64,000 nucleotides of DNA from positions 364,222 to 428,221 of the forward strand of contig JAZDKJ010000006.1 of NCBI GenBank assembly GCA_043803105.1, given 5' to 3'. Source of the stretch: Candidatus Woesearchaeota archaeon. GTDB lineage: Archaea; Nanobdellota; Nanobdellia; Woesearchaeales; JAZDKJ01. The position numbers and the translations under genes are program-made. The notes beneath the pieces were generated by a model. It was given only the letters and a program-made list of their open reading frames with translations. It made no database searches and was not told the DNA's origin. Shown here one piece after another: positions 1 to 64,000 of this stretch (positions are counted from its first letter, which is position 1; the number at the start of each line of letters is the position of its first letter).

Positions 1-738
1 CTCAAGAACTGTCCTTAGGTTTGTTCCTGCAGTGATTATTATGAACTCCGCACCCCTTTTTACTGGAAGCACCTGCCTTATGCCTTTTACTCCCTTGATA
101 TATGCCTCCTTTACCTTCTCTTTTATCTTGTATACCTCGTTCAGGTTCTCGTTCTTTTTCTTGGCTTTGACAATTATTCCGTCTTTTGCAGCCTTGACTG
201 TTCCTTCCTTTAGGCTTTTCTCAAGTACTTTTGTGACCATGCCAAGGTTTAGTCCAAGAATCGACATTTTTTCCTTGCTAAGTTTCACTTCTATTGTTGA
301 TTCTATGACATTGATTAGGAACTCCGATGCTATGTCCTTTAATTTTGTCTCTTTAAGTGAAAGCGCCAGCTCTCTTATGTCCTTGCCCTTGTTGTATGGT
401 GGTTTCAGATAGACTTCCATCATCGGCGTATCAAGCTCTTTTCTTCCGTCGAGAATCTCAATTATTCTTGGCAGGCCCATTGTGACGTTCATCTCTGCAA
501 CTCCAGCAAAGTGGAAGGTGTTGAGTGTCATCTGGGTTCCAGGTTCTCCAATCGACTCAGCCGCAATGATGCCCACGCATTCTCCTGCGTGAATCTTGGA
601 CTGCTCGTACTCCTGGTAAGTGCGCTCCACAATTTTCTTGATCCGTGCCTCGCTTGCGCCTCGCGGCATTTTCTCTTCCAGTTCCTGCAATATCTTTGGT
701 GGAAGTTTTCCGACATATCTTTTTAGTATTGGGTTCAT
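1..738 (-). CDS. rpoA2: DNA-directed RNA polymerase subunit A'' (C-terminal part of the largest subunit); N-terminal 245 aa only, runs off the window start
   Basis: ATG at 736-738 on the minus strand, 2 nt after the rpoA1 stop. The translation [79 protein letters not shown] carries the conserved [16 protein letters not shown] motif. It is not in the ORF track because no stop falls inside the window. Confidence 0.85.
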
Positions 739-740
739 TT

Positions 741-3380
741 TCAGGTGTTGTCTATTATGCTCTGGACGTTTAACTTACCTCCCTCTGATTTTGATACGTC
801 CATGCTGTCTTCTCCGTAAAGGAATTGTATGATCTTTCCTGAAGCATCCCGCACAGTGTTGTCATACTCCACCTTCAGGTCCTGCATCGCGTTTGCCAGC
901 CTTCTATAGAGGTATCCTGATTTTGGGGTCCTCAATGCTGTGTCCATGAGTGAATCCCTTCCGGTCATTGAGCCGAAGAAGAATTCTGCTGGGCTTAGCC
1001 CTTTCTTGAATCCATCCCTGATAAATCCGTGCGCGCTTGATCCCAGATCTCCTTTCTTGAAGTGGCTGATAGTCCTTCCCTGGTAGCCCTTGTCAATCCT
1101 CTTTCCCCTCATTGCCTGCTGGCCTACGCATGCTGCCATCTGGGCAAGGTTTAGGGGCGTACCGCGTGCTCCTGATTCTGCCATGATTATCGTGTGAGTT
1201 TTCTTGTCAGCGAATTCTGCCACTATCTCTCCTGTCCTGTTCCTGGTCTTGTTGAGTAGCTCCAATATCTTCAATTCAAGCGTCTCTTTGAGAGTCCTCC
1301 CTGGGAATGTCTCCAGTTTTCCGTCGCGATAGAGCGCAATCAATTGATTTACGTCCTCATCTGCCTTGTTGAGTTCTTGCTCTATCATCTGCCTTGCGTT
1401 CTCTGGCAGGTCAGTATCTGATATTGCAGTTGTGAATCCTCGCTTTGAAAGGACTGCTATTCCAAGCCTGAAGATGTTTTCAAGGATCTTTATTGTCTCA
1501 TAAGGTCCATACTTCTTATGGAATTTCCTGAGCAAGAGTCCTGATCCCTCGCCAAGATTGCTTCTGTCCATCACTCCCTTTGTTAGCTGCCCTTTGCGTA
1601 TCGTAACAACGTTGCTTCCATCCAGGTCTTTGGACTTTGATTTTCCGTCAAAATCGAAGTCATCCGGTAAGAGCACTGAGAACATCTCTTTTCCTGTCAC
1701 CTTTTGCCTGCTTGGTAGCTTCGAGAGGTCTGAGATGCCAATTGAAATCATTAGCTCAACCGCTTGCGTTCTTGGCATTTCCATGAATTTTGTGAGTAGA
1801 TAATTGCCTGAGATTGAGTCCTGGATGCAGCCTATCACAGATAGCCCGTATCTTGGGCTTATGAGCTGGGTCGGGACTGACATAAGTATCTCTGCCTCAG
1901 CCCTTGCTTCCTCTGTCTGAGGTATGTGGAGGTTCATTTCGTCTCCGTCAAAGTCTGCGTTGTATGGATGGCACACTGCTGGATTCAGCCTAAGCGTCTT
2001 TCCAGGCAAGACCCTGACTTGATGGCACATCATGCTCATCCTGTGCAGGCTTGGCTGCCTGTTGAATATTGCGACGTCCCCATCAAGAAGATGCCTTTCA
2101 ACAGAATAACCTGGCTGAAGTTCTTCCAGGCTTGCTTCTTTTGTCTCGTCTGTAATTTTCTTTTTCTTGCCGTCAGGCCTTATGATATAGTTTGCTCCAG
2201 GATATGTTCCGGGGCCCCTCTCTACAAATTTCTTGAGGTAGGCCATATTCCAAGAGTTTACGATTTCAGGCACTGTGAGTTTCATTGCTATTTCCTTTGG
2301 CACCCCGACCTCGCTTAAGTTTAGCATTGGGTCTGGGCTGATCACTGTCCTTGCGCAGAAGTTTGTTCTCTTTCCTGCAAGGTTATGTCGTATCCTTCCT
2401 TCCTTGCTCTTGATTCGCTCAGTGATTGTCTTGAGCGGCTGTCCGCTTCGATGCCTTGCCGGTGGCAATTGTGCTATGTTATTGTCAAAGAATGTGGTGA
2501 CATGGTATTGAAGCAGGTCCCATAGGTCCTCGATAATTATTTCTGGTGCTCCTGCATTTATGTTTTCGAACAGTCTCTGATTGATTCTGACAATGTCTCC
2601 CAATTTGTGTGTGAGATCGTCTTCAGAGCGCTCTCCAGACTCCAGAGTGATTGAGGGTCTCATCGTGACTGGTGGTATTGGCAGGAGTGTTAGCACCATC
2701 CATTCTGGTCTTACAGCCTTGGGATTTATTCCGAAAAGGTCAGCATCATCATCGGGAATCCTCTCCAATCTTGTCCTTACCTCTATCGGATTCAGCCTTC
2801 GCTCGTTTTCCATGAAGGTTGTTGGTTTCTCGAGCAAAACCTTGTGTTGTCGTGCCTTGCAATAAGGGCACTTGTTTGCTGTCTTTAGGCTGTTCACAAT
2901 TTCTTTGATGGCCTTTCTGCGTCCCTCTACGCCAGATTCCTTTTCCACTTTCGCGAGCTGGTCTTGGTAGTATTCAATCTTGTTTTTTGGGATAAGAACT
3001 CTTCCGCAATCCCTGCATGTGCACTTGAGGAGCGTTAGAATCACTCCCACAAACTTCACGTGCATTATCGGCCTTGCAAGTTCTATATAACCGAAGTGTC
3101 CTATGCACTCCTTTAATTTTGATCCGCATGTCTTGCACTTGAGTCCTGGATCAATGACTCCTAGCCTGATATCCATTAGCCCACCGTCAACAGGATAACC
3201 CTCCTTGTCATAAAGCTCAGGCGTGACTATCTTTGCCGAGGCCATCTGCTTTACCATCTTTGGGCTTAGCACTCCAAATACTATGCTGCTTACCTGCTTG
3301 TAAATATATTGCACAGGCTCTTCAGCTAGTTCCACGACCTCTTTTGTTAGTTCAGCTGCTGCTGGTGTTTCGTCTGCCAT
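741..3380 (-). CDS. rpoA1: DNA-directed RNA polymerase subunit A'
   Basis: 879-aa ORF with zinc-binding and clamp motifs of the largest RNAP subunit ([39 protein letters not shown]) and a TGA stop. It sits in the canonical H-B-A'-A'' gene order. Confidence 0.95.
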
Positions 3381-3384
3381 TTTC

Positions 3385-5187
3385 TCAATATTTGTTTTTC
3401 AATACAAGTTTAGGGTAGATGCATAGTGACTTGAATTCGTCGAGCATCAATTTGAACGCATAGCTCAATTCGATATTGTTTATCTCCACATTCTCTCCGC
3501 AGACAGGGCAGTACTTCTTGTCCTTGTATGCGTCGTATATTGCAATTATTCCGCAGTTCTCGCAGACTGGTACGACTGTCTTGTCTGAGTCGAACCTTTC
3601 TTTGAGGAGTAATGATGCTCCGTGAGCCACAAAGGTGTCCTTTTCCATTTCTCCAAGCCTTAGGCCTCCCTCTTTTGCTCTTCCCTCTGTTGGCTGTCTT
3701 GTGAGCAGTTGTATTGGTCCCCTTGCTCTCGAGTGTATCTTGTTTGCAACCATGTGCCTTAGCTTGAGATAATACATGTTACCGATGAATATCTTTGCCT
3801 CGAACCTCTCTCCAGTCTCCCCATTGTACATGGTCTCTGTCCCATTCTCCCTGAAGCCAAGCCCGAGCAACTCCTTTCTTATGTCTGACTCTTTTTCTGA
3901 GCTGAATGTTGTTCCGTCTACGTATCTTCCTGCCAGTGCTGCAGTTTTTCCTGCCACTAGCTCAAGCAGGTGCGCTATTGTCATTCTGCTCGGTATTCCG
4001 TGCGGTGAGAATAATAGGTCTGGCACTATTCCTGATGCGCTGAATGGCATGTCAGCATGAGGCACGATTAGTCCGATTACCCCCTTCTGTCCATGTCTTG
4101 ATGTGAACTTGTCGCCTATCTCGGGTATTCTCTGGTCTCTTACCCTTACCTGCATGAGTTTGTTTCCCTCTTCGTTTTCTGTTATCAATACAAAGTCCAC
4201 TATTCCCTGCTCACCGTGCTTTAACGCCACTGAGCTCTCCCTTCTTGTGTTTGACGCTAAGCTATACTCATCCATGCCTGAGAGGAATCTTGGTGGGCTG
4301 GTCTTTCCTATGACAACGTCCTCTTCCTTGACTGGCGCTTCAGGGTATACTATTCCGTCAGGCTCAAGGAGCCTATAATCTCTCTCGCTCTTATAGCCCT
4401 TTACATCTTTGTTTGGTATGCAGACATCGTCCATTAGTCCGCCCGAATACCTGAGCTCTTCCGTTATTGATGGTCGATAATATGTGCTTCTTCCCATGCC
4501 CCTGTCTATCGATCCCTTGTTGATTATAATCGCGTCTTCCATGTTATAGCCCTTGTAGCTCATAACCGCAACAACAAGGTTTTGTCCTGCAGGGTGCTTG
4601 TCGTAGTCAGATATTTCGTGGATTATTGATTGCACGAGTGGCATCTGTGGTGTGTGCAGGAGGCTCACGTCCATGTCCATCCTTATGTCAAAGTTGGCAG
4701 CGTACAACCCTATTGCCTGCTTTTGGTTCTTGCTTCCCATGTTCAGCCTTGCTCCCTGGGTAAAGTTACCGAAGGGCACAAGCGCAACTGTTAGTCCGCA
4801 CATTGCCAAGGGTGTTATCTCCAGGTGGGTGTGTTCTGCTGTTACGTCCTCTGGCGTGAAGGCAACAAGGGTGTTCTCTTCCTCCATTGCATCCAGGTAT
4901 TCTATTACTCCTTGCTCTACAAGTTCCTTCCAGCCTATCTCCCCTTTCTGCAGCTGCTTGATGTGTTTTTCAGTTATGAGCGCTACTCCGTCCTTTACCA
5001 CGATTAGCGGCCTTCTTACCCTGCCCCTAAGGCTTTCTATTCTTACCTCGTCGATTTTGTCATTGTAGTATACGTTTACTGAGTCTGAGAGGACTCCCTT
5101 TCTTCTCTCTGCCTTTACCTGCTTTACAAAGTCCTCAGGATTATCGATTGTTCCCACATATTTGCCATTCAAAAAAACTTCGCTCAT
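3385..5187 (-). CDS. rpoB1: DNA-directed RNA polymerase subunit B' (C-terminal half of split RpoB)
   Basis: 600-aa ORF with conserved Rpb2 C-terminal motifs (GEMEKDTFVAHGASLLLKERF, CENCGIIA zinc ribbon). It overlaps the rpoB2 stop by 4 nt. Confidence 0.95.
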   Translation of the reverse strand: MSEVFLNGKYVGTIDNPEDFVKQVKAERRKGVLSDSVNVYYNDKIDEVRIESLRGRVRRPLIVVKDGVALITEKHIKQLQKGEIGWKELVEQGVIEYLDAMEEENTLVAFTPEDVTAEHTHLEITPLAMCGLTVALVPFGNFTQGARLNMGSKNQKQAIGLYAANFDIRMDMDVSLLHTPQMPLVQSIIHEISDYDKHPAGQNLVVAVMSYKGYNMEDAIIINKGSIDRGMGRSTYYRPSITEELRYSGGLMDDVCIPNKDVKGYKSERDYRLLEPDGIVYPEAPVKEEDVVIGKTSPPRFLSGMDEYSLASNTRRESSVALKHGEQGIVDFVLITENEEGNKLMQVRVRDQRIPEIGDKFTSRHGQKGVIGLIVPHADMPFSASGIVPDLLFSPHGIPSRMTIAHLLELVAGKTAALAGRYVDGTTFSSEKESDIRKELLGLGFRENGTETMYNGETGERFEAKIFIGNMYYLKLRHMVANKIHSRARGPIQLLTRQPTEGRAKEGGLRLGEMEKDTFVAHGASLLLKERFDSDKTVVPVCENCGIIAIYDAYKDKKYCPVCGENVEINNIELSYAFKLMLDEFKSLCIYPKLVLKNKY

Positions 5188-6671
5188 TTGATTACCTTCA
5201 GCCCCAAGCCTTTGAGTGCCTTGAGCACCTCTTCCTCGTTTGTGTCTGCCGAGACGCTTGCGAGTAGCGCAAGGTTCTTTCTTAACCCTATATTTGTTCC
5301 TTCAGGTGTCTCGATAGGGCATAGCCTTCCAAGGTGGGTGCTGTGCAGCTCCCTTGCCGCAAAGTTCTCCTGCGAGGCTGAGAGCGGGCTCACCACCCTT
5401 TGCAGGTGCGAGACTGTCTCCAGGAAGTTTAGCCTCTGAATTCTTTGGCTGATTCCCTTCCTGCCGCCTACCCAGGCTCCTGTTGCCATCGAGCTGTATA
5501 TCCTCTGGGTTAATAGCTTGTCCCTGATTATCACTTTGATGCTTGGGAATTTTCCCCTCTTTACTATTCTCTGGAAATTGTATAGTAGGTCTCCGATCAG
5601 CACTTTAAGGTTTACCCTGAATAGGTCTGCCAATAGGTCTCCTGAGCACTTGAGCCTCTTGTTCTTGTAGTGGTCCTTGTCGTCTTCCTCTACCTCTCCG
5701 TTTGACACAAGGATATATTTCTTGAGCATCTTGCAAAGGTTGTATGCTTTGTATATTCTCTCTTCTTTTTTCATTCCGATATGGGGCATCAGGTAGCGGT
5801 CAATTATCTCGGTTGTTCTTTCGATCCTGATTTCCTTTGCTTGTGTTATGCCTATCCTTTTTGCTATGAAGTCTAATGCGTCTTCACTCGTCTTTATATC
5901 TGCGAAGCTGTATAGGTTCACGACCACCTCATCGAATTGCCTCTCCTTGGATACTGACTTCATTATATCTTCATCGTTCAGGAGGCCAAGTGATTTTATG
6001 ACGATTATTAACGGAATTCTCTTAACTCTTGTAAAGGACAAATAGAAGATTCCATCCTTCATCTTTTCCAGTGTATGAGGTATCTTGTAATACCCATGCT
6101 CTGAGAATAGCTTGCCTGTGTATTCCGAAACCCCAATGTTTTGCTTCTCCACCAAAAGTTGGTTTGATGCGAGGTCTTCGACATCGATTAGTACCTTTTC
6201 TGTTCCGTTGATTATGAAATATCCTCCTGGGTCATCAGGGTCTTCACCCTTTTCTATAATCTCGTCCCTTGACATGTTGTGCAGGTGGCAAAACTTGCTC
6301 CTCAGCATGATTGGTATTGAGCCAACCTGGGTTACAAATGATTCTCTCTGCACATCATTGATATGGGCGCTTACCTCGATGAAGCATGGGCTTGCATAAG
6401 TTATCTTTCTTAGTCTTGCTTCAACAGGGTATATTGCCCTCCTTGAGCCGTCTGCTTCTGTTATCTCCGGCTTTGTGAGCCATATCTTGTCAAGCCTTAT
6501 CTTGAACTTGTCGACATTGCTTGGGATTATTGTGGGCTCTATATCTTTGTTTTCTTCTATAATCTTCTGCAGCTCGTGCTCTATAAAATAATTGTAGGAC
6601 TCTATGTCTGACTTTATGAGGGAATAGCTTTCAAAATATTTTTGTATCAGCAATTTTGCAGTGTTAACCAT
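5184..6671 (-). CDS. rpoB2: DNA-directed RNA polymerase subunit B'' (N-terminal half of split RpoB)
   Basis: 495-aa ORF with an Rpb2 N-terminal-like sequence. A split rpoB is typical of euryarchaeal-type genomes. Confidence 0.93.
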   Translation of the reverse strand: MVNTAKLLIQKYFESYSLIKSDIESYNYFIEHELQKIIEENKDIEPTIIPSNVDKFKIRLDKIWLTKPEITEADGSRRAIYPVEARLRKITYASPCFIEVSAHINDVQRESFVTQVGSIPIMLRSKFCHLHNMSRDEIIEKGEDPDDPGGYFIINGTEKVLIDVEDLASNQLLVEKQNIGVSEYTGKLFSEHGYYKIPHTLEKMKDGIFYLSFTRVKRIPLIIVIKSLGLLNDEDIMKSVSKERQFDEVVVNLYSFADIKTSEDALDFIAKRIGITQAKEIRIERTTEIIDRYLMPHIGMKKEERIYKAYNLCKMLKKYILVSNGEVEEDDKDHYKNKRLKCSGDLLADLFRVNLKVLIGDLLYNFQRIVKRGKFPSIKVIIRDKLLTQRIYSSMATGAWVGGRKGISQRIQRLNFLETVSHLQRVVSPLSASQENFAARELHSTHLGRLCPIETPEGTNIGLRKNLALLASVSADTNEEEVLKALKGLGLKVIK

Positions 6672-6906
6672 TTATCGCACATCTGTAATAGTATGATTCT
6701 CCTGCAGTGCTGCTCTTTCGCGTTATCTTGACGACATCTCTCGGCTTTAGCTTTAGATCAATTACCGCAGGATCCTTGATAAGTAGTTTTGGTAGTTCGT
6801 TCTCAGTAATGTGGAAATGCTCGAGCAGCTGTTTTTTTTCAGCCTCGCTAAGTTTTTTATGCTTAGGCACAAGAATGTGTTTGCTTATGTTGAATGATGG
6901 CTTCAT
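6664..6906 (-). CDS. rpoH: DNA-directed RNA polymerase subunit H (Rpb5 homolog)
   Basis: HILVPKHKKLSEAEKKQLLEHFHITENELPKLLIKDPAVIDLKLKPRDVVKITRKSSTAGESYYYRCAI matches the RpoH family. The internal Met (MKPSF) at 6906 is preferred as the start because the longer ORF reaching 6960 would overlap tRNA-Lys. Confidence 0.85.
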   Translation of the reverse strand: MKPSFNISKHILVPKHKKLSEAEKKQLLEHFHITENELPKLLIKDPAVIDLKLKPRDVVKITRKSSTAGESYYYRCAING

Positions 6907-6917
6907 TTTAGATTGAA

Positions 6918-7044
6918 TGGGCCGGACGAGATTTTCTTTGTTTTTTTTTCCAAGTTGCATTCGAACTCGCGACCACCTGATTGCTTTGCAGCTTAAAAGT
7001 CAGGTGCTCTATTGCCCTTATACTCCAGGCTGAGCTACCGGCCC
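6918..7044 (-). tRNA. tRNA-Lys (anticodon UUU) with three putative introns: a mini-insert in the D-loop, the canonical 37/38 site, and a site after the T-loop
   Basis: Minus strand reads GGGCCGG-TA-GCTC-AGCCTGG[AGTATAAGGGCAA]TA-GAGC-A-CCTGA-CTTTTA[GCTGCAAAGCAA]A-TCAGG-TGGTC-GCGAG-TTCGAAT[GCAACTTGGAAAAAAAAACAAAGAAAAT]CTCGT-CCGGCCC-A. The acceptor, D, anticodon and T stems all pair once the bracketed segments are removed. Confidence 0.6.
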
Positions 7045-7059
7045 ATCGTGATTGAAAAA

Positions 7060-7225
7060 CGCCCTGGTCGGGACTTCCAACAACAGACATGCCGTATGAC
7101 ATTTTCAGCTGATTTGAACCCGAGTCGAAGCCTTTTTGCGGTAGCAAACAGTAATTCAACCCTCCCTCTGGTTGAAAAGCCACCTCGACAGGGCTTCATG
7201 ATAGGCCAGACTACACTACCAGGGC
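7060..7225 (-). tRNA. tRNA-Asp (anticodon GUC) with two putative introns: the canonical 37/38 site (about 52 nt) and a site after the T-loop (about 39 nt)
   Basis: Minus strand reads GCCCTGG-TA-GTGTAGTCTGGCCTATCAT-G-AAGCC-CTGTCG[52 nt]A-GGCTT-CGAC-TCGGG-TTCAAAT[CAGCTG...GGAAGT]CCCGA-CCAGGGC-G. The D-arm resembles archaeal tRNA-Asp (GTGTAG...CCAATCAT). Confidence 0.6.
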
Positions 7226-7237
7226 TTTGACCTAGTT

Positions 7238-7250
7238 AAGCCTAATTTAA
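7238..7250 (-). promoter_or_regulatory. Putative BRE/TATA element upstream of tRNA-Asp
   Basis: Minus strand reads AAAGCTTAAATTAGG about 15-25 nt upstream of the tRNA-Asp 5' end. Confidence 0.3.
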
Positions 7251-7432
7251 GCTTTCTAGCCACCAAGCAGTCCACATAGGTCTTCTTAAGCGCATAGAAA
7301 GATTGAATTGGCATGGCCCACCTATCTTCACACCTGTTTATAAAGCTTGTGGTTTTTTCCTGACTTATTCAGGTCTGCTTGAACTTTTGCTTGATTACTT
7401 TCAAATGTTCTGCTCGAATTAAAGCGAGAATA

Positions 7433-7559
7433 TCCCCGAGGCCGGAGTCGAACCAGCAACCTTTCGGTAACGGCTGAGTGTTTTTCACATTCTGCACTGA
7501 GTGCAATATCAAAACACTATCCCTACAGCCGAACGCTCTAGCCATTGAGCTACTCGGGG
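7433..7559 (-). tRNA. tRNA-Tyr (anticodon GUA) with a canonical-position intron of about 49 nt
   Basis: Minus strand reads CCCCGAG-TA-GCTC-AATGGCTA-GAGC-G-TTCGG-CTGTAG[GGATAG...CCGTTA]A-CCGAA-AGGTT-GCTGG-TTCGACT-CCGGC-CTCGGGG-A. The C1-G72 pair is typical of archaeal tRNA-Tyr. Confidence 0.65.
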
Positions 7560-7690
7560 AAGCTTTTTTCCTTAGGAAAAAACCTTGGAAAATATGTTTT
7601 TGCCAAGGCAAAAACGCTGCCTTTAAGGCAGCTAAAGTTGCGAGCTGACTTTTCAGCTCAGCTATTGAGCTACTCAGGGATAATTCAATG
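7560..7690 (-). repeat. Structured element directly upstream of tRNA-Tyr: a near-copy of tRNA-Tyr positions 1-25 followed by a conserved hairpin and three further hairpins
   Basis: Minus strand has TCCCTGAGTAGCTCAATAGCTGAGC, matching the tRNA-Tyr 5' region TCCCCGAGTAGCTCAATGGCTAGAGC at 25 of 26 positions. This is followed by GAGCTGA-AAAG-TCAGCTC-GCAAC, then GCTGCC-TTAAA-GGCAGC, CCTTGG...CCAAGG and TTTTTTCCT-AAGGAAAAAA. Confidence 0.45.
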
Positions 7691-7777
7691 AATAACAAAC
7701 AAGGGTCTTTTTATAAACATTTCTTATCTCTGTGTGTGCTTCTTTCTTCGGAACGACTCAGAATTTTGCTATTGCTA

Positions 7778-8137
7778 TTAGTGTACAATTCTCATTTTTC
7801 CAGCCATGACTAAATTGTGCTCAATCTCTAGCTTGTTGAATCTTTTTTCCATCGCTAGGATCTTATCGACTTTTTGCTCTGTTTGCTCTACACCGTTCTT
7901 TATCTTACCTAATTTGTATGCTCCCCCGAGAATCGAAATGCCTCCTCCAAGATATGGTATCATCTCTACCCACACTGGAGAGCGCACAATTCCAAAAACC
8001 TTAAGCAGCGCCCACAGGAGTATTGCCAGTGCTCCTATGACAATCAGGGAATCCCAGAGGTCAAAACTTGCGTTGAAGAGTTTTTTTAGCTTTTGAATTG
8101 TCCTCATGCTGGCAGCAATAATAAAAAGGTCGTTCAT
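7778..8137 (-). CDS. Small membrane protein (two predicted TM helices), hypothetical
   Basis: 119-aa ORF with hydrophobic stretches LIVIGALAILLWALLKVF and GGGISILGGAY. It is the last gene of the minus-strand surface-protein operon. Confidence 0.4.
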   Translation of the reverse strand: MNDLFIIAASMRTIQKLKKLFNASFDLWDSLIVIGALAILLWALLKVFGIVRSPVWVEMIPYLGGGISILGGAYKLGKIKNGVEQTEQKVDKILAMEKRFNKLEIEHNLVMAGKMRIVH

Positions 8138-8204
8138 AAACTTTTGTCTTCGATAAATCCAGATTGTATGAATGAGCCGTAAATCTTCCGAAAGTCACAA
8201 CATC

Positions 8205-10154
8205 TTATTTCTGCGGTTCGCTCGATGTCCAGTCCTGCTTGCACATGTTGTCGATTGCAGAGTATGCAAAGCTGCCCAGAGTATAGTCGAGAAGTTTCCA
8301 TGTCAAATCTCCTGCCAGGGCCTTGTTTGCCTGCTGTTGGGCTTCCCTCTCTGCTATTGCTTTTTGCTCGGCAGGGTCATTGTATGCTCCTGCAGTCTTC
8401 GCACTCAACACACTGGCGTATACTATTCCATCCGTACCGAGCACTGTTTTTTCCCCACTTAGTGCTATCCTTTCAGACCTGATTGGCCCACCCTCATCAA
8501 ATGTGTACTCTGTAACCATGGCCCCTGCTTGTGCAATATAGGTGCTTGATATTGCTCGTGTTGGAGGTGGAAAACTTTGTGGTGTACACACAGTGGGAGG
8601 AAATCCCTGCTTGACATATGCACCGTAAGGATACTCACTGTTAGGTTCTTGGTATTGGTAGTCCTGTTGTGCAAAATAGACTTGGGTGAGTGTAGGATCC
8701 TGCGCAGCTTGGCTGGCGCTTATGTCTATGATATTTATATCCGGATATATTGTGCTTTTCCAGCAGTTGCAGTTTGTATTGAAATGGTAAGAACCTTCTG
8801 ATGCTATGCTTGATATCTTCCCGTTATACCCGTTTTGGGTTAGGTCAGTTTGGAGTGTAAGATAGCTCATCCCTGATTTTAGGAGAGGGGTGTTGCCCCC
8901 AGCCACAATATAGTAACTGTATTTACCTTCCTTGTCAGTTGCAGATTGGCTATCAATTTTGCTTATTATTATCTGCCCCTTGTTCCCGTCAAAAACAACC
9001 CCTGCCTTCACATCATCAACCGTAACTGAAGGTTTGACTACCTGTCCGTTCTTCGCTACCCCATCATACATTTTGTCTCCATTCTTGTCAACCAATCTGT
9101 AATTATAGGGCACGGGTCTTCCAGACAACCTGTTCTTTATGTCCTCAAAGTGCAGGTCAGTGCATGTTGGTTCATTAAAGCTCGTTGACATCCAGTTCCA
9201 TGACTCTGTTACCTGTGATATCATTCCAGGAATGTTGGTGAGCTCCATCAATTTCAATACGCATTTTGGTATGGCTGCCTGCTTGATGATTTCTCCCAGC
9301 TGGCTTGCAAGGTATTTTGCCAGGATTGACATAAGTATCTTAGCCACAGTCTTTAGTATAGAACCTTTCCAGTACATGCACAGCGCTTCATCTAGTTGTT
9401 TCTCGCATGCCTCTGTTGATATTCCTGCGGTGCACGCCTGTTCGATGCAGCAATTATACACCTGGTAGATTGTCTTGAGCTTTCTTATGTTAAATAGTAT
9501 TGCAACTGGGCACAGGCAGTAAGTTGCAGTGTAGATGTTCTCATAAGGATTCAGGTGGAAATCTCCGATAGCCAGGTTTCCGTACCCTCCGCCTGTTGTT
9601 GTCTTTCCAACTCCAACCGTGTTGCTCAGGCTTTCAGAGTTCTGTCCTAGCACCGGCACGTTCTTCACTATTCCTCCGCATCCAAACTTTCCTGTGCACC
9701 AGCCGCAGCTTACAAGACAGCACAATCCCTGCACTACCGGCAATTTGTACACGCTAGACCATGCCTTAAACACTTTTTGCATTGCTATGCAAAGTTTGGT
9801 GCCAGTGAGTAGTCCAAGCAGGCAGCAGTCCCCTGCCTCGTCTCCTGAGAACCCTATTAAGCTTGATATTGCCGATAGCACGATGTCTATGGCGCTCATT
9901 ACAGTGCATATCATGAGCATTATTGACGCTACGCTCTCAAGCGTTCCTATTACTCCATTGTCAAGCGAGTCAGCTATGCCTGAGCTTTTCTTGTGCTTCT
10001 CAATGCACTGCTGTCCAGCCTCAAGGTCTGTTGTGCCAGTTTCCTCTGTTGCCTTACCAGTAACTGGATTTACCTCTGCAAATGCGATTGAAGTGCAAAA
10101 TGGGATGCTGATTATGAGAAAGATTAGGATTTTGGCTACTTGCTGTTTTATCAT
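8205..10154 (-). CDS. Secreted cysteine-rich protein, hypothetical (Sec signal peptide, 649 aa)
   Basis: N-terminus MIKQQVAKILIFLIISIPFCTSIAFA|EV looks like a Sec signal peptide with an AFA cleavage site. It has many Cys pairs (CC, CxC) and no recognisable catalytic motif. Confidence 0.6.
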   Translation of the reverse strand: MIKQQVAKILIFLIISIPFCTSIAFAEVNPVTGKATEETGTTDLEAGQQCIEKHKKSSGIADSLDNGVIGTLESVASIMLMICTVMSAIDIVLSAISSLIGFSGDEAGDCCLLGLLTGTKLCIAMQKVFKAWSSVYKLPVVQGLCCLVSCGWCTGKFGCGGIVKNVPVLGQNSESLSNTVGVGKTTTGGGYGNLAIGDFHLNPYENIYTATYCLCPVAILFNIRKLKTIYQVYNCCIEQACTAGISTEACEKQLDEALCMYWKGSILKTVAKILMSILAKYLASQLGEIIKQAAIPKCVLKLMELTNIPGMISQVTESWNWMSTSFNEPTCTDLHFEDIKNRLSGRPVPYNYRLVDKNGDKMYDGVAKNGQVVKPSVTVDDVKAGVVFDGNKGQIIISKIDSQSATDKEGKYSYYIVAGGNTPLLKSGMSYLTLQTDLTQNGYNGKISSIASEGSYHFNTNCNCWKSTIYPDINIIDISASQAAQDPTLTQVYFAQQDYQYQEPNSEYPYGAYVKQGFPPTVCTPQSFPPPTRAISSTYIAQAGAMVTEYTFDEGGPIRSERIALSGEKTVLGTDGIVYASVLSAKTAGAYNDPAEQKAIAEREAQQQANKALAGDLTWKLLDYTLGSFAYSAIDNMCKQDWTSSEPQK

Positions 10155-10156
10155 TT

Positions 10157-12328
10157 CTAACTTACCTCTGGCGCAACAAACTGTGAATAATCGTTAACTG
10201 TGTAATCTACCTGTTTTGTCTTGCCGTCGCAGTTATCATCGACAGTGATCTTTCCGCTTAGCCTGCTGCCATCAATGACTGTCTCAGTGATGCTGTTTAC
10301 CTCAAGGTTCTGGTCTGAGAGGAAATCCACCATGCAGTAGAATTTTATTTTGCTGCCCCTTAGGCTGGTTGCTTTCCATCCAAAGTTCCCGTTGCCAATT
10401 ATCCAAGGTCCTTCGTAGTTGGAATGCGTCAAGGGATTGTTGTCAAAGTCCACTGTCACTGTGTTGTCTCCTTCTTTATAGGTTGAGGGCTTTATGACCA
10501 CGTTGCCTTTGGCCAGCATTCCCACCCGATAGTTTCCGCTTCCTATTATCATGCTCTTCATTGTTGGGTATAGGACAGTAGGGTTTGCAGACGCCCCGTT
10601 TATTGATATTGTTATCTCGTCTTTTGGCCTTGGCTGGTAGCGTGTTTCCTGCAACATTTCTTCAGGTGTTTTTCCGCAGCTGCTTCGTAAATATCCATTT
10701 GTCAGATAATAGTTCTCCAGGAATTTTCTTGCAAGCACAAGCTCCACTTCAATGCTGTAATTCTTCAGTTTCTCCAGTTTGTATTCGCTTTTTACAGCAT
10801 CAACAATCGTGCTGTAACCTGCCTTCTGCAACTTAAGCTGGAGCCCTGCGCATTTCGGCAGCTTTAAGGAGGCTCTGCCGCTGGAGGCTGTCTCTCCTGC
10901 ATCGCATTCGTTGATTGTGTTGTTGCATTGGAATCTGACACCAACTCCAGGCAATAATCCTGTTTCATTCGTTGTGACTACACTAGCCTGCGTGCTTACG
11001 TTGTTGCAGTCAAAGACACTTTTCATGGTCTCGCTTCCGAAAAATGCTGTCAGGTTCACTTCGCTATATGGATTCTGTCCAGTGCACTGCCTGTTCTGGT
11101 TTCCGCACAGGAAGAGTTGCATCGGGAAATAAAACGAGAAGCCCTGTTTTTCCTGCACCAAATTACCAATAATCTTGGCAGAATCGCTGTCTGTGATTTT
11201 TATCACCACAGGATGTGTCAAGAAGTACTTGAACCTGTAATCATAAATGCAGAAGCTTGGGAGGAATGGTATGCTTGTCTGCGATTCCTTGTCCGGGCTA
11301 ATCACGTTGCCGCTTGTGGGTTTGATGTCAAATTTGTTATCTGATTGTGCAGGGTAACTGAATTCTACGCTTATTGAGCTAAGATTTTCGAAATAATTCC
11401 TGATAAAGCTGTCATAAACTCCCTGGACTGAAGCGTCGTTTGAAATCACTCTTTCAAACTTTGTTCCGGCCATCTTTAGGTATGGAAAATTTTTTGAAAG
11501 TATGCCTTCAAGATTTTCCTTGACTTCATCTTTCGTCCATGTTACGTATTTGCAATCTGTGCTTGAGTCAGAGAAGCTGAACGGCGGAAGGTCTTTTGCT
11601 CCCTTTTCTGCCCCGGTATAGCTGTACAGAGAAATCAGTGACTTTGCGTGGTCTTCAAGATAAGTGTCTGCAAACTCTCTTGTGACTAATTCCATAGCTA
11701 TCTCATGGATCAGCGCCAGGTTTACATCCACCTGATAATTGTAGTTGTCCACTTCATACTGTTTTTCGTTCTGTGTGATCTGGATTGGCCAGTGAAGATC
11801 AATTGTTGCCTGTTTGCCGAACCTCACTGTGGTGTTTATTGTTCCAGTCTTGATAACATAACTTTTTTTTCTGAAGACCTCAAAGTCCGTGCATCTCGGC
11901 AGGTTTTCTGTGATGTATCTAGCTAGCTCATTTTGCATGTAATCTGTTGAAGGTACAGAAATCGAATCTTCGGTGATCCAGTAAGGGACCTTGTTCTTTC
12001 CTGTGGCGTCAATAACCTGAATCATGCTCCCAGTTTTAACCACAGTCCTATCGCCGCTTATGCCTGTTGTTTGTAGCTCGGTAGGAATGTATATGAACCC
12101 CGCCTGAAGCCCAAGGATTTCTATTCCTGAATTTGCATAATCACTTAGACACTGTTCCACATATGTCTTAACCTGTTGAGCAGGCTCTGCAAGTTGTAAT
12201 GCCCTTACCTGTTCGACCTGGATTGGCTGCTCTGTTGTTCTTGCCCAGCTAAAGTAGAAGATTGCCGCAGCTATCAGCATGATTATTCCGATGATTATGA
12301 ATATGGTTATCTGTCCTCTTTTTTCCAT
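10157..12328 (-). CDS. Large (723 aa) surface protein with an archaeal type IV pilin-like (class III) signal peptide
   Basis: N-terminus MEKRG|QITIFIIIGIIMLIAAAIFYF has a basic residue, then Gly at -1 and Gln at +1, then a roughly 20-residue hydrophobic helix. That is the archaeal prepilin-peptidase substrate pattern. The mature part is a large Ser/Thr/Asn-rich extracellular domain. The gene ends in TAG and overlaps the downstream gene start. Confidence 0.6.
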   Translation of the reverse strand: MEKRGQITIFIIIGIIMLIAAAIFYFSWARTTEQPIQVEQVRALQLAEPAQQVKTYVEQCLSDYANSGIEILGLQAGFIYIPTELQTTGISGDRTVVKTGSMIQVIDATGKNKVPYWITEDSISVPSTDYMQNELARYITENLPRCTDFEVFRKKSYVIKTGTINTTVRFGKQATIDLHWPIQITQNEKQYEVDNYNYQVDVNLALIHEIAMELVTREFADTYLEDHAKSLISLYSYTGAEKGAKDLPPFSFSDSSTDCKYVTWTKDEVKENLEGILSKNFPYLKMAGTKFERVISNDASVQGVYDSFIRNYFENLSSISVEFSYPAQSDNKFDIKPTSGNVISPDKESQTSIPFLPSFCIYDYRFKYFLTHPVVIKITDSDSAKIIGNLVQEKQGFSFYFPMQLFLCGNQNRQCTGQNPYSEVNLTAFFGSETMKSVFDCNNVSTQASVVTTNETGLLPGVGVRFQCNNTINECDAGETASSGRASLKLPKCAGLQLKLQKAGYSTIVDAVKSEYKLEKLKNYSIEVELVLARKFLENYYLTNGYLRSSCGKTPEEMLQETRYQPRPKDEITISINGASANPTVLYPTMKSMIIGSGNYRVGMLAKGNVVIKPSTYKEGDNTVTVDFDNNPLTHSNYEGPWIIGNGNFGWKATSLRGSKIKFYCMVDFLSDQNLEVNSITETVIDGSRLSGKITVDDNCDGKTKQVDYTVNDYSQFVAPEVS

Positions 12329-13050
12329 ATGAACCTCTCTGTGTAATGAGCATAATAGTTTCGTGCCCAGCTGATTAGTGGCAGTGCTATCATAACCATC
12401 ACTAACAGCTTGAAGAACTGGTCTAATCTAGGGAGCACAAGAAATCGCAATATCACAACCATGAATCCTATCACCGCGTAGGGAACCACAAATTTATGGA
12501 ACCTGCATCCAGTCCAGAAAAGCGCCTTGATGGATTTTTTTATGCTCCGCGTTCTGGCATAAGAGAAAAGTATAATGGTGTTGAAGTGCAATGTAGCCAT
12601 CCCAATGATGACAAACAGGACATTATTATTCAGTTTGATTATTGAAAACAAGGCAATTACGATTGCGACACATAACAGGCCATAGTTGAGCAACGCCATT
12701 TGCCAGAAGTCTTTCAAGGAAAATCTCGTGCCAACCAGCCTGCTCCATATAATCCCTTTGAAGAGGCTAAACTCCGCTATTGCTGCCACAAAGAACAATC
12801 CTATCAAAATGAACAGCGTCGAAAGAAAACCTGCCAGCATATGTAACTGTTCCTGCGCATGGGCTGGGTCAATTGCTGCATTTAGGTTTACCGGCGTGGT
12901 TGCCCTGACTGTCAATGCCCACACAAGAAAGGTGCAGAATAGCGTAGCATAGAAAAGCAGGTCATAGCCATAGGCCACTAGAATCTTCTTGACTTCAAGA
13001 CTTTGCAGAAGAACCTTAAGTTCCTGCTTAAAATACCCTCTTTCAGTCAC
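12307..13050 (-). CDS. Polytopic membrane protein, possibly a CPBP-family (CAAX-like) intramembrane protease
   Basis: 247 aa with about 6-7 TM helices. AEFSLFKG resembles the CPBP EExxxR/FRG motif and TLHFN resembles the H-x-x-x-N motif. The match is weak. Confidence 0.4.
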   Translation of the reverse strand: MTERGYFKQELKVLLQSLEVKKILVAYGYDLLFYATLFCTFLVWALTVRATTPVNLNAAIDPAHAQEQLHMLAGFLSTLFILIGLFFVAAIAEFSLFKGIIWSRLVGTRFSLKDFWQMALLNYGLLCVAIVIALFSIIKLNNNVLFVIIGMATLHFNTIILFSYARTRSIKKSIKALFWTGCRFHKFVVPYAVIGFMVVILRFLVLPRLDQFFKLLVMVMIALPLISWARNYYAHYTERFIWKKEDR

Positions 13051-13076
13051 AGATCTTTCTCAGACTGCAGCCCTAT

Positions 13077-13784
13077 TTATATCTTTTTATGGATGTCCTT
13101 TACCTTGCCGAAATCCAATATTTCTCCATCAGAGACCACATAGGCCTCAAAGTCCCGGATTTTATTGTATGGTCCTAACAAATCATCGCTTGTGATGTCA
13201 GTTCCGTAGCTGGCTGAGCTGAATGATGGCATCACTATCAAGTCTGCCTTGCCATATTTTCCCTTCAGAAAACACTTGTAAGTCTCTGCCCTGGCCCCTT
13301 CCCTGATGGTTATTGCAGGATGCATATGCCCGATTATTATTGTCTTTGCTTTCTTTGGAATCTTCTGCTCGACATGCCCATGCATGAGAAAGACATCATC
13401 TATCATTATGTTGTCCACTATCCGTACATTCTTTTTCTTTGCTATTGGTTCGAGTATGATGTCATGGTTGCCCTTGATTAGCGTGACTTTTGCTGACTTG
13501 CTTAAAAGATCAAGCACCTTCATTGTCTCTCTCCATTCCTGGCTAGACACCTCTCCAAATTCGTGCTTGACGTCGCCATTTATGATGATATGTTCTGGTT
13601 TTGTTTTTGCCATTATCTTTTCGAGTTGTTTCAATAATTCGCGGAGCTGAAACCTAGGTATGAAGAAGCCCTGCTTGTTCAATGCCTCCTCAAAGCCAAT
13701 GTGCAGGTCAGAAATGACCAGTGTCTTACATTTCTTAAGGTGCAAGGCAAGGTCGATTATCTCGATTCCAGGATGTATTTCCAT
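13077..13784 (-). CDS. Calcineurin-like metallophosphoesterase
   Basis: Motifs DLHIG, INGDVKHEF, KGNHD, MHGH and IGHMHP are spaced as in metallophosphoesterases. Confidence 0.7.
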   Translation of the reverse strand: MEIHPGIEIIDLALHLKKCKTLVISDLHIGFEEALNKQGFFIPRFQLRELLKQLEKIMAKTKPEHIIINGDVKHEFGEVSSQEWRETMKVLDLLSKSAKVTLIKGNHDIILEPIAKKKNVRIVDNIMIDDVFLMHGHVEQKIPKKAKTIIIGHMHPAITIREGARAETYKCFLKGKYGKADLIVMPSFSSASYGTDITSDDLLGPYNKIRDFEAYVVSDGEILDFGKVKDIHKKI

Positions 13785-13855
13785 GAGCTGTGCAAAACCA
13801 GGTGGCTATAAAAGCTTTAGTAAAAAATATAAACCCTGATTGCCCGCCTTGTATT

Positions 13856-14212
13856 ATGAGAGAAACACAGGAGATAATAAAGAAATTCAATGATGAGCGG
13901 GCTTGGAGCACCCCACACAGCATCAAGGACCTGATGCTTAACATGAACGAGGAGATCGGCGAGTTCTGGACCTTGATAAAATAGGTTGACATCCCAACTC
14001 AGCAGAGGCTCATAAAAGAGAACAAAGCTGAGGTCGAGAATTTTGTTGGTGACATGATTTATCTCATCCTCAAGATAGCCTATCTTTGCGAAATAGATTC
14101 CAAAAAGGCCATTGATGATGTAATGCAGGAATATGAGATGCGCTTCCCAAAGGAGCAGACTAAGGGCAGGCACGGCAACAAGCTTGCAGGCGGCATCGAC
14201 CTTAAAGAATAA
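13856..14212 (+). pseudogene. MazG-like nucleotide pyrophosphohydrolase interrupted by an in-frame TAG at 13982-13984 (pseudogene or stop-codon readthrough)
   Basis: The first half ends ...LNMNEEIGEFWTLIK and stops at TAG. The same frame continues VDIPTQQRLIKENKAEVENFVGDMIYLILKIAYLCEIDSKKAIDDVMQEYEMRFP... to TAA at 14210. Together the two halves form one MazG domain, with EEIGEF and GDMIYLIL matching the EExGELxE and GDLLfxL helices. The ORF-track version starting at 13790 would sit only 5 nt from the divergent phosphoesterase start, so the Met at 13856 is preferred. Confidence 0.5.
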
Positions 14213-14214
14213 AT

Positions 14215-14346
14215 TTATTCCAGCACAAAGCCGCACTTCTTGCAGAACAATTCATCATTTTCAAAGACTACGCTGTCGCTTCCGCACTCAGGGCAGGTCT
14301 TCTCCTTGTCCTCGTTCTTCAAGTCATTAAGTGAGTGCTCATTCAT
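14215..14346 (-). CDS. Small (43 aa) zinc-ribbon protein resembling the TFIIB/TFB N-terminal Zn ribbon
   Basis: MNEHSLNDLKNEDKEKTCPECGSDSVVFENDELFCKKCGFVLE, with a CPECGS...CKKCG pattern. Its start overlaps the upstream gene's stop by 4 nt. It is below the ORF-track length cut-off. Confidence 0.4.
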   Translation of the reverse strand: MNEHSLNDLKNEDKEKTCPECGSDSVVFENDELFCKKCGFVLE

Positions 14347-14612
14347 TGCTCTTCCTCTTCAAGCATTTTTTTAACCCTTCGTGCCTTTTCTTCGACTTTT
14401 TCCAGGAGCTCAAGGTCGCTGAAATTCTCTTTTGCACAGCTGTCGCAATAATAGTCAGAAGTGTCCTTTATCTGGAACTGGGCATCGGTGCCGCAGATGA
14501 TGCATTTCTTGGGCATGAGATTCTTACAATGTTTGTGCTGCTTAAAAAGGTTTTGGTTTTGCTTTTGCGGTTTTAAGTCGACAGAATCATTCAAGCCCAA
14601 AGGATTCGACAA
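14343..14612 (-). CDS. Small zinc-ribbon protein, hypothetical
   Basis: CIICGTDAQFQIKDTSDYYCDSCAKENF is a C4 zinc ribbon with an acidic C-terminal tail. The true start may be the internal MPKKC. Confidence 0.4.
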   Translation of the reverse strand: MSNPLGLNDSVDLKPQKQNQNLFKQHKHCKNLMPKKCIICGTDAQFQIKDTSDYYCDSCAKENFSDLELLEKVEEKARRVKKMLEEEEQ

Positions 14613-14862
14613 ACTCTGTGATCAGTTTGTACTTGTTCAGGTATTCGTATCCCTTTTCGGTTAGCGAGTAGGTTCTTCCGTCCTTTGTGGTGTGCTGTAC
14701 CATGAATCCTTTTCCCATGAGTTCAGTCAGGTACTCGTCCATCATGACATGGGAAAGGTTTGATTTGTAGAGTATGTGTGTGGGCTTTATTCTGCCGTCT
14801 CTCTCCCTTATGGCATTCAGGATGTCATGTATTACCTGAAGCCTGTCCCGCTTCTTGCTCAT
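14587..14862 (-). CDS. Winged helix-turn-helix DNA-binding protein (HTH_45-like)
   Basis: 91 aa: ...RLQVIHDILNAIRERDGRIKPTHILYKSNLSHVMMDEYLTELMGKGFM...YSLTEKGYEYL is typical of small archaeal wHTH regulators. Confidence 0.5.
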   Translation of the reverse strand: MSKKRDRLQVIHDILNAIRERDGRIKPTHILYKSNLSHVMMDEYLTELMGKGFMVQHTTKDGRTYSLTEKGYEYLNKYKLITEFVESFGLE

Positions 14863-15521
14863 TTTTTTACAATCAAAATAAGATCTATAAGTATCAAGAT
14901 ATATGCTATCATCTCAAGGCCGTGCGCGATGAAGTAAAAAACTGCGTGGTTGACCGAGAAAATAAAGTGTATGCTTCCAAACAGGAGGAATGTAAACGCA
15001 ACAAATACCATCAAGGTTTTTCCTTGCTTGTTTCCAAGAAAATTCATAAGGTAGTGTGATGTCACAAATATCAGAAGTATGCTTGAAATGATGTAGTATG
15101 CATACAGTTTGTTTGCACTGAGCAGAAGCGCAAAAAGGGAGAGCAGGAACACCAAATACCAGAGCTTCGGGCCTCTTGTTTTGAATGACATGTAGACAAG
15201 AGTGACAAGCGCTGTTATGAACAGTAGGATATGCGTGTAAATGCCCACAAAATTGAGAATTGCAACATTGTTCAGCTGTATGAGCCTTGAGATGCCTTCG
15301 TTTAGCTCGGTCATGACTGCGTAATTCATTGCAGATTGCACAAAATACGCAATTGAAAACAGCAAGAACGCTATTCCAAAAAGCCTGGATTGTTTTTGGT
15401 CGGAAAGCTTGTACACCTTAAAGGCAAAGATACTTACTGCCATGGTGATGATAGCAAAAGTGAACTGCAGCGCAACATCGTAACCAAGAAACCAGGCCGG
15501 TATTAGGTAAATATGAGGCAT
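14859..15521 (-). CDS. Integral membrane protein, hypothetical
   Basis: 220 aa with about 6 hydrophobic helices and no recognisable motif. Confidence 0.45.
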   Translation of the reverse strand: MPHIYLIPAWFLGYDVALQFTFAIITMAVSIFAFKVYKLSDQKQSRLFGIAFLLFSIAYFVQSAMNYAVMTELNEGISRLIQLNNVAILNFVGIYTHILLFITALVTLVYMSFKTRGPKLWYLVFLLSLFALLLSANKLYAYYIISSILLIFVTSHYLMNFLGNKQGKTLMVFVAFTFLLFGSIHFIFSVNHAVFYFIAHGLEMIAYILILIDLILIVKK

Positions 15522-15659
15522 TTATCCTTGATAAACAGTCTGCCTTTTTTAAGGTTTATGGAACATTCTTTCAGAATAATCTTCAGTATAACTCTTTAAC
15601 AACGAATAAATAAAAGCCTTTGCTATTGATTTCTAACAGCTAAATGGAGGTGGGTGTAA

Positions 15660-15779
15660 TGAAAACCCGTCAAGACTATACGCATGAATTGAAGGCCAAG
15701 GAGGCAAGGATATCTGCATATGAGCCTGACTACATCAGGACAATTTATGACTTTGACTTTGAGGAGGTGCAAGCATGAG
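15660..15779 (+). CDS. Small ORF (39 aa), hypothetical
   Basis: A GGAGGTG Shine-Dalgarno-like site sits 8 nt upstream of the ATG. Product is MKTRQDYTHELKAKEARISAYEPDYIRTIYDFDFEEVQA. It overlaps the next small ORF in an ATGA arrangement. Confidence 0.25.
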
Positions 15780-15895
15780 GGTCGAGGATTATGAGTTCCT
15801 GCTTGTGGGCGACATATACCATTGGCAGCTGGATGGGCAGGGCCGCATTATGATTATGGAGAACGTCAGCCAAAAGCCTGCTACGTCTTATTAAA
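15776..15895 (+). CDS. Small ORF (39 aa), hypothetical
   Basis: Product is MRVEDYEFLLVGDIYHWQLDGQGRIMIMENVSQKPATSY. It is translationally coupled to the preceding small ORF. Confidence 0.2.
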
Positions 15896-15964
15896 ATTTT
15901 ATTTTTATTGTTCAAACAAAGGCTTATCTATTTGATAAGGTCAAATTGTAGTTGAGGTGAAAAT

Positions 15965-16195
15965 ATGCCTATGATGTATGATTATGGTTACGGCCATGGA
16001 TGGGGATCCTTCGGAGCCTTTTGGATGATAGTCTTTTGGGCTGCATTGATTTGGTTTATTGTCTGGCTCGTAAGGAGGAGCGATTGGCACTCGATGCGCG
16101 GCACAGAATCCTTAGAGATTGTAAGGCAAAGATACGCAAAAGGAGATATAACCAAGAAGCAGTTTGATGAGATGAAAAAGGACCTTAATGGTTAA
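15965..16195 (+). CDS. SHOCT-domain membrane protein
   Basis: Gly/aromatic-rich N-terminus, one TM helix and a C-terminal RYAKGDITKKQFDEMKKDL (SHOCT-like). A GAGGTGA ribosome-binding site lies upstream. Confidence 0.55.
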   Translation: MPMMYDYGYGHGWGSFGAFWMIVFWAALIWFIVWLVRRSDWHSMRGTESLEIVRQRYAKGDITKKQFDEMKKDLNG

Positions 16196-19049
16196 TTCTT
16201 TGCTTGACCAGTTCTGATAACTCTTTCGGCCATTTTTCAATCTCAGATTTTTTCTTTCTTAAGAATTCAATAAATCCATCTTTAACTTCCCTTCCTTCTA
16301 TCATTTCTGCCAATTGTTCCTTCTCTGTTATTGAAAGCCCCTCGATGTTCCATGCTTGCATCTTAAGGCTGTCGATTTTGTCTTCTTTTTCTGCCTCAAG
16401 TTTTTCTTCCTGCTCTATCCAAAGCTCTTCATAGCTCTTGATTTTGTTCTCTGGCTGCTTCTTTCCCTGTTTCAAAGATATTTTTGCCAGTACCATCTCG
16501 TGCATTCTTTTCAGGAACTCCATCCTGTCCTCGATTTTCAACAGGTCTGTGTAGCCCTGCACTATGAGGTTGAAGGCGAACGGGCTTGGCACTGTTGTTG
16601 CGTATTGCTGGATCTTTATCTTGCCATCTTCGATTTGCTTTAGCACAATGCTTGCGCTTTTTTCGTCCATCAGGTCTTCAAGCACCTCTCTTCGTGCCTC
16701 TTCGAGTATCGGAAATCTTGGGTTTATCCTCCTTACAGCGCTTATAAGTATTGTGGATGATACTTGCTGTCTCCCCACCCTTTGCGTCCTTCCCTTATAT
16801 TGCCTTAGTATCATTAATGCCCTTGTTGCGCAGTGCCTAAACCTTCTTTTCAGTACCTCGCTCGTTTCTATTGCGTTTCTTAACACCAGGTCCAGCTTTT
16901 CTGATTTCAATAGCTCAAAGGCCTTCATCACATTGACCTTCTGATTGGTCATCAGGTAGAATCCATTGTCGTTGATTCCTACTGAAACATCCCTGTGGCT
17001 AACCCTTGATACTGCAAATCCTACCGCCCTTGATAGTGCGTCGTTTACCCTTCTCCCAAACAGGCTGTGCAGCAGGTAGTATGTTTGCTTGCCGTCGTTG
17101 TAGGTTTCCATGATTATTGACTTGTCTGTTGGTATTTCCAGGTACTCTGCCTGTTCTTTGAAATAATTGTATAATGCTTTCGCTGCTTTGCTGTCCACGT
17201 AAAGGTACTGGTTGATGAAGCCCATAACCTCTTCCTCGTTCTGCCTGGCTGAAAATTTCTCTTTGATTAATCTCCTGAATCTGCCTATTTCTAAAGCAAG
17301 GTCAAAGCTTAATGGCAGCATCTCTGAGAACCATGATGGTATTGTTGGCGGCCTATACACTGATGTTCTCACGTACGCAACCATGCCCTTTGCGTACAGG
17401 AACTCATATTTTTCCCCTCCCAAGACAAATACGTCTCCCTTTTTTAGCCTTTCAAGGAAAGCCTCGTCTATCTGTCCTATTGCCTGCTCACCTATCTTCA
17501 CTGTTATGTACATCTCGTCTGGTATCGTTCCTATGTTTGTCATGTAGATTACCCTGCCGAGCCTTCCTTTTTTCCCTATCATATTGCTTTCAGGGTCATA
17601 CCATATCTTTGCGTAGATGTGCCTGTCTTCGAGCGATGTGAACTTTCCCGCAAGGTATTGGAGTATATCGATGTAGTCCTTTCTTTGCAGGTCTTTGAAC
17701 GGGTAGCTCTGCTTGATTATTTTGAAAAGCTCGTCAACATTCCATTTCTGCTCTAAGGCAAAACCATCTATCTGCTGTGCAAGCACGTCAAGGCAGTTTG
17801 TTGGCAGGTGTATCTTGTCAATCTTTTTCTCTATTGCGCACTTTAGCAATACTGAGCATTCCACCAGGTCGTCCCTGTCAAGCACTATTATCCTTGCCTT
17901 GACCTTGTCGTGCAGTTTGTGTCCTGACCTTCCTGCTCTCTGAAGAAATCTTGCTACTGACTTTGGCGAGCCAAGGCAGATTACAAGGTCTATGTATCCT
18001 ATGTCTATGCCAAGCTCCAGGGAGGTGCTTGACACAATGACCTTGAGCTCTCCATTTCTTAGTCTGGTTTCTATGTCATGCCTGAGTGTTTTCGACAATG
18101 ACCCATGGTGCGCTCCTATGTTTGAGGTGTACTTTTGCGGCCACCTGTCCTTGAGATGGTCGATTACTCTCTCTGTTGCCGACCTTGTGTTTGTAAATAT
18201 GAGTGTTGTCCTATGGCTTTGCACCAGGTTGTCTATGAGCTCATACATTTTCTGGTGCATTACGCTGTGAGGCGTGCTTATCAGGTCTTCAACTGGTGAC
18301 ATTACTTTCAGGTCCATTTCCTTTAGGAATTGCACGTCTGCTATTTTGCAGTCTCTTGGTTTATCATCCTTGAAGCCTACCAGGAACAATGCAATCTCTT
18401 CTAATGGTGCGATTGTTGCGGAGAGGCCTATCCTTGTCATGTGCGGAGATAAGTAGTCAAGCCTTTCCAAAGACAATGATAAATGAACACCCCTCTTGTT
18501 CTCCGCTAACGCATGTATTTCGTCTACTACACACCACTCCACTGCCTTGAGGTGGTCCCTAAACTTAGGTGAGGTCAGCATGATGGCAAGGCTTTCAGGT
18601 GTTGTGATCAATATGTGCGGCGGCTTCCTTAGCATCTTTTGCTTTTCCGCTGTCGTTGTGTCTCCTGTCCTGACCCCTACTCTTATCCCAAGCTTTTTTC
18701 CTGCAGCCTCTTCCATTTCTTTCAAAGGTTCCACAAGGTTGTGCTGGATGTCGTTTCCGAGTGCCTTTAGCGGGCTCACGTAAACGCAGTAGATTTTATC
18801 CTGCAAAATTTCCTTTTGGGAGGAGTCTATTAGCTCGTTCAGAATCGATAGAAATGCTGTAAGTGTCTTTGTCGCTCCTGTCGGAGCGCTGACTAGGATG
18901 TTTGCCCTGGAGTGTATCTCCATCACCCCAAAGAGCTGCGGCAGTGAGAACTTCTCGAATTTCTTGAAGAACCATTCCTTAACGATTGGATTGAGGATTT
19001 GTTTCAGTTCTTCTTCAGTATTGGCTTTAACCTTATGCTCTATCATCAA
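16185..19049 (-). CDS. lhr: Lhr-type large ATP-dependent helicase (superfamily 2)
   Basis: 954 aa with a Walker A (SAPTGATKT), a DEIH box (VVDEIHAL) and a SAT-like motif. The domain order and length match archaeal Lhr. Confidence 0.85.
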   Translation of the reverse strand: MMIEHKVKANTEEELKQILNPIVKEWFFKKFEKFSLPQLFGVMEIHSRANILVSAPTGATKTLTAFLSILNELIDSSQKEILQDKIYCVYVSPLKALGNDIQHNLVEPLKEMEEAAGKKLGIRVGVRTGDTTTAEKQKMLRKPPHILITTPESLAIMLTSPKFRDHLKAVEWCVVDEIHALAENKRGVHLSLSLERLDYLSPHMTRIGLSATIAPLEEIALFLVGFKDDKPRDCKIADVQFLKEMDLKVMSPVEDLISTPHSVMHQKMYELIDNLVQSHRTTLIFTNTRSATERVIDHLKDRWPQKYTSNIGAHHGSLSKTLRHDIETRLRNGELKVIVSSTSLELGIDIGYIDLVICLGSPKSVARFLQRAGRSGHKLHDKVKARIIVLDRDDLVECSVLLKCAIEKKIDKIHLPTNCLDVLAQQIDGFALEQKWNVDELFKIIKQSYPFKDLQRKDYIDILQYLAGKFTSLEDRHIYAKIWYDPESNMIGKKGRLGRVIYMTNIGTIPDEMYITVKIGEQAIGQIDEAFLERLKKGDVFVLGGEKYEFLYAKGMVAYVRTSVYRPPTIPSWFSEMLPLSFDLALEIGRFRRLIKEKFSARQNEEEVMGFINQYLYVDSKAAKALYNYFKEQAEYLEIPTDKSIIMETYNDGKQTYYLLHSLFGRRVNDALSRAVGFAVSRVSHRDVSVGINDNGFYLMTNQKVNVMKAFELLKSEKLDLVLRNAIETSEVLKRRFRHCATRALMILRQYKGRTQRVGRQQVSSTILISAVRRINPRFPILEEARREVLEDLMDEKSASIVLKQIEDGKIKIQQYATTVPSPFAFNLIVQGYTDLLKIEDRMEFLKRMHEMVLAKISLKQGKKQPENKIKSYEELWIEQEEKLEAEKEDKIDSLKMQAWNIEGLSITEKEQLAEMIEGREVKDGFIEFLRKKKSEIEKWPKELSELVKQRINH

Positions 19050-19158
19050 ATACTCAAGAAATTCTGTTGTTTAAAAAGGTTGGTTTCAATTGGTAATCCA
19101 CAAACTGACTCAAAGTTATGAAAACTTATATATACTGATCATTTGATATAACAAAACC

Positions 19159-19410
19159 ATGAAGAAGGCAATAATCATTTCAATAATGCTGTTGGTAATG
19201 CTGGTTGCCGGATGCAAAGAAAAAACATTAGAAACTGGACCTGAAACACCTTGCACAACTGACAATGACTGCTGGTGTAGGTCTTATACCGGCCTAGGTT
19301 TTATAGCAGGGAAGGGTCCAAGCAGATGTTGCACAGAAGAACTACAAGAAAATATGAACCAAAAAATCTGTCCTGCTGTCAACAAATGCAAGCGATGTTT
19401 ATATCAATAA
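19159..19410 (+). CDS. Small secreted/lipoprotein-like Cys-rich protein, hypothetical
   Basis: MKKAIIISIMLLVMLVAGC resembles a lipobox signal. It has 8 Cys residues across 83 aa. Confidence 0.35.
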   Translation: MKKAIIISIMLLVMLVAGCKEKTLETGPETPCTTDNDCWCRSYTGLGFIAGKGPSRCCTEELQENMNQKICPAVNKCKRCLYQ

Positions 19411-19429
19411 TGCTCCTTGGCATCACTTT

Positions 19430-20392
19430 TCACACCAACTCACTTTGCAGTATATTTAACAGATACCCAGTAAAGATTATTGCCAGAGTTGTTATTCCAA
19501 AAAATATTCCTATCAATTTTAGATTCATAGCCCTTCTAAGCATGATTGCTTCAGGCAGGCTTAAGGCAGCTACCGCCATCATGAAAGCCAATGCAGTCCC
19601 CAAAGGGATTCCTTTTTGGAAGAGCACCACTGCAATCGGGACGATTGCTGCACAGCTGCCATACATTGGAACTCCTATCAACGTGGCTATTGGTACTGAA
19701 AAAATGCCTCCCTTGCTTATCAATCCTTGAATCAATTCAGAAGGCACATAGTTGTGGATTGCCGCTCCGACCCCTACTCCAACCAGCACCCATATCCATA
19801 ATTTCTTGGCAATTGATACGGATTCATTGAACCCGAATTGCACTCTTTTTTTGATAGAATCATAATTAATTTCTTTGATATGTTTAGAGTTTGTAGATAT
19901 AAGATCTTTAACAAGATGTTTGTCCAATTTCATGCCGCCAAGTATTAATCCGGATACAACTCCTATCAGAATGCCGCTTAATACATATGCCATAGTGATT
20001 TTCCATCCAAAGAACCCGAGCATTAGGACTACCAAATATTCGTTTATCAGTGGGGAAGTTATTAAGAAGGAAAAAGTCACTCCTAAAGGGATTCCTGCCT
20101 CAAGAAAACTTATGAAAATGGGAATTGAAGAGCATGAACAGAAAGGTGTTATAGCCCCAAACAATGAAGCCAGTACGTTTCCGATGCCTTTTTTCTTTCC
20201 GCTTAGCCATTGCTTGACTTTATTTTGGGGAATGTATGTTCTGATGAAGCCTATTGCAAGGATCATGAAGAACAGAAGGAAGAGTATTTTGATAGAATCA
20301 TAAACAAAATAATTAATGGATTGGATCAGCCTTGAAGAAGAATCAAGTCCTAAAAGGTTGTACAGGATCCAATCAACAATCACTTGCAGCAT
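19430..20392 (-). CDS. Permease of the UPF0718/COG0701 family (YraQ-like)
   Basis: 320 aa, polytopic, with the family-typical [10 protein letters not shown] motif. It pairs with the ArsR regulator immediately upstream. Confidence 0.7.
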
Positions 20393-20493
20393 GAGTCATC
20401 GCAGCAGCATTTTTTCTCTTTGGATTTCTTTTTGAGTTTCTTGTCCATTTTATCAATAATTTTTCCAATAAAATTCTTCTTCTTTTCGGTCAT
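20380..20493 (-). CDS. Tiny (37 aa) lysine-rich ORF with a C-terminal Cys cluster, hypothetical
   Basis: [37 protein letters not shown] sits between arsR and the permease and overlaps the permease start codon. It could be a small metal-binding peptide or a chance ORF. Confidence 0.25.
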
Positions 20494-20502
20494 GTTTATC
20501 AC

Positions 20503-20790
20503 CTAGCATACAGTTTTCGTGGTTTTATTCTTGCCAATTCCCAGCAATTTGCAGATAGAGTATACCCTCTTGTCCTTAATTGAGTAGAAAATATTCCTGC
20601 CTTTTCTTCTGGATTTCAGGATATTTTCTTTTTCCAGGTCATTCAAGTGTGTTGAGACTGTTGATTGCGCTCTCCCTGTAACCGAAATAAACTCGCATGA
20701 GCACACTTCGCCCTTAAGGAGATGCCTTATTATCTTGAGTTTTGTCTCATCACCCAAGATTCTCAAGAATACAGCACTTTCCTTTAGCAT
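20503..20790 (-). CDS. arsR: ArsR/SmtB-family transcriptional regulator
   Basis: LRILGDETKLKIIRHLLKGEVCSCEF is an HTH with a CxC metal-sensing motif. The ORF track extends to 20838, but the MLKES start at 20790 is more plausible. Confidence 0.7.
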   Translation of the reverse strand: MLKESAVFLRILGDETKLKIIRHLLKGEVCSCEFISVTGRAQSTVSTHLNDLEKENILKSRRKGRNIFYSIKDKRVYSICKLLGIGKNKTTKTVC

Positions 20791-20939
20791 AAATATCGAT
20801 AAATGTAGATATATAAATAATTTTCGGATGGACAGCACTTATGTTCCCTCTCAGGTTCCTTTTATAAACTGAAGTCGCCCCGAATGTAAGAACGGACAGA
20901 ACAATAATCTTTATATATCACTTTAGAGTTACTATTGGA

Positions 20940-21191
20940 ATGCAGCACCAAGTTAACGTGTTTTATGATCCGAAAACAATGGATATAGGTTTGTTGCAGA
21001 AGTTTTACTCAGCGTACGGTCTCGCTTCCCCGTCAGAAGACGCGTTAAGATTTCCTCTGTTTCGCCGCAACGGCGATGGATTGGAAACAGCCCTGGCAAA
21101 ATATGAGTTCTTGACAAAGGCTCAAGCTATGGAATTGATAAGTGCTGTTAGTGATTTCAAGAATATCCAAACAGAGATGTCTGACCTTTAG
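20940..21191 (+). CDS. Hypothetical protein (83 aa)
   Basis: ORF only, with no recognisable motif. Confidence 0.3.
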   Translation: MQHQVNVFYDPKTMDIGLLQKFYSAYGLASPSEDALRFPLFRRNGDGLETALAKYEFLTKAQAMELISAVSDFKNIQTEMSDL

Positions 21192-21272
21192 TGCTTCACC
21201 TAATTTTATATTGTAATTCTTCACCAATTTCTCATATAACTGTCTCTTGTATGAGCTTTATAGAATTCCAAC

Positions 21273-21818
21273 TTATTTCTTCCTTACCTTTTCCGGATTC
21301 AACTTCTTGTATCCCATCCATATAAGTATTGCCAGAGTCAAGCCTAAAATTATGACCCTGAGATAGTTTGAGGCATTGCTCCAGTACCTTATGATGCCAT
21401 ATATTATTGATATTACTCCTCCACCCATCAGCCCTGAGGAAACGCTCTCAAGCTTGAGGATAAATCCTCCTAAGGCCACTGCTATTAACCCTAATATTGT
21501 TGCTGCAATGAATACATTTTTTGTATAGCCTTTGTCTGCATCCTCGTATTGTTTTTGACATTTTGAATACATGTCGCAAAAACCCTGTGGGCACTCAATT
21601 ACTCCAGGTTCGCACTTCTGCTTACTTGGATATGGGTTCCAAACCCCTCCTGTTGCATTGCAGGCTGCCTCAGTCATTGTTGGTGGTGTTGCAACATTCT
21701 TGCAATAGTCATTATATTCTGGTCCTGGTTTGACAGCATGAATTGAGAATCCTACGAAAAGCGCAAGCACGATCGCTATCGCGACCCCAAGGATTGTTTG
21801 CTTGACTTTGGATACCAT
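21273..21818 (-). CDS. Membrane protein with an extracytoplasmic Cys-rich domain, hypothetical
   Basis: N-terminal TM helix, a Cys-rich loop (CKNVATPPTMTEAACNATGG...CEPGVIECPQGFCDMYSKC), then two C-terminal TM helices. Confidence 0.45.
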   Translation of the reverse strand: MVSKVKQTILGVAIAIVLALFVGFSIHAVKPGPEYNDYCKNVATPPTMTEAACNATGGVWNPYPSKQKCEPGVIECPQGFCDMYSKCQKQYEDADKGYTKNVFIAATILGLIAVALGGFILKLESVSSGLMGGGVISIIYGIIRYWSNASNYLRVIILGLTLAILIWMGYKKLNPEKVRKK

Positions 21819-21907
21819 ACATCTGCCTAAGGTTGCCTATTATTTAAATTTATTGATTTGAGGCAGTTATGTAGGTAATCAAAGAATCTTGTTTCCATGA
21901 ATTGCCC

Positions 21908-22654
21908 CTACCTTTTAGTCCTGTAAAAACATGCGTGGTCAAAATCCCCTGGCACGATCTTTGCTGTATGGTCAGTAGCCACTTGAAGAAAAAACATCTT
22001 CCTGAATGCGTCTGAATGACTGCCTTTTTCATTGTGTCTGCCGATTCTGACAGACCATTCCTGTTTGTTATCTTCATATTTGTGGTACAGCTGGTCAAGT
22101 TTTTCCATATAATGCAAGAATACTTGCTTAATCTCTTGACCGTTTTTGAAAGCCTTGAAGTCTTCTCTTGGGCGTATATCCCTTACCAGGTAGCGTCCTC
22201 CTTCAGTAAGGTTGGGCATGATCATAAAGGTTCCGTGAGTGCTCGGGTACCATTGGGCTTTACCCTCTTTGTTCTTTAAGCACCCAGAAATTGCGGGTAT
22301 ATCAAACCCAAATTCTTGATATAGGAAGGTCATCATATCGTGCTGCTTTGGCGTATAGTTCGGCGACAAGTGCATCACATAATATTTCTTGAACTTGAAA
22401 TGGTTGGCCGCTTTCGCCACCCAGCGATCATCAAGCTTGATAACCAACTGTCCCTCACCGCGATTTAAGTATCGCCTTGAGTCAGTGCGGAGGTAGAACT
22501 CATCGCTTAGAAAGTCTTCAATGAGGTCAGTTGTGTCGCACCCGCATGCCGCGCACCATTCTGCATGAAACTTTCTTCTGGCAGCAACTATTTCTTCAGT
22601 CCTGTTCTGCGCTATTATCTCTTCGAGTTTTCCTATTTGTTCTGTAAAGGGCAT
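21908..22654 (-). CDS. Hypothetical protein (248 aa) with an HAEWCAACGCD Cys motif
   Basis: Long ORF with even codon usage. No family recognised by eye. Confidence 0.45.
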   Translation of the reverse strand: MPFTEQIGKLEEIIAQNRTEEIVAARRKFHAEWCAACGCDTTDLIEDFLSDEFYLRTDSRRYLNRGEGQLVIKLDDRWVAKAANHFKFKKYYVMHLSPNYTPKQHDMMTFLYQEFGFDIPAISGCLKNKEGKAQWYPSTHGTFMIMPNLTEGGRYLVRDIRPREDFKAFKNGQEIKQVFLHYMEKLDQLYHKYEDNKQEWSVRIGRHNEKGSHSDAFRKMFFLQVATDHTAKIVPGDFDHACFYRTKR

Positions 22655-22736
22655 TAGTAGGTGCAGTTGCTTCTGGATTCTTAAGATTAATGGCTGCTAG
22701 CGCCTCACTCCTGATCCATCTGAAAGGATTAAATAC

Positions 22737-23132
22737 TTGGAAAACAATCTGTGCCCTGTGAAACCATTCATTATCATCTTACTGATTATATTCTTGCCCA
22801 TTCTGGCCTGCTCTCAACAGCAAGGCATCATTCAAGGTAAGGTTAGCATCGGCCCTTTGTGCCCTGTTGAGAGAAATCCTCCTGACCCAAATTGTCAGCC
22901 TACTCTTGAGACCTTTCGCAATTGGCCTATTGGGGTTTATTCAGAAAACACAAAGGTAGGTGATATCATGCCTGATTCAAGCGGTACATACACTCTTGAT
23001 TTGAACCCTGGTGTCTACACAGTCAAGCTTGAGCTAAACCAGGGCATAGGTCGCAACCTGCCGATGGAAATTGTTGTGAAATCTGGCGAGACAACATCCC
23101 TTGATGTGAATATCGATACTGGCATCAGATGA
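22737..23132 (+). CDS. Secreted lipoprotein with a predicted beta-sandwich domain, hypothetical
   Basis: Signal peptide with an ILAC|S lipobox, followed by a roughly 100-aa domain (GTYTLDLNPGVYTVKLE). Confidence 0.45.
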   Translation: MENNLCPVKPFIIILLIIFLPILACSQQQGIIQGKVSIGPLCPVERNPPDPNCQPTLETFRNWPIGVYSENTKVGDIMPDSSGTYTLDLNPGVYTVKLELNQGIGRNLPMEIVVKSGETTSLDVNIDTGIR

Positions 23133-23193
23133 ATTTACACTATTTCTTTTCCATATGGAAAACTATTTAAATGCCCGACCCTGACCAAACCAC

Positions 23194-23511
23194 ATGCCCC
23201 GAGGTCGTCCTGTTTATAGTGAAGTCCGCCAGAACATGGTTGAGATTCTTGCAGCCCTAAAAAAAGGGTGCGGTTATGACATCTATAGAGTGTACCGCAA
23301 TATCTATCCCAAGATTACTCTGCGCCTTGTTTACTACCATTTGAAGAAGGGCGTTGTTCTGGGTGAGTTCAAGGTCCACACTGTTGTATCTGAAAAGGGT
23401 GATTACAGCTGGGGTCCAGAAGCTCAGAAGATTTATTATTCGCTTGGGGAAAAAGCCACTCCTAAAGGAGATCCCAGAGTGACCAAATATATAGACAGAA
23501 AAACAAAGTAA
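23194..23511 (+). CDS. PadR-like winged-helix transcriptional regulator
   Basis: GCGYDIYRVYRNIYPKITLRLVYYHLKKGVVLGEF fits the PadR recognition-helix and wing pattern. Confidence 0.4.
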   Translation: MPRGRPVYSEVRQNMVEILAALKKGCGYDIYRVYRNIYPKITLRLVYYHLKKGVVLGEFKVHTVVSEKGDYSWGPEAQKIYYSLGEKATPKGDPRVTKYIDRKTK

Positions 23512-23778
23512 CTATCTTTTCTTTGCGCTTAAAGAGGTTAGCTTATGCACAACCTGTTTCAGGCTCTCTATGTCCTTTCTCACTTCAACCAAGTCAAAGA
23601 ACTTGATGTATTTCAGGTAAGGAAGGAGCATTAAGACAAAGATTAAGCTGACCATGAAGAATGCGAACTTGTCTGTCTTCAGTGGCATAACATCAAATAC
23701 GTGAAGGATCATCAGAACATAAAGCGTGAAAACGAGCAAGATAAACGGCAGCGGGTTCTTGGCTATCTTGTCTTCCAT
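23512..23778 (-). CDS. Small membrane protein, hypothetical
   Basis: 88 aa with two hydrophobic helices. Confidence 0.3.
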   Translation of the reverse strand: MEDKIAKNPLPFILLVFTLYVLMILHVFDVMPLKTDKFAFFMVSLIFVLMLLPYLKYIKFFDLVEVRKDIESLKQVVHKLTSLSAKKR

Positions 23779-23813
23779 GGTATTGCCCCCTCTTTGGAAC
23801 TTTATAATTGTTT

Positions 23814-24050
23814 CTATTTGTGCATCCCTTCAATCATTTTCTTCTCAAGAAATCTTGACATGTTGATGTTCTTCTCTGTGCAATACGCCTTGAACCTTCT
23901 AAGTACATTCTCGTCAATCGTTATATTGAGCCTCTTCCTCCTGTAAAGTTTTGGAAGTTTTTTGGTTCTCTCATACTCCAGGAGACTCTCAAATACTTCG
24001 GGATATTTGCGTATTATTTCCAGTCCTTTTGCTACTTCCCGTTTTCCCAT
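23814..24050 (-). CDS. Ribbon-helix-helix (CopG-like) DNA-binding protein
   Basis: C-terminal RLNITIDENVLRRFKAYCTEKNINMSRFLEKKM is a typical RHH beta-strand followed by two helices. Confidence 0.5.
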   Translation of the reverse strand: MGKREVAKGLEIIRKYPEVFESLLEYERTKKLPKLYRRKRLNITIDENVLRRFKAYCTEKNINMSRFLEKKMIEGMHK

Positions 24051-24106
24051 TTGACTGTTGGCTTCATACGTACATATACGTATAAATATTTAAGCCTTAT
24101 GATTTA

Positions 24107-24790
24107 TTATTTAATCCGCTTAAAGAACCCAAAGAGCGCAAAAGCCTCTCTTTTGGTTAGGAAGCTCTTATTAAGAATTCGTTTCCATACCTTTCTCTGT
24201 GTTTCCTTTTTTTCTTTTGTAGGGAATTTCATCTTGCCGAGCACCTTGTCCACAAGCTTTAGCAGCAAGTCCTTTTCTTTCTTTGTTGCCAGCACAAATT
24301 TTTCTTCAGTCTGCTTTTCTGATTCCGCCCTTCTTAGTTCATAAAGCAATATTGCCACTGCGTGGCTTATGTTTAGTGTCGGATGCTTAGAGGCAGTTGG
24401 TATGTGCACAATGAAATCACAGTCCTGCACTTCTTTGTTTGTCAGCCCTATTCCTTCTCTCCCGAACAGTAGCGCAATCCTTGTCTTGCGCGGAATTACG
24501 CTTGCGAGTTGTCTCGGTGTTATCGGGCTCCTTGGAAGGTTGTAGTCAGTACCCAATCGTGCAGTTGTTCCAATGATATAGTCATATTCCTTCAGAAGTC
24601 TCTTTTTCCCAATAATTGCGTTAGCCAATATCCTGTTTCCGAACTTTGAGCGCGCAATCGCCTCAGAACTTTTGATGTCGCACTTTGGGTCAATCAGAAC
24701 AAGTCTTCCATATCTAAAATTGTGTAAAACCCTTGCTATCGCTCCAACATTGCCTGCGTTCTCCGGCTGCATAAGCACAATGTCTATCAT
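24107..24790 (-). CDS. SPOUT-class RNA 2'-O-methyltransferase (TrmJ/TrmH-like)
   Basis: IVLMQPENAGNVGAIARVL, LFGREGIGL and IPT...LNISHAVAILLYEL form a SpoU signature. The start is set to the internal MIDIV codon to avoid overlapping the upstream gene. Confidence 0.75.
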   Translation of the reverse strand: MIDIVLMQPENAGNVGAIARVLHNFRYGRLVLIDPKCDIKSSEAIARSKFGNRILANAIIGKKRLLKEYDYIIGTTARLGTDYNLPRSPITPRQLASVIPRKTRIALLFGREGIGLTNKEVQDCDFIVHIPTASKHPTLNISHAVAILLYELRRAESEKQTEEKFVLATKKEKDLLLKLVDKVLGKMKFPTKEKKETQRKVWKRILNKSFLTKREAFALFGFFKRIK

Positions 24791-24828
24791 GCTAACAATG
24801 GATTGTATGGCGAATTTAAAGCTTTTTG

Positions 24829-26013
24829 TTATCTTGTGAATCCAAAGAAGACATTGACTAAGATAAGCGTAATGAAAAATGCGCTGATAAGCATCCAATA
24901 GAATCTTGCCTTTTTCTGGTCGAAGTATTTCTCAAGGGTTGTGAGCATCATTCTGCCTCCATCCACCGGTCCTAAAGGCAGCAGGTTGAACAGCCCTATT
25001 CCAACACTTAGAAGGTAAAGCCAATAAAGTAATCCTAGCAACCAGACTATTGCCTCAGGTAGGAACCCCCCTATAGAGTTCTGCACTCCTGGCTTCAGTA
25101 TGCTGTTCTGTCGGACGAATATCCCGAGGTATGGGGCGCTAAGGTTTGATGGGTTTGCTGCCAAGATCATATCATATCCTGTTTTATTGGTTGTGATATG
25201 CAGGTTCTCACCAGGTGTTTTCATCTTGAGTGCCTGCACAAAGCTTTCAATATCTGTGATGGAGTTATTATCAAGTCCTGTAACTATCTCCCCTGGCTTT
25301 ATCCCTGATGTCTCTGCAGGGAATTTGGCTGTTGAGTTGATGAAGCCAGTTACCTGAACCCCGTTGTATTGGTATAATGCCCCAGTTATCGGACCGGCAA
25401 ACGCGAAAAGCAGCAACAGCGCAATTGCCCCTAGTATAATGTTCGAAAATGGGCCTGCTGCAAAGACCGATAGTTGCTGCTTGACTTTTCTTTTTGACAC
25501 CTCTTTTTCATCTGGCTCAACAAAGGCCGCTGGTAGTATAGGAATAATAATTCCGAGAAATGCGATTCCGCTGGATTTTATCTTCATCTTGTATGCCCTG
25601 GCGATTAGCCCATGTGAGAATTCGTGCACTGCTGCGATGATCATGATTGAGATAATCCAGTAAAAGAACGGCACATAAAATGTTCCCGGTACCTTTACAG
25701 GAAGCACGAGCTGTACCCCAGGCAATGCGGTTGGGTTGGTCAGAAGTTTTACCAGGTTTTGCACCAGCGCAAACGCTATAAGTGCCATCCCAAGAAAACC
25801 GATAAAAATGCCTGCTGTTGCAAGCCATTTCAGCAGTTTTGGCAACCTGGATGCCCAGCTGTCCATTGCTTTTAAGCCTACTTTGGAACGGTACATCAGC
25901 ACGTACAGCACTGGGAAGAAGATTTTCTGCAACCTTAGCCTGTCTCTCCTTGCGTACAAGAAAACTCCCAAAAGAACAACAAAGAGAATGGCACTTGTTG
26001 TCTGGAAATCCAT
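24829..26013 (-). CDS. Site-2 protease (M50 family intramembrane metalloprotease) with a PDZ domain
   Basis: HEFSHGLIA (HExxH) and NLLPLGPVDGG (LDG motif) are present, in a polytopic protein. Confidence 0.8.
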   Translation of the reverse strand: MDFQTTSAILFVVLLGVFLYARRDRLRLQKIFFPVLYVLMYRSKVGLKAMDSWASRLPKLLKWLATAGIFIGFLGMALIAFALVQNLVKLLTNPTALPGVQLVLPVKVPGTFYVPFFYWIISIMIIAAVHEFSHGLIARAYKMKIKSSGIAFLGIIIPILPAAFVEPDEKEVSKRKVKQQLSVFAAGPFSNIILGAIALLLLFAFAGPITGALYQYNGVQVTGFINSTAKFPAETSGIKPGEIVTGLDNNSITDIESFVQALKMKTPGENLHITTNKTGYDMILAANPSNLSAPYLGIFVRQNSILKPGVQNSIGGFLPEAIVWLLGLLYWLYLLSVGIGLFNLLPLGPVDGGRMMLTTLEKYFDQKKARFYWMLISAFFITLILVNVFFGFTR

Positions 26014-26015
26014 TT

Positions 26016-26177
26016 TTACTTCTTTCTAACAGGCCTAAGTGCTTTGCTCCCGCACTTTCTGCAGCTGATCCTTTTTTGGATCACTGCCATTGAAGGTGCT
26101 TTCACAACAGTCTTGCACTTTCTGCAGACAAAATGATTTTTGAACATTCGCGCTTCTGCTTCTGGGAATTTAACCAT
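26016..26177 (-). CDS. rpl40e: 50S ribosomal protein L40e
   Basis: 53-aa ORF MVKFPEAEARMFKNHFVCRKCKTVVKAPSMAVIQKRISCRKCGSKALRPVRKK. It has the L40e C4 zinc-ribbon pattern and is below the ORF-track length cut-off. Confidence 0.7.
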   Translation of the reverse strand: MVKFPEAEARMFKNHFVCRKCKTVVKAPSMAVIQKRISCRKCGSKALRPVRKK

Positions 26178-26186
26178 TTCTCACAC

Positions 26187-26588
26187 CTAATCAGGTTTAA
26201 TCTGTTTCATTATCTTGTCATTCAGCACTACCCAATACAAGATAATTTTTCCTTCCTTTAATTCTGCTTTCAATTCATCTGGAATCTTTAGGTCAAAGGT
26301 CTCGTATGTCTGGCTGTCCATCACGTTTGCCATTTCTCCGGTTATTGATAGCACTTGTGCGTCTCTTTTCTCGATTATGGGGACTTCCACAGTGTCGTGT
26401 CCTGGCATGACCACTTCCCTTTTCTTGTCATCGATCATGCCTATGCCCACAATCCTGACCTTTGCGTGTCCGTGCTTTCCAGGTCTTGATATTTGTAGGT
26501 CACTTACAACGCAAGCTGCTCCGTCCATTACTAGGTAGCTTCCTTTCTTGAGGGTACCTGCACTTGCGTTTTTTGTCTCTCCCATCAA
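26187..26588 (-). CDS. eif5a: Translation initiation factor 5A (aIF5A)
   Basis: The hypusine-site motif SRPGKHGHAKVRIVG is conserved, along with the overall fold pattern. Confidence 0.85.
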   Translation of the reverse strand: MMGETKNASAGTLKKGSYLVMDGAACVVSDLQISRPGKHGHAKVRIVGIGMIDDKKREVVMPGHDTVEVPIIEKRDAQVLSITGEMANVMDSQTYETFDLKIPDELKAELKEGKIILYWVVLNDKIMKQIKPD

Positions 26589-26672
26589 ATCACCGTGATT
26601 ATCAGAGACTATAGGCTATTTATAAAGGTTATGGTGGCATGCTGCCTTAGACAATTAGTTTTTTAAGGCGCA

Positions 26673-27659
26673 TTGTATTTGCAGCTGGGTATGGATGCGT
26701 CAAACGAATACTATGCTTTTGTTATCACTTCATGCCGTGGCAATCGCCTCAAGGAGTTTTGCCTGACACCTGCGAAGCGCCTTGTCACCTCACGCGTTTG
26801 TGTCAAAGCAAGCTTGGTTGACTACCAACATAAGCTTGCAGCTCGAGCTGTCTATAATTATAGGGTCGGAGATTCTGTTCTTGTACCGAGTGCAAGCATA
26901 GACAGTTTGACTGACGTTGTCAGCGAGTCCTGGGATGAATTCGTTGTGAATCTTGGGCCATGTTTGAAAAAGGGTGACCATGTCCAGGCGCCAGGGCATA
27001 AAACTTCTCGTGGTTACCATCAGAGCAATTCAGACATAAAGTCAGTTTTTCACACCTCGGTTTCGTTTGGTGGCCTTGATTTGTACTGCAGTCTTTTGCT
27101 CAAGAATACAAAGATTACAGAGGTCATCGAGACTAGGCAGCCCTTCGATTGCCGAGTTAAGAAAGTGGCTAAGTCAAAGAACATCGAGCACGGCACAGTT
27201 GTTGTTGCAGAGCCTGTTGACGAGAACCTCAAATACAAGGGCAATGAAGTTTTTGTCGCGAATATGGGAGGTTTTTTCGTGCGTGATGGCAAGGCTTATA
27301 ATGGCTTGGCGGAATCGCTGACTCCTACCTTTTTGCATATGAAATACCCTGCCCTTGAAAGAGTCAACACTTATGTTCTTGTTGATAAAGAAGATGACTC
27401 CGCATTCCATGCGGCAAAAGGGGTCTATATTCTTGAGAATTGTGGGGTCACAGTGCTCAAGGAAAATTTAAACGATGAGGAACTGAGATATTTTTTGCAT
27501 TTTTTGCAGGAGATGTTTACCTTGCACAAAGGAAGGGATCATCCGTTTGTTGTGGTGCGTAACTGTCCAGCATACAAGGAGCCTGAACATCTCTTGGAGC
27601 ATTTTGGTTTTGATGCAGTGCGGCTGAGCCCGACCAAGTATTCTGATGTGTTCTATTAG
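26673..27659 (+). CDS. Hypothetical protein (328 aa)
   Basis: Long ORF with no family recognised. Confidence 0.4.
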   Translation: MYLQLGMDASNEYYAFVITSCRGNRLKEFCLTPAKRLVTSRVCVKASLVDYQHKLAARAVYNYRVGDSVLVPSASIDSLTDVVSESWDEFVVNLGPCLKKGDHVQAPGHKTSRGYHQSNSDIKSVFHTSVSFGGLDLYCSLLLKNTKITEVIETRQPFDCRVKKVAKSKNIEHGTVVVAEPVDENLKYKGNEVFVANMGGFFVRDGKAYNGLAESLTPTFLHMKYPALERVNTYVLVDKEDDSAFHAAKGVYILENCGVTVLKENLNDEELRYFLHFLQEMFTLHKGRDHPFVVVRNCPAYKEPEHLLEHFGFDAVRLSPTKYSDVFY

Positions 27660-27717
27660 CCAGTCAATTTGATGACTGGCTGCAGTGTATCGAATCCTGG
27701 GTTAAATTGTTGAATAA

Positions 27718-28371
27718 TCAACCGAAGAAATCTATAATGCTCTTGCGTGTTATCCTTCTTATCTTCCTTTCTATCTCCTCAGCATTTTCAAATTCCTTTT
27801 CCTTTTCCTTGAAAACCCTTGAGTGATAGAGGTTGCTCTTGGTGTTTGCCTTGTATTGCAGCTTCTTATGCAATAGTTCGTGATACATTACATAATCAAT
27901 TGCATCATCCCCGACCTTTCTCAGTATAGGACTTATGCTTATAGTGTTTGTGTGAAAGTTATAGCTACCCAATGTTCTCCTTGAGCCTTTTCCGAACAAG
28001 AGATTTGGTGCCTCCATCAATCCATAGAAATACTTTTTGTTAACCCGAAAGAAAGAATCAACCAATATTGGGTCCATCCGTGTTGCCGGAACCACTGTTC
28101 CAAGGTTTTTGATAAAGTGGTGATACAAGTCGATGTTAGTGCTTTTTGCAGGCTTTTTGAAAACCTTCACGAGCAGGCTCTGTACCAACCCTATCTGGAT
28201 GTCTTCGCTCACAGTCTTCCATTTCGAGCTCAATTGCATACTCAAGCTGCTTCTAGAAAATCTTACCCTTGCATTGTACGCCTTAAGCCGTCCGTATTCA
28301 AGCTTTGTTTCATAACCGGCAAGCTCTTTGTGATAGAGTCCTGAAAATGCTGCTTTGATTAGGTCGCTCAT
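27718..28371 (-). CDS. DUF45/YgjP-like metal-dependent hydrolase (HExxH)
   Basis: C-terminal IDYVMYHELLHKK is an HExxH zinc site placed as in COG1451. Confidence 0.5.
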   Translation of the reverse strand: MSDLIKAAFSGLYHKELAGYETKLEYGRLKAYNARVRFSRSSLSMQLSSKWKTVSEDIQIGLVQSLLVKVFKKPAKSTNIDLYHHFIKNLGTVVPATRMDPILVDSFFRVNKKYFYGLMEAPNLLFGKGSRRTLGSYNFHTNTISISPILRKVGDDAIDYVMYHELLHKKLQYKANTKSNLYHSRVFKEKEKEFENAEEIERKIRRITRKSIIDFFG

Positions 28372-29468
28372 CCCTGCAATTCATACCTTAGGATTGCTGC
28401 CACTTTGCCAAGGTCTCGCAATTGTACCCCTTCTCTTGTCTCTGTGGAGATTATCTTTACTTCGCTTCCCATCTCCTGCGCCTTTTTGTCTAGTTCTGTC
28501 ACAGTGTTCTCGTCAAGCGCGTCTGACACAAGTAGTGTGTTTACCATCCCTATCTCCAGGGCATGGCGTACTTCCTTTAGCCCATAGGCGACCATTCCTT
28601 GCTTTGTTGCTAGTAATTCAAAGAACCTTGCCATTATCTTTTTCTCGTCAGCTATTTCCTCATTTGCTAGCACATCCTGGCTTTTGTCAAGAAGTTCCTG
28701 AAGCCCGAAATCCCCAGTATAGGATAAGTCCTTTATAGCGATTATCTTTTTCTTCACCTCGTTTGTGATAAAATCTCCGTCAACAAACTCATATTTTGTT
28801 GGCCCAGGCCCTCCCACAAGTATTCCCTTTATTTCGCTCTTCCCAAGGAATGCGTCTTTTGCCATCTCCCCAATCTTTTGGTAGAATTCCTTCGCTGAAT
28901 CCTCCCTTATCCTCATGAATCTTGCTGCTGATTGCCCTCCTGCCCTTGTCTTTCCAGGAACGTTTGATTTGGCAGAAGCGATTGGTATTATGCTTTTTCC
29001 TTTGAGCATTGCCACATCTCCATCGCGCCTATCCAAGACTATCATACCGAAAGCGTCCTTGATATCAGTCATGTCCCTCAGCAAGTCAAGCACGAATTCC
29101 TTGTCGCACCTGTAAATCCTTGTTTTAAGCGGCTCTGGGGGCTCAATGCTCCACACCCTGAAATCTTGCCCTCCCTCCCGTTCTGATACGTTTCCGGAAA
29201 AAACCGCCAATCCATCGGGAGGTGTTCTCTTGAAAAGCTTAAGGTGCTGTATCATTTTTTCCAGCGCATCCTGCACATTCTTGCGTGTTGCTGAAGACTT
29301 TATGTTTGACGCAGTGCCCTGCTCCTGAGAAAGATGGTTTATTATCTTGTTCAAGTCATAGTCTGCTGGCACGTAAACGCTCACAAGCTCAGTGTGCCTA
29401 CCCTTGTATTTTTCCAGTTCCTTCACAAACTTCTGAAGGTCATATCTTTGTTTTGCAGTTAATGTCAT
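28368..29468 (-). CDS. prf1: Peptide chain release factor aRF1
   Basis: Both the NIKS motif (TASNIKS) and the GGQ motif (RAGGQSAARF) are present. Length is 366 aa. Confidence 0.9.
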   Translation of the reverse strand: MTLTAKQRYDLQKFVKELEKYKGRHTELVSVYVPADYDLNKIINHLSQEQGTASNIKSSATRKNVQDALEKMIQHLKLFKRTPPDGLAVFSGNVSEREGGQDFRVWSIEPPEPLKTRIYRCDKEFVLDLLRDMTDIKDAFGMIVLDRRDGDVAMLKGKSIIPIASAKSNVPGKTRAGGQSAARFMRIREDSAKEFYQKIGEMAKDAFLGKSEIKGILVGGPGPTKYEFVDGDFITNEVKKKIIAIKDLSYTGDFGLQELLDKSQDVLANEEIADEKKIMARFFELLATKQGMVAYGLKEVRHALEIGMVNTLLVSDALDENTVTELDKKAQEMGSEVKIISTETREGVQLRDLGKVAAILRYELQG

Positions 29469-29572
29469 GATTCAAACTAACTTATCAGGGTATTTAAAAA
29501 TTGTGTTGTGTTCATGCCTGCAAAAAGCTGCCTTGCCAGTCAGATTGACAGGCTCAGGCAAAAAGCATTAAC

Positions 29573-29580
29573 TTTATAAA
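29573..29580 (+). promoter_or_regulatory. Putative TATA box (TTTATAAA) upstream of the tRNA-Pro leader
   Basis: TTTATAAA is preceded by AAAAAG (BRE-like), about 55 nt upstream of the pseudo-5' copy and about 130 nt upstream of the mature tRNA-Pro 5' end. Confidence 0.35.
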
Positions 29581-29637
29581 TCACTGGTCGGCTCTGTACA
29601 ATAATCAAGGAGCAGTACACTTGACCTTACAATCATT

Positions 29638-29710
29638 GGGGCTGCGGGGGAGCTGCGAAGTCAGCTCGCACCTTCGTGGGACATAAAGTCCCCCTGACAT
29701 CACAATCAAT
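29638..29710 (+). repeat. Leader element of tRNA-Pro: an imperfect copy of the tRNA-Pro 5' end followed by a conserved hairpin
   Basis: GGGGCTGCGGGGGAGC matches tRNA-Pro GGGGCTGTGGGGTAGC at 14 of 16 positions. This is followed by GAGCTG-CGAAG-TCAGCTC-GCACC, the same hairpin family as in the tRNA-Tyr leader, and then a GGGAC-ATAAA-GTCCC hairpin. Confidence 0.45.
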
Positions 29711-29827
29711 GGGGCTGTGGGGTAGCTTGGTCTAGCCTATCTGGTTTGGGGCAATGCAAAAAACCAGATGACCCCGGTTCGAAAGTTTTATAAAAGGCTG
29801 ATTAACTCGAAAATCCGGGCAGCCCCA
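29711..29827 (+). tRNA. tRNA-Pro (anticodon UGG) with two putative introns: the canonical 37/38 site (12 nt) and a site after the T-loop (about 30 nt)
   Basis: GGGGCTG-TG-GGGTAGCTTGGTCTAGCCTA-TCTGG-TTTGGG[GCAATGCAAAAA]A-CCAGA-TGAC-CCCGG-TTCGAAA[GTTTTATAAAAGGCTGATTAACTCGAAAAT]CCGGG-CAGCCCC-A. Confidence 0.6.
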
Positions 29828-29925
29828 CTCATGTTCGTGGTTGGTCTTCCCAATGGGAAGACGCACCCTTTAGGGTGCCGATGCAGTCAACAGGCATTTC
29901 TGTTGATCCGGGCCGCCCCCACTCA
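29828..29925 (+). repeat. Trailer element of tRNA-Pro: three hairpins followed by an imperfect copy of the tRNA-Pro 3' end
   Basis: ATCCGGGCCGCCCCCACTCA resembles the real 3' end ATCCGGGCAGCCCCACTCA. The intervening 74 nt folds into TCTTCCC-AAT-GGGAAGA, GCACCC-TTT-AGGGTGC and CAACAG...CTGTTG hairpins. Confidence 0.4.
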
Positions 29926-29977
29926 GTTTTGTTGGCTAAAAACATGGGAAAACGCTGCACAAAGGGCAATTCGCAAA

Positions 29978-30286
29978 ATGGGAGAAAAACAATTCGGTTC
30001 AATCAAGAGGTTTGGAGCAAGGTACGGTCGTACTGTCAAACATAACCTCGCAAAGATAGAGGAAGGATTAAGGAATTTCCAGAAGTGCCCGTACTGTTTT
30101 GCAGTCAAGGTCAAGAGAGTATCTTCTGGAGTGTGGCATTGCCGCAAGTGCGATGCCAAGTTTACAGGCAAGGCATATATTGTTTCAGGCAAGCTAAAAC
30201 CTATTGTCCTTGCAAAACCTATCGAGGAAGTTGATGAGGAGATGTCTTTAGGGAAAAAGAAGGAAAAGGTTTCTGAGGAAGAATGA
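29978..30286 (+). CDS. rpl37ae: 50S ribosomal protein L37Ae (eL43)
   Basis: RFGARYGRTVKHNLAKIEEGLRNFQKCPYCFAVKVKRVSSGVWHCRKCDAKFTGKAY includes the zinc ribbon. The start is the Met at 29978; the ORF-track N-terminal extension overlaps tRNA-Pro. Confidence 0.85.
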   Translation: MGEKQFGSIKRFGARYGRTVKHNLAKIEEGLRNFQKCPYCFAVKVKRVSSGVWHCRKCDAKFTGKAYIVSGKLKPIVLAKPIEEVDEEMSLGKKKEKVSEEE

Positions 30287-30420
30287 CAAAATACAAGTGT
30301 TTTAATTGCAATAAAAGGGTGAGCGAGGAGTATGTAGGCAAAAGGGTTAGATGCCCTTATTGCGGAAGCAAGATGCTGTTTAAGCCTCGCAGCGTGCTGA
30401 CCAAGGTCAAAGCCCGATAA
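30283..30420 (+). CDS. rpoP: DNA-directed RNA polymerase subunit P (Rpb12 homolog)
   Basis: 45 aa, MTKYKCFNCNKRVSEEYVGKRVRCPYCGSKMLFKPRSVLTKVKAR, with a CxxC...CxxC zinc ribbon. It shows the conserved L37Ae-RpoP adjacency and an ATGA overlap with L37Ae. Confidence 0.7.
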   Translation: MTKYKCFNCNKRVSEEYVGKRVRCPYCGSKMLFKPRSVLTKVKAR

Positions 30421-30767
30421 TGAAAATTGACAAGGATGTTGAGCAGAAGATTAAGCGCCTTCAGCTCTATGAACAAAACATGCAGGCGCTTGCTTCACAA
30501 AAGCAGCAGTTCCAAAACCAGCTTGTTGAGATTGAATCAGCATTGGCTGAGCTGGAAACCGCAGAAGTCTCGTACAAAATCATAGCAAATATCATGGTGA
30601 AGTCAGAGAAGCCCGCATTGAAGGCTGAGCTGGAGCAGAAAAAGGAGATGCTCGAGCTTCACATCAAGACCCTGGACAAACAAGAGTCCAGCATTCGCGA
30701 CAAGTCAAAGCAGATTCAGCAGGAAGTTCTAGGCACGATCAAAAATGAAGAAGACAAACCCAAGTGA
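30420..30767 (+). CDS. pfdB: Prefoldin beta subunit
   Basis: 115-aa coiled-coil protein with a prefoldin-beta heptad pattern. It occupies the conserved position after rpoP. Confidence 0.75.
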   Translation: MKIDKDVEQKIKRLQLYEQNMQALASQKQQFQNQLVEIESALAELETAEVSYKIIANIMVKSEKPALKAELEQKKEMLELHIKTLDKQESSIRDKSKQIQQEVLGTIKNEEDKPK

Positions 30768-30999
30768 TCTGGAGCTCATTTTCTTAGCACTCCAAGAGTT
30801 GATTGATGATACAACTGTTCCCAGGAACGTTAAGTCAAAGGTTGAGGCAGTGCAAAAGATTTTGAAGGAAGAATGCGGGCTGTCCACCCGAGTAAACAAG
30901 GCCTTGAACGAGCTGGAGGAGATTGCTAACGACACGAACATGCAGGCTTACACAAGAACCCAGCTCTGGAATGTTGTCAGCCTTCTTGAAAAGCTTTAG
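30745..30999 (+). CDS. UPF0147-family protein
   Basis: 84 aa, DDTTVPRNVKSKVEAVQKIL...NDTNMQAYTRTQLWNVVSLLE is typical of archaeal UPF0147 proteins, which commonly follow prefoldin beta. Confidence 0.55.
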   Translation: MKKTNPSDLELIFLALQELIDDTTVPRNVKSKVEAVQKILKEECGLSTRVNKALNELEEIANDTNMQAYTRTQLWNVVSLLEKL

Positions 31000-31531
31000 A
31001 TAATGTAGCGTTCGGAACATAAATCTTATCTCCAGTTTCTGTTTCTATGAGTGTCTCTGTCATTCCTATGTGCTCAAGCCTTCCGTGCAATCCCTTGAGC
31101 CTTAGCCTTTTGCCTTTGGCTGGATATTTCTTCTTGAGTTTAAACCCTGCTACCAGGTTTGGAAAAAAACTTCTTAGTCCAAGGAATGTTGAGATGATTA
31201 AGATTATCAGGAGTGCTGAGGCGCTCAAGAACAATACCGGCCTTGTCAGGCCTAACTGGTTTAATGCTGCTATGATTGCAATGAAGTAAATGGTTAAGGT
31301 GCACAATGTTCCTATGAGAGCATCTGGCGCCACCTTCAGGTGCATTTTCTTCGACAATGTTTTCAGCTCTGCCTCTTTGAGTATCCTTTGTACAAGCCTT
31401 CCCACCACCTTGCCTACTATGATGCCTATAAGTATTATGAGCACAGCAAGGACCATTCGTGCTAAAATGCCCGAGAATATTCTTGTGACCCATGGAAACT
31501 GGGTTATTGCAAGGAGTTCAGCTTCTGCCAT
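30977..31531 (-). CDS. Small-conductance mechanosensitive channel (MscS-like)
   Basis: 184 aa with N-terminal TM helices and a C-terminal beta domain (LRLKGLHGRLEHIGMTETLIETETGDKIYVPNATL). Confidence 0.65.
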   Translation of the reverse strand: MAEAELLAITQFPWVTRIFSGILARMVLAVLIILIGIIVGKVVGRLVQRILKEAELKTLSKKMHLKVAPDALIGTLCTLTIYFIAIIAALNQLGLTRPVLFLSASALLIILIISTFLGLRSFFPNLVAGFKLKKKYPAKGKRLRLKGLHGRLEHIGMTETLIETETGDKIYVPNATLSKAFQEG

Positions 31532-31613
31532 GCCTGTTCAAAGCATTTCAAGATTATTTAAAACTTGTGTTGAGACCAAAACATTTTAATTCTTCGCTGT
31601 TAAACTGTGGCTA

Positions 31614-32708
31614 ATGGATGAAATCTCCAGGAATATCCTGCCTCAGAAGATAAAGGAGTTGGAAGACGAGCTCGCCAAGACCAAGTACAACAAGCGAACA
31701 CAGCATGCCATTGGGCTCCTCAAGGCAAAGATTGCCTTATTGAAGGAGAAGCATGAGCAAAAGTCAAAGAAGGGCGGCCCACTCTATGGCTTTGCTGTAA
31801 AGAAGACTGGCGACGCTACCGTAGTTTTTTTCGGCTATCCCTCTGTCGGCAAAAGCACTCTTCTCAATAGGTTGACAAACGCAAAGTCAGCTGTTGCAGG
31901 TTATGCCTTTACCACAGTATCAGTCATTCCAGGATTGATGGATTACAACAACACCAAGATCCAGCTTCTTGACATCCCGGGCATTATTGCTGGCGCTGCC
32001 ACAGGTTCTGGCCGCGGTAGGGAAGTTCTTGCCATTGTCAGGAATGCTGACCTTCTTGTCATTATTGTTGAAGCACTTCACACTGAGCAAATCAATATAC
32101 TAAAGGATGAGTTGTACAGGTCAGGCGTACGGATAAATCAAAAACCTCCTCAAGTGAAGATTACTAATACCATGCAAGGTGGTATAGTGGTGGATTCTAC
32201 AATCAAGCTCTCAAAGCTAGGTCGTGATACAATAAGGGATATATTGAGGGAATTCAGGATAATGAACGGACATGTGCTCATAAGGGAGGACATCTCTACT
32301 GACCAGTTGATTGATGTGCTTACAGCCAATTGCAAATATCTTCCCTGCATCGTTGTGGCAAACAAGAGCGACCTTCTCAGTCAAAAGCAGCACATCAAGG
32401 GTTGCGACCTCATGATTTCTGCAAAGCATGACCCTAGTCTGGAAGAGCTGCGCAAGCTGATTTTTCTAAGACTCGAACTTATTCGCGTTTTCTGCAAAGA
32501 GGCTGGCAAGCCTGCAGATATGCAGGTTCCGCTGATTCTGAAGAAAGGCAGCAATGTTGAGGATGTTTGCCTCAAGCTTCACAGGGATTTTGTGCCCAGG
32601 TTCAAGATTGCCAAGGTCTGGGGGAAGAGCGCTAAGTTCCCTGGCCAGCAGCTTGGTATAAATCATGTTGTGCAAGATATGGACATAGTTGAGCTTCATC
32701 TGCACTAG
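31614..32708 (+). CDS. Developmentally regulated GTP-binding protein (DRG/Obg family) with a TGS domain
   Basis: G1 GYPSVGKSTLL, G2 FTT, G3 DIPG and a C-terminal TGS-like region are present. Length is 364 aa. Confidence 0.85.
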   Translation: MDEISRNILPQKIKELEDELAKTKYNKRTQHAIGLLKAKIALLKEKHEQKSKKGGPLYGFAVKKTGDATVVFFGYPSVGKSTLLNRLTNAKSAVAGYAFTTVSVIPGLMDYNNTKIQLLDIPGIIAGAATGSGRGREVLAIVRNADLLVIIVEALHTEQINILKDELYRSGVRINQKPPQVKITNTMQGGIVVDSTIKLSKLGRDTIRDILREFRIMNGHVLIREDISTDQLIDVLTANCKYLPCIVVANKSDLLSQKQHIKGCDLMISAKHDPSLEELRKLIFLRLELIRVFCKEAGKPADMQVPLILKKGSNVEDVCLKLHRDFVPRFKIAKVWGKSAKFPGQQLGINHVVQDMDIVELHLH

Positions 32709-32738
32709 CTTTAAATACATCCTGCAAACTGCAAAGAC

Positions 32739-34040
32739 TTGATGAAACCAATAACCATAATTGCATTATTGTGCCTTTTCCTTGTTGCCTGCTCCGTCCA
32801 ACAGCCTGTACAATCTCCTACAGCCAAGGACCTTGGAGAAAGGCAAGTTAAGACCACCATTCCTGATAAGCAAACTATTCCCGAAAAGCAGACCATCGTT
32901 GCCCTTCCAAACACAAATTTCTCTCTTAGGCAAATTGAGTCTTTGATTTACTCTCTCTCAGCCGTGGACTATGAGTTCAGCCAAGACCTTACTGATGAGC
33001 CAATCGTTTCAGAACTAAGAAAAAAACAGCAATTCCTCGCAATGTCCGAAAATACAAACAAGTTTTTTGTTGTCCAACAGCTCAAGCAAGGCAAGCTACA
33101 GACACTCTCAGATTTCTATAACTTCGAGAAGAGTCCGGATTGGCAGCTTTGGCGTTATTATATTAATGAGACAAAGTGGCACTGGGCTTACAAGCCACTC
33201 AGCCAGAAAGAACTTGCTAGGTTGCTTCCAGGTTATTCCTATTTGTCTTATACTGCTCCCGACTCTGATTGGATTGATGTGGATATTTTCGAGCAGCCGG
33301 TCATGACAAGCCTTGGCCCGATCCTGGAGTACAGGATGTTCTTGACAAAGTATAACCAGTTTGGTTTTGCCCAGGATGAGTGGCAGCCTGCAGTGATTTT
33401 ATATAAGGTTCCGTGCTCAGAATCAACAGTCTTTTACCTGAGGCCAAAAAGAGGCCTTGACTTTGGTTATGCTGTGCAGCTTAACCAGAAAAAGTCTGAT
33501 TATCTTCACAACTGGGACAGGGAAATCTTAAAAAAACAGCCATTGATGATAAATTATAGTGAATCAATAATGCGTGCCTGCGGCTTAAACAGATCATCCT
33601 TCACCTCCGCAAATCCATCAACTTATGAGGACCATTTTAGTTTGGTAGTGAACAACAAGGTCTATTTCAAGAAGTTGTTCAATTTTTCAATGGATGCTAG
33701 GGTCTCGCTCAGGGAAAAGCCGCCTTATGATGCTTATCACATTGAAGACCTCAATCTGAGTTTTGTCTATTCAGACAAGTTCATGAGGATCACCGATTAT
33801 CATGTGAGCGTGAAGATTTTGATCAATGATTCAGGATGGATTAAGGACTATGCTGAGTACCAGATTGTTGGTGACCCTGTTCCTTTCGGTAGGCAGGTCC
33901 AGAGGAATTTCAGTGTCTTCAAGGACATCACTTTTGGCCCTAACGCAACCATTATACTGATTCCCTATCTTGGCACAGTGGACACTTTTGAGGCATGGCG
34001 CTATTATATTGGTGAGCCTATAGCCAGGAAGATAAGCTGA
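32739..34040 (+). CDS. Secreted lipoprotein, hypothetical (433 aa)
   Basis: Signal peptide with an LVAC|S lipobox and a Pro/Thr/Gln-rich linker. Confidence 0.5.
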   Translation: MMKPITIIALLCLFLVACSVQQPVQSPTAKDLGERQVKTTIPDKQTIPEKQTIVALPNTNFSLRQIESLIYSLSAVDYEFSQDLTDEPIVSELRKKQQFLAMSENTNKFFVVQQLKQGKLQTLSDFYNFEKSPDWQLWRYYINETKWHWAYKPLSQKELARLLPGYSYLSYTAPDSDWIDVDIFEQPVMTSLGPILEYRMFLTKYNQFGFAQDEWQPAVILYKVPCSESTVFYLRPKRGLDFGYAVQLNQKKSDYLHNWDREILKKQPLMINYSESIMRACGLNRSSFTSANPSTYEDHFSLVVNNKVYFKKLFNFSMDARVSLREKPPYDAYHIEDLNLSFVYSDKFMRITDYHVSVKILINDSGWIKDYAEYQIVGDPVPFGRQVQRNFSVFKDITFGPNATIILIPYLGTVDTFEAWRYYIGEPIARKIS

Positions 34041-34079
34041 CGAAAGCATTAAATACGAACCAAGAAACAAGGTTCAAAG

Positions 34080-34316
34080 GTGAGATTTATGGCAAAGAAG
34101 AATGAATCAAGCAATGACGAGCAAATCGGTTTTCACAAGGGTGCCCTTTCCACACTCGCAAAGGAGCGTGAGGAGATGGCAAAGATTCTGTCCATTGTCG
34201 AGCAGCTTATGCAGATGCACGTCAAGGCTCTAAAGGAACTTGGTGTTGACCTTGCTGCCCAGGCAAAGGAGTTTGAGGCAAAGCAGAAATCCAAGAAGAT
34301 TGATGATATGTTATGA
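34080..34316 (+). CDS. Small coiled-coil protein, hypothetical
   Basis: 78 aa, rich in charged residues and helical. Its stop overlaps the next gene. Confidence 0.3.
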   Translation: MRFMAKKNESSNDEQIGFHKGALSTLAKEREEMAKILSIVEQLMQMHVKALKELGVDLAAQAKEFEAKQKSKKIDDML

Positions 34317-34702
34317 AGGTTTCTTTTTCTGCTTTTGGCCATCCCAACATCACTGCAACCCACAAGACCACTTTAGAGATAACAAGCGATTCTGAAGTCT
34401 CAGCTTCAGGAACGTGCATTATCGGAGTTAGGGCAAAGATTCCTGACCTGAGATGTTTTCTTGACAAGCCCTCGATTATCATATTGCTCAAGGTAGCTGG
34501 ACTGGAGGACAAGATAAGATGTGTGCCGAACCCCTCGTTTCAAAGTGATAAAGAGCTGGTTGTTAGGATGGGAGAATTCAAGTCACCAAGGACATTTGGG
34601 TTAAGGGCTGACAAGGCTTCAAGACACATTGACCGGAGGATTGCGCAATTGCTCAAGGATAGTTCAATGCGCCTTCAAATTGAGGTGACTGATGAGGCGT
34701 AA
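34313..34702 (+). CDS. Conserved archaeal protein (DUF371-like)
   Basis: 129 aa, FGHPNITATHKTTLEITSDSEVSASGTCIIGV pattern. It is translationally coupled to the PUA-domain gene. Confidence 0.4.
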   Translation: MKVSFSAFGHPNITATHKTTLEITSDSEVSASGTCIIGVRAKIPDLRCFLDKPSIIILLKVAGLEDKIRCVPNPSFQSDKELVVRMGEFKSPRTFGLRADKASRHIDRRIAQLLKDSSMRLQIEVTDEA

Positions 34703-35150
34703 GCAGCTCAGTAAGGCAGAGATAAAGGAGTTCGCAGATAAGCTCTGTGCCCTATACCCTGGTTATCAGCTTTCAAAAAAAGACCAGGTCGAGTTGGTTG
34801 ACGAGAAGATCATTCTTATCAACAGGCAATCCTCTTTCTTCCTGCGTGAAGGCGTTCCTGTTCCAACTCTCAGGCTGCTTTTGAAGAATCAATTTCTTAA
34901 GACCTTAGTGGTTGATATGGGCGCTGTTGGGTTTGTTGCCGAAGGCGCTGATGTGATGCGGCCAGGAATAGTTGGTTTCGACAATGACATAACTGAAGGC
35001 GAGTTTGTTGCAGTCGTTGACTTGCAGAACCGAAAACCGCTTGCTGTTTGCCAGGCTGTTATGTCCTCAGAACAATTGAAGTCGACCGGCTCGGGCAAGT
35101 CGTGCAAGAACCTGCATCATGTAGGGGATGAGATCTGGTCCGTTACTTGA
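34692..35150 (+). CDS. PUA-domain RNA-binding protein
   Basis: 152 aa with a C-terminal PUA-like region (GAVGFVAEGADVMRPGIVGFD...GEFVAVVDLQNRKPLAVCQA). Confidence 0.55.
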   Translation: MRRKQLSKAEIKEFADKLCALYPGYQLSKKDQVELVDEKIILINRQSSFFLREGVPVPTLRLLLKNQFLKTLVVDMGAVGFVAEGADVMRPGIVGFDNDITEGEFVAVVDLQNRKPLAVCQAVMSSEQLKSTGSGKSCKNLHHVGDEIWSVT

Positions 35151-35586
35151 TGCGTCTTGTCTTTGGCACATAGTTCAATATCCTTCCCTGTCTTGCGCTT
35201 CCGCAGCCAAGATAATGTTCCTTATGTTTCACGATCACAAATCCGTCCTGGCATTCCTTTTCTAAGTCAAAGCCTTTCAGCCAGCTCATTTCTTCCTGTT
35301 CATTCACTTCAACAATATTTTTTGTTGCGCCTGGGCCTATGATTTGGCTTCCTTCCATTGACAGCCTAAGCCTTTCGTGTGTTATCTCTCCGAAATAAAG
35401 CCCTACAGAATTGATTCGTAGCGCCTTTAGCTCTATCAACCCAAAATCCCGAGTGGTTAGGAAAATCCTTGACTTGTTGTTCATCAGGAATACGTACTCA
35501 AGTTTTGCCTTGAATCCCCATTGGTCTTCAAGGAGCACAGCTATCTTCTTTATTTCATGGGTGTTTAATATACTAAGGTTGTCCAT
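35143..35586 (-). CDS. Nip7-like protein (pre-PUA plus PUA domain)
   Basis: 147 aa. The C-terminus DGFVIVKHKEHYLGCGSARQGRILNYVPKTRRI is PUA-like and the overall pattern matches archaeal Nip7 homologs. Confidence 0.45.
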   Translation of the reverse strand: MDNLSILNTHEIKKIAVLLEDQWGFKAKLEYVFLMNNKSRIFLTTRDFGLIELKALRINSVGLYFGEITHERLRLSMEGSQIIGPGATKNIVEVNEQEEMSWLKGFDLEKECQDGFVIVKHKEHYLGCGSARQGRILNYVPKTRRIK

Positions 35587-35590
35587 AATT

Positions 35591-35791
35591 CTATGAGTTT
35601 AGCATTCCATCCATTGTGTCATGTACAACTTCCTTGAAAGTCCTGTACTCGTTAGGGTCTATAGCCTTCTGATAGAGCGCTTCAAGCACAGCACAACCCA
35701 CAGACATCCCATATTTAATGCTACCTGCTTCAGGAAGCGCTGCCAGCACAGCCACTGAGTTCACTATTGCTGCTTCAAGGTTTACATCCAT
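35591..35791 (-). CDS. Hypothetical small protein (66 aa)
   Basis: ORF only. Confidence 0.25.
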   Translation of the reverse strand: MDVNLEAAIVNSVAVLAALPEAGSIKYGMSVGCAVLEALYQKAIDPNEYRTFKEVVHDTMDGMLNS

Positions 35792-35877
35792 ACAAACCTT
35801 TCTCTCAGTGTGATATTTAAATATTTAGTTTCATTCAAACATAAAAGCTTAAATATCCATTTTAACAGTATATCCTT

Positions 35878-36495
35878 ATGAAGAAGCTGGTTGCCTTTGC
35901 CTTTCTCCTTGTCCTTTTGGCCTGCGTTGTGAAAGCTGCAGGAATCTCAGTCACTTATGCCTATATCGAGCTGAACGTGACTAATGAGCCTCCGAGCATT
36001 GTCTCTCTATCTGTTGGAGACCCTGTGGTGTACGAGGACTCGGAAATTGTCTGCAACGCCACGGCTTTAGACAGGGAAAATAATGATATCAATTATCATT
36101 ATTCTTGGTCTATAAACAATCAGCCTGTTGCAGAAACCGGCCGCGTGTTTCATACCGGAGCGTTAAAGCCAGGCGATTCTGTGAGTTGCATTGCTGTTCC
36201 TTTTGACATGTTTGCAAACGGCACTTCTGCTGTTGCCTCAACAACAATCCAAGACATGCCTGTCGCAGTGAGGGCAGTTAAGCAAGGTCTCTCCCTTGTT
36301 GGAGTTGACGCAAAAGCACAAGCAATCTCTGGAGCTACACAAAGAGGCCTGCTCGCCACAACCGGTTTTGTTGCTGGACAGGTTTCTTCAAGCACTGCCG
36401 GCTCTGTTGGTTTGCTCCTTGCCATTGTTGCTTTTCTTGTTTTCCTGAACCTTAACCTTGCCCTAAGGTTGAAAAAGAAGCTTTCTCGGGGTTAG
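35878..36495 (+). CDS. Cell-surface protein with a signal peptide and a C-terminal TM anchor, hypothetical
   Basis: Signal sequence MKKLVAFAFLLVLLACVVKA, an extracellular domain, a Ser/Thr/Ala/Gly-rich linker and a hydrophobic C-terminal anchor (LLLAIVAFLVFL) followed by basic residues. Confidence 0.5.
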   Translation: MKKLVAFAFLLVLLACVVKAAGISVTYAYIELNVTNEPPSIVSLSVGDPVVYEDSEIVCNATALDRENNDINYHYSWSINNQPVAETGRVFHTGALKPGDSVSCIAVPFDMFANGTSAVASTTIQDMPVAVRAVKQGLSLVGVDAKAQAISGATQRGLLATTGFVAGQVSSSTAGSVGLLLAIVAFLVFLNLNLALRLKKKLSRG

Positions 36496-36526
36496 CTTTA
36501 TAACAACAAGCGCACTGCCAAGATTC

Positions 36527-36874
36527 ATGGGTATCGATAATATTGCAAACGAGATTATGAAATCACACTTTACAGTTATTGACCTTGGCAAGGAAACTGA
36601 TATCTCAAAACTCTGGGAAACACTTCTTATCATAGCTGCTTCTAAAAAACCTGTTTATATCCTCAAAGAAGCAGGCTTTGAAGGAGCAATTCCAGGCGGC
36701 TTGCTTATCAAGCGCATGATTACCTATGAGGGTCCCGAAGACTCGGCATCACATAAAGAAGCTAGCAGGCAGCTCGAGTCATGGGCAAGGATAGAGACCA
36801 ATGCAGAACCTATCAGGGAATTGTTTGACCATTTCCCTGCATGCCTGTTGCACAAAAAGCTTATATACCATTAG
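36527..36874 (+). CDS. Hypothetical protein (115 aa)
   Basis: ORF ending in TAG. The same reading frame continues into the next ORF after 4 codons. Confidence 0.35.
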   Translation: MGIDNIANEIMKSHFTVIDLGKETDISKLWETLLIIAASKKPVYILKEAGFEGAIPGGLLIKRMITYEGPEDSASHKEASRQLESWARIETNAEPIRELFDHFPACLLHKKLIYH

Positions 36875-36889
36875 GCTTTTTGTTCTGCC

Positions 36890-37201
36890 ATGGCGATTTC
36901 TTACAAGCAAAGATGCATGCGGTGCAAAAAGAATATGGTCATGGTGACTTCAAGGACTTTTTTCCCAGTCTGTTACGATTGTGAAAAGAATGATTTGCAT
37001 GGTCTGGTCAAGAACCCTAAGATGAAAAAGCTCTTTAATATTCCAGAATCCTTCTATGTAGAGAATACTTTCCTGCGCTCAATAAAGATCAATTACCTGA
37101 AGTTTGGCAGCCTCTCAGAAAAGCAGATTGCAAGCTTCAAGAAGACTGTGGAAGAGTTAAAGAAAAAACCCGTAAGCCTCATACCCCCCAGACAGGGTTA
37201 G
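36890..37201 (+). CDS. Zinc-ribbon protein, hypothetical (103 aa)
   Basis: CMRCKK...CYDCEK zinc-ribbon pattern. Confidence 0.4.
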   Translation: MAISYKQRCMRCKKNMVMVTSRTFFPVCYDCEKNDLHGLVKNPKMKKLFNIPESFYVENTFLRSIKINYLKFGSLSEKQIASFKKTVEELKKKPVSLIPPRQG

Positions 37202-38942
37202 ATTTTCTCATTATTATGGCTATCTCTTTCAAGACCTCAGTCTCTTCACGGCCAAGAAGCTTCCTGTACTCCTTTAGTTTTCGGAAATCATCCTCAGGCA
37301 CCGAGCTGTAAAGTGTGTCTCCTTCTTTTATCTGTCTTCCAACAGTGAGGTGCTCAAGGCTCACCGCAACCTGCTTTCCCCGCTCAGCTTTCTCAAGGTT
37401 TTCCTGCTCTGCTTGTATGCTTTTTATCCTGCTAATCTCCTTGCCTTGCGCGTTCATTACAGGCATTCCTGTTCTTATTGTCCCTGCCTCCACCTCTACT
37501 CCTACTACTGCAGGATTGTTTTGCCTGAAAACATAGCCTTTCATGAGTTTGAATTTTGCCGGCCTGACCACCTTGTCCAGTTCTCCCAGCTCTTGTTTCT
37601 TTGACATCTCCTGTTTCCATGCCTCAAGGTCTTCCAGCAGTTTATAGATTATGTCGTGGACTATCACCTTCACATGGTCCAGGCACAACCCTGATTCGTC
37701 CTTGACATTGAACCCGAGCACCACTGCCATCAGCGGATCTTTTTCATAGTTGCTTTCCGCTTCCATAAGGTCTTTTCTCGTTATCGGCCCAACCCCTGCC
37801 TTTCTTATCTCGACTCCGCCGTCCTTCAGGAGCTTGACCATAGCCTCCATGCTGCCAAGCGTGTCTGCCTTTACTATTATTCCTTCCTTGTTTGTTTCAA
37901 TTAGTGCCTCGCTTATCTCGCGCATTATTTCTCTGCTGGTTTTCTCCAGGTTCTGCTGGCTTGTTGCCCTGATTGGCATTCCTGCTATCGCTGTCTCAAT
38001 GTCCGGTGCAGCAATCTTTACCCCTGTCGCTGCAACTGCTTTTCTGACCTTTGTGTATTTTGCCTTTTTGTCTCGCATCTCTTCAAGTGGCAATGGTTCA
38101 AGAAGAGCCTTAACTTTTGTTATGATGGGTTTCTCTATGCCCCCAATTACTATGATATCATTTACCTTGAGGATCCCATCGTATATGATCACATCGATTG
38201 TTGTACCAAAACCACGTTCCTCCTTCACCTCGAGGATTGTTCCCTTGGCTGGTCCGCTTGCATCAATTTTTAGGTTGGTTTCAAGGTATCTTTGAGCTAG
38301 GCCTGTTAGCATTACGAGGAGTTCTGGTATGCCCTCTCCTGTTTTTGCAGATACTGGGACGATGATTATTTGTTTTGTAAAGTCCTCTACTCTGTCATAT
38401 CTTTCAGAATTAAGGCCGAGCTTGCTTAATTCTCCCAGTATCTGATAGACTCTCTTGTCAAGCTGCTCTTGCACTGAACTGCTCTGCTTGCTTATGTTCT
38501 CCAGCAAATGCTCTGCCTTATGCTGCCAGCCTGCAATTAAGTCTATCTTGTTCGCAGCGACAATAAATGGTGTCTTGCTATGCTTGAGTATCTCTATTGC
38601 CTCGACTGTCTGTGGCTTGAATCCCTCGTTGACATCGATAACCACAATTGCGATGTCAGCTAGGCTGCCTCCTCTCTTTCTTAGGCTTGTGAATGCAGCA
38701 TGCCCTGGAGTGTCAATGAAAAGAAGGCCTGGTATCGTGAATTTTGTGTTGAGCGCTTCCAGCAATGGGCCGCATATCTTCTTTATGACTTCAAGCGGTA
38801 TTATTGAAGCGCCTATTGCCTGTGTTATCCTTCCCGCTTCTGTCTCAACTATGGCAGTGCCCCTGATCTTGTCTAGCAGGCTTGATTTTCCATGGTCCAC
38901 ATGCCCAAGCACTGTGCATATTGGGCTTCTTATCTCTGGCAT
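37179..38942 (-). CDS. infB: Translation initiation factor aIF5B (IF2 homolog)
   Basis: 587 aa with the GTPase motifs GHVDHGKSSLLD, DTPGH and NKID, followed by the IF2 domains. Confidence 0.9.
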   Translation of the reverse strand: MPEIRSPICTVLGHVDHGKSSLLDKIRGTAIVETEAGRITQAIGASIIPLEVIKKICGPLLEALNTKFTIPGLLFIDTPGHAAFTSLRKRGGSLADIAIVVIDVNEGFKPQTVEAIEILKHSKTPFIVAANKIDLIAGWQHKAEHLLENISKQSSSVQEQLDKRVYQILGELSKLGLNSERYDRVEDFTKQIIIVPVSAKTGEGIPELLVMLTGLAQRYLETNLKIDASGPAKGTILEVKEERGFGTTIDVIIYDGILKVNDIIVIGGIEKPIITKVKALLEPLPLEEMRDKKAKYTKVRKAVAATGVKIAAPDIETAIAGMPIRATSQQNLEKTSREIMREISEALIETNKEGIIVKADTLGSMEAMVKLLKDGGVEIRKAGVGPITRKDLMEAESNYEKDPLMAVVLGFNVKDESGLCLDHVKVIVHDIIYKLLEDLEAWKQEMSKKQELGELDKVVRPAKFKLMKGYVFRQNNPAVVGVEVEAGTIRTGMPVMNAQGKEISRIKSIQAEQENLEKAERGKQVAVSLEHLTVGRQIKEGDTLYSSVPEDDFRKLKEYRKLLGREETEVLKEIAIIMRKSNPVWGV

Positions 38943-39188
38943 ATTCTCTGCATATTTTGGGCTGTATTTAAAGGTTTTCAGGATACAAGGAAAGTTAGGA
39001 TTTCATGTCCTTTTGTAATTTCTTCAGAAGGCAATCCACACCTTGTAATATATTATCTTCTTGAGGTTTTCAATATCGATAAATTTTGCGCCCGGTCAGG
39101 GATTTTCACTTGATGAGATTTGAACTGTCAGAAATTCACTGAATTTCTGAGCATGCTCGGAAACATAGTTTCCGACACCTGGAGACCT

Positions 39189-39250
39189 GTGATGGTCAAT
39201 TGCTTTTCAGGCAACCGCGATACCCGATTACGCTAGCCCGGCCTCGCACA
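39189..39250 (+). repeat. Repeat unit U1 of the tyrS-flanking repeat family
   Basis: GTGATGGTCAATTGCTTTTCAGGCAACCGCGA... parallels U3 at 41121 (GTGATAGTTGCTTCAGGCAACCGAGCGA). The flanking GATTACGC(T/G)AGCCC motif recurs at 39376. Confidence 0.35.
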
Positions 39251-39453
39251 TTTCTAAATTGACCTGAACCTTAATATGTTCAATTGAGAATTTTCCGTAA
39301 GTTCTGCGACAAAACCGAGCAAAATCTTATATACCAGAATGCTTACAAACTTTATGACCTGCGATTTAATTACCTGATTACGCGAGCCCTTTTTATATAG
39401 TATTTTCTGTAGATTTGACCAATGGCTCAAGTAGCCTTGGCCAGAAATAAAAT

Positions 39454-39655
39454 GGGGCTGCTGGGATTTCCATGCTTCTAGGACGGTCTTTTGGCATCAG
39501 CCAAAAGCCTTTTCCCAGGTTTTTGCATATTGCAAAAAGCTGTTTGGACCCAGATTAGGAGGTTTTCCGCTGAAAACCTTAGGTCAAATGCCCCGAACCT
39601 CCAGTGATAGTTTCTCGAAGAGTTTCTCTCTTCTCCAAGTTACACTACAGCCCCA
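39454..39655 (+). repeat. About 200-nt highly structured element with tRNA-Pro-like termini (GGGGCTGC... / ...CACTACAGCCCCA); candidate ncRNA or disrupted tRNA-Pro-derived element
   Basis: Starts GGGGCTGCTGGG, like the tRNA-Pro 5' end, and ends CAGCCCCA, like the tRNA-Pro 3' end. Internal perfect hairpins include TTTTGGC-ATCA-GCCAAAA, TTTTTGCA-TAT-TGCAAAAA and AGGTTTTC-CGCT-GAAAACCT, with an outer CTGGGA...TCCCAG stem. The 3' part carries repeat unit U2 (GTGATAGTT...CCAAGTTACACTACAGCCCCA). Confidence 0.4.
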
Positions 39656-39855
39656 TAGGTTGAACTGGAAAGCCACACTGTTGTATGACCTTCCTATAAC
39701 TGCTAAACAGCAGGGTGTTAAAAAGGTTGCGATGGAACGTAACGATGTGATATATTAGAATTTTATGTGCCTCTTACCCTTCAGCAATGTGCAGATTCTG
39801 CTAATTAAATTTATATATAAAGAACTGTTTTATTGTTGCAATCGCTTGCATCACT

Positions 39856-40989
39856 ATGGATAACAGAGCAAAATTTGAACTTATAACGAGAAATTTAGAA
39901 GAAGTACTAACACCTGCAGATTTAATGAAACTCATTGAAAATGATGAGCCTTTAAAGCATTATATTGGTTTTGAAATAAGTGGTAAGGTGCATCTTGGAA
40001 CTGGACTTATGTGTATGTCCAAAATTAAAGACTTCATGGATGCAGGTGCGGATGTTTCTGTGTTTCTTGCTGACTGGCATAGTTGGATTAATGATAAACT
40101 TGGTGGAGACAGAGAAGTTATCAAAAAAATTGCCGTCGGATATTTCAAAGAAGCGATGAAGGCTAGCCTTCTTTGTCTTGGTGGTAATCCTGAAAAAATA
40201 AGATTTGTACTTGGTACAGAACTTTATCACAATAATGACGATTATTGGGCAACCATGATTGATGTAAGTAAAAATACGACTCTAGGCAGGATGACTCGGA
40301 GCATTACAATCCTTGGAAGAAAAGAAGGGGAGGGAGTTGATTTTGCAAAATTGATCTATCCTGCAATGCAGGTTTCAGATATTTTTGTTCAGAAATTGAA
40401 CATACCTCATGCAGGAATTGATCAAAGGAAAGCGCAAGTTATTGCAAGAGAAGTTGCTTTAAAAATGAAAGTAAGTCAAATTACTGATAAAGAGGGTAAT
40501 AAAATTAAACCCGTTGCCCTGCATCATCATCTGTTACTAGGTCTTGGCAAACCCCCGGTATGGCCTGTTCCTCAAGATAAATTACAGGATTTATGGTCAT
40601 CAATGAAGATGAGCAAGTCCAAGCCGGACACTTGTGTTTTTGTTCACGATAGTCCTGATGAAATTAAAAGAAAGATTGCAAAGGCATTCTGCCCTGAAGG
40701 TGAAACTGTGTTCAATCCAGTACTTGATTGGGCTAAATATTTATTGTTCAGAGAGACGACTGATGAACTTATAGTAAAAAGGCCTGAAAAATTCGGTGGA
40801 ACTGTTATATATACAACTTACGAAAAACTTGAAAAAGATTTTGCAGACAAAAAAGTTCATCCAATGGACCTTAAAGATTCAGTTGCTGAAAGTTTAATTA
40901 AACTACTTGAACCTGCAAGAATCCATTTTGAAAAACCTGAAATCAAAAAGACGTTGGATCAGCTTAACAAGCTCATAACCACAAGGTGA
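39856..40989 (+). CDS. tyrS: Tyrosyl-tRNA synthetase (archaeal type)
   Basis: 377 aa with a HIGH-like region (GKVHLGTG) and a KMSKS motif (KMSKSKP). The overall pattern is archaeal TyrRS. Confidence 0.9.
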   Translation: MDNRAKFELITRNLEEVLTPADLMKLIENDEPLKHYIGFEISGKVHLGTGLMCMSKIKDFMDAGADVSVFLADWHSWINDKLGGDREVIKKIAVGYFKEAMKASLLCLGGNPEKIRFVLGTELYHNNDDYWATMIDVSKNTTLGRMTRSITILGRKEGEGVDFAKLIYPAMQVSDIFVQKLNIPHAGIDQRKAQVIAREVALKMKVSQITDKEGNKIKPVALHHHLLLGLGKPPVWPVPQDKLQDLWSSMKMSKSKPDTCVFVHDSPDEIKRKIAKAFCPEGETVFNPVLDWAKYLLFRETTDELIVKRPEKFGGTVIYTTYEKLEKDFADKKVHPMDLKDSVAESLIKLLEPARIHFEKPEIKKTLDQLNKLITTR

Positions 40990-41120
40990 TTTTATTCCTT
41001 TTTGTATGTTTATTCTAGATAGTTAATATTAGAATACAAAATTTCAGGATTAGCCTAAAATGTTTTATGCTTCTTTTCGAATTCCGGTCGGACGCATTCT
41101 GGTTTCATCCTCAAGCGTAA

Positions 41121-41184
41121 GTGATAGTTGCTTCAGGCAACCGAGCGAACTGGTTGGCGCTGGCCAAGTTACACTACAGCCCCG
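41121..41184 (+). repeat. Repeat unit U3 (GTGATAGTT ... CCAAGTTACACTACAGCCCCG)
   Basis: Shares a 20-nt identical 3' block, CCAAGTTACACTACAGCCCC, with 39636-39654, and shares the 5' GTGATRGT...TTGCTT(TT)CAGGCAACCG module with U1. Confidence 0.4.
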
Positions 41185-41220
41185 TTGATTGTTATTGTTT
41201 CGCGAAGCTCACAAGAAACC

Positions 41221-41331
41221 TGATAGTTTCTTGGGAGTCCCAAAAAACTTCAAGTTTTTTGTGACGAAAGGCGACTGAAAGGAGTGTAAAGGTGCCAGCT
41301 GACTTCTCAGCTGAGTAGCACTACAGCCCCA
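41221..41331 (+). repeat. Repeat unit U4 (TGATAGTTTCT ... hairpin ... GAGTAGCACTACAGCCCCA)
   Basis: Begins TGATAGTTTCT as U2 does. It contains a CAGCTGA-CTTC-TCAGCTG hairpin, related to the tRNA-leader hairpin family, followed by GAGTAGC as in the tRNA-Tyr 5' region. It ends CACTACAGCCCCA. Confidence 0.4.
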
Positions 41332-41374
41332 ATTACTCAAACCAATTCGGTCGATTGCTTAAAAAATTTGTGCT

Positions 41375-41920
41375 TTGCCAAGCTTTTTAAGGGTTTTAGA
41401 TACTCCGTCCTGCATGGAGAGGGCACCACAGCAAAAACCTAGCCGTGAGTTGTTGATAGAAAAATTCCTCCAGGACAACCAGTTTAATCTCGAAGATGTG
41501 ATATCCAAGGACGAGATTTTCCAAAGCGCGAATGACCTTGCTTCAGCTATATACAAGAAGAGACCATCATACATAACCTTCAAGGATTATAATTTAGGTA
41601 TAACAAGCAGGTTTCCACAGACACCAGAATTTGAGGTCATGATGCTTTACCAGGTCCACGAGACTGCTTTGAAGTTCAAGCAGCAAGGATACAACGAACT
41701 TAGCTGGAACCAGCTTAAATCAGCATACCTAAAAGTCCACTTACAATCAAGGCATGACGCTGCTGGACGCCATGCCAGGTACAACTCACATTTTCCAAAA
41801 GCCCCAAAAGAGTTTGTTAGAGGCAAACATCCTGTGCACAGCATGCTGCTTACCTTGGACAGCATGGCTGTAGATATACTCCTCCATTATGCCACTTTGC
41901 GAATATACAAGAAAAGATAG
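41375..41920 (+). CDS. Hypothetical protein (181 aa; start may be the internal MERAPQQ)
   Basis: ORF only. Confidence 0.4.
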   Translation: MPSFLRVLDTPSCMERAPQQKPSRELLIEKFLQDNQFNLEDVISKDEIFQSANDLASAIYKKRPSYITFKDYNLGITSRFPQTPEFEVMMLYQVHETALKFKQQGYNELSWNQLKSAYLKVHLQSRHDAAGRHARYNSHFPKAPKEFVRGKHPVHSMLLTLDSMAVDILLHYATLRIYKKR

Positions 41921-41926
41921 AAAATA

Positions 41927-42529
41927 TTGGTCTGGCAGAAAATATTAAATAGTTGCGTTTCAGGTTCATTGTTTATGGACAAGCTGGAACAGGCAGGTTT
42001 CTTCCAGGCAGCGCTTATCAATCTATTGCTTGGAAACTTTATACTTGGCGGGCTTCTGGCGTCGATTTTCTTTCTTTTCTTTGAAGCTATTATTGTGCAA
42101 TTTATTTGTATAGCATTAGTTGGCTTATACAGTGGTTGGCTGACAATCTCTGTGATGGCCGGCTTTGAAATGAACTCAAGCCAAAAAGTCCTTGCAGGAG
42201 CGCTTTGCCCTATTCCTGTTGTTTGCCTGTTATTTGTCGAGCAATTCATTTTCAGCAGGCTTGGAGCACAGCTTCAGATGCTTGGAGCCCCTGTGCAGAG
42301 CACTGCTGCATCAATTTCGAATATTTTTGGCCATCCCTCTCTGCAGGTCACCATTATCTTCATTTCTGTCTACTATCTTGCATTCAATTTCTTTGCGATA
42401 CGGGAGATTGACCGAGCAAAACAATTCAGTTCTTTAGGTTGGTACTCATTCGGCTTGATTTTGTTGACATTGATTGTTCTATTAGCAAGGTTCCTGGCTG
42501 CATCAGTCACCGGTGCCAAAGTGTCCTGA
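41927..42529 (+). CDS. Integral membrane protein, hypothetical
   Basis: 200 aa with 5-6 hydrophobic helices. Confidence 0.45.
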   Translation: MVWQKILNSCVSGSLFMDKLEQAGFFQAALINLLLGNFILGGLLASIFFLFFEAIIVQFICIALVGLYSGWLTISVMAGFEMNSSQKVLAGALCPIPVVCLLFVEQFIFSRLGAQLQMLGAPVQSTAASISNIFGHPSLQVTIIFISVYYLAFNFFAIREIDRAKQFSSLGWYSFGLILLTLIVLLARFLAASVTGAKVS

Positions 42530-42569
42530 TTTGGCAACTTTTATATATTGAAGTTTGTGATAATGTGTT

Positions 42570-43121
42570 GTGCCAAGAAAAAAGAGGGTTGTTCAGCATA
42601 ATGTGCTTGAGTACCTATACATGATGATATTTATTGCCTCTGTTGCGCTGGTGGTATTTATCCTTTTTTCTGGAGGTCTTAGAGCAAAGTCAGAGGAGCT
42701 TCGCAGGCTTAAGGTGATTGATGATTTCAAGACCTCGCTTAACCTTGAGAGGCAGGCTTGCGGTTATAAGTGCGACACAGCCTGGTCTTCTGGCTGCGAA
42801 GAAGATTCTGTTGCCCAGTTCTGTTTAATTTCAGTAGAGCTCGATGTTGAGCACAATGGAAAGTTTGACTACAGTGAAAATATTATCCCGGGAACAGGCG
42901 TTTGCGAAGACAAGGTCTTTTGCTCCCAGCTTGTCAGTTGCGATTGTGTCCAAGGGATGAGAGAATGCATTGATTTCCTGTGCCATTACTGGAAGGAGAG
43001 AGACATGGACGGTTCCAAGGCATTGAACATGAACCTTGTTCCTGGCTCATGCGATTACCTTAACGAGCCTTTGCATTGGTACAATCAATTGAGAACCTCT
43101 GAAGGCTTGGCCTGCAGTTAA
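42570..43121 (+). CDS. Membrane-anchored Cys-rich extracytoplasmic protein, hypothetical
   Basis: One N-terminal TM helix, followed by a domain with about 14 Cys residues. Confidence 0.45.
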   Translation: MPRKKRVVQHNVLEYLYMMIFIASVALVVFILFSGGLRAKSEELRRLKVIDDFKTSLNLERQACGYKCDTAWSSGCEEDSVAQFCLISVELDVEHNGKFDYSENIIPGTGVCEDKVFCSQLVSCDCVQGMRECIDFLCHYWKERDMDGSKALNMNLVPGSCDYLNEPLHWYNQLRTSEGLACS

Positions 43122-43456
43122 CGCTTCTGTTCCCTTAAGAGCCGCACAGTGTCCCTTAGTGCTGCAGTAAGTTCGTCTTTTCCACTGGATTTATCGAACA
43201 CAACTGACTCTCTCATCTCTCTGATGATATCATTTCTTGCTGCCCTGATGGCATTTACTGCTTCTCCCTGCTGCCCTGTCTGCTGGAGTATGTTCGTAAC
43301 CTTCTCTTCAAAATCCTTCAGCGCCTTGAAGATGTAGCTGTGCTGGCTATGTATCAGCTGGTGAGTGCTATTTAGGTCAAGCTTGTCTATCTTGTGGTGC
43401 AATGCCTCTATGCTTCTAGAGAGGTTTGCGATTTGTTCCTCAACCGCTAATGGCAT
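43118..43456 (-). CDS. Coiled-coil protein, hypothetical (112 aa)
   Basis: Helical heptad pattern with no recognisable motif. Confidence 0.4.
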   Translation of the reverse strand: MPLAVEEQIANLSRSIEALHHKIDKLDLNSTHQLIHSQHSYIFKALKDFEEKVTNILQQTGQQGEAVNAIRAARNDIIREMRESVVFDKSSGKDELTAALRDTVRLLREQKR

Positions 43457-43503
43457 GTGCGCTCCTCCTGTTTGCGCTTATATAAACTTTTGTAATCACT
43501 TCT

Positions 43504-44031
43504 CTAAGGTATTCTTCTCAATTGCCTGACAAGGTAATTTTGCGAGTCATCAGGCAGCTTATGTCTTGCCTCTTCCTGCACAATTGGCTTTGCCTCTTCT
43601 TTTTTGGCGAACGGATTCTCTGCCAAGGGCTTGAGGATAAGTTCTACAGTTGACATTTCCTCTTCGCTTAGCTGTTTCGTCTTCCACTCAAGGTTAAGGC
43701 CGTCGTTCTCCATCCTTGGTATTATCTGGATCGTGAAATGTGCGTACATTTGTCCAGCAGCAACTCCATTGTTGACAAGGATATTTGTGCCGTGCATGCC
43801 CAGGCTTTCGAACACTGAGGTTGATATCTTGTTTGCCATAACAAAGAGTTTTTCGAGCTCGTCGTCCGGCACCTGTTCGAGTATTGTATAATGCTTTTTC
43901 GGGAAGAGAAGTACCTGGCCTGGAGTGCTCGGTTTGTCATGGAGCACCGCCTTCATCATGTCATCTTCATAGACAGTGAATTCTGCCCTGCCCAAGGCAA
44001 GGTTGCATATTGTACAATCTTCTTTGTTCAT
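43504..44031 (-). CDS. HIT-superfamily protein with a non-canonical triad (H-F-T-I-Q)
   Basis: Hint-like N-terminus (CTICNL...VYEDD...FPKKH) and NGVAAGQMYAHFTIQIIPR, where the second and third histidines of the HxHxHxx motif are replaced. Confidence 0.6.
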   Translation of the reverse strand: MNKEDCTICNLALGRAEFTVYEDDMMKAVLHDKPSTPGQVLLFPKKHYTILEQVPDDELEKLFVMANKISTSVFESLGMHGTNILVNNGVAAGQMYAHFTIQIIPRMENDGLNLEWKTKQLSEEEMSTVELILKPLAENPFAKKEEAKPIVQEEARHKLPDDSQNYLVRQLRRIP

Positions 44032-44657
44032 TTGAATAGTCTGCTTATTGAGTCAAGGTCTGTTTGCCCGGCATCTGTTTTAGCAGGTTTTTCTGCAGGT
44101 TTTTTCTCTTCTACATGGCTCGTTTCTCTTTTTGCAGGCAGTTCCTCAGTTACCATATCCTTCACTCCCAAGATTTCATAGAGCCGCTTCTTTATCCTTT
44201 TCTGCACTTCATGCATGTCGTTTGCAGTCATCTGCTTTGCGGGAAGCTTGAACTCGATTCCATCGTCTGCCATTCTCGGTATGACATGCATCATGAAGTG
44301 CTGCGCCTTCTGGCCTGCCACTAATCCGTTGGCAATAAATACTGTGGTTCCTCCTGCCTTAAGGCCTTTCAAGATTGCGTTTGACAATCCCTTGGCTACT
44401 CTGGAGAGTTTTCCAGTAGTCTTGTCTGGGATCAAGGGCATTATTGCGTAATGCTCGTTTGGTAATAGCAAGATGTGTCCAGGATTTGCAGGATTGATGT
44501 CAAGGACTGCAGTGCAGTCATCGTCTGAGAAAAGCTTTCTTGATTGTACCTTGCTGGAAATTATTTGGCAGAAAATGCATTGCTTTTTTTGGAACTCCTT
44601 GAGCTCTTCTGGAGACATGTTCTTGATTTTTTCCTCATACTCCTGCTGCGGGTCCAT
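44028..44657 (-). CDS. HIT-superfamily protein (H-F-M-M-H variant)
   Basis: CIFCQIIS...LPNEHY...NGLVAGQKAQHFMMHVIPR. The start is set at MDPQQ (44657); the ORF-track N-terminal 123 aa is low-complexity and rejected. Confidence 0.6.
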   Translation of the reverse strand: MDPQQEYEEKIKNMSPEELKEFQKKQCIFCQIISSKVQSRKLFSDDDCTAVLDINPANPGHILLLPNEHYAIMPLIPDKTTGKLSRVAKGLSNAILKGLKAGGTTVFIANGLVAGQKAQHFMMHVIPRMADDGIEFKLPAKQMTANDMHEVQKRIKKRLYEILGVKDMVTEELPAKRETSHVEEKKPAEKPAKTDAGQTDLDSISRLFK

Positions 44658-44712
44658 TATTCTTTTGTCTTCCGAAGAAACTATAAAAATGTTTCCAGAA
44701 AGAATTAAATAG

Positions 44713-45504
44713 GTGGATTCCGATTTTCGGGTTATGGTTGAAATAAAGCTTGACCTGCGAAAATCGGTTGAAGAGAACGCTGGGCTACATTTTGAGAAAG
44801 CGAAAAAGCTAAAGAAAAAACTTGTTGGTGCAAAGGCAACAGTTGAGCGCGTCAGAAAAGAGCTTGATAGGTTTGAGAAAAAGGAGCTGGCTGCTGTTGA
44901 GCTGCCTAAGGTCGACAGGAGAAAACAATGGTTCGAAAAGTTCCGCTGGTTCTTGAGTTCAGAGGGTTTTCTTGTGGTTGGCGGCCGCGACGCAACTACC
45001 AACGAAATAATAATCAAGAAGCACACGGAGCCTGAAGACCTTGTTTTTCATACTGACATGTCAGGCTCTCCTTTTTTCGTTGTTAAGGCTGATGGAAAAC
45101 AACCTGGTGTCCAGACCTTAAGGGAGGCTGCAGACGCCACTTTTTCTTTTAGTCGCAGCTCAAAGACAGGTATGACCACTTCTCCTGTTTTTTACGTTAC
45201 GCCTGCTCAGGTCTCAAGGACTCCTAATCCTGGTGAGTCATTGCCTAAAGGCGCTTTCATCATTCGTGGCAAGACCAATTACATAGAAAACAAGTTTAAT
45301 GTTGCTGTCGGTATCTATAAGGGAGCTGTTATGGCTGGCCCGCTTGAAGCAGTGCAGAAGCATTGCGAAAAATATCTCCAATTGATTCCTGGGGAAAAAA
45401 AGCCTTCTGACATTGCAAAGATGGTTAGGAAGCTTATTGGTGGAGAGCTTGATGAGATAATTAGGGCTCTCCCCAGTGGCAACTGTGACCTGAAGAAACC
45501 TTAA
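44713..45504 (+). CDS. NFACT-R (DUF814) domain protein, Rqc2/FbpA-related
   Basis: WFEKFRWFLSSEGFLVVGGRDATTNEIIIKKHTEPEDLVFHTDMSGSPFFVVK is the NFACT-R signature. Confidence 0.55.
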   Translation: MDSDFRVMVEIKLDLRKSVEENAGLHFEKAKKLKKKLVGAKATVERVRKELDRFEKKELAAVELPKVDRRKQWFEKFRWFLSSEGFLVVGGRDATTNEIIIKKHTEPEDLVFHTDMSGSPFFVVKADGKQPGVQTLREAADATFSFSRSSKTGMTTSPVFYVTPAQVSRTPNPGESLPKGAFIIRGKTNYIENKFNVAVGIYKGAVMAGPLEAVQKHCEKYLQLIPGEKKPSDIAKMVRKLIGGELDEIIRALPSGNCDLKKP

Positions 45505-46063
45505 CACTATCTCCTTTTCTTGCAATATAATGGTAGTTCACATAGAGTTCAACGTTCGTTGCATTCACACCGAGGCCGTTGTGCACCATGATTAATCCAC
45601 TCTTCTCGATTTCTCGCCTTAACGTTCTTGCTTGCCCAAGGTAGGAGGGAATATCAATTGCAAGCTTTAAGAGTCTTCCCCTTTCTCTGAATTCTCTCAT
45701 TGGTCTCATTGGAACGTCTCCGACAAGGTAGCCTCCCGGTTTCAGCACTCGTGCTGTCTCTGTAAAAAGCATGTTCCTGTCATGAACCAGGTCTGCAAGA
45801 TATCCCTGAACCACAACGTCGATGCACTCATCCCTAAAGGGGAGGCGCAGCGCATCTCCTGCAACCGCATCCTTTACAAGCAGTGGTTTTTGCTCTCTGT
45901 AGCAAAGGTCGAGTGCGATAGTCTGTCCTGATGAAGCCAAGTGAAGCGAGCTGTCCAAGGCAAAATATCCAGCTCCAAGGTCAAGCATGCTCTTTGATTC
46001 TAGTTCAGGCACAAATGCCAGAAGCGTCCTGTGGTCATACAAAATCATGCCATGTTGTTCCAT
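45461..46063 (-). CDS. Class I SAM-dependent methyltransferase
   Basis: A Gly-rich motif I (LDLGAGY) and a VLKPGGYLV motif are present. Confidence 0.6.
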   Translation of the reverse strand: MEQHGMILYDHRTLLAFVPELESKSMLDLGAGYFALDSSLHLASSGQTIALDLCYREQKPLLVKDAVAGDALRLPFRDECIDVVVQGYLADLVHDRNMLFTETARVLKPGGYLVGDVPMRPMREFRERGRLLKLAIDIPSYLGQARTLRREIEKSGLIMVHNGLGVNATNVELYVNYHYIARKGDSVKVSSGHSCHWGEP

Positions 46064-46206
46064 ATATCACTTTTAAAGCTTGCTGCTGACATCTCGTGCC
46101 AGAGCAATATCATATATCAAAATGTTACTATTCCAGAATAGAAATGCTTTAATAAGGGGCGTCTAAGGTTCTTTGCAGGGTGTTTAGAGAAAAGCGAGGT
46201 GTCTAG

Positions 46207-47511
46207 ATGAAAGTCCTTATTGTAGGTTCAGGAGGTCGGGAGCATGCTCTGGCCTGGAAAATAGCCAAAAGTCCGCTGGTTTCTAAGGTATATTGTGCTC
46301 CAGGTAATGACGGAATTTTGCAGACGCCAAAGGCAGATTGTTTCTCAGAAATCAAGGCAACAGATATTGAAGGCCTTGTTTCCCTGGCGAAAAAGAAAGG
46401 TGTTGATTTCACTCTTTTTGGTCCTGAAGATTCTTTGGTCAACGGCGCCTATGACAGGTTCAGGAAAGAAGGCCGTCTTGCTTTAGGCCCTGATAGCTGG
46501 GGAGCTGATATTGAAGGCAGCAAAGCCTGGACAAAGGACTTGATGCAAAACTATGGTATACCTACTGCCTTTGGCCAGTCAACCTCAAGGATTTCACAAG
46601 CTAAGGATATTGCCAAGGAATTTGTGCAGCATTATGGTGGTGTAGTTGTCAAGGCAGATGGGCCTTGTGGCGGAAAGGGAGTTTTTGTATGCAGAACCTT
46701 GCTTGAAGCCATTTTAGCCATAGACCGGATTATGGTCAAGCGAGTCTTTGGCCCTGCTGGAAAGCGAGTTGTCTTGGAAGAACTGCTTGTTGGCGAGGAA
46801 GCATCATTCATGGCATTGGTAAACAGCGTCGAAGATTATATCTTGCCTTTTGCTTCATCGCAAGACCATAAGAGGCGTGATGATGGAGATAAAGGCCCAA
46901 TGACCGGCGGCATGGGTGCTTATTCGCCTGCGCCTGTAGTAACACCTGTAATTCATAAAATGATAATGAAAGACACCTTGTACCAGACTATGCGCGCTAT
47001 GGCTCAGGAAGGCAGGCCTTATGTTGGGGTCATGTATGCTGGCCTAATGATAGTTAAAGGAAAACCAAAGGTGCTGGAATTCAACTGCCGCTTCGGAGAC
47101 CCAGAGATCCAGCCAATACTAATGAGGATGAAACCTGACATTATGCCTTTGCTCATTGGCTGTGCAGAAGGCAACCTCAGAAAACAGACGGTTGAATGGT
47201 ACGACGACGCTGCGGTCTGCGTAGTTATGGCCTCAAAAGGTTATCCTGAATCAGAGCAATTGAGAGGCCAGCAGATTCACGGCCTTGAGGATGTTACACA
47301 CATGGAAAATGTCTATGCCTTCCATGCAGGCACTGCTTACAAGAATGGTGTTTGGACTAATAAGGGTGGCCGTGTCTTAGGTGTAACTGGCAGAGCGCCC
47401 ACCATAAAGGAGGCACAAGACCTTGCCTATGAAGCAGCCAAAATGATTACATTCAATGGTGCTCATTATCGCACTGACATAGGCAATAAAGCAATCCAGA
47501 AAACAGTCTAG
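46207..47511 (+). CDS. purD: Phosphoribosylamine-glycine ligase
   Basis: MKVLIVGSGGREHALAWK N-terminus and an ATP-grasp layout. Length is 434 aa and the stop is TAG. Confidence 0.9.
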   Translation: MKVLIVGSGGREHALAWKIAKSPLVSKVYCAPGNDGILQTPKADCFSEIKATDIEGLVSLAKKKGVDFTLFGPEDSLVNGAYDRFRKEGRLALGPDSWGADIEGSKAWTKDLMQNYGIPTAFGQSTSRISQAKDIAKEFVQHYGGVVVKADGPCGGKGVFVCRTLLEAILAIDRIMVKRVFGPAGKRVVLEELLVGEEASFMALVNSVEDYILPFASSQDHKRRDDGDKGPMTGGMGAYSPAPVVTPVIHKMIMKDTLYQTMRAMAQEGRPYVGVMYAGLMIVKGKPKVLEFNCRFGDPEIQPILMRMKPDIMPLLIGCAEGNLRKQTVEWYDDAAVCVVMASKGYPESEQLRGQQIHGLEDVTHMENVYAFHAGTAYKNGVWTNKGGRVLGVTGRAPTIKEAQDLAYEAAKMITFNGAHYRTDIGNKAIQKTV

Positions 47512-47550
47512 TATTGCGAATAACAGAAAAGCAAGTTAGAGGTATCTCAA

Positions 47551-48504
47551 GTGTCTGATAAACTGTTGCTGATTGGTATGGGTTCGCCTAGTGATTTGAA
47601 GCATTTTGAAAAGCCTTATGCAAGCCTTGACGGCACCATCCCGGAATATCTCTTAAAAAAGGGTGTGAGACTATATTTGAGCCCTGGCACAGGAAAGCCT
47701 CTTGTTACCTCAATACATCGCACCACTGATACAGCAATGAAATTTGCAGATTCTCTTGATAGCTTGGTTGCTATAGAAGGAAGAAATGACAGGTTTGTTG
47801 CCTTATTGTTTGGCGGGCTTGCTTTTCATCTTGGTGGGGCTTTTGCTGGAAAGAATCCTGCAATACCGACGATTGTAGCTGCGATGGATGAGCATGCCTT
47901 CATGAGCGCCTATGCTATGCCTAAAGGAACTCCGGTTGGATTGGTTGGAGTCAACCAGCTTGACAAGGCTGTGATGATGGCAACTAAGATTCTTGACTAT
48001 AACGATTCTAACCGAGCATGGATCATACACCATCATTTCACCAATCCTCCATCGACTGATAGGGAGCATCTCGTAAAGTCTTCATATGATGCTGCCACTC
48101 AGCTTCTGCAAAAGTGCAATGTTTTGTCTTGGGCAGTTGAATTTATTTTTGTCGCGCAGAAGAAATATAAAGGTGTTTCATTAAGCCTGCCAGCGCTGCC
48201 ACAAACCGCAATAGAAATGGACAAGAGGTTAATTTTGGGTTCTGTTTCGTTTGTCAATCCTGCTGCGTTAAGTCCTTGCACCACAGGTCAGTATCAGACC
48301 CTCATGGATGTTGCTGGTCAGCTCAAGAACTCTTTGCTGGTCCATGACCCTTACAACGCAGCCCTTTTTACAATCCAGGTTATCGCAAACAAGTATCCAG
48401 ACTTACGTCTTGGGCTTGACAGGATAAAGGAAGAATCGAGGCTGCCGACTGCGAAGGGTGGGTATTCTCAGTTTTTGCCAATAAAAAAGGATGATTTCAA
48501 GTGA
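47551..48504 (+). CDS. PurE-like (AIR carboxylase-related) protein, unusually long at 317 aa
   Basis: The N-terminal half has a divergent PurE pattern (LLIGMGSPSD, SIHRTTD, FGGLAFHLGG, PTIVAA). The C-terminal half is unassigned. Confidence 0.4.
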   Translation: MSDKLLLIGMGSPSDLKHFEKPYASLDGTIPEYLLKKGVRLYLSPGTGKPLVTSIHRTTDTAMKFADSLDSLVAIEGRNDRFVALLFGGLAFHLGGAFAGKNPAIPTIVAAMDEHAFMSAYAMPKGTPVGLVGVNQLDKAVMMATKILDYNDSNRAWIIHHHFTNPPSTDREHLVKSSYDAATQLLQKCNVLSWAVEFIFVAQKKYKGVSLSLPALPQTAIEMDKRLILGSVSFVNPAALSPCTTGQYQTLMDVAGQLKNSLLVHDPYNAALFTIQVIANKYPDLRLGLDRIKEESRLPTAKGGYSQFLPIKKDDFK

Positions 48505-48515
48505 GGTGAAATAAC

Positions 48516-49796
48516 GTGGGCAGTACAAAAGATTTGGTTACTACAGGAAAGCTTGGTGAGCAATGGTATGCGCCTCCAACCGCTGTCAAGTTTGGTTATG
48601 GACCAATGCAGGTAAAAGGAACCTTCTCTGTGGCAGACTTAAAGAAGCTTATTCCTGAGTCTATCATAAAAAACAAGGCAGAAGCCCTTGCCATGCAGCA
48701 GGCAGCATTTGCAGAGTATCTGCAATATAATCACCCTGAGATCCCAAATTCCTATTATGGTATATTGGACAAAGATTTCAAACGTACTGACGTTCAGCAC
48801 TTGTTGTCTAAGGGAGAAACATCGAGCATCGTAGTCATGAAGCTTGCCCACACGCCAGATAGCTTTTGCGAAGGTAACCTTGATAAATATCGGGCTGCCC
48901 TGCAATCAGGAGAATTACAGTGCGGCGTTGCAGACGTGGAGTCAATCTTCAGGCTGGGCTTTCCGCTCGGCAGCTCGACTTTCGAGGATATTTTCAAGGC
49001 TGTCAGGTTAGGAGAAAAGTACGAGCATTTAGCCACTTACAATGAGACTGCGGCCGAACTCGACAAAATCAGGGCTATGGTTTCCGAGCAAGGTCTTGAC
49101 ATCTTCGAAGGTTTGGAGGAATTGCTTCAAAAAAAAGGCCTGGGCACCACTATTCCGAATCCAGGATTTGTCCTCAAGCATTTTGTTTATGATACAACCA
49201 CAAAATTCGTGAGTTACGGCGACCTTAAGATATCTGAGGAAGATGCTGAGAAACTTAGCGGCCTAAGCCATGAGAGTTATCAGCTCTGGAAGAATGACAT
49301 GTTCCCGAAGATTGCTGCTGCGCAGATAAAATTTTGCATGGAAAGGAACATATTCAATATTGATGGCAAGAGTGAAATCGTGGCATACCATCGCATGCCA
49401 GTTGTTGCCGACTTCCAATGCACTGTTGACGAAAACAGGGAAATGATAGTTGTGGCGGTTGACGGGGTTGAATGGCTGATTCCCAGCAATAAGGAAATAC
49501 AGCGGGCGATTTTCAGAAAAGAGGGAGTTTATGCAGCAAAGGCTGAGGCTTTAAGGCGGTCAGTAAAAGACAAAGGAGTCTTTGACCATTGGAAGGAGTA
49601 TTTTCCGGCTGTCATCAAGGAGCGAAAGATTGATTTGGTGGGTGTTACAGAATTCTCGTGTGATTTGATGGCAAATGCAATCATGGAAGTTGCCAACCGG
49701 ACTCTCGGCCATAGGGTGTTTGATGCAAAGCCGCTTGACTCGTGGGTTAGAGACTTTGTTCCTTATGCTAGTAAGTTACAAAGGCAAGGTGATTAA
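48516..49796 (+). CDS. SAICAR-synthetase-like protein (divergent PurC, long at 426 aa)
   Basis: The GSTKDL N-terminus is PurC-like (GKxRDxY) and the gene sits in the purine cluster. The assignment is tentative. Confidence 0.35.
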   Translation: MGSTKDLVTTGKLGEQWYAPPTAVKFGYGPMQVKGTFSVADLKKLIPESIIKNKAEALAMQQAAFAEYLQYNHPEIPNSYYGILDKDFKRTDVQHLLSKGETSSIVVMKLAHTPDSFCEGNLDKYRAALQSGELQCGVADVESIFRLGFPLGSSTFEDIFKAVRLGEKYEHLATYNETAAELDKIRAMVSEQGLDIFEGLEELLQKKGLGTTIPNPGFVLKHFVYDTTTKFVSYGDLKISEEDAEKLSGLSHESYQLWKNDMFPKIAAAQIKFCMERNIFNIDGKSEIVAYHRMPVVADFQCTVDENREMIVVAVDGVEWLIPSNKEIQRAIFRKEGVYAAKAEALRRSVKDKGVFDHWKEYFPAVIKERKIDLVGVTEFSCDLMANAIMEVANRTLGHRVFDAKPLDSWVRDFVPYASKLQRQGD

Positions 49797-49798
49797 GA

Positions 49799-51751
49799 AT
49801 GGGGCATGTTTTGTTCGGTCGTTATCCAAGCAAGGAGATGAAGGAAATCATCGGTCCTCAACCCAAGGATTACAGGACGCTTTGCTCTCCTGATATGGAA
49901 AATATTTTCTCCAAGGAGTCAAAACATAATGGTTGGGATGACGTTTGGTATGCCCATATGAAAGCACAAAAAGAAACAGGCCTGCCAATACCGCAGGAGC
50001 ATTTGGATGCCTTCCAAGTTATTCTACACAAGATTAATTATCAACGCATGGATGAGATTGAACGAATCCTGAAGCATGATGTTGATTCTGGCAGGAAGCA
50101 TCGTGCTGAAGAATTGGAGAAGGTGTTGGAAGGCTCTTCCGCATGGCTGCATGCTGGTGCAACTAGCTGCACGGTCACAGATAATCAGGAGCTTACTGCA
50201 ATGTATAACGGCTTGCAGCTCTTGGCAGACAAAGGATACAATCTCCTTAACAAGCTTGAGCGTTTTGATTCTGGTCTGATTGTTAACCAGCACAAGTCAG
50301 ATCTAGAATATGCCTTGAATATATTAGACAGCAGGATCAACAACTTCAAGATAAGAGGTGCAAAAGGCACCACAGGCACCCAGGCAAGCTATCTCGAGCT
50401 GTTTGATGGCAATGCAGAAAAGGTCAGCGCTTTCGAACAAGCCTTCATCCAAAGACTTGGGTTTGGTAGGGCATTCACGATAACCGGTCAGACCTATCCA
50501 CGGATTGCGGATTACCAGCTCGTATCAACCTTGGGCGTGCTTGCGACTGCGCTTTCAAACATTGCAGAGTACTCAGTCAGCTTTTCCGAAGAATTAGCTC
50601 ATCCTTTGTCTGATGTGAAGAGCTTTGCAAAAAGCGCTGCGCACATGGCATCCAAGCAGTGGTTGGAGCGAACACTAGATGACTCTGCCCAGAGACGGAT
50701 TATCATCGAAGATTCCTTCAAGGCAGTTGAGTATGTTCTGGATAGGCTGAACTCTGCAGAAATTAACCCGATAGAGATAAGGGACCCTGACTTTCAGCTA
50801 AGCCAGCCATTGTCAGAAACGCTTGAAGGCACTACAGGCAAGGCTCTTGAGCTGTTGCGTGACAAGACTGTGAATACAATTTTCAGAATTCACACATTTG
50901 CAGAGAAGTTCAAGGACCAGCCTTGCATGGCATACACTCATTATCAGGTTGCCCAGCCTACAACTGTAGGCAAGCGGCTTGACCTTTGGGCCTATAATTA
51001 TGTTTTGGCACTTCAGGACATTGAAGACTTTTTGGAGTCTGACAAGAACCTTGAAGTAAGCCAGAATATTGTTGAATATCGCATCGCCACACTGTTAACA
51101 CAGATTGCGGTTGCTGCCCATAAGCAAGCCGCAGATGTCAGGTTGTGCCAGCATGACGGGATAATGACTGAGCCTTTTGCAATTGGCCAAAAAGGTTCAA
51201 GTGCTATGCCTCATAAGCGCAATCCTATGAAGAATGAGCGCATCTGTTCTCTATCTACAGAGTTGATTCAGTATGCTGATTCCAATAATGCCAACCCTTA
51301 TAGCTTTTTGCTAGCTGACTCAGTCTTGAATCTTGCAATGGCTGTTTTTGTTGAGGATACTCCTAAACAAAAGGGCTTTACTGTTAACCCAGAGGTTATT
51401 GCAAAGAATTTCAGGGAATTTCTGCCATATATCTGCCTAGAGCAACTGGTTAACAAAGTGCTCAAGACAGGAAAATACAAGCGCGAGGAGCTGTATGACA
51501 TCGCTTACAATTGCTCAATACAGGCCCGAACCAATGTCGAGGTACACGGCAAGGCAAACAACACGCTTGAATTAGTGTGCGAATACCCTCAATTTGGGCT
51601 CACTCCAGAAATGATTCCTGCGATGCTTGATCCTATGCTCTATATCGGTCTAGCGTCAAAACAGGTAGAATTGTTTGGAAGGGTGCATGTGGACCCCTTG
51701 AAAGAGAAGTACAAATCTGTTCAGGCGTTAGAGTCTGACGTGAAAGTTTAA
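49799..51751 (+). CDS. purB: Adenylosuccinate lyase (fumarate-lyase family), long form
   Basis: PurB-like N-terminus (RYPSKEMKEI...LCSPDMENIFSKE) and the lyase signature GSSAMPHKRNP. Length is 650 aa, which implies insertions. Confidence 0.7.
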   Translation: MGHVLFGRYPSKEMKEIIGPQPKDYRTLCSPDMENIFSKESKHNGWDDVWYAHMKAQKETGLPIPQEHLDAFQVILHKINYQRMDEIERILKHDVDSGRKHRAEELEKVLEGSSAWLHAGATSCTVTDNQELTAMYNGLQLLADKGYNLLNKLERFDSGLIVNQHKSDLEYALNILDSRINNFKIRGAKGTTGTQASYLELFDGNAEKVSAFEQAFIQRLGFGRAFTITGQTYPRIADYQLVSTLGVLATALSNIAEYSVSFSEELAHPLSDVKSFAKSAAHMASKQWLERTLDDSAQRRIIIEDSFKAVEYVLDRLNSAEINPIEIRDPDFQLSQPLSETLEGTTGKALELLRDKTVNTIFRIHTFAEKFKDQPCMAYTHYQVAQPTTVGKRLDLWAYNYVLALQDIEDFLESDKNLEVSQNIVEYRIATLLTQIAVAAHKQAADVRLCQHDGIMTEPFAIGQKGSSAMPHKRNPMKNERICSLSTELIQYADSNNANPYSFLLADSVLNLAMAVFVEDTPKQKGFTVNPEVIAKNFREFLPYICLEQLVNKVLKTGKYKREELYDIAYNCSIQARTNVEVHGKANNTLELVCEYPQFGLTPEMIPAMLDPMLYIGLASKQVELFGRVHVDPLKEKYKSVQALESDVKV

Positions 51752-53220
51752 TGCGACCACTAAAAAACGAGCCTTCAAGGAGCTTGAAGGAGTACAGGCT
51801 TCTTACAGGCAGGACTACTGCTAAGACTGTTATGTCTTCTGTCAATCTCAGGACAAGACTCTGCACGAGTCCTAATGGCAAGGACTTTCTCTATCTGAAC
51901 ATTCCATTGATGAGCGCAGCAATGCAGGCTGTTTCAGGAACAAGGTTATCTGTTGCGCTTGCACAGTTTGGAGGCATTTCTGTTTTGCCGTGCTCTATTC
52001 CGGTTCAGGAGCAGGTTGCAATAATCAAGGAAGTGAAGCGCTTCAAGGCAGGCTTCCAGGAGGATGTGACAACCTTTTCCAAGGATGACCTGATTGCCGA
52101 TGCTGTTAAGGTAATGAGTACAAAAGGCTATCACACTTTTCCCATAACAGAAAATGGGAGATCGCACGGGAGGCTCCTTGGCATATTATCAGACAGGAAT
52201 TTTGACCCCAAAGAGCACGTAAAGAATAAGATCGAGAAACACATGGTGAAGAATGTTGTGACAGCAAGGGAGGGCATTTCATTGCCTGATGCAAACAAGG
52301 TGATGATAAAATACGGCAGGAGCATACTACCTATTGTTGACTCAAGGAAAAACCTACGATACGTTGTCTTCAAGAAAGACCTGGAAAAGCACAGGAACTT
52401 TCCTGATGAGCTCGTCGACCATAACAAGCGCTATATGATCGCTGCAGCAGTCTCGACCTTGCCTAGTGACCACTCAAGGATTGATGCCCTGATTAAGGCA
52501 GGAGTTGATGCCTTGATCATTGATTCCTCCGATGGTTTTTCTGATTTCCAAATTGAGACCTTGAGCTATATCCGTAATAAAACAAGGAAGATTCCGGTGA
52601 TTGGGGGAAATATAATCACTAAAGAAGGCTTTTTTCACTTGGCTGAAGCTGGTTTTGATGCAGTTAAGGTCGGAATGGGAATTGGTTCTGGCTGCACGAC
52701 ACAAGAGCAGAAAGGTGTTGGTCGAGGCCAGGCTTCTGCCTTGATTGATGTCTGCGCTGCTCGCGACGAGTTTTATTCAAACACCAACAGATATCTTCCA
52801 ATAATTTCTGATGGCAGCATTTCAAATCCTGGCCAGATTGTAATTGCCTTGGCTCTAGGCGCAGATTCTGTCATGATGGGTCGGTTCTTTGCCCAATTCT
52901 CCGAGTCTGAAGGCGGTGTGAGGAATCATCCTCAATACGGTCCATTGAAAGAATTCTGGATGGAAGCCTCTGCCAGGGCGAGGAGTTATGGCCGCTATGA
53001 AACCAAGCCAGAATTCTTTTTTGAGGAAGGTGTCGAAGGCTATGTTCCGCACATTGGATCAATCTATGATAATCTCGGCCAGACTTTGATCAAGATAAAG
53101 TCTGCCTTGTCCAATGCTGGCTGCAAGAATATAGATGAATTGCACAAGACTGCAGTGCTTGAATTGCAATCAATAGCATCATTGCAGGATGCTGCAGTGC
53201 ATGATATTATAACTAAGTGA
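51751..53220 (+). CDS. guaB: IMP dehydrogenase
   Basis: TIM barrel with an inserted CBS pair. Catalytic loop GMGIGSGCTTQEQKGVGRGQ. Confidence 0.75.
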   Translation: MRPLKNEPSRSLKEYRLLTGRTTAKTVMSSVNLRTRLCTSPNGKDFLYLNIPLMSAAMQAVSGTRLSVALAQFGGISVLPCSIPVQEQVAIIKEVKRFKAGFQEDVTTFSKDDLIADAVKVMSTKGYHTFPITENGRSHGRLLGILSDRNFDPKEHVKNKIEKHMVKNVVTAREGISLPDANKVMIKYGRSILPIVDSRKNLRYVVFKKDLEKHRNFPDELVDHNKRYMIAAAVSTLPSDHSRIDALIKAGVDALIIDSSDGFSDFQIETLSYIRNKTRKIPVIGGNIITKEGFFHLAEAGFDAVKVGMGIGSGCTTQEQKGVGRGQASALIDVCAARDEFYSNTNRYLPIISDGSISNPGQIVIALALGADSVMMGRFFAQFSESEGGVRNHPQYGPLKEFWMEASARARSYGRYETKPEFFFEEGVEGYVPHIGSIYDNLGQTLIKIKSALSNAGCKNIDELHKTAVLELQSIASLQDAAVHDIITK

Positions 53221-53230
53221 GGTGTCATAA

Positions 53231-54643
53231 ATGGGTTTTTCAGAATTGGTGTCAGGTAAGCAGACAATTGCTATTGTTTGCAATCAATGGGGTGATTCAG
53301 GCAAGGGAAAGTTTGTCCACTTGTTTAGCGAGTGGGCTGACATTATCGCACGTGGTACTGGAGGTCCGAATGCAGGTCATACTGTTGTAATAAACGACAA
53401 GACATACATCTTCCACACGATCCCTTCTGGAATTTTGTATGACTGCGCTGGAAAGACTAATGTGATGGGACCTGGAATGGTTATTGATTTGAAAGGCCTT
53501 GGTGAAGAGTTGGACACGCTTGACAAAGAGCGTGCCTCATATAATCACTTGGTTATCAGCAATGCAGCAAATGTGATTTTGCCCCAGCACAAGATTCGAG
53601 ATGGTGCTGCTTTCGCATCCATGGCCAAAGGGTCTGTTGGTTCAACCGGCCGAGGCATCGGCCCTTGCTATGCTGATGCGACTGCCAGAACAGGAATTAC
53701 CTTAGCAGATCTGTTTGACAAAGATATATTGGCAAAGAAATTGAGGGAAAACCTCAAGAACTATCCTGATTTGGTTGACAAGCTAGACGTGGACGAGATT
53801 ATTGAAGAGCAGCTCAAACATTTTGAAAGAATAAGACCTTTTGTCCGCGAAACGCATTATCTTATGAACGAGTCCCTTGCTGCAGGAAAGAAGATCCTCC
53901 TGGAAGGTGCACAGGGATTATTGCTGAGCATAATGTTTGGTACCACACGATATCAGACCAGCTCTGATTGCTCTATTATCGGAACAGCTCAAGGTGTAGG
54001 CCTGAATCCAGCAGTCGTTGACTTAACTCTTGGGATAGTCAAGGCACCTTATATGACTCGTGTTGGCAACGGCCCATTCCCTACTGAGTTTGGAGGAGTA
54101 CTGGCTGAAGAGTATTGTGCAGATGTGAGCCACAACAAGAAGGTTGAACTGGCAAATTACAATCTTGAAGCGCTTCTACGCTCTCCACGCGAGTTCGACC
54201 AGGGGTTATATGCGAGAATTAAAGGAAATGAGTATGGGGCCACCACTGGCCGTCCAAGGAGAACCGGATGGATTGACTTGGTTGCCCTTCGCTATGCTGC
54301 CATGATTAACAAGAGCGCAAAGGCGAAAAGGGCTGATGTTATCATAACAAAGCCCGATGTGATGGATGAGTTTGACAAGATAAAATTATGTGTTGGCTAC
54401 ACCCTTGGGGGTGTGATCACCACCAGGTTCCCGCACCGTTCTGAACTGCTTGAACAATGTGCACCTATTTACGTAACCATGGACGGGTGGAAGACCCCAA
54501 TAAGCGACTTCAGGGATTACAATGAAATAAAGAGGAAAGCGCCAAACCTTGCCAACATTCTGTTCTTCATTGAAGAATATGCTGGTGTTAATATCAGGAG
54601 CGTATCTGTTGGCGCTGATAATGACCAAACAATCTTTAGGTGA
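53231..54643 (+). CDS. purA: Adenylosuccinate synthetase
   Basis: P-loop QWGDSGKGKFV and GGPNAGHTV are present. Length is 470 aa. Confidence 0.9.
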   Translation: MGFSELVSGKQTIAIVCNQWGDSGKGKFVHLFSEWADIIARGTGGPNAGHTVVINDKTYIFHTIPSGILYDCAGKTNVMGPGMVIDLKGLGEELDTLDKERASYNHLVISNAANVILPQHKIRDGAAFASMAKGSVGSTGRGIGPCYADATARTGITLADLFDKDILAKKLRENLKNYPDLVDKLDVDEIIEEQLKHFERIRPFVRETHYLMNESLAAGKKILLEGAQGLLLSIMFGTTRYQTSSDCSIIGTAQGVGLNPAVVDLTLGIVKAPYMTRVGNGPFPTEFGGVLAEEYCADVSHNKKVELANYNLEALLRSPREFDQGLYARIKGNEYGATTGRPRRTGWIDLVALRYAAMINKSAKAKRADVIITKPDVMDEFDKIKLCVGYTLGGVITTRFPHRSELLEQCAPIYVTMDGWKTPISDFRDYNEIKRKAPNLANILFFIEEYAGVNIRSVSVGADNDQTIFR

Positions 54644-54652
54644 GGTGTAAAA

Positions 54653-55426
54653 ATGCAAAAAACTTTAATGGATGTTTTAAAAGATTTTCCCTATCTAGGG
54701 AGGTTTGTTCTTATAGGCGTTGACCTCACAGATACATTTAATTTTATAGCCTGTGGCATCCAGGGTCGAAGCCCGCCAAGTAGAGAAAGGTATTATGAAG
54801 AAAGCACTGACAGGAAGACTCTCTCTGTAAAACCTCTTGCGTATGACAAGATGGTCCGTGAATTCCAGGGAGGCAACCTTAGCGCCAATCCAGAACTTCT
54901 GTTATACAATGTGATAAAAGCTCACCTGACCGGCGTTGCAGTCAGCAACGGAAAACAGACTGATTCGATTGCTGACCTTATACAACCTGGCCAAAAGCCA
55001 AAATCCATTCTTGAAAGAGGCTTATCCAATTGGAGTTATGAATCTGATCCTCCAAATAACACTCCAAGAGTTAACGGGGTGGTGAATGATAATCAGGCAT
55101 GCTTGGCAATTCTGAAAAAGGACAAGGATGGATCACGATTGCCACTATATTTTAACGTCCCGATGACAAGAGGCAGAGGCATGTTACTCCCAACTTATAC
55201 AGGGGTTAATATGAATCCTCTTCCTTCGTTTCAAGGCGAGCCTCTGGAATTGGAGCTCACTGCCACAACCCCAACTGAGATGGTGCTTATGCTTTATGGT
55301 GCCTTAGTGCCACAGTCAGGAGATGATTTACGCGTTGCTGTCGGAGCAATGTTCCAGAACAGGATGGACTTTTCCACAATGCTCTACAGCAAGAGCCGTT
55401 ACGAAAAACCAGTCGAGGTGAAATAA
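54653..55426 (+). CDS. purO: Archaeal IMP cyclohydrolase
   Basis: YLGRFVLIGVDLTD...FIACGIQGRSPPSRE parallels the PurO N-terminus (YIGRF.V.G......A.RVSSRSFPNR). An AICARFT-only purH follows, which fits that functional split. Confidence 0.5.
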   Translation: MQKTLMDVLKDFPYLGRFVLIGVDLTDTFNFIACGIQGRSPPSRERYYEESTDRKTLSVKPLAYDKMVREFQGGNLSANPELLLYNVIKAHLTGVAVSNGKQTDSIADLIQPGQKPKSILERGLSNWSYESDPPNNTPRVNGVVNDNQACLAILKKDKDGSRLPLYFNVPMTRGRGMLLPTYTGVNMNPLPSFQGEPLELELTATTPTEMVLMLYGALVPQSGDDLRVAVGAMFQNRMDFSTMLYSKSRYEKPVEVK

Positions 55427-55427
55427 G

Positions 55428-56891
55428 ATGGCAGCAATGCGAGAAGAGAAGCAGAAGTATTTCAACAGGATGCAGGATAATTTCCCGCAAGCACTCCTGG
55501 TTGGCTTCGCTGATTTGGATGCATCCAAAATACTGGCTGTCAACGTCTCACACCTCAACCAACATGGAGAAACCATAGAGACGACTCTCCAGCCATTAGC
55601 CTACCGCAAAGTGACTTGGACTCTTCCTAATGCAAAAGGTGAGTTGGAAGAGATGGGTTTGCGTTACGGAGACAATCCTGACCAAAAATCTGCTATGTTC
55701 AAATTAGTGGGAGGAAATCTTGCTCTTGCAGCCTGTAAGTTTGTTGGAGCAAATAACGGGCTTGTAAGTGCAATAACTGAGGCTGACATGATCCAAGCAG
55801 GTAAGCATCCAGGTAAAACAAACCTTACTGATGTGGATTCCGCGCTGAATATACTTAGGTATTTGGGTGAAAAACCGGCATGCGCTATAATGAAGCACAA
55901 CAATCCCTCCGGCTTAGCCTATGGAGGTTCTTCTGAAGTGACAGGTGCTGCCTTCGGGTCTGACGTCTCCGAAGCATACAGGAAGGCAAATGATGCTGAC
56001 AGGATAGCTGCTTTTGGTGGGGCTGCTGTTTTCAATAAGCCCATAGATACAGTCACAGCAGAAATGATTAATCGCAATTACCTGGAGGTGGTCTGTGCCC
56101 CGGACTTTGAAAGAGGTGCTGTTGAAATCCTTAAGGGTAGGAAGAACTTGAGAATAATTCGCTTGGACAATATCAATCGCCTAGAGAATTATTCAACCAC
56201 CCAGATTATTGATTTTAAGGCATTGATGGATGGTGGGTTCATAGTCCAGGAGTCCCAGGTGAATAAGGTTCGTTCATTGGCAGACCTGAAAAGAGCCAGT
56301 CACAAAGGTTATCAGACAGAACGGTGGCCCCCAGACCCCAACGAAGTTAGGGACATGATTTTTGGTGTGGCAGTAGAGTGTGGGGTTACATCAAACTCTG
56401 TCCTTTACGTTAAGGACGAAACAACAGTATCTGTTGGGACAGGTCAGCAGGACAGGCTTGATGTTACAGTCTATGCCATAGCTAAAGCGTATAGAAAGCG
56501 CCGTGACAGGGAATGTTTCAAAGAGTTTGGTATTCCCTATCCAGCGCTTGAAACAATGATATTTCACAAAGAGCAAGGCATAGACAGGGATTATGGAAGC
56601 ACTGCGGTCAATAACGCTAACCTGAACGGAGTTGGTATGCTAAGAGAGTGGAAAAAAGAGATAGATGCAAGAGTCAACAGTATACATGGTGGATTGATTG
56701 GCGCGACAAAGGTTTCAGACGCTTTCTTCCCTGAGCCTGACGCCATCGATTACTCGCTTATGGAATTCATTTCCGCAGTTGTGCATCCCGAAGGTTCGGA
56801 TAAGGATTGGGCTACCATTGATGCCTGCAATAAGGCTAAGCCGAGGCCAGTTATTGTGGCGCATACAACTCAGAGATTGTTCAAGCACTGA
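55428..56891 (+). CDS. purH: AICAR transformylase (PurH, AICARFT domain only, no MGS-like cyclohydrolase domain)
   Basis: LRYGDNPDQKSAMF, AIMKHNNPSGLA and AAFGGAAVFNKPID match AICARFT motifs. Confidence 0.8.
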   Translation: MAAMREEKQKYFNRMQDNFPQALLVGFADLDASKILAVNVSHLNQHGETIETTLQPLAYRKVTWTLPNAKGELEEMGLRYGDNPDQKSAMFKLVGGNLALAACKFVGANNGLVSAITEADMIQAGKHPGKTNLTDVDSALNILRYLGEKPACAIMKHNNPSGLAYGGSSEVTGAAFGSDVSEAYRKANDADRIAAFGGAAVFNKPIDTVTAEMINRNYLEVVCAPDFERGAVEILKGRKNLRIIRLDNINRLENYSTTQIIDFKALMDGGFIVQESQVNKVRSLADLKRASHKGYQTERWPPDPNEVRDMIFGVAVECGVTSNSVLYVKDETTVSVGTGQQDRLDVTVYAIAKAYRKRRDRECFKEFGIPYPALETMIFHKEQGIDRDYGSTAVNNANLNGVGMLREWKKEIDARVNSIHGGLIGATKVSDAFFPEPDAIDYSLMEFISAVVHPEGSDKDWATIDACNKAKPRPVIVAHTTQRLFKH

Positions 56892-56893
56892 GA

Positions 56894-57850
56894 ATGTTAA
56901 ACAACAAAACCCTCGAGTCAGCCCTGTCAATACTTGGCTCTCTTGGTCCAGGACCTGCCTGCCTTATCTATAATGATGGCATGCTCTCGAGTGCTGCATG
57001 CAGCATTTCTGCTGCTGACGCTTTCGAGAAGGCTCGTGATAGTTGCTGGACAGGAACCATTGCAGGCTCTGCATTCTTCAACAGGCCTCTGTGCTTGGAC
57101 ACAGCTAAAATGATTGAAGAGACTGATCTTCTTCAGGTGTACGCTCCTTCATTTGATGATAAGGCAGTGAAGGTTTTAGAGAAGAAGACGATGGTTCCAA
57201 TAAACCTCAATAAAGCGCCAAACACAATTCAACTAATTTGCTTGAATAAGCGGAATAGTCAGTTGCGCACTTCTTTTTCTGCTCAGCAAAATGATTTGTA
57301 CTTGGCCATTGCGTGCATGCAAGATACGCCATCCCGTGCCCTGGTATTAGCCAAGGAAAGCAAGACTGCCGCGATTGTTGCGTCTGAAACACTGGAGGAT
57401 TGTGCTTTGCTTGCGTTGAGGGACGCAGGGAGAAACTATAAGAACATGATTTGTTACAATGATTACCATCTCTCCTATGACTTTCTTGAAAGCAGCATCT
57501 CCTGCGTCGCCCTCAGAGTGATTACAGAGCCAGAGGCAATTGCCAAAATTGAGGATATACAAGCAAGGAGTAAGATCATTGGTGGTGCTGTTAAGGTAGA
57601 AAAGCTTAGTGTAATGGACACCATAAACAAGCTTGCCAATCAAGACAGGTCGGGTCTTAATTACGCTGTTGCAGTCACCAAATGCGAATTTGACATGGCC
57701 ACCCTTAGCTTTCTTGCTGACAAAGGCATAATTGCTGTGGCACAGCCAAGCCATAATCCTGAGATTGAAAAAGGATGCCGTAAATTAGACCTTACTTTGT
57801 TGCTCTATCACATTAATGAAAAGCCAAAATGCTGCGAGGTGCGAATATGA
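56894..57850 (+). CDS. PurH-like AICARFT-domain paralog, divergent and possibly inactive
   Basis: ALSILGSLGPGPACLIYNDG and IAGSAFFNRPLCLDTAKMI echo the PurH motifs, but the conserved His/Asn residues are changed. Confidence 0.45.
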   Translation: MLNNKTLESALSILGSLGPGPACLIYNDGMLSSAACSISAADAFEKARDSCWTGTIAGSAFFNRPLCLDTAKMIEETDLLQVYAPSFDDKAVKVLEKKTMVPINLNKAPNTIQLICLNKRNSQLRTSFSAQQNDLYLAIACMQDTPSRALVLAKESKTAAIVASETLEDCALLALRDAGRNYKNMICYNDYHLSYDFLESSISCVALRVITEPEAIAKIEDIQARSKIIGGAVKVEKLSVMDTINKLANQDRSGLNYAVAVTKCEFDMATLSFLADKGIIAVAQPSHNPEIEKGCRKLDLTLLLYHINEKPKCCEVRI

Positions 57851-58884
57851 ATGATAAAAAAGAATTTATGACTTACAAAGGTTCAGGTGTGGATGTTGAA
57901 AAAGGTGAGGCTGTTGCAAAAAATCTGGAGGAAGAATTGGGCTCGACTCTTAACGACCATGTGGTTCCAGGAAAGTCTGGATTCAAGAGGTTTTGGAGGG
58001 ACGAAAATCATACTTATGTTGCAGGTGCTGACGGTGTTGGAACAAAGCTCAAGGTTGGATTCTTGCTAAAAAAGATTGACACTGTAGGCATAGACCTGGT
58101 TGCAATGTGCATTAACGATATTGTCAGGGTGGGTGCAGAGCCAATGTTCTTTCTTGATTATCTTGCTACCGGTAAATTGGATGAAGGTGACCATCTTAAG
58201 ATTGTCAGTGGAATCGTAGAAGGCTGCAGGCGTGCAGGGGTTCCTTTGCTGGGAGGCGAGACTGCTGAACTGCCAGGGTTCTACTCGCCTAAAGAATTTG
58301 ATCTTGCAGGTTTTGCAGTTGGCAGAGCGAAACACCAAGATCTGATTGACGGCACCAATATAAAGGTTGGGGCTGCGCTTTTAGGCATTGAGTCATCAGG
58401 CCTGCACAGCAATGGCTACTCTTTGGCGAGAAAGGTGCTTATGGAAAAGCTAGGCCTTGGAATGTTTGATTATGTGGCCAAGCTTAGGTGCACAGTTGGA
58501 CAAGAGCTGATAAGGTCAACCATCATCTACTCCAAGCCAGTTCTTGATCTACTGAGTCACTTTCCTGGCCAGGTTCAGGGAATGGCTCATGTTAGTGGAG
58601 GAGGTATGCCAAACAAGGTTCCAAAATGTTTTCCTGAAGGCTGCGGCGCAGTCATAAATGAGGGCAGCTGGCCTGTGCATCAGATTTTCTCGTACATTGC
58701 AGAGAACGGCCCAGTTGCACCTGAGGAAATGAGAAGGACCTTCAACATGGGTATTGGTATGGTTATGGTAATAAACGACAAGGGTGTGGTGCCAGAGATA
58801 TCTTCGCTTTTGTTGGAAAGCCACAAACTCAAGAGTTATGACATAGGCAACATTGTTGCTGGCAGAGGATTGCAGTATATCTAG
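57829..58884 (+). CDS. purM: Phosphoribosylformylglycinamidine cyclo-ligase (AIR synthetase)
   Basis: GADGVGTKLK and the PurM N- and C-domain pattern are present. Length is 351 aa. Confidence 0.85.
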   Translation: MLRGANMNDKKEFMTYKGSGVDVEKGEAVAKNLEEELGSTLNDHVVPGKSGFKRFWRDENHTYVAGADGVGTKLKVGFLLKKIDTVGIDLVAMCINDIVRVGAEPMFFLDYLATGKLDEGDHLKIVSGIVEGCRRAGVPLLGGETAELPGFYSPKEFDLAGFAVGRAKHQDLIDGTNIKVGAALLGIESSGLHSNGYSLARKVLMEKLGLGMFDYVAKLRCTVGQELIRSTIIYSKPVLDLLSHFPGQVQGMAHVSGGGMPNKVPKCFPEGCGAVINEGSWPVHQIFSYIAENGPVAPEEMRRTFNMGIGMVMVINDKGVVPEISSLLLESHKLKSYDIGNIVAGRGLQYI

Positions 58885-58905
58885 CACCAAACCTTTTTAA
58901 AGCAA

Positions 58906-59913
58906 GTGCCTTATCGGGCTTTTATGTTCTTAGACAGATTGGGCAAGGTTGAGCACTCCAAGTTCTATGTAGAGCTTGCTATAAGGCACGCTAATGCGCG
59001 ATGCAAGCTCTTGAAGCAGAAACTGCCTGTCAAGGAACGCCTGCTAAGGGAGAAAAAGGTTGGCTCTTACAGGCTGCAGATGATTGACAAGTATTTGGGA
59101 GCAGAGCTTAACAGGCTCATAGCCTGCTTTCCAGACTTTGAGTCTATTCCTGTCTTCTACCTTGAGCTTGTCAAGCTCACAACAGATTATGAGGCGACAA
59201 CGTCAGCATTAAAAAAGCTTGATTGGCTGAGAAGAAGCACGCGCTCATTGGCTAAGGCATATATTGACAGGATTTCAAAACGTAATGACATTAAATTTAT
59301 TCTCTCCAGCGAGAAAGCATTTTATGGCAGGCTTTTCGGCTTAGCAAGGAAGGTCGACCCTAGCTTAGAAGTCCTTGAGACGGTTAGGAAGGTCATGAGA
59401 GAATACCCTGTTGTAAAGACCTCGTTGTTCACTGTTGCTATTGCAGGCTTTCCAAATGTCGGCAAGACCACTCTGCTTTTCAAGCTGACAGGTTCACAGC
59501 CAGAGATAAAGAACTATGCCTTCACAACAAAAGGCATCAACACTGCTTACATGTCTTTTGAGTCAAGGAAGGTTCAGCTTCTTGACACCCCCGGCACTTT
59601 GGACAGGATTGAGAAGATGAACAATCTTGAAAAACAGTCTTTCCTTGCAATACAGCATCTTGCAAACTGCATAGTCTATGTTTTTGATGTTACAGAATCT
59701 TATCCTCTTGATGACCAGATAAAGCTTTACCTCAGGTTAAAGGAGCTTGACAAGCCGATGATTGTGTATGCCTCAAAGACTGACATTTCCAAGGATAACC
59801 TTGCACTGCTTTCAGATTATGAGCCGATCACTGACTTACAGATTCTTCAGGAAAAGTTGAAATCCTTGGCAGAAAAATCCGATATTCTGCCACCGCCATC
59901 TTCAGATTCTTAG
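58906..59913 (+). CDS. Nog1-family GTPase
   Basis: G-motifs GFPNVGKTTLL and DTPG sit in the Nog1/MJ1464 layout. The start may be GTG at 58906 or ATG at 58924. Confidence 0.7.
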   Translation: MPYRAFMFLDRLGKVEHSKFYVELAIRHANARCKLLKQKLPVKERLLREKKVGSYRLQMIDKYLGAELNRLIACFPDFESIPVFYLELVKLTTDYEATTSALKKLDWLRRSTRSLAKAYIDRISKRNDIKFILSSEKAFYGRLFGLARKVDPSLEVLETVRKVMREYPVVKTSLFTVAIAGFPNVGKTTLLFKLTGSQPEIKNYAFTTKGINTAYMSFESRKVQLLDTPGTLDRIEKMNNLEKQSFLAIQHLANCIVYVFDVTESYPLDDQIKLYLRLKELDKPMIVYASKTDISKDNLALLSDYEPITDLQILQEKLKSLAEKSDILPPPSSDS

Positions 59914-61026
59914 CCTCTCATCATCAATGTATATGGTTGGATTTCTGAAGACCTGGTCAAGGTGCGTGCTAGAATACACGCTTCCTCCGAACCATTCGTT
60001 GCTTCCTATGGCTATATGAGCAGTGCCTAATGTTTTCTCATTAATTAGGTTTGGCCCCATTATCTTTGCGTTTGGGTTTATGCCTATGCCAAGCTCCCCT
60101 ATCCTTCTTGTTCCTGCAGGATTTTTCTTTTCTGCAGCACAAAGTGTTTTTTCAAGAAGCTCTGCCTCTTCCCCGCCTTTGATGCTTGTTATCTCTCCCC
60201 TGCTCACGTCCAGCACTATCGGTTCTCTGACAAGGATTGTCTGGTCTTTGATCTTTGCGGAGCCGTCGATTACAACTCGCCCGTCAACTCCCTTTCCGTT
60301 TGGTGCTATGTAAACCTCTCCTGCAGGGATGTTCCCTCCCGATCTCGGCTCATCATAGTTTGCAGTATTGGCTACAGCATATTTCCTGCTTATGTCTATC
60401 GTCACGTCAGTTCCTGCAGGGCTTGTTACCCTTACTGTGTTCCCGTTGTCAAGCTTCTGCTTGATCAATGAGGCCCTCCTCTGCATTTCGCCGTAGTCAA
60501 CATCTATCGCTGCCACCAGGGCGCCAAACTGTTTTGTTGTCAGTTCCTGCAAGCTCACTGTTGTTGCGAATTTATGTGCCTGAGACTTAGCATATCTCCT
60601 GAAGCTTTTGCCCAGCACTTTGGCGCTGCTCAACTTGCCGCTAATCGCTATGGCAAGTGCATTGCACTCATTGAACTCTGACAATGCCTTTACAAGAGGA
60701 TCATCCTCTGTTGAGTGGATCTTTTTGGGCTCCTGTACAACAAGGCTGTACTTTAGCCCTAGTCTTTTTGCTGCCAGGAGATAGCATCCGGTCATGATGG
60801 CAGATGCTCGCCTGTCTTCATAGCCATAGTCTCCGATTATCAGGAGGTACTCCTTCCTTAGCCCAAGTGATTTTGTAAGAAGGGATTCAAATACAGGATA
60901 GTGCCGTTCTGCAACATGAAATAGGCTGTTTTCCTTTAGCCACTGCACAAATTCTTGGGGTGTCATCTCTCTGCCTTTGTTCTGTGAGGGGGTTTTTATA
61001 CTTTTTCCCAAAATTACAGTACACAA
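59902..61026 (-). CDS. Aminopeptidase, M29 (AmpS/PepS)-like
   Basis: C-terminal GTAHIAIGSNEWFGGSVYSSTHLD pattern. Length is 374 aa. Confidence 0.55.
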   Translation of the reverse strand: MCTVILGKSIKTPSQNKGREMTPQEFVQWLKENSLFHVAERHYPVFESLLTKSLGLRKEYLLIIGDYGYEDRRASAIMTGCYLLAAKRLGLKYSLVVQEPKKIHSTEDDPLVKALSEFNECNALAIAISGKLSSAKVLGKSFRRYAKSQAHKFATTVSLQELTTKQFGALVAAIDVDYGEMQRRASLIKQKLDNGNTVRVTSPAGTDVTIDISRKYAVANTANYDEPRSGGNIPAGEVYIAPNGKGVDGRVVIDGSAKIKDQTILVREPIVLDVSRGEITSIKGGEEAELLEKTLCAAEKKNPAGTRRIGELGIGINPNAKIMGPNLINEKTLGTAHIAIGSNEWFGGSVYSSTHLDQVFRNPTIYIDDERLRI

Positions 61027-61075
61027 CGTGCCCCGATTACAAAGGTTTTTAAAGACTCACAAATTTTTTTAACCT

Positions 61076-61366
61076 ATGACCAAGCGCATAGGCAAGGGCC
61101 GAAAAGGCACCAGGCACATCTACAGGAAAAAGCCTGCTTTGCGTGGAAAGGTTCCTATAAGAAAGTTCATGCAGAAATTTGCTGTAGGAGACAAAGTGAT
61201 GCTAAAGCTCGATCCTTTCTACCAGAAAGGTGTTTATTTCCCAAGGGTTCATTGTAAGGTCGGTGTAGTCAAAGGCAGCACAGGCAGGTGCTATCGAGTG
61301 GAGATTTCTGACAGGAAAAAACAAAAGATTTTTATTGTCAATCCAGTTCATCTGAAGAAGGTGTAA
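61076..61366 (+). CDS. rpl21e: 50S ribosomal protein L21e
   Basis: GKGRKGTRHIYRKKPALRGK...GDKVMLKLDP is the L21e signature. Confidence 0.85.
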   Translation: MTKRIGKGRKGTRHIYRKKPALRGKVPIRKFMQKFAVGDKVMLKLDPFYQKGVYFPRVHCKVGVVKGSTGRCYRVEISDRKKQKIFIVNPVHLKKV

Positions 61367-61368
61367 TT

Positions 61369-61719
61369 TTGGCAAGACTTGAAGTTTTCAGCGAAACTCC
61401 CATATCGTATTCTGTGCTAGCTTCTGAACTTAAGAGGATAAAGAAGCGCGACAAGGAATTGAGTTTTCGCGCCCTGAAGACTGAGGAATACCTTCAGCAA
61501 ATCATTGTTCTTGAAGAGGATAAGGCCAAGGAGTTATTGGAAAAGCTTAACAAGCTAAATGTCCCAAGGCTTAAGGAAAACCACATGATAAAGCTCATTG
61601 ACCTCCTGCCGACCTCACCCGAAGAGGTTAAGCTTATTCTCCAGGGATATACCATCACAGTCAATCAAGATAATCTGAAGAAGATTTCAAAGACATTTGA
61701 AGAGTTTATGGCCAAGTGA
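61369..61719 (+). CDS. rpoF: DNA-directed RNA polymerase subunit F (Rpb4 homolog)
   Basis: 116-aa helical protein in the conserved L21e-RpoF-DUF655 position. Confidence 0.55.
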   Translation: MARLEVFSETPISYSVLASELKRIKKRDKELSFRALKTEEYLQQIIVLEEDKAKELLEKLNKLNVPRLKENHMIKLIDLLPTSPEEVKLILQGYTITVNQDNLKKISKTFEEFMAK

Positions 61720-61808
61720 ATACTGCCATAAGGGGTTTTCTTGCTAGCTTTTAGCATAAGGTTTATATAGTCAGCCGGTTGTGATTCCTTGCAATTAGGG
61801 GGATTGTA

Positions 61809-62372
61809 ATGGAAAAGCAGACGATTAGAGAAGAGACAGCTGTAGTGTTAGACTCCCTGCCGAACGGCTATCCCTTTGACACGCGCCCCAGCCACATCAA
61901 GACCCCTATAGTCCAGGCGCTTGGCAAGACTCATTTTTCCCTGCTCGAGCTTGTGCCCAAGAAGGGTGTTTCTATCAAGCCTAATGAGGATATTTACATC
62001 GGTGAGGGCAAGAGGGATAAGATACATCATATCCTCGGAAAGCTTCCATTTTCCAAGCTAACAAGTACCGCAAAGTCTGAGCTCGAGTTTGTTGTTGCAG
62101 ACATAGTCGCGAAGGATGAGCAGCATTTCGTTGACTTCTTTAATACTGCTCAGCCCCTAACAATGAGGATGCACCAGCTTGAGCTTCTGCCAGGTGTGGG
62201 GAAGAAGCACATGTGGGAGATCCTGGCAAAGCGGGACGAGTTGAAGTTCGCAAGCTTTGACGACATCAAGTATAGGGTAAAGCTGATGCCTGACCCAAAG
62301 AAGACAATCGTCAAAAGGATTATCATAGAAATTGAAGGCTCGGAAAAGCATCATATTTTCATAGACTCATAA
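61809..62372 (+). CDS. DUF655-family protein (conserved partner of rpoF)
   Basis: 187 aa with LPGVGKKHMW (HhH-like). A GGGGGA ribosome-binding site lies upstream. Confidence 0.55.
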   Translation: MEKQTIREETAVVLDSLPNGYPFDTRPSHIKTPIVQALGKTHFSLLELVPKKGVSIKPNEDIYIGEGKRDKIHHILGKLPFSKLTSTAKSELEFVVADIVAKDEQHFVDFFNTAQPLTMRMHQLELLPGVGKKHMWEILAKRDELKFASFDDIKYRVKLMPDPKKTIVKRIIIEIEGSEKHHIFIDS

Positions 62373-62387
62373 AAAAAGAGGTGCAGT

Positions 62388-62777
62388 ATGGCAAATGAGA
62401 GTGTTGACGACTTGGAAGTTCCGCTCTTCCCACGTCCATCTGATAATATACCAAAACCTGGATTCTTTACAAAGCTTTTCAACAGACGCAAGACTGCAGA
62501 GCCTCAGCCAGAGCTGGCTGTGCCATCAGTAGTACCTCCTCAAGAGGAATCTAAAGCGCTTGAGGTAGTGCTCCCGCAGATTAAGATGCTTGAGATCAAC
62601 AGTCAGGCGTTGAAAAAAGAGGCAAAAAAGAAAGCTAAAAAGCAGGAGATAAAACCTCCGCTTGATGCAAAACAAGCTGCACTCCAGACCAAGATTAAGT
62701 CTTTTGATGAGGAGCTTTCCAGTATAAACACTGATATTGCAAAGCTTAACGATGAGCTGACAAAGACTAAGGTTTAA
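62388..62777 (+). CDS. Hypothetical coiled-coil protein (129 aa)
   Basis: ORF only. Confidence 0.35.
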   Translation: MANESVDDLEVPLFPRPSDNIPKPGFFTKLFNRRKTAEPQPELAVPSVVPPQEESKALEVVLPQIKMLEINSQALKKEAKKKAKKQEIKPPLDAKQAALQTKIKSFDEELSSINTDIAKLNDELTKTKV

Positions 62778-62841
62778 GGAAATAATATTGCATTATTGTA
62801 CCTTCACGATAAATTTCTTCTGCAATATCTGCATAAATCAA

Positions 62842-63465
62842 TTATGAGAACAGTAGCCCTTTAAGGGCTCTGACAGTGCTTGCCTCAAAATCAGCCTTCA
62901 CATTGTCAAACCTGTCCCACTTTGCAAGGACTGACTTAATCCTAAGCGTTTTGCAGGCAGTCACATCTTCTCTGCTATTGCCAATATAGCAGGTTGGCTT
63001 GCCGTATCTCGCAGTAAAACGCCTTAACAGGACTAGTTTTGAAGGTTTCTCGTGGAGTGGCTGCAGAAATACTATATCAAATAAGGCTCCAGATGCTTTC
63101 AACAAAGGTTTGACAACATCTTCTGGGGAAGTGGTCACTAAGGCTGTTCTGTATTTTTTCCTTAAGGTTTTCAGGAGTTGGGTCATATCCTTGACCAAAA
63201 TGTCATGTTCTTGTGCTTTGCCCAGGAGAATCAGCTGGTAAAGGTTCCTTGCAAGCTTGACAAGGACTACCTTGTCTTGAATTCCAGTATATCTCTTTGT
63301 TATTGTAATTACTGATCCCATAAAATCTTTTTTCCCTGCAAGCCTAACTACCTTAGGGTCTTTGAGGAGTATTGACATTATCCTGTACCAATCCTTGTGC
63401 GCCTCTTCGCTAATCGCCGACTTTATCGTTGTGCCGTCAAAGTCAAATGCTATTATTGGTTTCAT
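62842..63465 (-). CDS. HAD-superfamily hydrolase
   Basis: Motif I at the N-terminus (IIAFDFDGT), with a C-terminal G...D motif. Confidence 0.65.
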   Translation of the reverse strand: MKPIIAFDFDGTTIKSAISEEAHKDWYRIMSILLKDPKVVRLAGKKDFMGSVITITKRYTGIQDKVVLVKLARNLYQLILLGKAQEHDILVKDMTQLLKTLRKKYRTALVTTSPEDVVKPLLKASGALFDIVFLQPLHEKPSKLVLLRRFTARYGKPTCYIGNSREDVTACKTLRIKSVLAKWDRFDNVKADFEASTVRALKGLLFS

Positions 63466-63842
63466 TGCTTCTTTGCTTTTTTCTTTTTTGGCTGTTCCTC
63501 TTGTGCCGGTTGCTCGATGCTTGTCTCATCTGCTTTTTGGTCTTTTTTTTCATGTTCTTTTTCAAGCTCTTCCACATAGTTCACCTGCAGCTGTGTAATC
63601 GCACCTGACAGCAGGCTTTCTTCTGCCCTTGAAAGGTTTCCCCTGGTCTTTTTCTGCAGCATTACAAGAACATCTATTGTCTGTTTTGCAGCAGCAAGAT
63701 TTTTTTCCTGTTTTCCCGTTATTGGATTGGCGATCTTTCCAAGAAGCATCCATGTGCTTCCTTGAAGCCCCATTACCAGCTGCATGAATTCTGATTCAAA
63801 ATTTTCATCCATCTTATCACCCCGGGATGATGGTCTTTGCAT
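63462..63842 (-). CDS. DUF1844-family protein
   Basis: LVMGLQGSTWMLLGKIANPITGKQEKNLAAAKQTIDVLVMLQKKTRGNLSRAEESLL matches the DUF1844 core. Confidence 0.5.
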   Translation of the reverse strand: MQRPSSRGDKMDENFESEFMQLVMGLQGSTWMLLGKIANPITGKQEKNLAAAKQTIDVLVMLQKKTRGNLSRAEESLLSGAITQLQVNYVEELEKEHEKKDQKADETSIEQPAQEEQPKKKKAKKQ

Positions 63843-63935
63843 TCATATTTAAGATTTGTTGCAAAAGTCAAGTTTTATAAACCATTCAAGAAACCTTGAC
63901 CTCGCTGAGTCATACTGGCTCGGGAGGTAACACCT

Positions 63936-64000
63936 ATGGCTGAATTCAAGCTTGTTTTGTCAACAAAGGATGGCAAGAGCCACCAACGTGATGTTAAAGA
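63936..64000 (+). CDS. rps6e: 30S ribosomal protein S6e (N-terminal 21 aa, runs off the window end)
   Basis: MAEFKLVLSTKDGKSHQRDVK, with a GGAGGT Shine-Dalgarno-like site upstream. Confidence 0.65.
   Translation, partial: MAEFKLVLSTKDGKSHQRDVK

Follow-up and report, generated by a model that had tools for sequence, protein, structure and literature searches.

Several short introns, including one in the T-loop, interrupt the tRNA-Asp and tRNA-Lys genes of a Woesearchaeota-like archaeon

A cluster of interrupted tRNA genes upstream of rpoH

In the 64-kb stretch of DNA analysed here (the window), genes for tRNA-Asp(GUC) and tRNA-Lys(UUU) follow one another on the minus strand with a 15-nt spacer between them (Table 1). 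A tRNA-Tyr gene upstream of tRNA-Asp forms the third member of the cluster, and the start codon of rpoH lies 12 nt downstream of the 3′ end of tRNA-Lys. Reading by eye, we find a TATA-like TTAAAT about 25 nt upstream of tRNA-Asp and a T5 run after the 3′ end. The flanking genes are rpoH, the split rpoB''/rpoB' and rpoA1, while farther along the window encodes aRF1, an aIF5B-like GTPase, a Tyr/Trp-tRNA synthetase and a purine-synthesis block. The G+C content of the window is 44% and its RpoB' is 72–77% identical to proteins of bins labelled Woesearchaeota or Nanoarchaeia. The host is therefore taken, on the basis of its archaeal gene content and RpoB' identity, to be a Woesearchaeota-like DPANN archaeon.

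A default ARAGORN run over the whole 64-kb window reported no tRNAs at all, and tRNA-Tyr was the sole tRNA detected in the window both by ARAGORN with the intron option and by Rfam at the gathering score. Once the introns are removed in silico, ARAGORN accepts a 74-nt tRNA-Lys(ttt) and a 75-nt tRNA-Asp(gtc). Both products carry U8, A14, G18G19 and A21, and have paired acceptor, D, anticodon and T stems, the lone stem defect being a U13·U22 mismatch in the Asp D-stem. Their T-loops read UUCGAAU in tRNA-Lys and UUCAAAU in tRNA-Asp, and the discriminator base of tRNA-Asp is G73. An earlier note on this DNA had proposed two interrupted genes at this locus: its coordinates match exactly on the minus strand, the lengths it gave for the three Lys segments and the two Asp segments are those of Table 1, and the cloverleafs that it expected upon their removal are recognised as tRNAs by ARAGORN in both cases. 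The Lys and Asp loci are real, conserved tRNA genes interrupted by several short introns.

Table 1. Interrupted tRNA genes of the 64-kb window and their introns. H n/4 gives the number of pairs formed in the 4-bp helix of the splice motif; h is the outer helix in bp.
Feature	Positions	Strand	Structure or site	Motif or detection
tRNA-Lys(UUU)	6918–7044	-	exons 7044–7025, 7011–6994, 6981–6960, 6931–6918; three introns	ARAGORN call on spliced product
Lys intron 1	7012–7024	-	13 nt; D-loop, between G19 and U20 (19/20)	H 4/4
Lys intron 2	6982–6993	-	12 nt; canonical 37/38	H 4/4; outer helix 7 bp
Lys intron 3	6932–6959	-	28 nt, A-rich; 59/60 in T-loop	H 3/4
tRNA-Asp(GUC)	7060–7225	-	exons 7225–7186, 7133–7113, 7073–7060; two introns	ARAGORN call on spliced product
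Asp intron 1	7134–7185	-	52 nt; canonical 37/38; internal hairpin	H 3/4; outer helix 7 bp, inner helix 6 bp
Asp intron 2	7074–7112	-	39 nt; 59/60 in T-loop	H 4/4; h 5
tRNA-Tyr(GUA)	7433–7559	-	one intron	Rfam RF00005, 54.6 bits; ARAGORN intron option
Tyr intron	7469–7522	-	54 nt; 37/38	H 3/4; h 5
tRNA-Pro(UGG)	29711–29827	+	two introns	spliced product called tRNA-Pro(tgg) by ARAGORN
Pro(UGG) intron 1	29751–29762	+	12 nt; 37/38	H 4/4
Pro(UGG) intron 2	29784–29813	+	30 nt; 59/60	H 4/4 (UUCG:CGAA)
tRNA-Pro(CGG)	39453–39654	-	three introns	spliced 76-nt product called tRNA-Pro(cgg) by ARAGORN
Pro(CGG) intron 1	39612–39633	-	22 nt; D-loop	H 4/4
Pro(CGG) intron 2	39564–39591	-	28 nt; 37/38	H 4/4
Pro(CGG) intron 3	39467–39542	-	76 nt; 59/60	H 4/4

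All five identifiable tRNA genes of the window contain introns, 11 altogether, and 59/60 is used in four of these genes. These include tRNA-Pro(UGG), the gene at 29711 in which the earlier note had already seen the same T-loop site in use, and tRNA-Pro(CGG), the unspliced form of which leaves both ARAGORN and Rfam silent. In the split or permuted tRNA genes of Nanoarchaeum, Caldivirga, Thermofilum and C. merolae, the pieces come from different loci, or their order is permuted, and bulge-helix-bulge (BHB) motifs formed in trans or across the termini bring them together. Such arrangements can be rejected here, the exons of tRNA-Lys, tRNA-Asp, tRNA-Tyr and both tRNA-Pro genes being colinear within 127–202 nt.

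Several further features of the window were followed up. The mature T-loop of tRNA-Pro(CGG) would read UCCAAAU, with C at position 55. The flanks of tRNA-Pro(UGG) are duplicated and highly structured; the idea that tRNA-Pro(UGG) sits within an intron of an outer tRNA gene was rejected, because an exhaustive search of BHB-compatible paths returned nothing but chimeras in which the inner gene is used again. A tRNA-Phe-like element (39243–39085) displays a textbook 59/60-type junction but offers neither a T-stem nor an acceptor stem that would work. To complete it, 323,554 candidate splicings were tried and not one was recognised as a tRNA, and a metagenome pattern scan for its D-arm returned chance matches only. 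A search of the introns for C/D-box sRNAs with Rfam gave only sub-threshold matches, on the opposite strand.

The splice motif and the position of the T-loop intron

Since bases are repeated at the junctions, the position of a T-loop insert is ambiguous over 3–4 positions. Every equivalent register was scored against the canonical geometry, in which a 4-bp helix (H) lies between two 3-nt bulges, the splice directly follows the second base of a bulge, and paired exon bases form an outer helix (h). A BHB motif fits only at 59/60 (UUCRAA/intron/U60, slashes marking splice sites), and the intron therefore lies inside the T-loop, before nucleotide 60 and not after it as the earlier note had placed it. 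In the registers 57/58, 58/59 and 60/61, which were rejected, H reaches 0–3/4 and the outer helix is missing or shorter; the Lys 58/59 register stands out with H 2/4 and a 2-bp outer helix, the other Lys registers scoring 1–2/4. The mirror-image BHB, in which H is built from the 5′ end of the intron and the downstream exon, never outscored the canonical geometry. The 59/60 site is the T-arm counterpart of 37/38: in both, a 5-bp stem carries a 7-nt loop and the intron follows the sixth base of the loop.

The three introns of tRNA-Lys occupy three different loops. At 19/20, G15-C16-C17-U17a form all four pairs with the intron bases GGGC between the bulges G18,G19/A and A,A/U20. The outer helix is the D-stem, which lies beyond an A14·A21 mismatch, and a 6-nt loop closes the intron, giving a motif of the bulge-helix-loop type. 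The helix is drawn by unconstrained minimum-energy folding, and splicing restores the usual D-loop, AGCCUGGUA. A 14-nt version of this intron was rejected because nucleotide 20 would be lost, the BHB register being that of 13 nt. The motif at 37/38 differs from the minimum-energy fold of the isolated arm. At 59/60, U54-U55-C56 pair with G-A-A (two A-U pairs and one G-C) and G57 opposes an A, with bulges A58,A59/U and A,A/U60; the 5-bp T-stem serves as outer helix and an inner helix is lacking. Of all the motifs this one is weakest, and it is absent from the minimum-energy fold. In tRNA-Asp, the 59/60 helix is formed between U54-U55-C56-A57 and UGGA, the bulges are A58,A59/U and A,G/U60, and the outer helix is again the T-stem. 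The whole Asp 59/60 BHB appears in the unconstrained minimum-energy fold, whether the 166-nt precursor or just the arm is folded.

Across the window, H in the canonical geometry is complete at eight of the 11 introns and forms three of its four pairs at the other three, so that a BHB could be formed at every junction. Every 37/38 and 59/60 site has an outer helix of 5–7 bp; in the D-loop motifs the outer helix is separated from H by a mismatch. Judged against the strict hBHBh' form (h and h' of at least 2 bp, both adjoining the bulges), the outer helix is interrupted in the D-loop and the inner helix has just 0–1 bp at 9/11 introns. Most motifs in the window are relaxed (hBH or bulge-helix-loop) and not strict. 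Unconstrained minimum-energy folding recovers H for five of the 11 introns, the five being Asp 59/60, Lys 19/20, the T-loop intron of tRNA-Pro(UGG), and the D-loop and T-loop introns of tRNA-Pro(CGG). The 37/38 motifs appear in none of five minimum-energy folds when the arm is folded alone. Folding misses the A-rich Lys 59/60 intron and these five introns, at which A-U-rich alternatives win.

Conservation and covariation in related genomes

We fetched 80 loci around rpoB' and aligned the spliced tRNAs of the window to them with a dynamic programme that allows long gaps. About 58 related bins have the Asp-Lys pair upstream of rpoH-rpoB. Among the syntenic orthologues, 58 Lys genes have a mean exon identity to the window of 95.8% and 41 Asp genes one of 93.3%. 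Introns number 0–3 per gene, three Lys and two Asp genes being intron-free, and are 11–212 nt long. Their sites are limited to the D-loop (19/20 in Lys, 20/20a in Asp), 30/31 (Lys only), 37/38 and 59/60. ARAGORN mis-calls interrupted Lys genes of these relatives as 'tRNA-Stop(tta)' or 'tRNA-Gln(ctg)'.

The spliced products behave as conserved tRNAs throughout. In the Lys alignment the cloverleaf is 99.8% paired and nine pairs have changed on both sides, which none of 500 shuffles reaches; in the Asp alignment the corresponding values are 96.4% and five pairs with compensatory change. The compensatory pairs include T-stem and anticodon-stem pairs that are split by an intron.

The splice motif is conserved as well. 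Exon boundaries in the relatives were set by a spliced-alignment script of ours that is biased towards similarity to the query but not towards base pairing, and with these boundaries H is complete in 31/33 D-loop, 16/16 30/31 and 20/23 37/38 introns of Lys genes, and in 13/18 D-loop and 30/35 59/60 introns of Asp genes. At Lys 59/60 all four pairs form in 22 of 30 introns and three in the other eight, with h = 5 in 29/30. Shuffled introns reach H 4/4 in 1–5% of cases (2% for the Lys D-loop introns). The figure for Asp 37/38 is low (9/24), largely because nine introns, in genes with C38, were placed one base off by the alignment. The D-loop helices of the relatives comprise GCCU:GGGC, GCUU:GAGC, CCUG:CAGG, UCUG:CAGA, CUUG:CAAG and UUCG:CGAA, of which GCUU:GAGC is a compensatory variant of the Lys D-loop helix; the 3′ box GGGC-AA/U is present in 20 of 33 Lys D-loop introns. 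Intron and exon bases also covary within the T-loop. At position 55, C is opposite G in 9/11 cases and U is opposite A or G in 19/19, while at position 57, G is opposite C or U in 27/30 and A is opposite U in 29/32.

Outside these boxes, the bodies of introns at the same site are no more similar than unrelated sequence. Recent transposition of introns within a genome, of the kind known from Thermoproteales, was considered and rejected, since within-genome pairs have a mean similarity score of 9.8 against 9.5 for random between-genome pairs, with a 95th percentile of 14 for both. The comparison of orthologues shows that selection acts on the tRNA as spliced and on the motif needed for cleavage, and spares the rest of each insert.

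Probable splicing route, precedents and meaning

We consider it very probable that these are functional archaeal tRNA genes whose BHB-type introns are spliced by proteins. tRNA-Asp and tRNA-Lys would probably be co-transcribed as one joint precursor. Four exon bases ending 2 nt before the 5′ splice site are predicted to pair with a four-base intron box ending 2 nt before the 3′ site, which would yield the 4-bp helix between two 3-nt bulges. EndA would then cut both strands, each time behind the second nucleotide of the bulge, and the exons would be joined by an RtcB-type ligase; the order in which the introns leave is likewise inferred. At 59/60 the T-stem would serve as the outer helix and an intron box YGAA followed by two nucleotides (mostly AG or AA) would pair with U54-U55-C56-R57, such that the T-arm with its intron would mimic an anticodon arm with a 37/38 intron. 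At 19/20 a GGGC box would pair with G15-U17a beside the D-stem. Most of these genes share the T-loop bases U54-R57, and an intron need only end in YGAA and two more bases to re-create the motif by pairing with them, which makes 59/60 available in any tRNA.

The failure of ARAGORN and Rfam to recognise the loci might instead be expected if they were pseudogenes, i.e. old tRNA genes disrupted by insertions while working copies persist elsewhere. The window covers 64 kb of the genome, which leaves room for such copies, and it contains one possible tRNA-Phe-like pseudogene. This reading is nevertheless very unlikely given exons that are 93–96% identical across about 58 genomes with their stems kept by compensatory changes, conserved synteny with rpoH-rpoB, and inserts that occur only at BHB-capable sites and whose pairing bases covary with the exons. 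Retention of the inserts, giving mature tRNAs with enlarged D- and T-loops, might be entertained for the shortest of them (12–13 nt) and is extremely unlikely: the inserts part G19 from U20 and A59 from U60 and would break the D-loop/T-loop tertiary core, an unremoved 37/38 insert would destroy the anticodon loop, close orthologues have inserts of anything from 0 to 212 nt, and conservation within each insert is confined to the box from which the cleavage motif is built. Exon conservation, compensatory changes and motif covariation together therefore effectively rule out chance and pseudogenes and strongly disfavour retained insertions.

A further alternative to protein splicing at BHB motifs by EndA is that the introns are removed by another route, such as self-splicing or a different nuclease that measures from the stems. 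The ribozyme core of the group I and II introns found in tRNA genes runs to hundreds of nucleotides, so inserts of 12–76 nt are far too small for either, and no Rfam intron family matched even at E-value thresholds of 5–10. It is true that the enzyme did not turn up near the locus: Pfam gave no match to EndA or RtcB among the 46 window ORFs scanned, and tblastn with M. jannaschii EndA, a query confirmed against PDB 1A79, found no match in the window or the 80 loci. Several motifs, moreover, lack an inner helix or have a mismatch beside the outer helix, and relaxed motifs of this sort are reportedly left uncut by the classical alpha4 and alpha'2 enzymes (PMC3239211). Known broad-specificity EndAs do cut them, however (PMC3239211, PMC5829648), and the conserved 3-4-3 geometry with splicing after the second bulge base is the exact signature of EndA, so that a non-EndA route is most improbable. 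With the inner helix often missing and a mismatch at the D-loop sites, a broad-specificity enzyme is to be expected, and the lineage likely possesses one, as proposed for DPANN by Kaneta et al. 2018 (PMC5829648). The earlier note had gone further and taken the shared T-loop site to suggest a lineage-specific endonuclease specificity. The site is not special to this lineage, 59/60 introns having been published elsewhere, and the standard motif is rebuilt there, which requires no new specificity. Its broader claim of archaeal tRNA genes with multiple introns, partly at non-canonical sites, is upheld by the cloverleafs, the BHB at every junction, the covariation and the intron-free alleles in relatives.

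The positions themselves have precedents, with 20/21, 30/31 and 59/60 listed among the known non-canonical sites (Yoshihisa 2014, PMC4090602). A close parallel in site and motif is ARMAN-2, where a 13-nt hBH intron at 59/60 of pre-tRNA-Cys is cleaved in vitro by the organism's own EndA (Fujishima et al. 2011, PMC3239211) and a tRNA-Pro has introns at 53/54 and 59/60 (PMC3239211). The two systems share a DPANN host, the 59/60 site, very short introns and a relaxed motif (hBH, without inner helix). They differ in that ARMAN-2 EndA is a three-unit epsilon2 enzyme, the type expected here being left open by the sequence, and in that the window combines 59/60 with 19/20 and 37/38 in a single gene and has 59/60 introns in 4/5 tRNAs. 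Multiple other DPANN lineages have been assigned alpha4-type EndAs with an L3 loop (PMC5829648).

In the Thermoproteales, tRNA genes have up to three introns each (PMC4033280), at sites that include 20/21, 22/23, 29/30, 30/31, 45/46, 53/54, 56/57 and 59/60 (Sugahara et al. 2008, as cited in PMC4033280 and PMC4090602). Those genes resemble the present ones in having up to three BHB-type introns per tRNA, in the D-loop, 30/31, 37/38 and 59/60 classes, and in being polymorphic between relatives. In contrast, they belong to Crenarchaeota of another lifestyle; the Asp and Lys genes here use four sites only, and introns within a genome are here no more alike than random pairs. Kaneta et al. 2018 describe the same phenomenon in the same lineage, having predicted tRNA genes in four DPANN genomes, one of them a Woesearchaeota bin; they link the marked disruption of DPANN tRNA genes to alpha4-type EndAs with an L3 loop, and take the incomplete tRNA sets predicted for some genomes of DPANN and Asgard archaea as a sign of disrupted genes that escaped detection (PMC5829648). 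Their results are given as per-genome proportions, the main text including neither these loci nor the hot-spot pattern or the intron/exon covariation (PMC5829648). Ectopic and multiple tRNA introns are known as well from the nucleomorphs of cryptophytes and chlorarachniophytes and in Cyanidioschyzon merolae (PMC4090602, PMC3728597). These likewise lie in the D- and T-arms, two or three per gene, although the hosts are eukaryotes, some introns measure 3 nt and some genes are permuted, whereas the window is archaeal with colinear exons. The earlier note's restriction of such genes to a few archaeal lineages is roughly right, with DPANN already among them, and has to be widened to some algal nuclear and nucleomorph genomes.

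A more far-reaching proposal, which we regard as doubtful, is that essentially every tRNA gene of the lineage is interrupted and that its introns are confined to hot spots (19/20–20/20a, 30/31, 37/38 and 59/60), each with a short 3′ box that pairs with a conserved tRNA segment and rebuilds a motif resembling the anticodon arm. If so, the interruption of 5/5 genes by 11 introns would exceed the 56% reported for ARMAN-2, and self-templating intron gain, for example by reverse splicing into conserved loops, would be indicated. A DPANN EndA needing only an outer helix, a 4-bp helix and a bulge would also be indicated, and the Phe-like element and the duplicated flanks of tRNA-Pro(UGG) might be further forms of disruption.

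The interrupted Asp and Lys genes are a clear further example of an already known type of archaeal tRNA gene, and the known picture of archaeal tRNA intron function is unchanged by them. Since ARAGORN and Rfam recovered at most one of the five tRNAs in the window, tRNA counts for DPANN bins, and inferences of completeness and codon usage, will be wrong without BHB-aware prediction. The approximately 58 orthologous Asp-Lys loci document, as a natural series, how introns are gained and lost at sites that stay fixed. Covariation within this series defines the minimal endonuclease substrate as an outer helix, a 4-bp helix and the bulges, often without an inner helix. They also supply concrete substrates with which the broad specificity of alpha4-type EndAs with an L3 loop can be tested.

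Intron sites and position 55 in the orthologous tRNAs

Comparison of the spliced tRNAs of the window with their orthologues upstream of rpoB' (58 tRNA-Lys and 41 tRNA-Asp genes from related genome bins) revealed a further intron site in the anticodon stem. This 30/31 intron is present in 16 related tRNA-Lys genes (loci L001, L005, L006, L010, L012, L015-L017, L021, L026, L027, L031, L039, L045, L075 and L080), where it replaces the intron at 37/38; L080 carries both. The four base pairs of the bulge-helix-bulge helix can form in all 16, and the 3' box GGUG-AA|A, in which intron bases pair with the exon, is common to 15 of them. The tRNA-Lys gene of the window lacks a 30/31 intron.

In tRNA-Asp, the T-loop intron at 59/60 follows the identity of nucleotide 57, being present in all 35 relatives with A57 (UUCAAAU or UUCAAGU) and in none of the six with G57 (UUCGAAU or UUCGACU), an association that may simply be phylogeny. 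A second T-loop variant, UCCGAAU, with C at position 55, is carried by 17 of the 58 orthologous tRNA-Lys genes upstream of rpoB (including L001, L005, L006, L010, L015, L016, L027, L031, L045, L069 and L077). Since C55 occurs both in genes with a 59/60 intron (11) and in genes with none at that site (6), it is a feature of the mature tRNA-Lys of one clade and not a splicing artefact. We know of no precedent for this; position 55 is almost universally U (pseudouridine). Within the window, the predicted mature T-loop of tRNA-Pro(CGG), UCCAAAU, also has C at this position, a base to which the intron box UGGA pairs. This three-intron gene was missed by both ARAGORN and Rfam.

Features located in the window
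Feature	Position	Strand	Details
Two large adjoining ORFs directly upstream of the tRNA cluster	8205-12328	-	649 and 723 aa
SNORD29 C/D-box RNA match, sub-threshold	11905-11968	+	31.4 bits (gathering score 48), E = 0.031
tRNA-Phe(GAA)-like element	39085-39243	-	Rfam tRNA, 22.3 bits (gathering score 29)
Fragment similar to the tRNA-Phe-like element	near 39365-39398	-	
tRNA-Pro(CGG)	39453-39654	-	Three introns: D-loop 22 nt, 37/38 28 nt, 59/60 76 nt
Purine-biosynthesis gene block	46207-58884	+	

A tRNA-Phe-like element and the flanks of tRNA-Pro(UGG)

The tRNA-Phe-like element has a clean 5' acceptor strand, D-arm and anticodon arm, followed by two perfect hairpins and then a textbook junction of the 59/60 type (UUCA AA|...UGAA AA|U CCCUG ACCGGGC G). 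A search for the 5' strand of the T-stem gave none, and only five of the seven acceptor positions are paired. Possible readings are a pseudogene, a split half or an unmodelled type of junction. Sub-threshold C/D-box snoRNA matches lie on the opposite strand at 39105-39197.

The region of ~294 nt enclosing tRNA-Pro(UGG) (29627-29925, + strand) has a much more stable fold than shuffled sequence (z = -3.86). The 10-nt leader and first 17 nt of this tRNA recur ~75 nt upstream (29627-29655), and its 3' end (U CCGGG CCGCCCC CA) is copied at 29906-29920, after three perfect hairpins. No outer tRNA could be assembled from this region. HgcC matches it weakly at 29782-29900 (19.4 bits; gathering score 50).

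Other genes of the window

The two large ORFs have no Pfam matches; the SNORD29 match lies within, and antisense to, the 723-aa ORF (10157-12328). The purine block encodes GAR synthetase, an AIR carboxylase domain, an adenylosuccinate lyase-like protein, IMP dehydrogenase, adenylosuccinate synthetase, archaeal IMP cyclohydrolase, and AICAR transformylase-like and AIR synthase-like proteins. It stands out because nucleotide synthesis is said to be missing from many DPANN genomes.

Labels in public records

Among the loci with 74-77% RpoB' identity and Asp-Lys synteny of the Woesearchaeota type, many belong to bins that bear the title 'uncultured Methanosarcinales archaeon', and one belongs to a 'Candidatus Aminicenantes bacterium' bin (e.g. 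L003, L005, L008, L010; L049). The labels probably reflect mislabelling or contamination of public records. When run with its intron option on all 80 loci, ARAGORN mis-called interrupted tRNA-Lys genes as 'tRNA-Stop(tta)' (five cases) or 'tRNA-Gln(ctg)', because the non-canonical intron was taken as the anticodon region. Such mis-calls are likely to be present in the automated tRNA tables of related genome bins.

Follow-up and report, generated by a model that had tools for sequence, protein, structure and literature searches.

Hairpin modules flanked by target duplications at archaeal tRNA genes, and the probable mobile origin of an insert upstream of tRNA-Tyr in a Woesearchaeota genome

In a Woesearchaeota genome with multi-intron tRNAs, the complete tRNA-Tyr gene is preceded by a truncated copy of itself and a row of hairpins. 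Is this arrangement the trace of a mobile element, the remnant of another rearrangement, or a leader kept for its function? We addressed this question in a 64-kb stretch of that genome (the window) and in related loci, which are designated here by L numbers.

The tRNA-Tyr locus and its insert

All coordinates at this locus are given on the minus strand. The intact tRNA-Tyr(GUA) gene occupies positions 7433-7559 (Rfam RF00005, 54.6 bits) and carries a canonical 57-nt intron at 37/38; its first 25 nt constitute the right direct repeat. The left direct repeat, at 7656-7680, is a truncated copy in the same orientation as the gene, spanning tRNA positions -1 to 25 (the acceptor 5' strand plus the D-arm). 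A sequence-only reading of this DNA had pointed out the partial copy and the hairpins, both of which are present, and had put the identity at 25 of 26. A global alignment against 7535-7560 lowered this figure to 23 of 26 columns, the differences being C4>T, G18>A and one deleted A. With G18 lost and U4 present, the copy does not look like a functional exon. A 24-nt query taken from it matched only itself at up to three mismatches (0.00 expected from shuffles), the intact gene not being scored because it differs by an indel.

The insert separating the copy from the gene measures 96 nt (95 nt had been noted, within imperfect direct repeats of ~26 nt that we recovered as well) and is a composite of the modules E and F. 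At 7637-7659 lies the conserved 5' part of E, which consists of the hairpin P1, with 7 bp and an AAAG loop, followed by GCAAC. P1 itself, GAGCTGA-AAAG-TCAGCTC, lies at 7642-7659 and shares its first four bases with the D-stem 3' strand of the tRNA-Tyr copy. The second hairpin of E, H2 (GCTGCC-TTAAA-GGCAGC, 7616-7632), was found by folding and is perfect, as are H3 (7596-7615) and H4 (7564-7582), so that the succession of P1 and three further perfect hairpins described previously was confirmed. H3 and H4 are the two U-run/A-run hairpins of F (7560-7615), a separate repeat module joined to E. The whole leader folds more stably than its shuffled versions (z = -4.7).

About 30 nt upstream of the partial copy we read a TATA-like box, TTTATAAAAAG, at 7707-7717. 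Relatives with an empty tRNA-Tyr site have a similar box 30-37 nt upstream of the tRNA +1, and the box in the window is presumably the original tRNA-Tyr promoter, now driving the copy, the insert and the tRNA. In the window, an ATATTTT stretch occurs in F at a promoter-like distance. A promoter within F was rejected, the ATATTTT of the window not being kept in L096, and the U-runs of F are unlikely to act as terminators, given that tRNA-Asp and tRNA-Lys are co-transcribed across a T5 run.

The E/F family and its insertion sites

E is a small repeat element found in DPANN archaea and not described before. Its members are hairpin elements of 45-130 nt made of P1, GCAMC and H2, P1 with GCAMC being the conserved 5' module. 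A scan of 185,579 species genomes yielded ~45 copies with the extended consensus, nearly all of them in Woesearchaeota/Nanoarchaeota MAGs; JAFGRM and CAYGVN have three or four in each MAG. P1 is paired in 98.8% of cases and five of its six pairs have changed on both sides, which is covariation. Only the 5' end is defined: the 3' boundary is not conserved and dissolves into an A/T-rich tail of no conserved sequence (47% A, 30% T, 15% C and 8% G on the element strand, 15 copies), E has no terminal inverted repeats, and the left junctions share no motif. In a single MAG, two different tRNAs (L011 and L043) have the same 51-nt core without any difference, which points to recent movement. Module F also occurs by itself, upstream of a tRNA-Tyr copy in L105, and in antisense within T-loop introns (tRNA-Pro(CGG) of the window at 39488-39542, tRNA-Pro of L111 and tRNA-Asp of L105).

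We found no Rfam match over E, either at the gathering threshold or with the E-value limit relaxed to 5 for the window and to 1 for eight loci. No curated covariance model of a riboswitch, T-box or self-cleaving ribozyme, and no tRNA model that would give E a tRNA-like body, matched it. Known RNA classes were discarded one after another: a K-turn or C/D box, for want of a C box; H/ACA, since the hairpin is undersized and has GCA instead of ACA after it; a hammerhead or other ribozyme, for which both a conserved core and an Rfam match are missing; and a TnpB/IscB-type guide RNA, which would need a much larger scaffold and a consistent adjacent motif. A search of 2.9 million viral contigs gave no true match, only four chance matches in coding-like sequence that lack the extended consensus. 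Only in JACQXV01 do copies, ~19 of them, sit within a true MITE, which is ~260 nt long and has its own terminal inverted repeat, GTATTTGTTTAGC. We rejected these copies as the end of an insertion sequence with a transposase; the MITE merely carries the module and is therefore uninformative about how E itself moves.

Within the window, the hairpin motif has three matches against 0.01 expected, and at least four E-type copies are present. The recurrence of the hairpin at tRNA-Pro, noticed in the sequence-only reading, corresponds to 29650-29670 (+), before tRNA-Pro(UGG); a further match at 41293-41313 (-) had not been listed. At tRNA-Pro(UGG), the left repeat (29629-29649, +) comprises 9 leader nt plus tRNA positions 1-12 and is identical in 19 of 21 positions to 29702-29722. 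Between both repeats lies E (29650-29701, +), with P1 and GCACC at 29650-29672 and H2 at 29676-29694. The gene itself (29711-29827, +), with introns in the anticodon loop and the T-loop, was missed by every tool used; we parsed it by eye, and it has orthologs in L108 and L111. Its 3' end is followed by a second hairpin element in antisense (29844-29921, -), which on the minus strand reads as a copy of the tRNA 3' end (29906-29921), a P1-like hairpin, CAACAG-AAATGC-CTGTTG (29888-29905), and two more hairpins. The same P1 variant is found directly after tRNA-Tyr copy 0 in L096.

The third motif match belongs to a segment at 41184-41330 (-), in which a copy of positions 1-12 of tRNA-Pro(CGG) (41314-41330) is followed by E (P1 and GCACC at 41291-41313) and further hairpins. 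Next to it, at 41115-41183 (-), copy b represents a longer part of the tRNA-Pro(CGG) 5' region (positions 1-20, then a different D-loop insert), stranded 1.5 kb away from the real gene, which is intact at 39453-39654 (-) and was parsed by eye. The ORF between copy b and the gene (39856-40989) encodes a class I Trp/Tyr-tRNA synthetase, not a recombinase. E-related sequence is also intronic: the T-loop intron of tRNA-Asp (7073-7111, -) starts with CAGCTGAAAATGTCA, a degenerate P1, and its orthologous introns show differences of 26-88 nt in module content. ARAGORN found none of at least five tRNA genes in the window, tRNA-Tyr included, so we identified the tRNAs by eye and with Rfam.

Direct repeats are a regular companion of the element. 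In 17 of 23 non-redundant archaeal copies, P1 comes directly after a truncated sequence copy of 12-63 nt whose intact version restarts 44-190 nt downstream. The criterion was a direct-repeat score of at least 11, a level that chance matches in bacteria, used as controls, attained at 3 of 54 loci. With the exception of L039 and a misaligned L096 unit, the repeat ends 0-6 nt before P1 in all 17. Flanking repeats range from 5-6 nt, at a tRNA-Lys D-loop intron that was enlarged by an E-like module in L096 only, to 63 nt in L068. Most targets are tRNA 5' ends, entered on the same strand (the three window loci, L033, L039 and L043), or tRNA 3' ends, entered on the opposite strand (L032, L047, L065, L068, L085 and L086). 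Some are non-tRNA palindromes; non-tRNA sites are L030, L004, L006, L013 and L049, with L070 being a T-arm-like sequence. For 13 of the 15 repeats at tRNA genes, the starting point lies within 0-9 nt of the mature tRNA end. Introns that begin with E are present in L076 (D-loop), in L078 (T-loop) and in the tRNA-Asp of the window, and tandem units occur in L033 and L096. In 94 kb of synteny-fetched DNA of relatives, 5 of 11 hairpin+RCAMC matches fell in tRNA leaders or introns.

Orthologous loci and competing explanations

For the comparison of orthologous loci we used homologues of the window's RpoB'', a protein without an exact match on record. One tRNA-Tyr unit is present in the window, in L097, L098 and L101, and in L105; L096 has three, and L099, L100, L102/L106, L103/L104 and L107 have none. 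L099, which is about as close as L097, shows a plain promoter-tRNA-Tyr arrangement, and so do all the more distant relatives. The tRNA-Pro(UGG) gene is empty at both ends in L108 and L111. The comparison of related genomes that had been proposed earlier thus returned empty sites at both tRNAs, and the presence of zero, one or three tRNA-Tyr units together with the empty tRNA-Pro orthologs supports insertion with target duplication. L097, L098 and L101 are three independent assemblies that are identical at this locus, which indicates that the arrangement is not an assembly artefact.

Taken with the multicopy family and its target duplications in many genomes, these empty sites favor the suggestion that the repeats are a target-site duplication made by a tiny tRNA-targeting element. 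We consider it probable that the insert consists of two small, non-autonomous, selfish hairpin modules, E and F, which belong to repeat families resident in the tRNA genes of Woesearchaeota and related DPANN archaea. We infer an event on DNA in which E would have entered the tRNA-Tyr gene at about position 25, duplicating the segment that begins immediately outside the gene and ends where E went in. This would have left a truncated, inert tRNA 5' fragment with the original promoter, beside P1, and re-formed a complete gene downstream of E. Today, a single precursor (copy, E, F and tRNA) is probably transcribed from the promoter upstream of the copy, and its ~125-nt structured leader would be removed by a 5' tRNA-processing activity such as RNase P. 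The hairpins would be retained because the element needs them for its propagation, and possibly also because a self-contained leader leaves tRNA folding undisturbed. Inside D-loops and T-loops, E and F may survive where they can be spliced as introns. A Pfam scan of the 27 window ORFs found no transposase, integrase, reverse transcriptase or Cas1.

The explanation that competes best, which we nevertheless regard as unlikely, is a functional structured leader, in which the upstream copy would find its pairing partner in the trailer or the 3' acceptor strand of the precursor and host-selected hairpins control the folding, processing order or stability of a multi-intron pre-tRNA. In its favor, the copies follow their own tRNA: at acceptor positions 5-6 (GA, GT, GC or CA), the lineage-specific bases of the own tRNA are found in 6 of 6 upstream copies from four lineages, all three L096 copies included, while the hairpin parts of those six units have diverged. 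Such tracking would require either frequent short-tract gene conversion, which we would place behind it, or a function of the copy. The sole acceptor mismatches (C>T, in the window tRNA-Tyr copy and in L033 copy 2) would preserve G-U pairing with the 3' strand, and in the predicted minimum-energy fold of the precursor the 3' acceptor strand pairs over 10 bp with the upstream copy, not with the true 5' strand. Moreover, when apparently orthologous units of one locus are compared, compensatory changes are seen in P1 and H2 (the H2 of the matching L096 unit, GCCACC-ATAAA-GGTGGC, has two compensatory pair changes), and these could reflect selection in place. Relatives that share the arrangement with covariation had been named as an argument against a mobile insertion. 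This pattern exists in part, but it does not overturn mobility since the unit number goes from 0 to 3 among close relatives. That same variation argues against a required leader, as do the plain tRNA-Tyr loci of L099 and the more distant relatives, the tRNA-Pro orthologs without modules, the lack of an Rfam family match, and the other settings of the modules, which are also found within a MITE, away from tRNAs, and in antisense on the downstream side of tRNAs. A processing decoy is unlikely because the same modules are found in antisense at tRNA 3' ends and at non-tRNA sites.

A second explanation, which we consider improbable, is that E was once an intron at 25/26. A DNA version of the precursor from which the intron had been removed would then have recombined, by homology on the 3' side and illegitimately within the intron, leaving exon 1 and part of the intron upstream of a restored gene. 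P1 marks the precise 5' end of genuine introns in L076, in L078 and in the tRNA-Asp of the window, which interrupt the mature RNA as bulge-helix-bulge introns do; the insertion points that we read lie in D-loops and T-loops, where this lineage has introns. The T-loop introns plausibly conform to the motif GGG-UUCA-AAN-hairpin-UGAA-NNU-CCC. The start of the repeats 0-9 nt from mature tRNA ends and the loose 3' boundary of E fit this scheme too. However, equal repeats surround E at non-tRNA sites, the tandem units of L033 and L096 would demand repeated rounds of intron gain followed by conversion, and no reverse transcriptase is encoded among the scanned window ORFs. Mature tRNA was not the template, since the repeats extend into flanking nucleotides and the 3'-side junctions contain no CCA; the latter also led us to discard a CCA-containing cDNA of mature tRNA.

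It is highly unlikely that the repeats are an att-site scar, left as attL, stub and attR when a plasmid or virus integrated at the tRNA-Tyr 5' end by a tyrosine recombinase was later deleted. Direct repeats of tRNA termini are a hallmark of archaeal integrative elements, such as the 44-bp repeat of SSV1, and the tRNA-Thr gene of Caldiarchaeum has a fragment of its 5' part 1.8 kb upstream (PMC3293823). Nevertheless, no integrase was found among the scanned window ORFs, the inserts are consistently small (44-190 nt), lack an ORF, share one conserved end and occupy dozens of different targets, some of them not tRNAs, and there is no true match among the viral contigs. Independent deletions would not be expected to leave the same two hairpins repeatedly.

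An alternative or split 5' exon, with the splicing endonuclease joining the upstream copy to the tRNA body, is also highly unlikely. In its favor, the lineage splices introns at many non-canonical positions, and both copies would be in the precursor. Since the junctions are direct repeats, no 4-bp bulge-helix-bulge helix can form between them, as we read at the window tRNA-Tyr and at L043. The motif with two 3-nt bulges and a 4-bp helix is missing between the copy/P1 junction and its equivalent in the gene. In addition, the Tyr copy has A18 and lacks G18-G19, C8 is present in the Pro copies, and the insert lies upstream of a complete gene (96 nt downstream of the copy for tRNA-Tyr), at odds with an intron interrupting a mature RNA and with the 5' piece of a split or tri-split tRNA. 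Lastly, a diversity-generating retroelement was rejected, as the differences between the repeats are not limited to adenines: the Tyr copy shows C>T, G>A and a deletion, and L070 has C/G as well as T/A swaps.

Implications and comparison with known systems

The E/F family bears on how archaeal tRNA genes gain their many non-canonical introns and become fragmented. It displays, in one lineage, empty sites, duplication-flanked inserts at either tRNA end, stacked insertions, stranded fragments and D-loop or T-loop introns, so that the process of intron gain becomes testable by population metagenomics and transcriptomics of DPANN archaea. Furthermore, the inserts and introns hide tRNA genes from standard finders, as with ARAGORN in the window, which bears on reports of missing tRNAs in Nanobdellota genomes.

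Flanking repeats as variable as those of E (5-63 nt) fit no established prokaryotic transposition mechanism, and a start 0-9 nt from mature tRNA ends is not obviously predicted by random staggered cuts. We put forward, as a tentative and rather doubtful proposal, that archaeal tRNAs gain introns, and introns transpose, by means of E and F, which would be the vehicle missing so far and would move to tRNA genes by target-primed insertion of an RNA intermediate in the manner of SINEs. The defined 5' hairpin, the A-rich tail and the target duplications of variable length would be signs of such a movement. The reach of the duplication would then decide the outcome, either an intron or an insert in the leader or trailer beside a stranded tRNA fragment, and, if true, this would supply the vehicle for intron gain. 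In a milder version, stranded 5' fragments may be kept matched to their tRNA by a role in precursor folding.

Among known systems, E resembles REP/RAYT, the Rickettsia palindromic elements, the IS200/IS605-derived PATEs and MITEs in being short, gene-less, multicopy, hairpin-rich and tolerated in RNA or other genes. It departs from MITEs and palindromic elements in having no terminal inverted repeats at its ends, with only the 5' end defined, and in its long, variable flanking repeats instead of a short duplication of fixed length (2-10 bp) or none. PATEs of the IS200/IS605 type have a fixed 4-5-nt target, which E lacks while showing long duplications.

Eukaryotic SINE-type retroposons and tRNA-targeted retroelements have a structured 5' end, an A-rich tail and variable repeats, and insert beside tRNA genes. 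E shares with them a defined, structured 5' end, an A-rich, G-poor tail of variable length, variable repeats and adjacency to tRNA genes, a likeness that is suggestive only. It differs in having no internal promoter and no reverse transcriptase among the scanned window ORFs; to our knowledge, SINE-type retroposition has never been shown in archaea, and we know of no reverse transcriptase partner. Casposons are archaeal and insert at tRNA gene 3' ends with target duplication, and to this extent E is like them. They are, in contrast, kilobases long, encode Cas1 and a polymerase, and have terminal inverted repeats and duplications of 14-15 bp.

For the mobile tRNA introns described in 2010, we know of no report of flanking target duplications or extragenic copies. 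According to a review's account of that case (PMC4090602), several tRNA genes contain related short sequences, each at another position, which implies movement by a mechanism that is there called unknown. E is similar in the varied tRNA gene positions of its related short sequences, and, as far as that account goes, the 2010 elements differ in belonging to another phylum and occurring as introns only.

A close parallel to a single E locus comes from Caldiarchaeum subterraneum, where a tRNA-Thr 5' fragment is followed by a 1.8-kb insertion and the restored gene (Sugahara et al., 2012, PMC3293823). As in the E loci, the intact gene is preceded by a direct repeat made of a 5' tRNA fragment; a mobile insertion and the gain of an intron in the D-arm are linked to the arrangement, and scattered tRNA fragments are common to that case and to copy b of the window tRNA-Pro(CGG). 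The Caldiarchaeum insertion, however, encodes a recombinase, is explained by att recombination and concerns a single locus, whereas E inserts are 44-190 nt long, gene-less and multicopy, share a hairpin end, and are found at many targets in many genomes.

tRNA-Tyr and the partial copy upstream of it

Protein homologues assigned the window to a Woesearchaeota (DPANN) genome, in which the rpoH-rpoB-rpoA genes lie downstream of a tRNA-Tyr/Asp/Lys cluster. ARAGORN returned zero tRNA genes for the whole window and Rfam a single one, tRNA-Tyr(GUA) (7433-7559, minus strand; 57-nt intron at 37/38). By reading the sequence we recognised tRNA-Asp (7060-7225, −; several introns), tRNA-Lys (6918-7044, −; introns in the D-loop, anticodon-loop and T-loop), and tRNA-Pro(UGG) (29711-29827, +) and tRNA-Pro(CGG) (39453-39654, −), both with several introns. 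These genes carry two or three introns each, in the D-, anticodon- and T-loops. Standard tRNA counts will be too low for such genomes, since ARAGORN misses all the multi-intron genes and Rfam all but tRNA-Tyr.

Upstream of tRNA-Tyr, positions −1 to 25 of the gene are repeated in the same orientation (7656-7680, −). The sequence-only reading had reported this near-exact copy with 25 of 26 matches; the copy and its orientation stand, but alignment gives an identity of 23/26 columns (C4>T, G18>A and one deleted A). A 7-bp hairpin, GAGCTGA-AAAG-TCAGCTC, occupies 7642-7659, its first four bases doubling as the 3′ strand of the copy's D-stem, and the three further perfect hairpins described after it are present. 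The leader folds far better than shuffled sequence (z = −4.7), and in the predicted minimum-energy fold the 3′ acceptor strand pairs with the upstream copy and not with the true 5′ strand. The copy, not the intact gene, is preceded at ~30 nt by a canonical TATA-like box. The insert is composite: its first half (7616-7659) belongs to a family of small hairpin elements, E, with a conserved 5′ hairpin followed by GCAMC (P1), and its second half (7560-7615) is a separate module of two U-run/A-run hairpins, F. The candidate box in F lacks conservation at the locus of a close relative (L096), which makes a promoter there unlikely; the F U-runs are unlikely terminators, since tRNA-Asp and tRNA-Lys are co-transcribed across a T5 run.

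Several other features were observed in the window. A TATA box is followed by a ~110-nt leader and then tRNA-Asp (about 7226-7345, −); equivalents lie at L096 4190-4320, L097 4360-4480, L099 4350-4470 and L105 2340-2455, the block ATGCCnAnTCAATCTTTCT is kept in five genomes, and the leader could represent a small RNA without annotation, or a processing signal. Consecutive ORFs of 649, 723 and 247 aa with no Pfam match (8205-13050, −) sit beside the tRNA-Tyr locus, the first two being syntenic in L096. At 11905-11968 (+) a C/D-box snoRNA model matches weakly (SNORD29: 31 bits, E = 0.03, under the gathering score), which may be due to chance or to an archaeal C/D box sRNA. A candidate multi-intron tRNA-Phe(GAA) (39090-39252, −; only 22 bits in Rfam) lies immediately downstream of tRNA-Pro(CGG); one of its introns has an opposite-strand match to the hairpin plus ACACC (39158, +). 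The scattering of tRNA fragments is illustrated at 41115-41183 (−) by a second and longer piece of the tRNA-Pro(CGG) 5′ region. Its D-loop insert differs, it includes a stretch like an anticodon arm that is similar to the neighbouring candidate tRNA-Phe, and a Trp/Tyr-tRNA synthetase gene (39856-40989, +) lies on the opposite strand between it and the real tRNA-Pro(CGG).

The E family and its target duplications

As the sequence-only reading had noticed for tRNA-Pro, the hairpin recurs: hairpin plus GCA is found again at 29650 (+) and also at 41313 (−), three matches in the window against 0.01 expected, and at both of these sites the 12 nt that begin a tRNA-Pro gene are copied immediately before the hairpin. 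A pattern scan for AGCTGNNAAGTCAGCTNGCA in one genome per species gave 95 loci. About half were scattered chance matches in bacteria, and the remainder shared the longer consensus N-AGCTG-NNAAGT-CAGCT-N′-GCACCTT with a second hairpin after it, in many cases GGGTTTCGC...GCTCAAGCCC. Almost all loci with this consensus came from Woesearchaeota or Nanoarchaeota MAGs; the few in bins labelled Methanosarcinales or Omnitrophota may reflect mis-binning. No Rfam family matches E, and the four P1 matches in the viral contigs scanned were all chance. P1 retains its pairing as its bases vary. In 14 versions of P1 (nine found via the P1 sequence itself, the other five recognised as hairpins at the equivalent position) 98.8% of cells were paired, both sides had changed in 5/6 pairs, and the covariation score was reached by 0/500 shuffles. 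The opposite end of E is an unconserved, A-rich and G-poor tail (47% A, 8% G). The 51-nt core is the same in L011 and L043, two copies at different tRNAs of one MAG. MAG JACQXV01 (~19 copies) is a different case, the P1 module there being carried inside a ~260-nt MITE with its own inverted repeats. The terminal inverted repeats of this MITE (L001-L073 range, e.g. L016 7420-7730) are GTATTTGTTTAGC, and many copies lie at contig ends.

Where there is a truncated copy, the end of E that adjoins it is always P1. The sequence immediately to the left of P1 begins anew 44-190 nt farther right in 17 of 23 non-redundant copies of E from archaea, the duplicated stretch being 12-63 nt long; 3/54 chance-match control loci attained the same direct-repeat score. 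At the three window loci and at L033, L039 and L043 the repeat comes from the 5′ end of a tRNA on the same strand as E. At L032, L047, L065, L068, L085 and L086 it matches a tRNA 3′ end in reverse complement and E lies antisense downstream, as does the element on the 3′ side of tRNA-Pro(UGG) in the window (29844-29921). At other sites the repeat is non-tRNA sequence, often palindromic (L030, L004, L006, L013), or with no clear palindrome seen (L049). Repeats at tRNA genes start 0-9 nt from the mature tRNA end in 13/15 cases, for which selection for a restored gene accounts only in part.

Relatives' loci and tRNA introns

We obtained the relatives' tRNA-Tyr loci via neighbouring proteins and a tRNA-Tyr pattern. 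Close relatives have 0 to 3 copy-plus-hairpin units: three are stacked in L096 (RpoB″ 91% identical to that of the window), one is present in L097, L098 and L101 (88%; three independent assemblies) and one in L105 (no RpoB″ figure), where F lies upstream of the copy, and a plain promoter stands directly upstream of the gene in L099 (86%) and in the more distant L100, L102/L106, L103/L104 and L107. Both sides of tRNA-Pro(UGG) are empty in L108 (the contig of L097) and L111. The comparison that the sequence-only reading had proposed thus yielded empty sites. In 94 kb of relatives' DNA, not selected via P1, 5/11 matches to hairpin plus RCAMC fell in tRNA leaders or introns.

The copy junction GCTCAACTGCA is common to L096 unit 1 and L105, and GCTCAATGGTTAACGCG to L096 unit 2 and L097; since junctions are common to several lineages, at least some insertions are old. 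At acceptor positions 5-6, 6/6 copies carry their own tRNA's lineage-specific bases (window GA, L096 GT, L097 GC, L105 CA), and the hairpin parts have diverged with compensatory changes while the copies track the tRNA. Together with the predicted pairing of the upstream copy and the placement of repeats close to tRNA ends, this does not agree with a simple dead insertion. Either the first ~16 nt of the copy are kept matched by short-tract gene conversion or the copy is under selection. These concerted changes favour a leader retained by host selection, a reading weakened by the empty sites, the variable unit number and the existence of antisense and non-tRNA copies.

The modules also occupy tRNA introns. 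E lies in the D-loop of a tRNA-Glu (L076) and begins the T-loop intron of another tRNA (L078); neither has a long duplication, so both copies must be spliced out. The T-loop intron of the window's tRNA-Asp opens with CAGCTGAAAATGTCA, a decayed P1, and the orthologous intron ranges from 26 to 88 nt across five close relatives, according to the hairpin modules that it contains. The tRNA-Lys D-loop intron is 13 nt long in the window (13-15 nt when L097 and L099 are included) and ~90 nt in L096 only (4574-4660), where a P1-like hairpin plus ACACC starts the extra sequence and a 5-6-nt exon repeat, GCCTG(G), flanks it. Antisense copies of F lie in T-loop introns of tRNA-Pro(CGG) in the window (39488-39542), L111 tRNA-Pro and L105 tRNA-Asp. 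If the leader were the remnant of an intron-bearing gene, restored by an intron-less DNA copy, then P1 adjoining a tRNA fragment and insertion points coinciding with intron positions would be accounted for; this explanation fails at non-tRNA sites and for stacked units, nor do the junctions show CCA.

An att-site scar, also raised from the sequence, is not supported (no integrase among the window ORFs scanned, unit too small, targets too many, only chance matches in the viral contigs scanned). Nor is an alternative or split 5′ exon, since a bulge-helix-bulge cannot form between direct repeats and the copies have C8 or A18.

Origin of the element and known systems

E is a multicopy structured module with target duplications on its flanks, present or absent at orthologous sites and oriented either way with respect to the host gene. 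Because both orientations occur, a role in the host transcript cannot by itself explain the conserved structure. The earlier suggestion of a target-site duplication by a tiny tRNA-targeting mobile element is supported by the multicopy family, the flanking duplications and the empty orthologous sites. In the proposed sequence of events, E would have entered the tRNA-Tyr gene near position 25 and the duplication would have re-made the gene downstream; the old promoter would now drive copy, E, F and tRNA as one transcript, the leader being taken off by RNase P or some other 5′-processing activity.

With no inverted repeats, long and variable flanking repeats (5-63 nt), one defined end and an A-rich tail, E matches none of the known classes of prokaryotic transposon and most closely recalls target-primed retroposition. 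The 27 window ORFs scanned included no reverse transcriptase, transposase or integrase. Separately, MAG JBDRIZ01, which has E copies L028, L039 and L078, carries a DDE transposase gene (DUF772/DDE_Tnp_1_6) near aRF-1 (L110 362-1855); its presence there may be unrelated to E.

Our literature search found neither the E family nor leader duplications of this kind described for DPANN archaea, and a 2026 survey of complete Nanobdellota genomes reported missing tRNAs and not the leader-duplication feature. We class E as a small non-autonomous tRNA-gene-targeting element whose insertion signature is unusual and which is directly linked to tRNA introns. The nearest precedent is Caldiarchaeum, with a tRNA-Thr fragment, a 1.8-kb insertion and a restored gene (PMC3293823); the other close case is intron transposition in Thermoproteales, which is unexplained (PMC4090602).

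Follow-up and report, generated by a model that had tools for sequence, protein, structure and literature searches.

The origin of interrupted archaeal tRNA genes, be it by introns at odd positions, by splitting or by permutation, is an old open question. Non-canonical introns in the D-loop and T-loop of archaeal tRNAs are cut at bulge-helix-bulge motifs, and intron transposition has been proposed for the Thermoproteales; such introns are reviewed in PMC4090602. Split tRNA genes are present in Nanoarchaeum equitans. Downstream of tyrT in E. coli there are 178-bp tandem units, each ending in ~19 nt of the tRNA-Tyr 3' end. An intact tRNA accompanied by a partial one in direct orientation is a known signature of archaeal integrative elements of the SSV1 and pNOB8 type, and a tRNA-Thr fragment of Caldiarchaeum subterraneum comes from an integrative element, for which a link to intron gain has been proposed (PMC3293823). 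In Thermococcus, transposase genes are the source of HgcC transcripts (PMC4247193). The tRNA-Pro locus described here shares features with each of these systems and differs from each of them.

The window, that is, the whole stretch of 64,000 nt that was analysed, carries a gene for tRNA-Pro(UGG) at 29711-29827 (+), with exons at 29711-29750, 29763-29783 and 29814-29827. UGG is the tRNA-Pro anticodon, which corrects the first-pass annotation on this point. The gene is interrupted at position 37/38 (intron 1, 29751-29762, +) and in the T-loop (intron 2, ~29784-29813, +, boundaries ± 1-2 nt). Both inserts lie within the mature sequence and their removal restores the cloverleaf, as the 75-nt spliced sequence is recognised by ARAGORN as a canonical tRNA-Pro(tgg). 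The precursor is predicted to fold into the cloverleaf and a bulge-helix at the T-loop intron (3-nt bulge, 5-bp helix, loop). Exon sequence and both intron positions are common to four orthologs. Because of its two introns, the unspliced gene is detected neither by ARAGORN nor by Rfam in the 64-kb window. All five tRNA or tRNA-like genes found in the window contain inserts; ARAGORN reports none of the five and Rfam at gathering threshold only tRNA-Tyr, indicating that tRNA counts are unreliable for such genomes.

The imperfect copies of the tRNA-Pro ends on both sides of the gene are real, and all items of the first-pass annotation are present in the sequence, some at slightly shifted coordinates. 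On the leader side, the pseudo-5' end T' (GGGGCTGCGGGGGAGC, 29638-29653, +) reproduces tRNA positions 1-16 apart from C8 and G13, and matches the genuine 5' end (GGGGCTGTGGGGTAGC, 29711-29726) at 14 of 16 positions, just as first described. The upstream repeat is longer than previously noted, with 29614-29654 corresponding to 29687-29727 over 41 nt (80% identity, spacing 73), made up of 24 nt of 5' flank and the first 17 nt of tRNA-Pro. T' abuts hairpin h1 (GAGCTG-CGAAGT-CAGCTC with tail GCACC, 29650-29672, +), the conserved core of the element, and AGC is common to both. Next come the predicted hairpin h2 (GTGGGAC-ATAAA-GTCCCCC, 29676-29694, +), which between copies is kept in structure and variable in sequence, and the spacer TGACATCACAATCAAT (29695-29710, +), a duplicated 5' flank. 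The leader insert measures 57 bp and contains no ORF. A weak A/T box in the h2 loop (ACATAAAG, ~29681-29688, +), ~23-30 nt before the tRNA, might act as a promoter. Pairing of the pseudo-5' end with the genuine tRNA-Pro 3' end, as had been proposed, is possible over 14 nt at 86%.

A TATA box had been claimed upstream of the whole unit, and it is indeed found there (TTTATAAA, 29573-29580, +). The orthologous loci retain it as AACCTTTATAAA, with 23 nt (L074) or 29 nt (L079) between box and tRNA; in the window, this ancestral tRNA-Pro promoter is now 130 bp before the mature 5' end. Co-transcription of leader, tRNA-Pro and trailer from this box is plausible. The region starting 28 nt past the box (29597-29637, +) may represent an older, decayed unit, an assignment in which we have low to moderate confidence and which stems from a by-eye comparison with three ACAATCAWT/GGGG junctions. 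It begins with ACAATAATCAA followed by GGAGCAG, resembling flank plus tRNA start, and continues with AGTACACTTGACCTTACAATCATT, which matches the 3' part of the following unit; the 41-nt repeat reaches back to 29614.

The trailer side was described as three hairpins followed by a copy of the 3' end, and this is what we observe (29843-29862, 29863-29878 and 29888-29905). Read on the minus strand, these hairpins form a reverse-oriented element (29828-29905, -) consisting of an h1 variant (CAACAG-AAATGC-CTGTTG, 29905-29888, -, the reverse complement of the hairpin as read on the plus strand), a linker, h2 (GGCACCC-TAAA-GGGTGC, 29879-29863, -), a third hairpin (29862-29843, -) and a spacer (29843-29828, -). 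The h1 variant is identical over 18 of 18 positions to unit 1 of the tRNA-Tyr leader in a relative (L114). It is followed by ACTGC rather than by the usual RCAMC tail, which the leader h1 keeps. The pseudo-3' end ATCCGGGCCGCCCCCACTCA (29906-29925, +), composed of the last exon and 5 nt of 3' flank, adjoins the reversed h1 with zero gap and differs from 29813-29831 by one substitution and one extra C. The downstream copy of last exon and 3' flank amounts to ~26 nt, and the trailer insert to 78 bp, again with no ORF.

Both modules lie outside tRNA positions 1-73 and are therefore not introns. Inspection of the 336-nt fold reveals no evident bulge-helix-bulge at the leader/tRNA or tRNA/trailer junctions. 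A leader-trailer processing stem for the splicing endonuclease was rejected, since this fold offers alternative acceptor pairings only. An outer tRNA nested around the inner one was likewise discarded: the joined pseudo-ends have 6 of 7 acceptor-stem pairs and lack the 5' strand of the T-stem.

The element has a common layout, with h1 (6-bp stem, loop AAANGY, tail RCAMC(TT)) followed by one to three variable hairpins and an A/T-rich spacer. It is ~55-130 bp in size and holds no protein gene. The h1 motif occurs three times in the window (0.03 expected), and a structural scan yields four copies (0.06 in shuffles), all four touched by a partial tRNA copy. As first recognised, the motif of the tRNA-Pro leader is also present before tRNA-Tyr (7659-7637, -); the third site lies at 41313-41291 (-). 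The tRNA-Tyr leader unit (7637-7679, -) combines T' CCCTGAGTAGCTCAATAGCTGAGC with h1 GAGCTG-AAAAGT-CAGCTC-GCAAC, and three more hairpins fill the stretch down to 7560, between h1 and the gene (7559-7433, -); the TATA box is at 7717-7710 (-). The third site belongs to the leader unit (41291-41330, -) of X, a tRNA-like gene starting at 41183, and consists of T' GGGGCTGTAGTGCTACT and h1 CAGCTG-AGAAGT-CAGCTG-GCACC. A search for orthologs of X via the neighboring TyrRS gene found that synteny is not conserved.

The h1 stem is 100% paired across variants, with both-side changes in four of its six pairs, i.e., compensating substitutions. The outer stem of h2 covaries among 18 elements. The element family is not in Rfam, as a search of eight element-bearing loci returned no family for the hairpin module, and we found no description of the h1 motif in the literature.

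Beyond the window, the exact h1 motif is found at 72 genome loci and 30 metagenome loci, mostly from Woesearchaeota and Nanoarchaeota, and the module occupies ~50 places in other assemblies of these groups. The search for pseudo-terminal copies with the hairpin at other tRNAs, as suggested in the first-pass annotation, thus finds them in the window and in many other genomes; such copies are neither absent from relatives nor restricted to a single tRNA. Among 52 non-redundant cases there are 34 in which h1 is abutted by an incomplete copy of a target lying nearby. In these 34, the sequence ending 0-6 nt before h1 recurs 24-180 nt past the element, and the copy spans 17-87 nt, which rules out a target duplication of fixed length. 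By reading ~25 junctions we saw no conserved target motif. Most targets are tRNA 5' ends, or tRNA 3' ends read as the complement. Rfam tRNA matches show two placements of the element, namely on the tRNA strand when it lies upstream and on the opposite strand when it lies downstream.

Some targets are not tRNAs, and subfamilies are genome-specific (e.g., in CAYGVN01), which is the behavior of dispersed repeats. JACQXV01 contains two MITE-like families at which contigs break. Units are also stacked in tandem, with three before tRNA-Tyr in L114, two in L023 and two in L090, and the outer units of such arrays are more decayed. The number of units differs between orthologous tRNA-Tyr genes, from three in L114 to one in L115. 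At the rpoD-tRNA-L18e locus the element is present in at least four lineages, and this sharing could reflect vertical inheritance of a useful feature.

The element is found within tRNA genes or adjacent to them, in both orientations, and its h1 end faces a break point in the gene, located in the D-loop (positions 16-20) or in the T-arm/T-loop (positions 49-60). Two outcomes are observed. In one, the element stays within the gene, where it acts as a non-canonical intron that is taken out of the RNA. In the other, the stretch from the break point to the gene end is doubled, with the intact tRNA on the far side of the element and the terminal fragment attached to h1. The first outcome is represented by two tRNAs that carry the module inside a D-loop or T-loop, intron-like. 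In L056, h1 begins the D-loop insert, and removal of this and the T-loop insert yields tRNA-Glu(ttc) in 410 of 416 ARAGORN calls; in L058, the T-loop insert begins with h1. In addition, the h4 module of the tRNA-Tyr leader, reverse-complemented, is found inside the tRNA-Pro T-loop intron of L078/L079.

In these respects, the locus resembles the archaeal tRNA introns for which transposition has been proposed. As there, related modules reside in different tRNAs and in both orientations, the module begins the L056 D-loop and L058 T-loop inserts, and the break points of the duplications coincide with intron positions in the lineage. The tRNA-Pro modules differ in lying beyond the mature tRNA, and the duplicated gene ends that accompany them are not a prediction of intron transposition.

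Homologous empty sites in relatives, another check proposed at first pass, were found as L37Ae-tRNA-Pro-aRF1 loci without either flank. They occur in two relatives, L074/L075 and L078/L079, whose aRF1 is 77% and 76% identical to that of the window, and display the simple order of TATA box, 23 or 29 nt, and tRNA-Pro. In orthologs without the trailer, the L37Ae ATG follows 6, 11 or 20 nt past tRNA-Pro. A single contig, SRR11721627_241326, bears the element at tRNA-Tyr (L115) along with an empty tRNA-Pro site (L074), indicating that the tRNA-Pro insertion is lineage-specific. No near-identical genome pair with and without the element was found.

We consider, with moderate confidence, that the tRNA-Pro flanks are best explained as products of small hairpin elements without a protein gene, which insert and duplicate at tRNA ends and stack in tandem. 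The element would be mobile, and the duplication would arise at insertion, possibly through an enzyme that recognises h1 as a DNA hairpin. Stacking may result from repeated hits or from unequal crossing-over between copies. At tRNA-Pro, one full and one decayed unit would have been added upstream and one reversed unit downstream, so that the tRNA is now separated from its ancestral TATA box by 130 bp and from the L37Ae gene by 150 bp. Production of tRNA-Pro would then involve either a long leader, to be removed by RNase P, or a start at the weak A/T box in the spacer.

Several features sit less comfortably with insertion of small hairpin elements. The duplications are variable and large (17-87 nt), unlike classical target-site duplications, and a defined end is seen on the h1 side of the element only. 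No mobilising enzyme accompanies the copies, and a genome pair with and without the element is missing. Changes in the h1 stem are compensating. In tRNA-Tyr leaders, the pseudo-5' end retains whichever acceptor-stem base is specific to the tRNA-Tyr of its lineage, although the unit is older than the split of these lineages. Such signs of constraint point to selection or gene conversion rather than to a decaying scar.

They also speak for the view that leader and trailer are co-transcribed parts of a precursor used by the host. On this view, folding, 5'/3' maturation or the amount of tRNA would be controlled either by transient pairing between the pseudo-5' end and the 3' acceptor strand or by a processing or chaperone protein bound to the hairpins. 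The sole strong TATA box precedes the entire unit, and the pseudo-5' end takes the place usual for a tRNA, 24-30 nt from the box (tRNA-Tyr in the window and in L115; X). The h1 hairpin is kept by compensating changes, and the h2 structure is kept with different sequences. By-eye counts show the acceptor part to be the best-conserved part of the pseudo-ends, with few acceptor changes, C-to-T, that still allow pairing with G, and position 6 of the pseudo-5' end tracks the tRNA-Tyr of its own genome in three lineages. However, the tRNA-Pro genes of L074 and L079 do without the module, at 23-29 nt from their promoter, which shows that tRNA-Pro can be made without any special precursor architecture. 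The module moreover occurs in both orientations and at non-tRNA targets, a T7 terminator run separates tRNA and element in L091, the T5-T6 runs present in the tRNA-Tyr leader units could end transcription before the tRNA, and the tRNA-Pro pseudo-5' end has lost U8. We regard a host-used precursor as unlikely; a role of the leader in tRNA processing stays conceivable, with relatives managing without it.

The split tRNA genes of N. equitans share some features with the locus. In both cases, a 5' tRNA fragment is followed by G+C-rich structured sequence, and leader and trailer elements are inverted and partly complementary. Split genes of this type are expected to have complementary flanks of 12-14 nt on their two halves, and no intact gene for the same tRNA besides. 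Here only GCACC/GGTGC can pair. The fragments do not sum to a tRNA, and an intact tRNA-Pro lies between them.

The tandem units beside tyrT resemble those described here in that each carries a terminal segment of the adjacent tRNA. The tyrT repeats are bacterial and belong to one locus, whereas the hairpin core is common to many tRNAs and genomes.

The first-pass annotation had raised repeated integration and excision at this tRNA. Its first half, repeated insertion or duplication, agrees well with the empty sites, the recurrence at other tRNAs and the tandem stacking. The integrase route does not: there is no recombinase nearby, the inserts are only ~55-130 bp, flank is duplicated and targets vary. 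Classical att scars would require that a virus or plasmid with a tyrosine-recombinase integrase entered via a tRNA-like attP and was later mostly deleted. The arrangement is indeed that of SSV1, pNOB8 and Caldiarchaeum, with a direct partial tRNA, an insert, an intact tRNA and an empty site in relatives, and it fits the model for the Caldiarchaeum tRNA-Thr fragment (PMC3293823). Unlike in these systems, the insert measures 55-130 bp and has no recombinase, each partial copy is in contact with a conserved hairpin, 5' as well as 3' ends are affected, and non-tRNA flank is duplicated. Independent deletions would not leave the same tiny remnant, with the same hairpin at the repeat, each time. Copies of one subfamily abut different targets, contrary to what classical attP/attB integration predicts.

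The enzymes themselves were also sought. We detected no integrase gene or fragment of one, and no transposase, TnpB or reverse transcriptase, near the ~50 copies, and no mobile-element domain in the 25 window ORFs scanned; the integrases or site-specific recombinases for which a search was suggested at first pass are absent from both sets. Phage and plasmid collections contain no h1 motif. A viral or plasmid origin was dismissed; the single viral-contig match is an imperfect one in a microvirus, judged to be chance. Altogether, att scars appear improbable to us. Local duplication of tRNA-Pro to two or three copies, the outer ones losing their interiors, would suit the imperfect flanking copies and a weak D-loop-like stretch in the trailer (TTGGTCTTCCCAAT vs TTGGTCTAGCCTAT), but it is very hard to credit, as it leaves unexplained the h1 at the junctions (four window sites, dozens of unrelated genomes) and orthologous loci include no intact tandem tRNA-Pro genes.

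For hairpin elements without a protein gene, a parallel in transposition is offered by miniature elements derived from IS200/IS605, which are likewise small and multi-copy, with a hairpin near the element end that adjoins flanking DNA. This family does not duplicate its target, whereas the target is duplicated here, and no conserved junction motif is seen. The trailer region 29782-29900 scores 19.4 bits against HgcC (RF00062; threshold 50, E = 0.037), while a search for HgcC in eight element-bearing loci gave no match at E <= 1. No tnpB- or tnpA-like ORF ends near the element in any locus examined. Identity with HgcC or omega RNA was rejected on these grounds, namely a trailer below threshold, a canonical element without match and no tnpA/tnpB nearby, and a weak resemblance remains.

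The hairpin element may show how archaeal tRNA genes become interrupted. Evidence on this question has so far come mostly from one population study and from sequence similarity of introns. Across related genomes, one and the same module is met in three states: absent, as an intron in a tRNA loop, and outside the gene beside a duplicated end. This makes the origin of interrupted tRNA genes testable. As a tentative and rather doubtful extension, the h1 module could be the active end of an undescribed archaeal mobile element targeting tRNA loops, perhaps in the single-stranded cloverleaf DNA of heavily transcribed genes, with an enzyme recognising h1. Its insertions would create D- and T-loop introns, terminal fragments and, after rearrangement, split tRNA genes. 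If h1 is such a mobile element end, the long-sought source of the disrupted tRNA genes of DPANN archaea would be this element.

The tRNA-Pro gene occupies the 510-bp spacer between aRF1 (28368-29468, minus strand) and ribosomal protein L37Ae (start 29978, plus strand), in an archaeal window. ARAGORN reports no tRNA in the 64-kb window, and the sole Rfam tRNA match is tRNA-Tyr (7433-7559, minus strand) with a 57-nt intron. Despite these misses, the gene that the first-pass annotation named tRNA-Pro is real. Its exons (29711-29750, 29763-29783 and 29814-29827, plus strand) join to 75 nt with a canonical cloverleaf, called tRNA-Pro(tgg) by ARAGORN, and four orthologs share these exons and carry inserts at both of these positions. 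The predicted unspliced fold keeps the cloverleaf, with an extended anticodon helix and a T-arm bearing a 3-nt bulge, a 5-bp helix and a loop. A 172-aa ORF (29768-30286, plus strand) running over the 3' part of the tRNA, its trailer and L37Ae is an ORF-calling artefact, as alignment with orthologs places the L37Ae start at ATG 29978; L080 and L081 have an equally over-long L37Ae call of 172 aa on record (L-numbers denote loci retrieved from other genomes and metagenomes). The T-loop intron, last exon and two trailer hairpins (29782-29900, plus strand) give a weak Rfam match to HgcC, at 19.4 bits against a threshold of 50; Thermococcus HgcC RNAs derive from transposase genes (PMC4247193).

The imperfect copies of the gene's own ends proposed for both flanks are indeed present, as is the box TTTATAAA upstream of the whole unit (29573-29580). 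The pseudo-5' end (29638-29653) shares 14 of 16 positions with the start of the tRNA and forms part of a 41-nt direct repeat of 80% identity, which also takes in 24 nt of 5' flank. The accompanying hairpin with a 6-bp stem, GAGCTG-CGAAGT-CAGCTC-GCACC (29650-29672; h1 hereafter), recurs upstream of tRNA-Tyr as had been noted, and its motif has three matches in the window (tRNA-Pro, tRNA-Tyr and a third site) against 0.03 expected. The trailer has three hairpins and then a 3'-end copy (29906-29925); this copy, of the last exon and 5 nt of 3' flank, differs by one substitution and one extra base. On the minus strand the last trailer hairpin reads CAACAG-AAATGC-CTGTTG and directly adjoins the reverse-complemented pseudo-3' end, indicating that the trailer is a reverse-oriented unit of the same kind. 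Two units, both pointing inward, bracket tRNA-Pro.

The same architecture recurs elsewhere in the window. The order upstream of tRNA-Tyr is TATA box, 30 nt, a 24-nt copy of the tRNA start, h1, three more hairpins and the tRNA; at the third site (41330-41183, minus strand) an A/T box, 28 nt, a 17-nt copy, h1 and about 107 nt precede a tRNA-like gene, X. Scanning the window for structures with a perfect 6-bp stem and the loop [ACG][AG]A.G[TC] gave exactly four h1-type sites, the fourth being the last trailer hairpin of tRNA-Pro on the minus strand; shuffled sequences gave 0.06 sites in a tail-restricted version of the scan. X (41183 to about 41075, minus strand), tail-to-tail with the TyrRS gene (39856-40989), has the acceptor strand GGGGCTG, a good D-arm, a body running into CCGGAATTCGAAA and then an intron-like tail. 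A matching 3' acceptor strand is found nowhere in the window, and X may be a pseudogene or else the large part of a split tRNA.

Two further tRNA genes of the window were missed by ARAGORN and Rfam: tRNA-Asp(GUC) (7225-7060, minus strand), with introns at 37/38 and in the T-loop, and tRNA-Lys(UUU) (7044-6918, minus strand), with introns in the D-loop, at 37/38 and in the T-loop. Their anticodons were read from the loops; ARAGORN, given joined exons with junctions placed a base off, returns Arg(tcg) and Lys/Stop(ttta). Both have orthologs in L114-L117. Upstream of the pair (7337-7293, minus strand) lies a TTTATAAA box, with ATGCCAATTCAATCTTTCTATG about 15 nt beyond it; this sequence is conserved in the same four relatives and may represent a conserved operon leader or small RNA.

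The motif AGCTGNNAAGTCAGCTSGCA(CC) is matched exactly in 72 stretches of a species-representative genome collection and in 30 of a metagenome collection, mostly Woesearchaeota or Nanoarchaeota bins, and no motif-bearing stretch has other nucleotide similarity to the window. In the element's orientation, 34 of 52 non-redundant cases have a second copy, 24-180 nt downstream, of the sequence that ends 0-6 nt ahead of h1; the copies are 17-87 nt long. Rfam tRNA matches reveal two arrangements. The element lies either upstream on the same strand, the copy being the tRNA 5' end (window, L023, L027, L031), or downstream on the opposite strand, the copy being the tRNA 3' part (L022, L064, L065, L082, L085, L088, L091, L094; by reading also L034, L047, L050, L084, L090, L104). 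In both, the break point falls within the tRNA gene, in the D-loop or the T-arm/T-loop, and the copy extends outward beyond the gene end. Non-tRNA targets also occur (L003, L005, L011, L021, L100). The tRNA flanked by the genes for RNA polymerase subunit D and L18e, probably tRNA-Leu, carries the reversed element and 3' copy in at least four lineages (L047, L050, L082, L104; also L090); in L050 the copy even takes in the T-loop intron, with 67 of 70 nt identical.

Element copies of one genome have a downstream-hairpin subfamily in common. In JACQXV01 the motif sits within two multi-copy, miniature-inverted-repeat-like families at which contigs end. One is a miniature element of about 230 bp with at least 15 copies, several at contig ends (L001, L002, L006, L014, L026, L029, L035, L038, L048, L054), and has h1 just inside its left inverted repeat (TTGTTTAGC...AGCGTCGCC); the second has four copies of like layout (L025, L046, L053, L072).

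The module also takes an intron form. It starts the D-loop insert of L056, without duplication, and removal of the D-loop and T-loop inserts there yields tRNA-Glu(ttc) in 410 of 416 ARAGORN detections; in L058 it starts the T-loop insert. A further hairpin module of the tRNA-Tyr units, h4 (TTTTTTCC-N4-GGAAAAAA), lies with neighbouring bases, reverse-complemented, within the 95-nt tRNA-Pro T-loop intron of L078/L079 (about 2272-2291).

At the tRNA-Pro locus, L074/L075 (aRF1 77% identical) read TATA, 23 nt, tRNA, 6 nt and the L37Ae ATG, and L078/L079 (76%) TATA, 29 nt, tRNA, 20 nt and ATG. In L076 (82%) the contig ends within a leader resembling the outermost part of the window's, and in L080/L081 (73%; locus at L080 1900-2520 and L081 400-772) the tRNA follows three tandem 51-nt units that are of a different kind. 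These layouts indicate that the flanks were added in the window's lineage, and mark the TATA box as the ancestral promoter. Each of the 51-nt units starts GGGRCC, like the tRNA, and ends TTCGAGCGT after a hairpin whose stem varies from unit to unit with pairing kept; this 5' flank seems to collect more than one kind of structured repeat.

The tRNA-Tyr gene has one unit in L115, which shares a contig with the empty tRNA-Pro site L074, and three in L114, where RNA polymerase subunit B'' has 91% identity to that of the window. In these units h1 has the stems GAGCTG/CAGCTC, GAGCGT/ACGCTC and CAACAG/CTGTTG; the odd junction TTAACGCG is common to L115 and unit 3 of L114, but two compensating changes separate their stems. 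Among 14 variants, most from searches that required a hairpin, the h1 stem is 100% paired, with both-side changes in four of six pairs, and the outer stem of h2, the next hairpin type, covaries as well. Position 6 of the pseudo-5' end matches its own tRNA (A in the window, T in L114, C in L115). This covariation, and the co-evolution of the pseudo-5' end with its tRNA, make a host function for the leader a possibility. However, relatives have tRNA-Pro without this leader, and a DNA-level element accounts better for the two orientations and the non-tRNA targets.

In architecture the unit is similar to the tRNA fragments that integrative elements leave behind (PMC3293823), and the insert positions resemble those of non-canonical archaeal introns, but the element fails defining tests of both families. 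A classical integrase scar explains much less of the data, as do decayed tandem genes. No recombinase, transposase, TnpB or reverse transcriptase is found near about 50 element copies or in a scan of 25 ORFs of the window. The motif is absent from phage and plasmid collections, and a viral or plasmid origin is rejected, the single viral-contig match being due to chance. Rfam holds no family for the motif, and our literature search found no description of h1.

The best-supported reading is that of a family of small structured elements that lack a protein gene and land at tRNA gene ends or loops in either orientation. An element inside a tRNA gene would persist as an intron, and one outside would come with a duplicated gene end, such that the tRNA stays intact; units may then stack through repeated events or unequal crossing-over.
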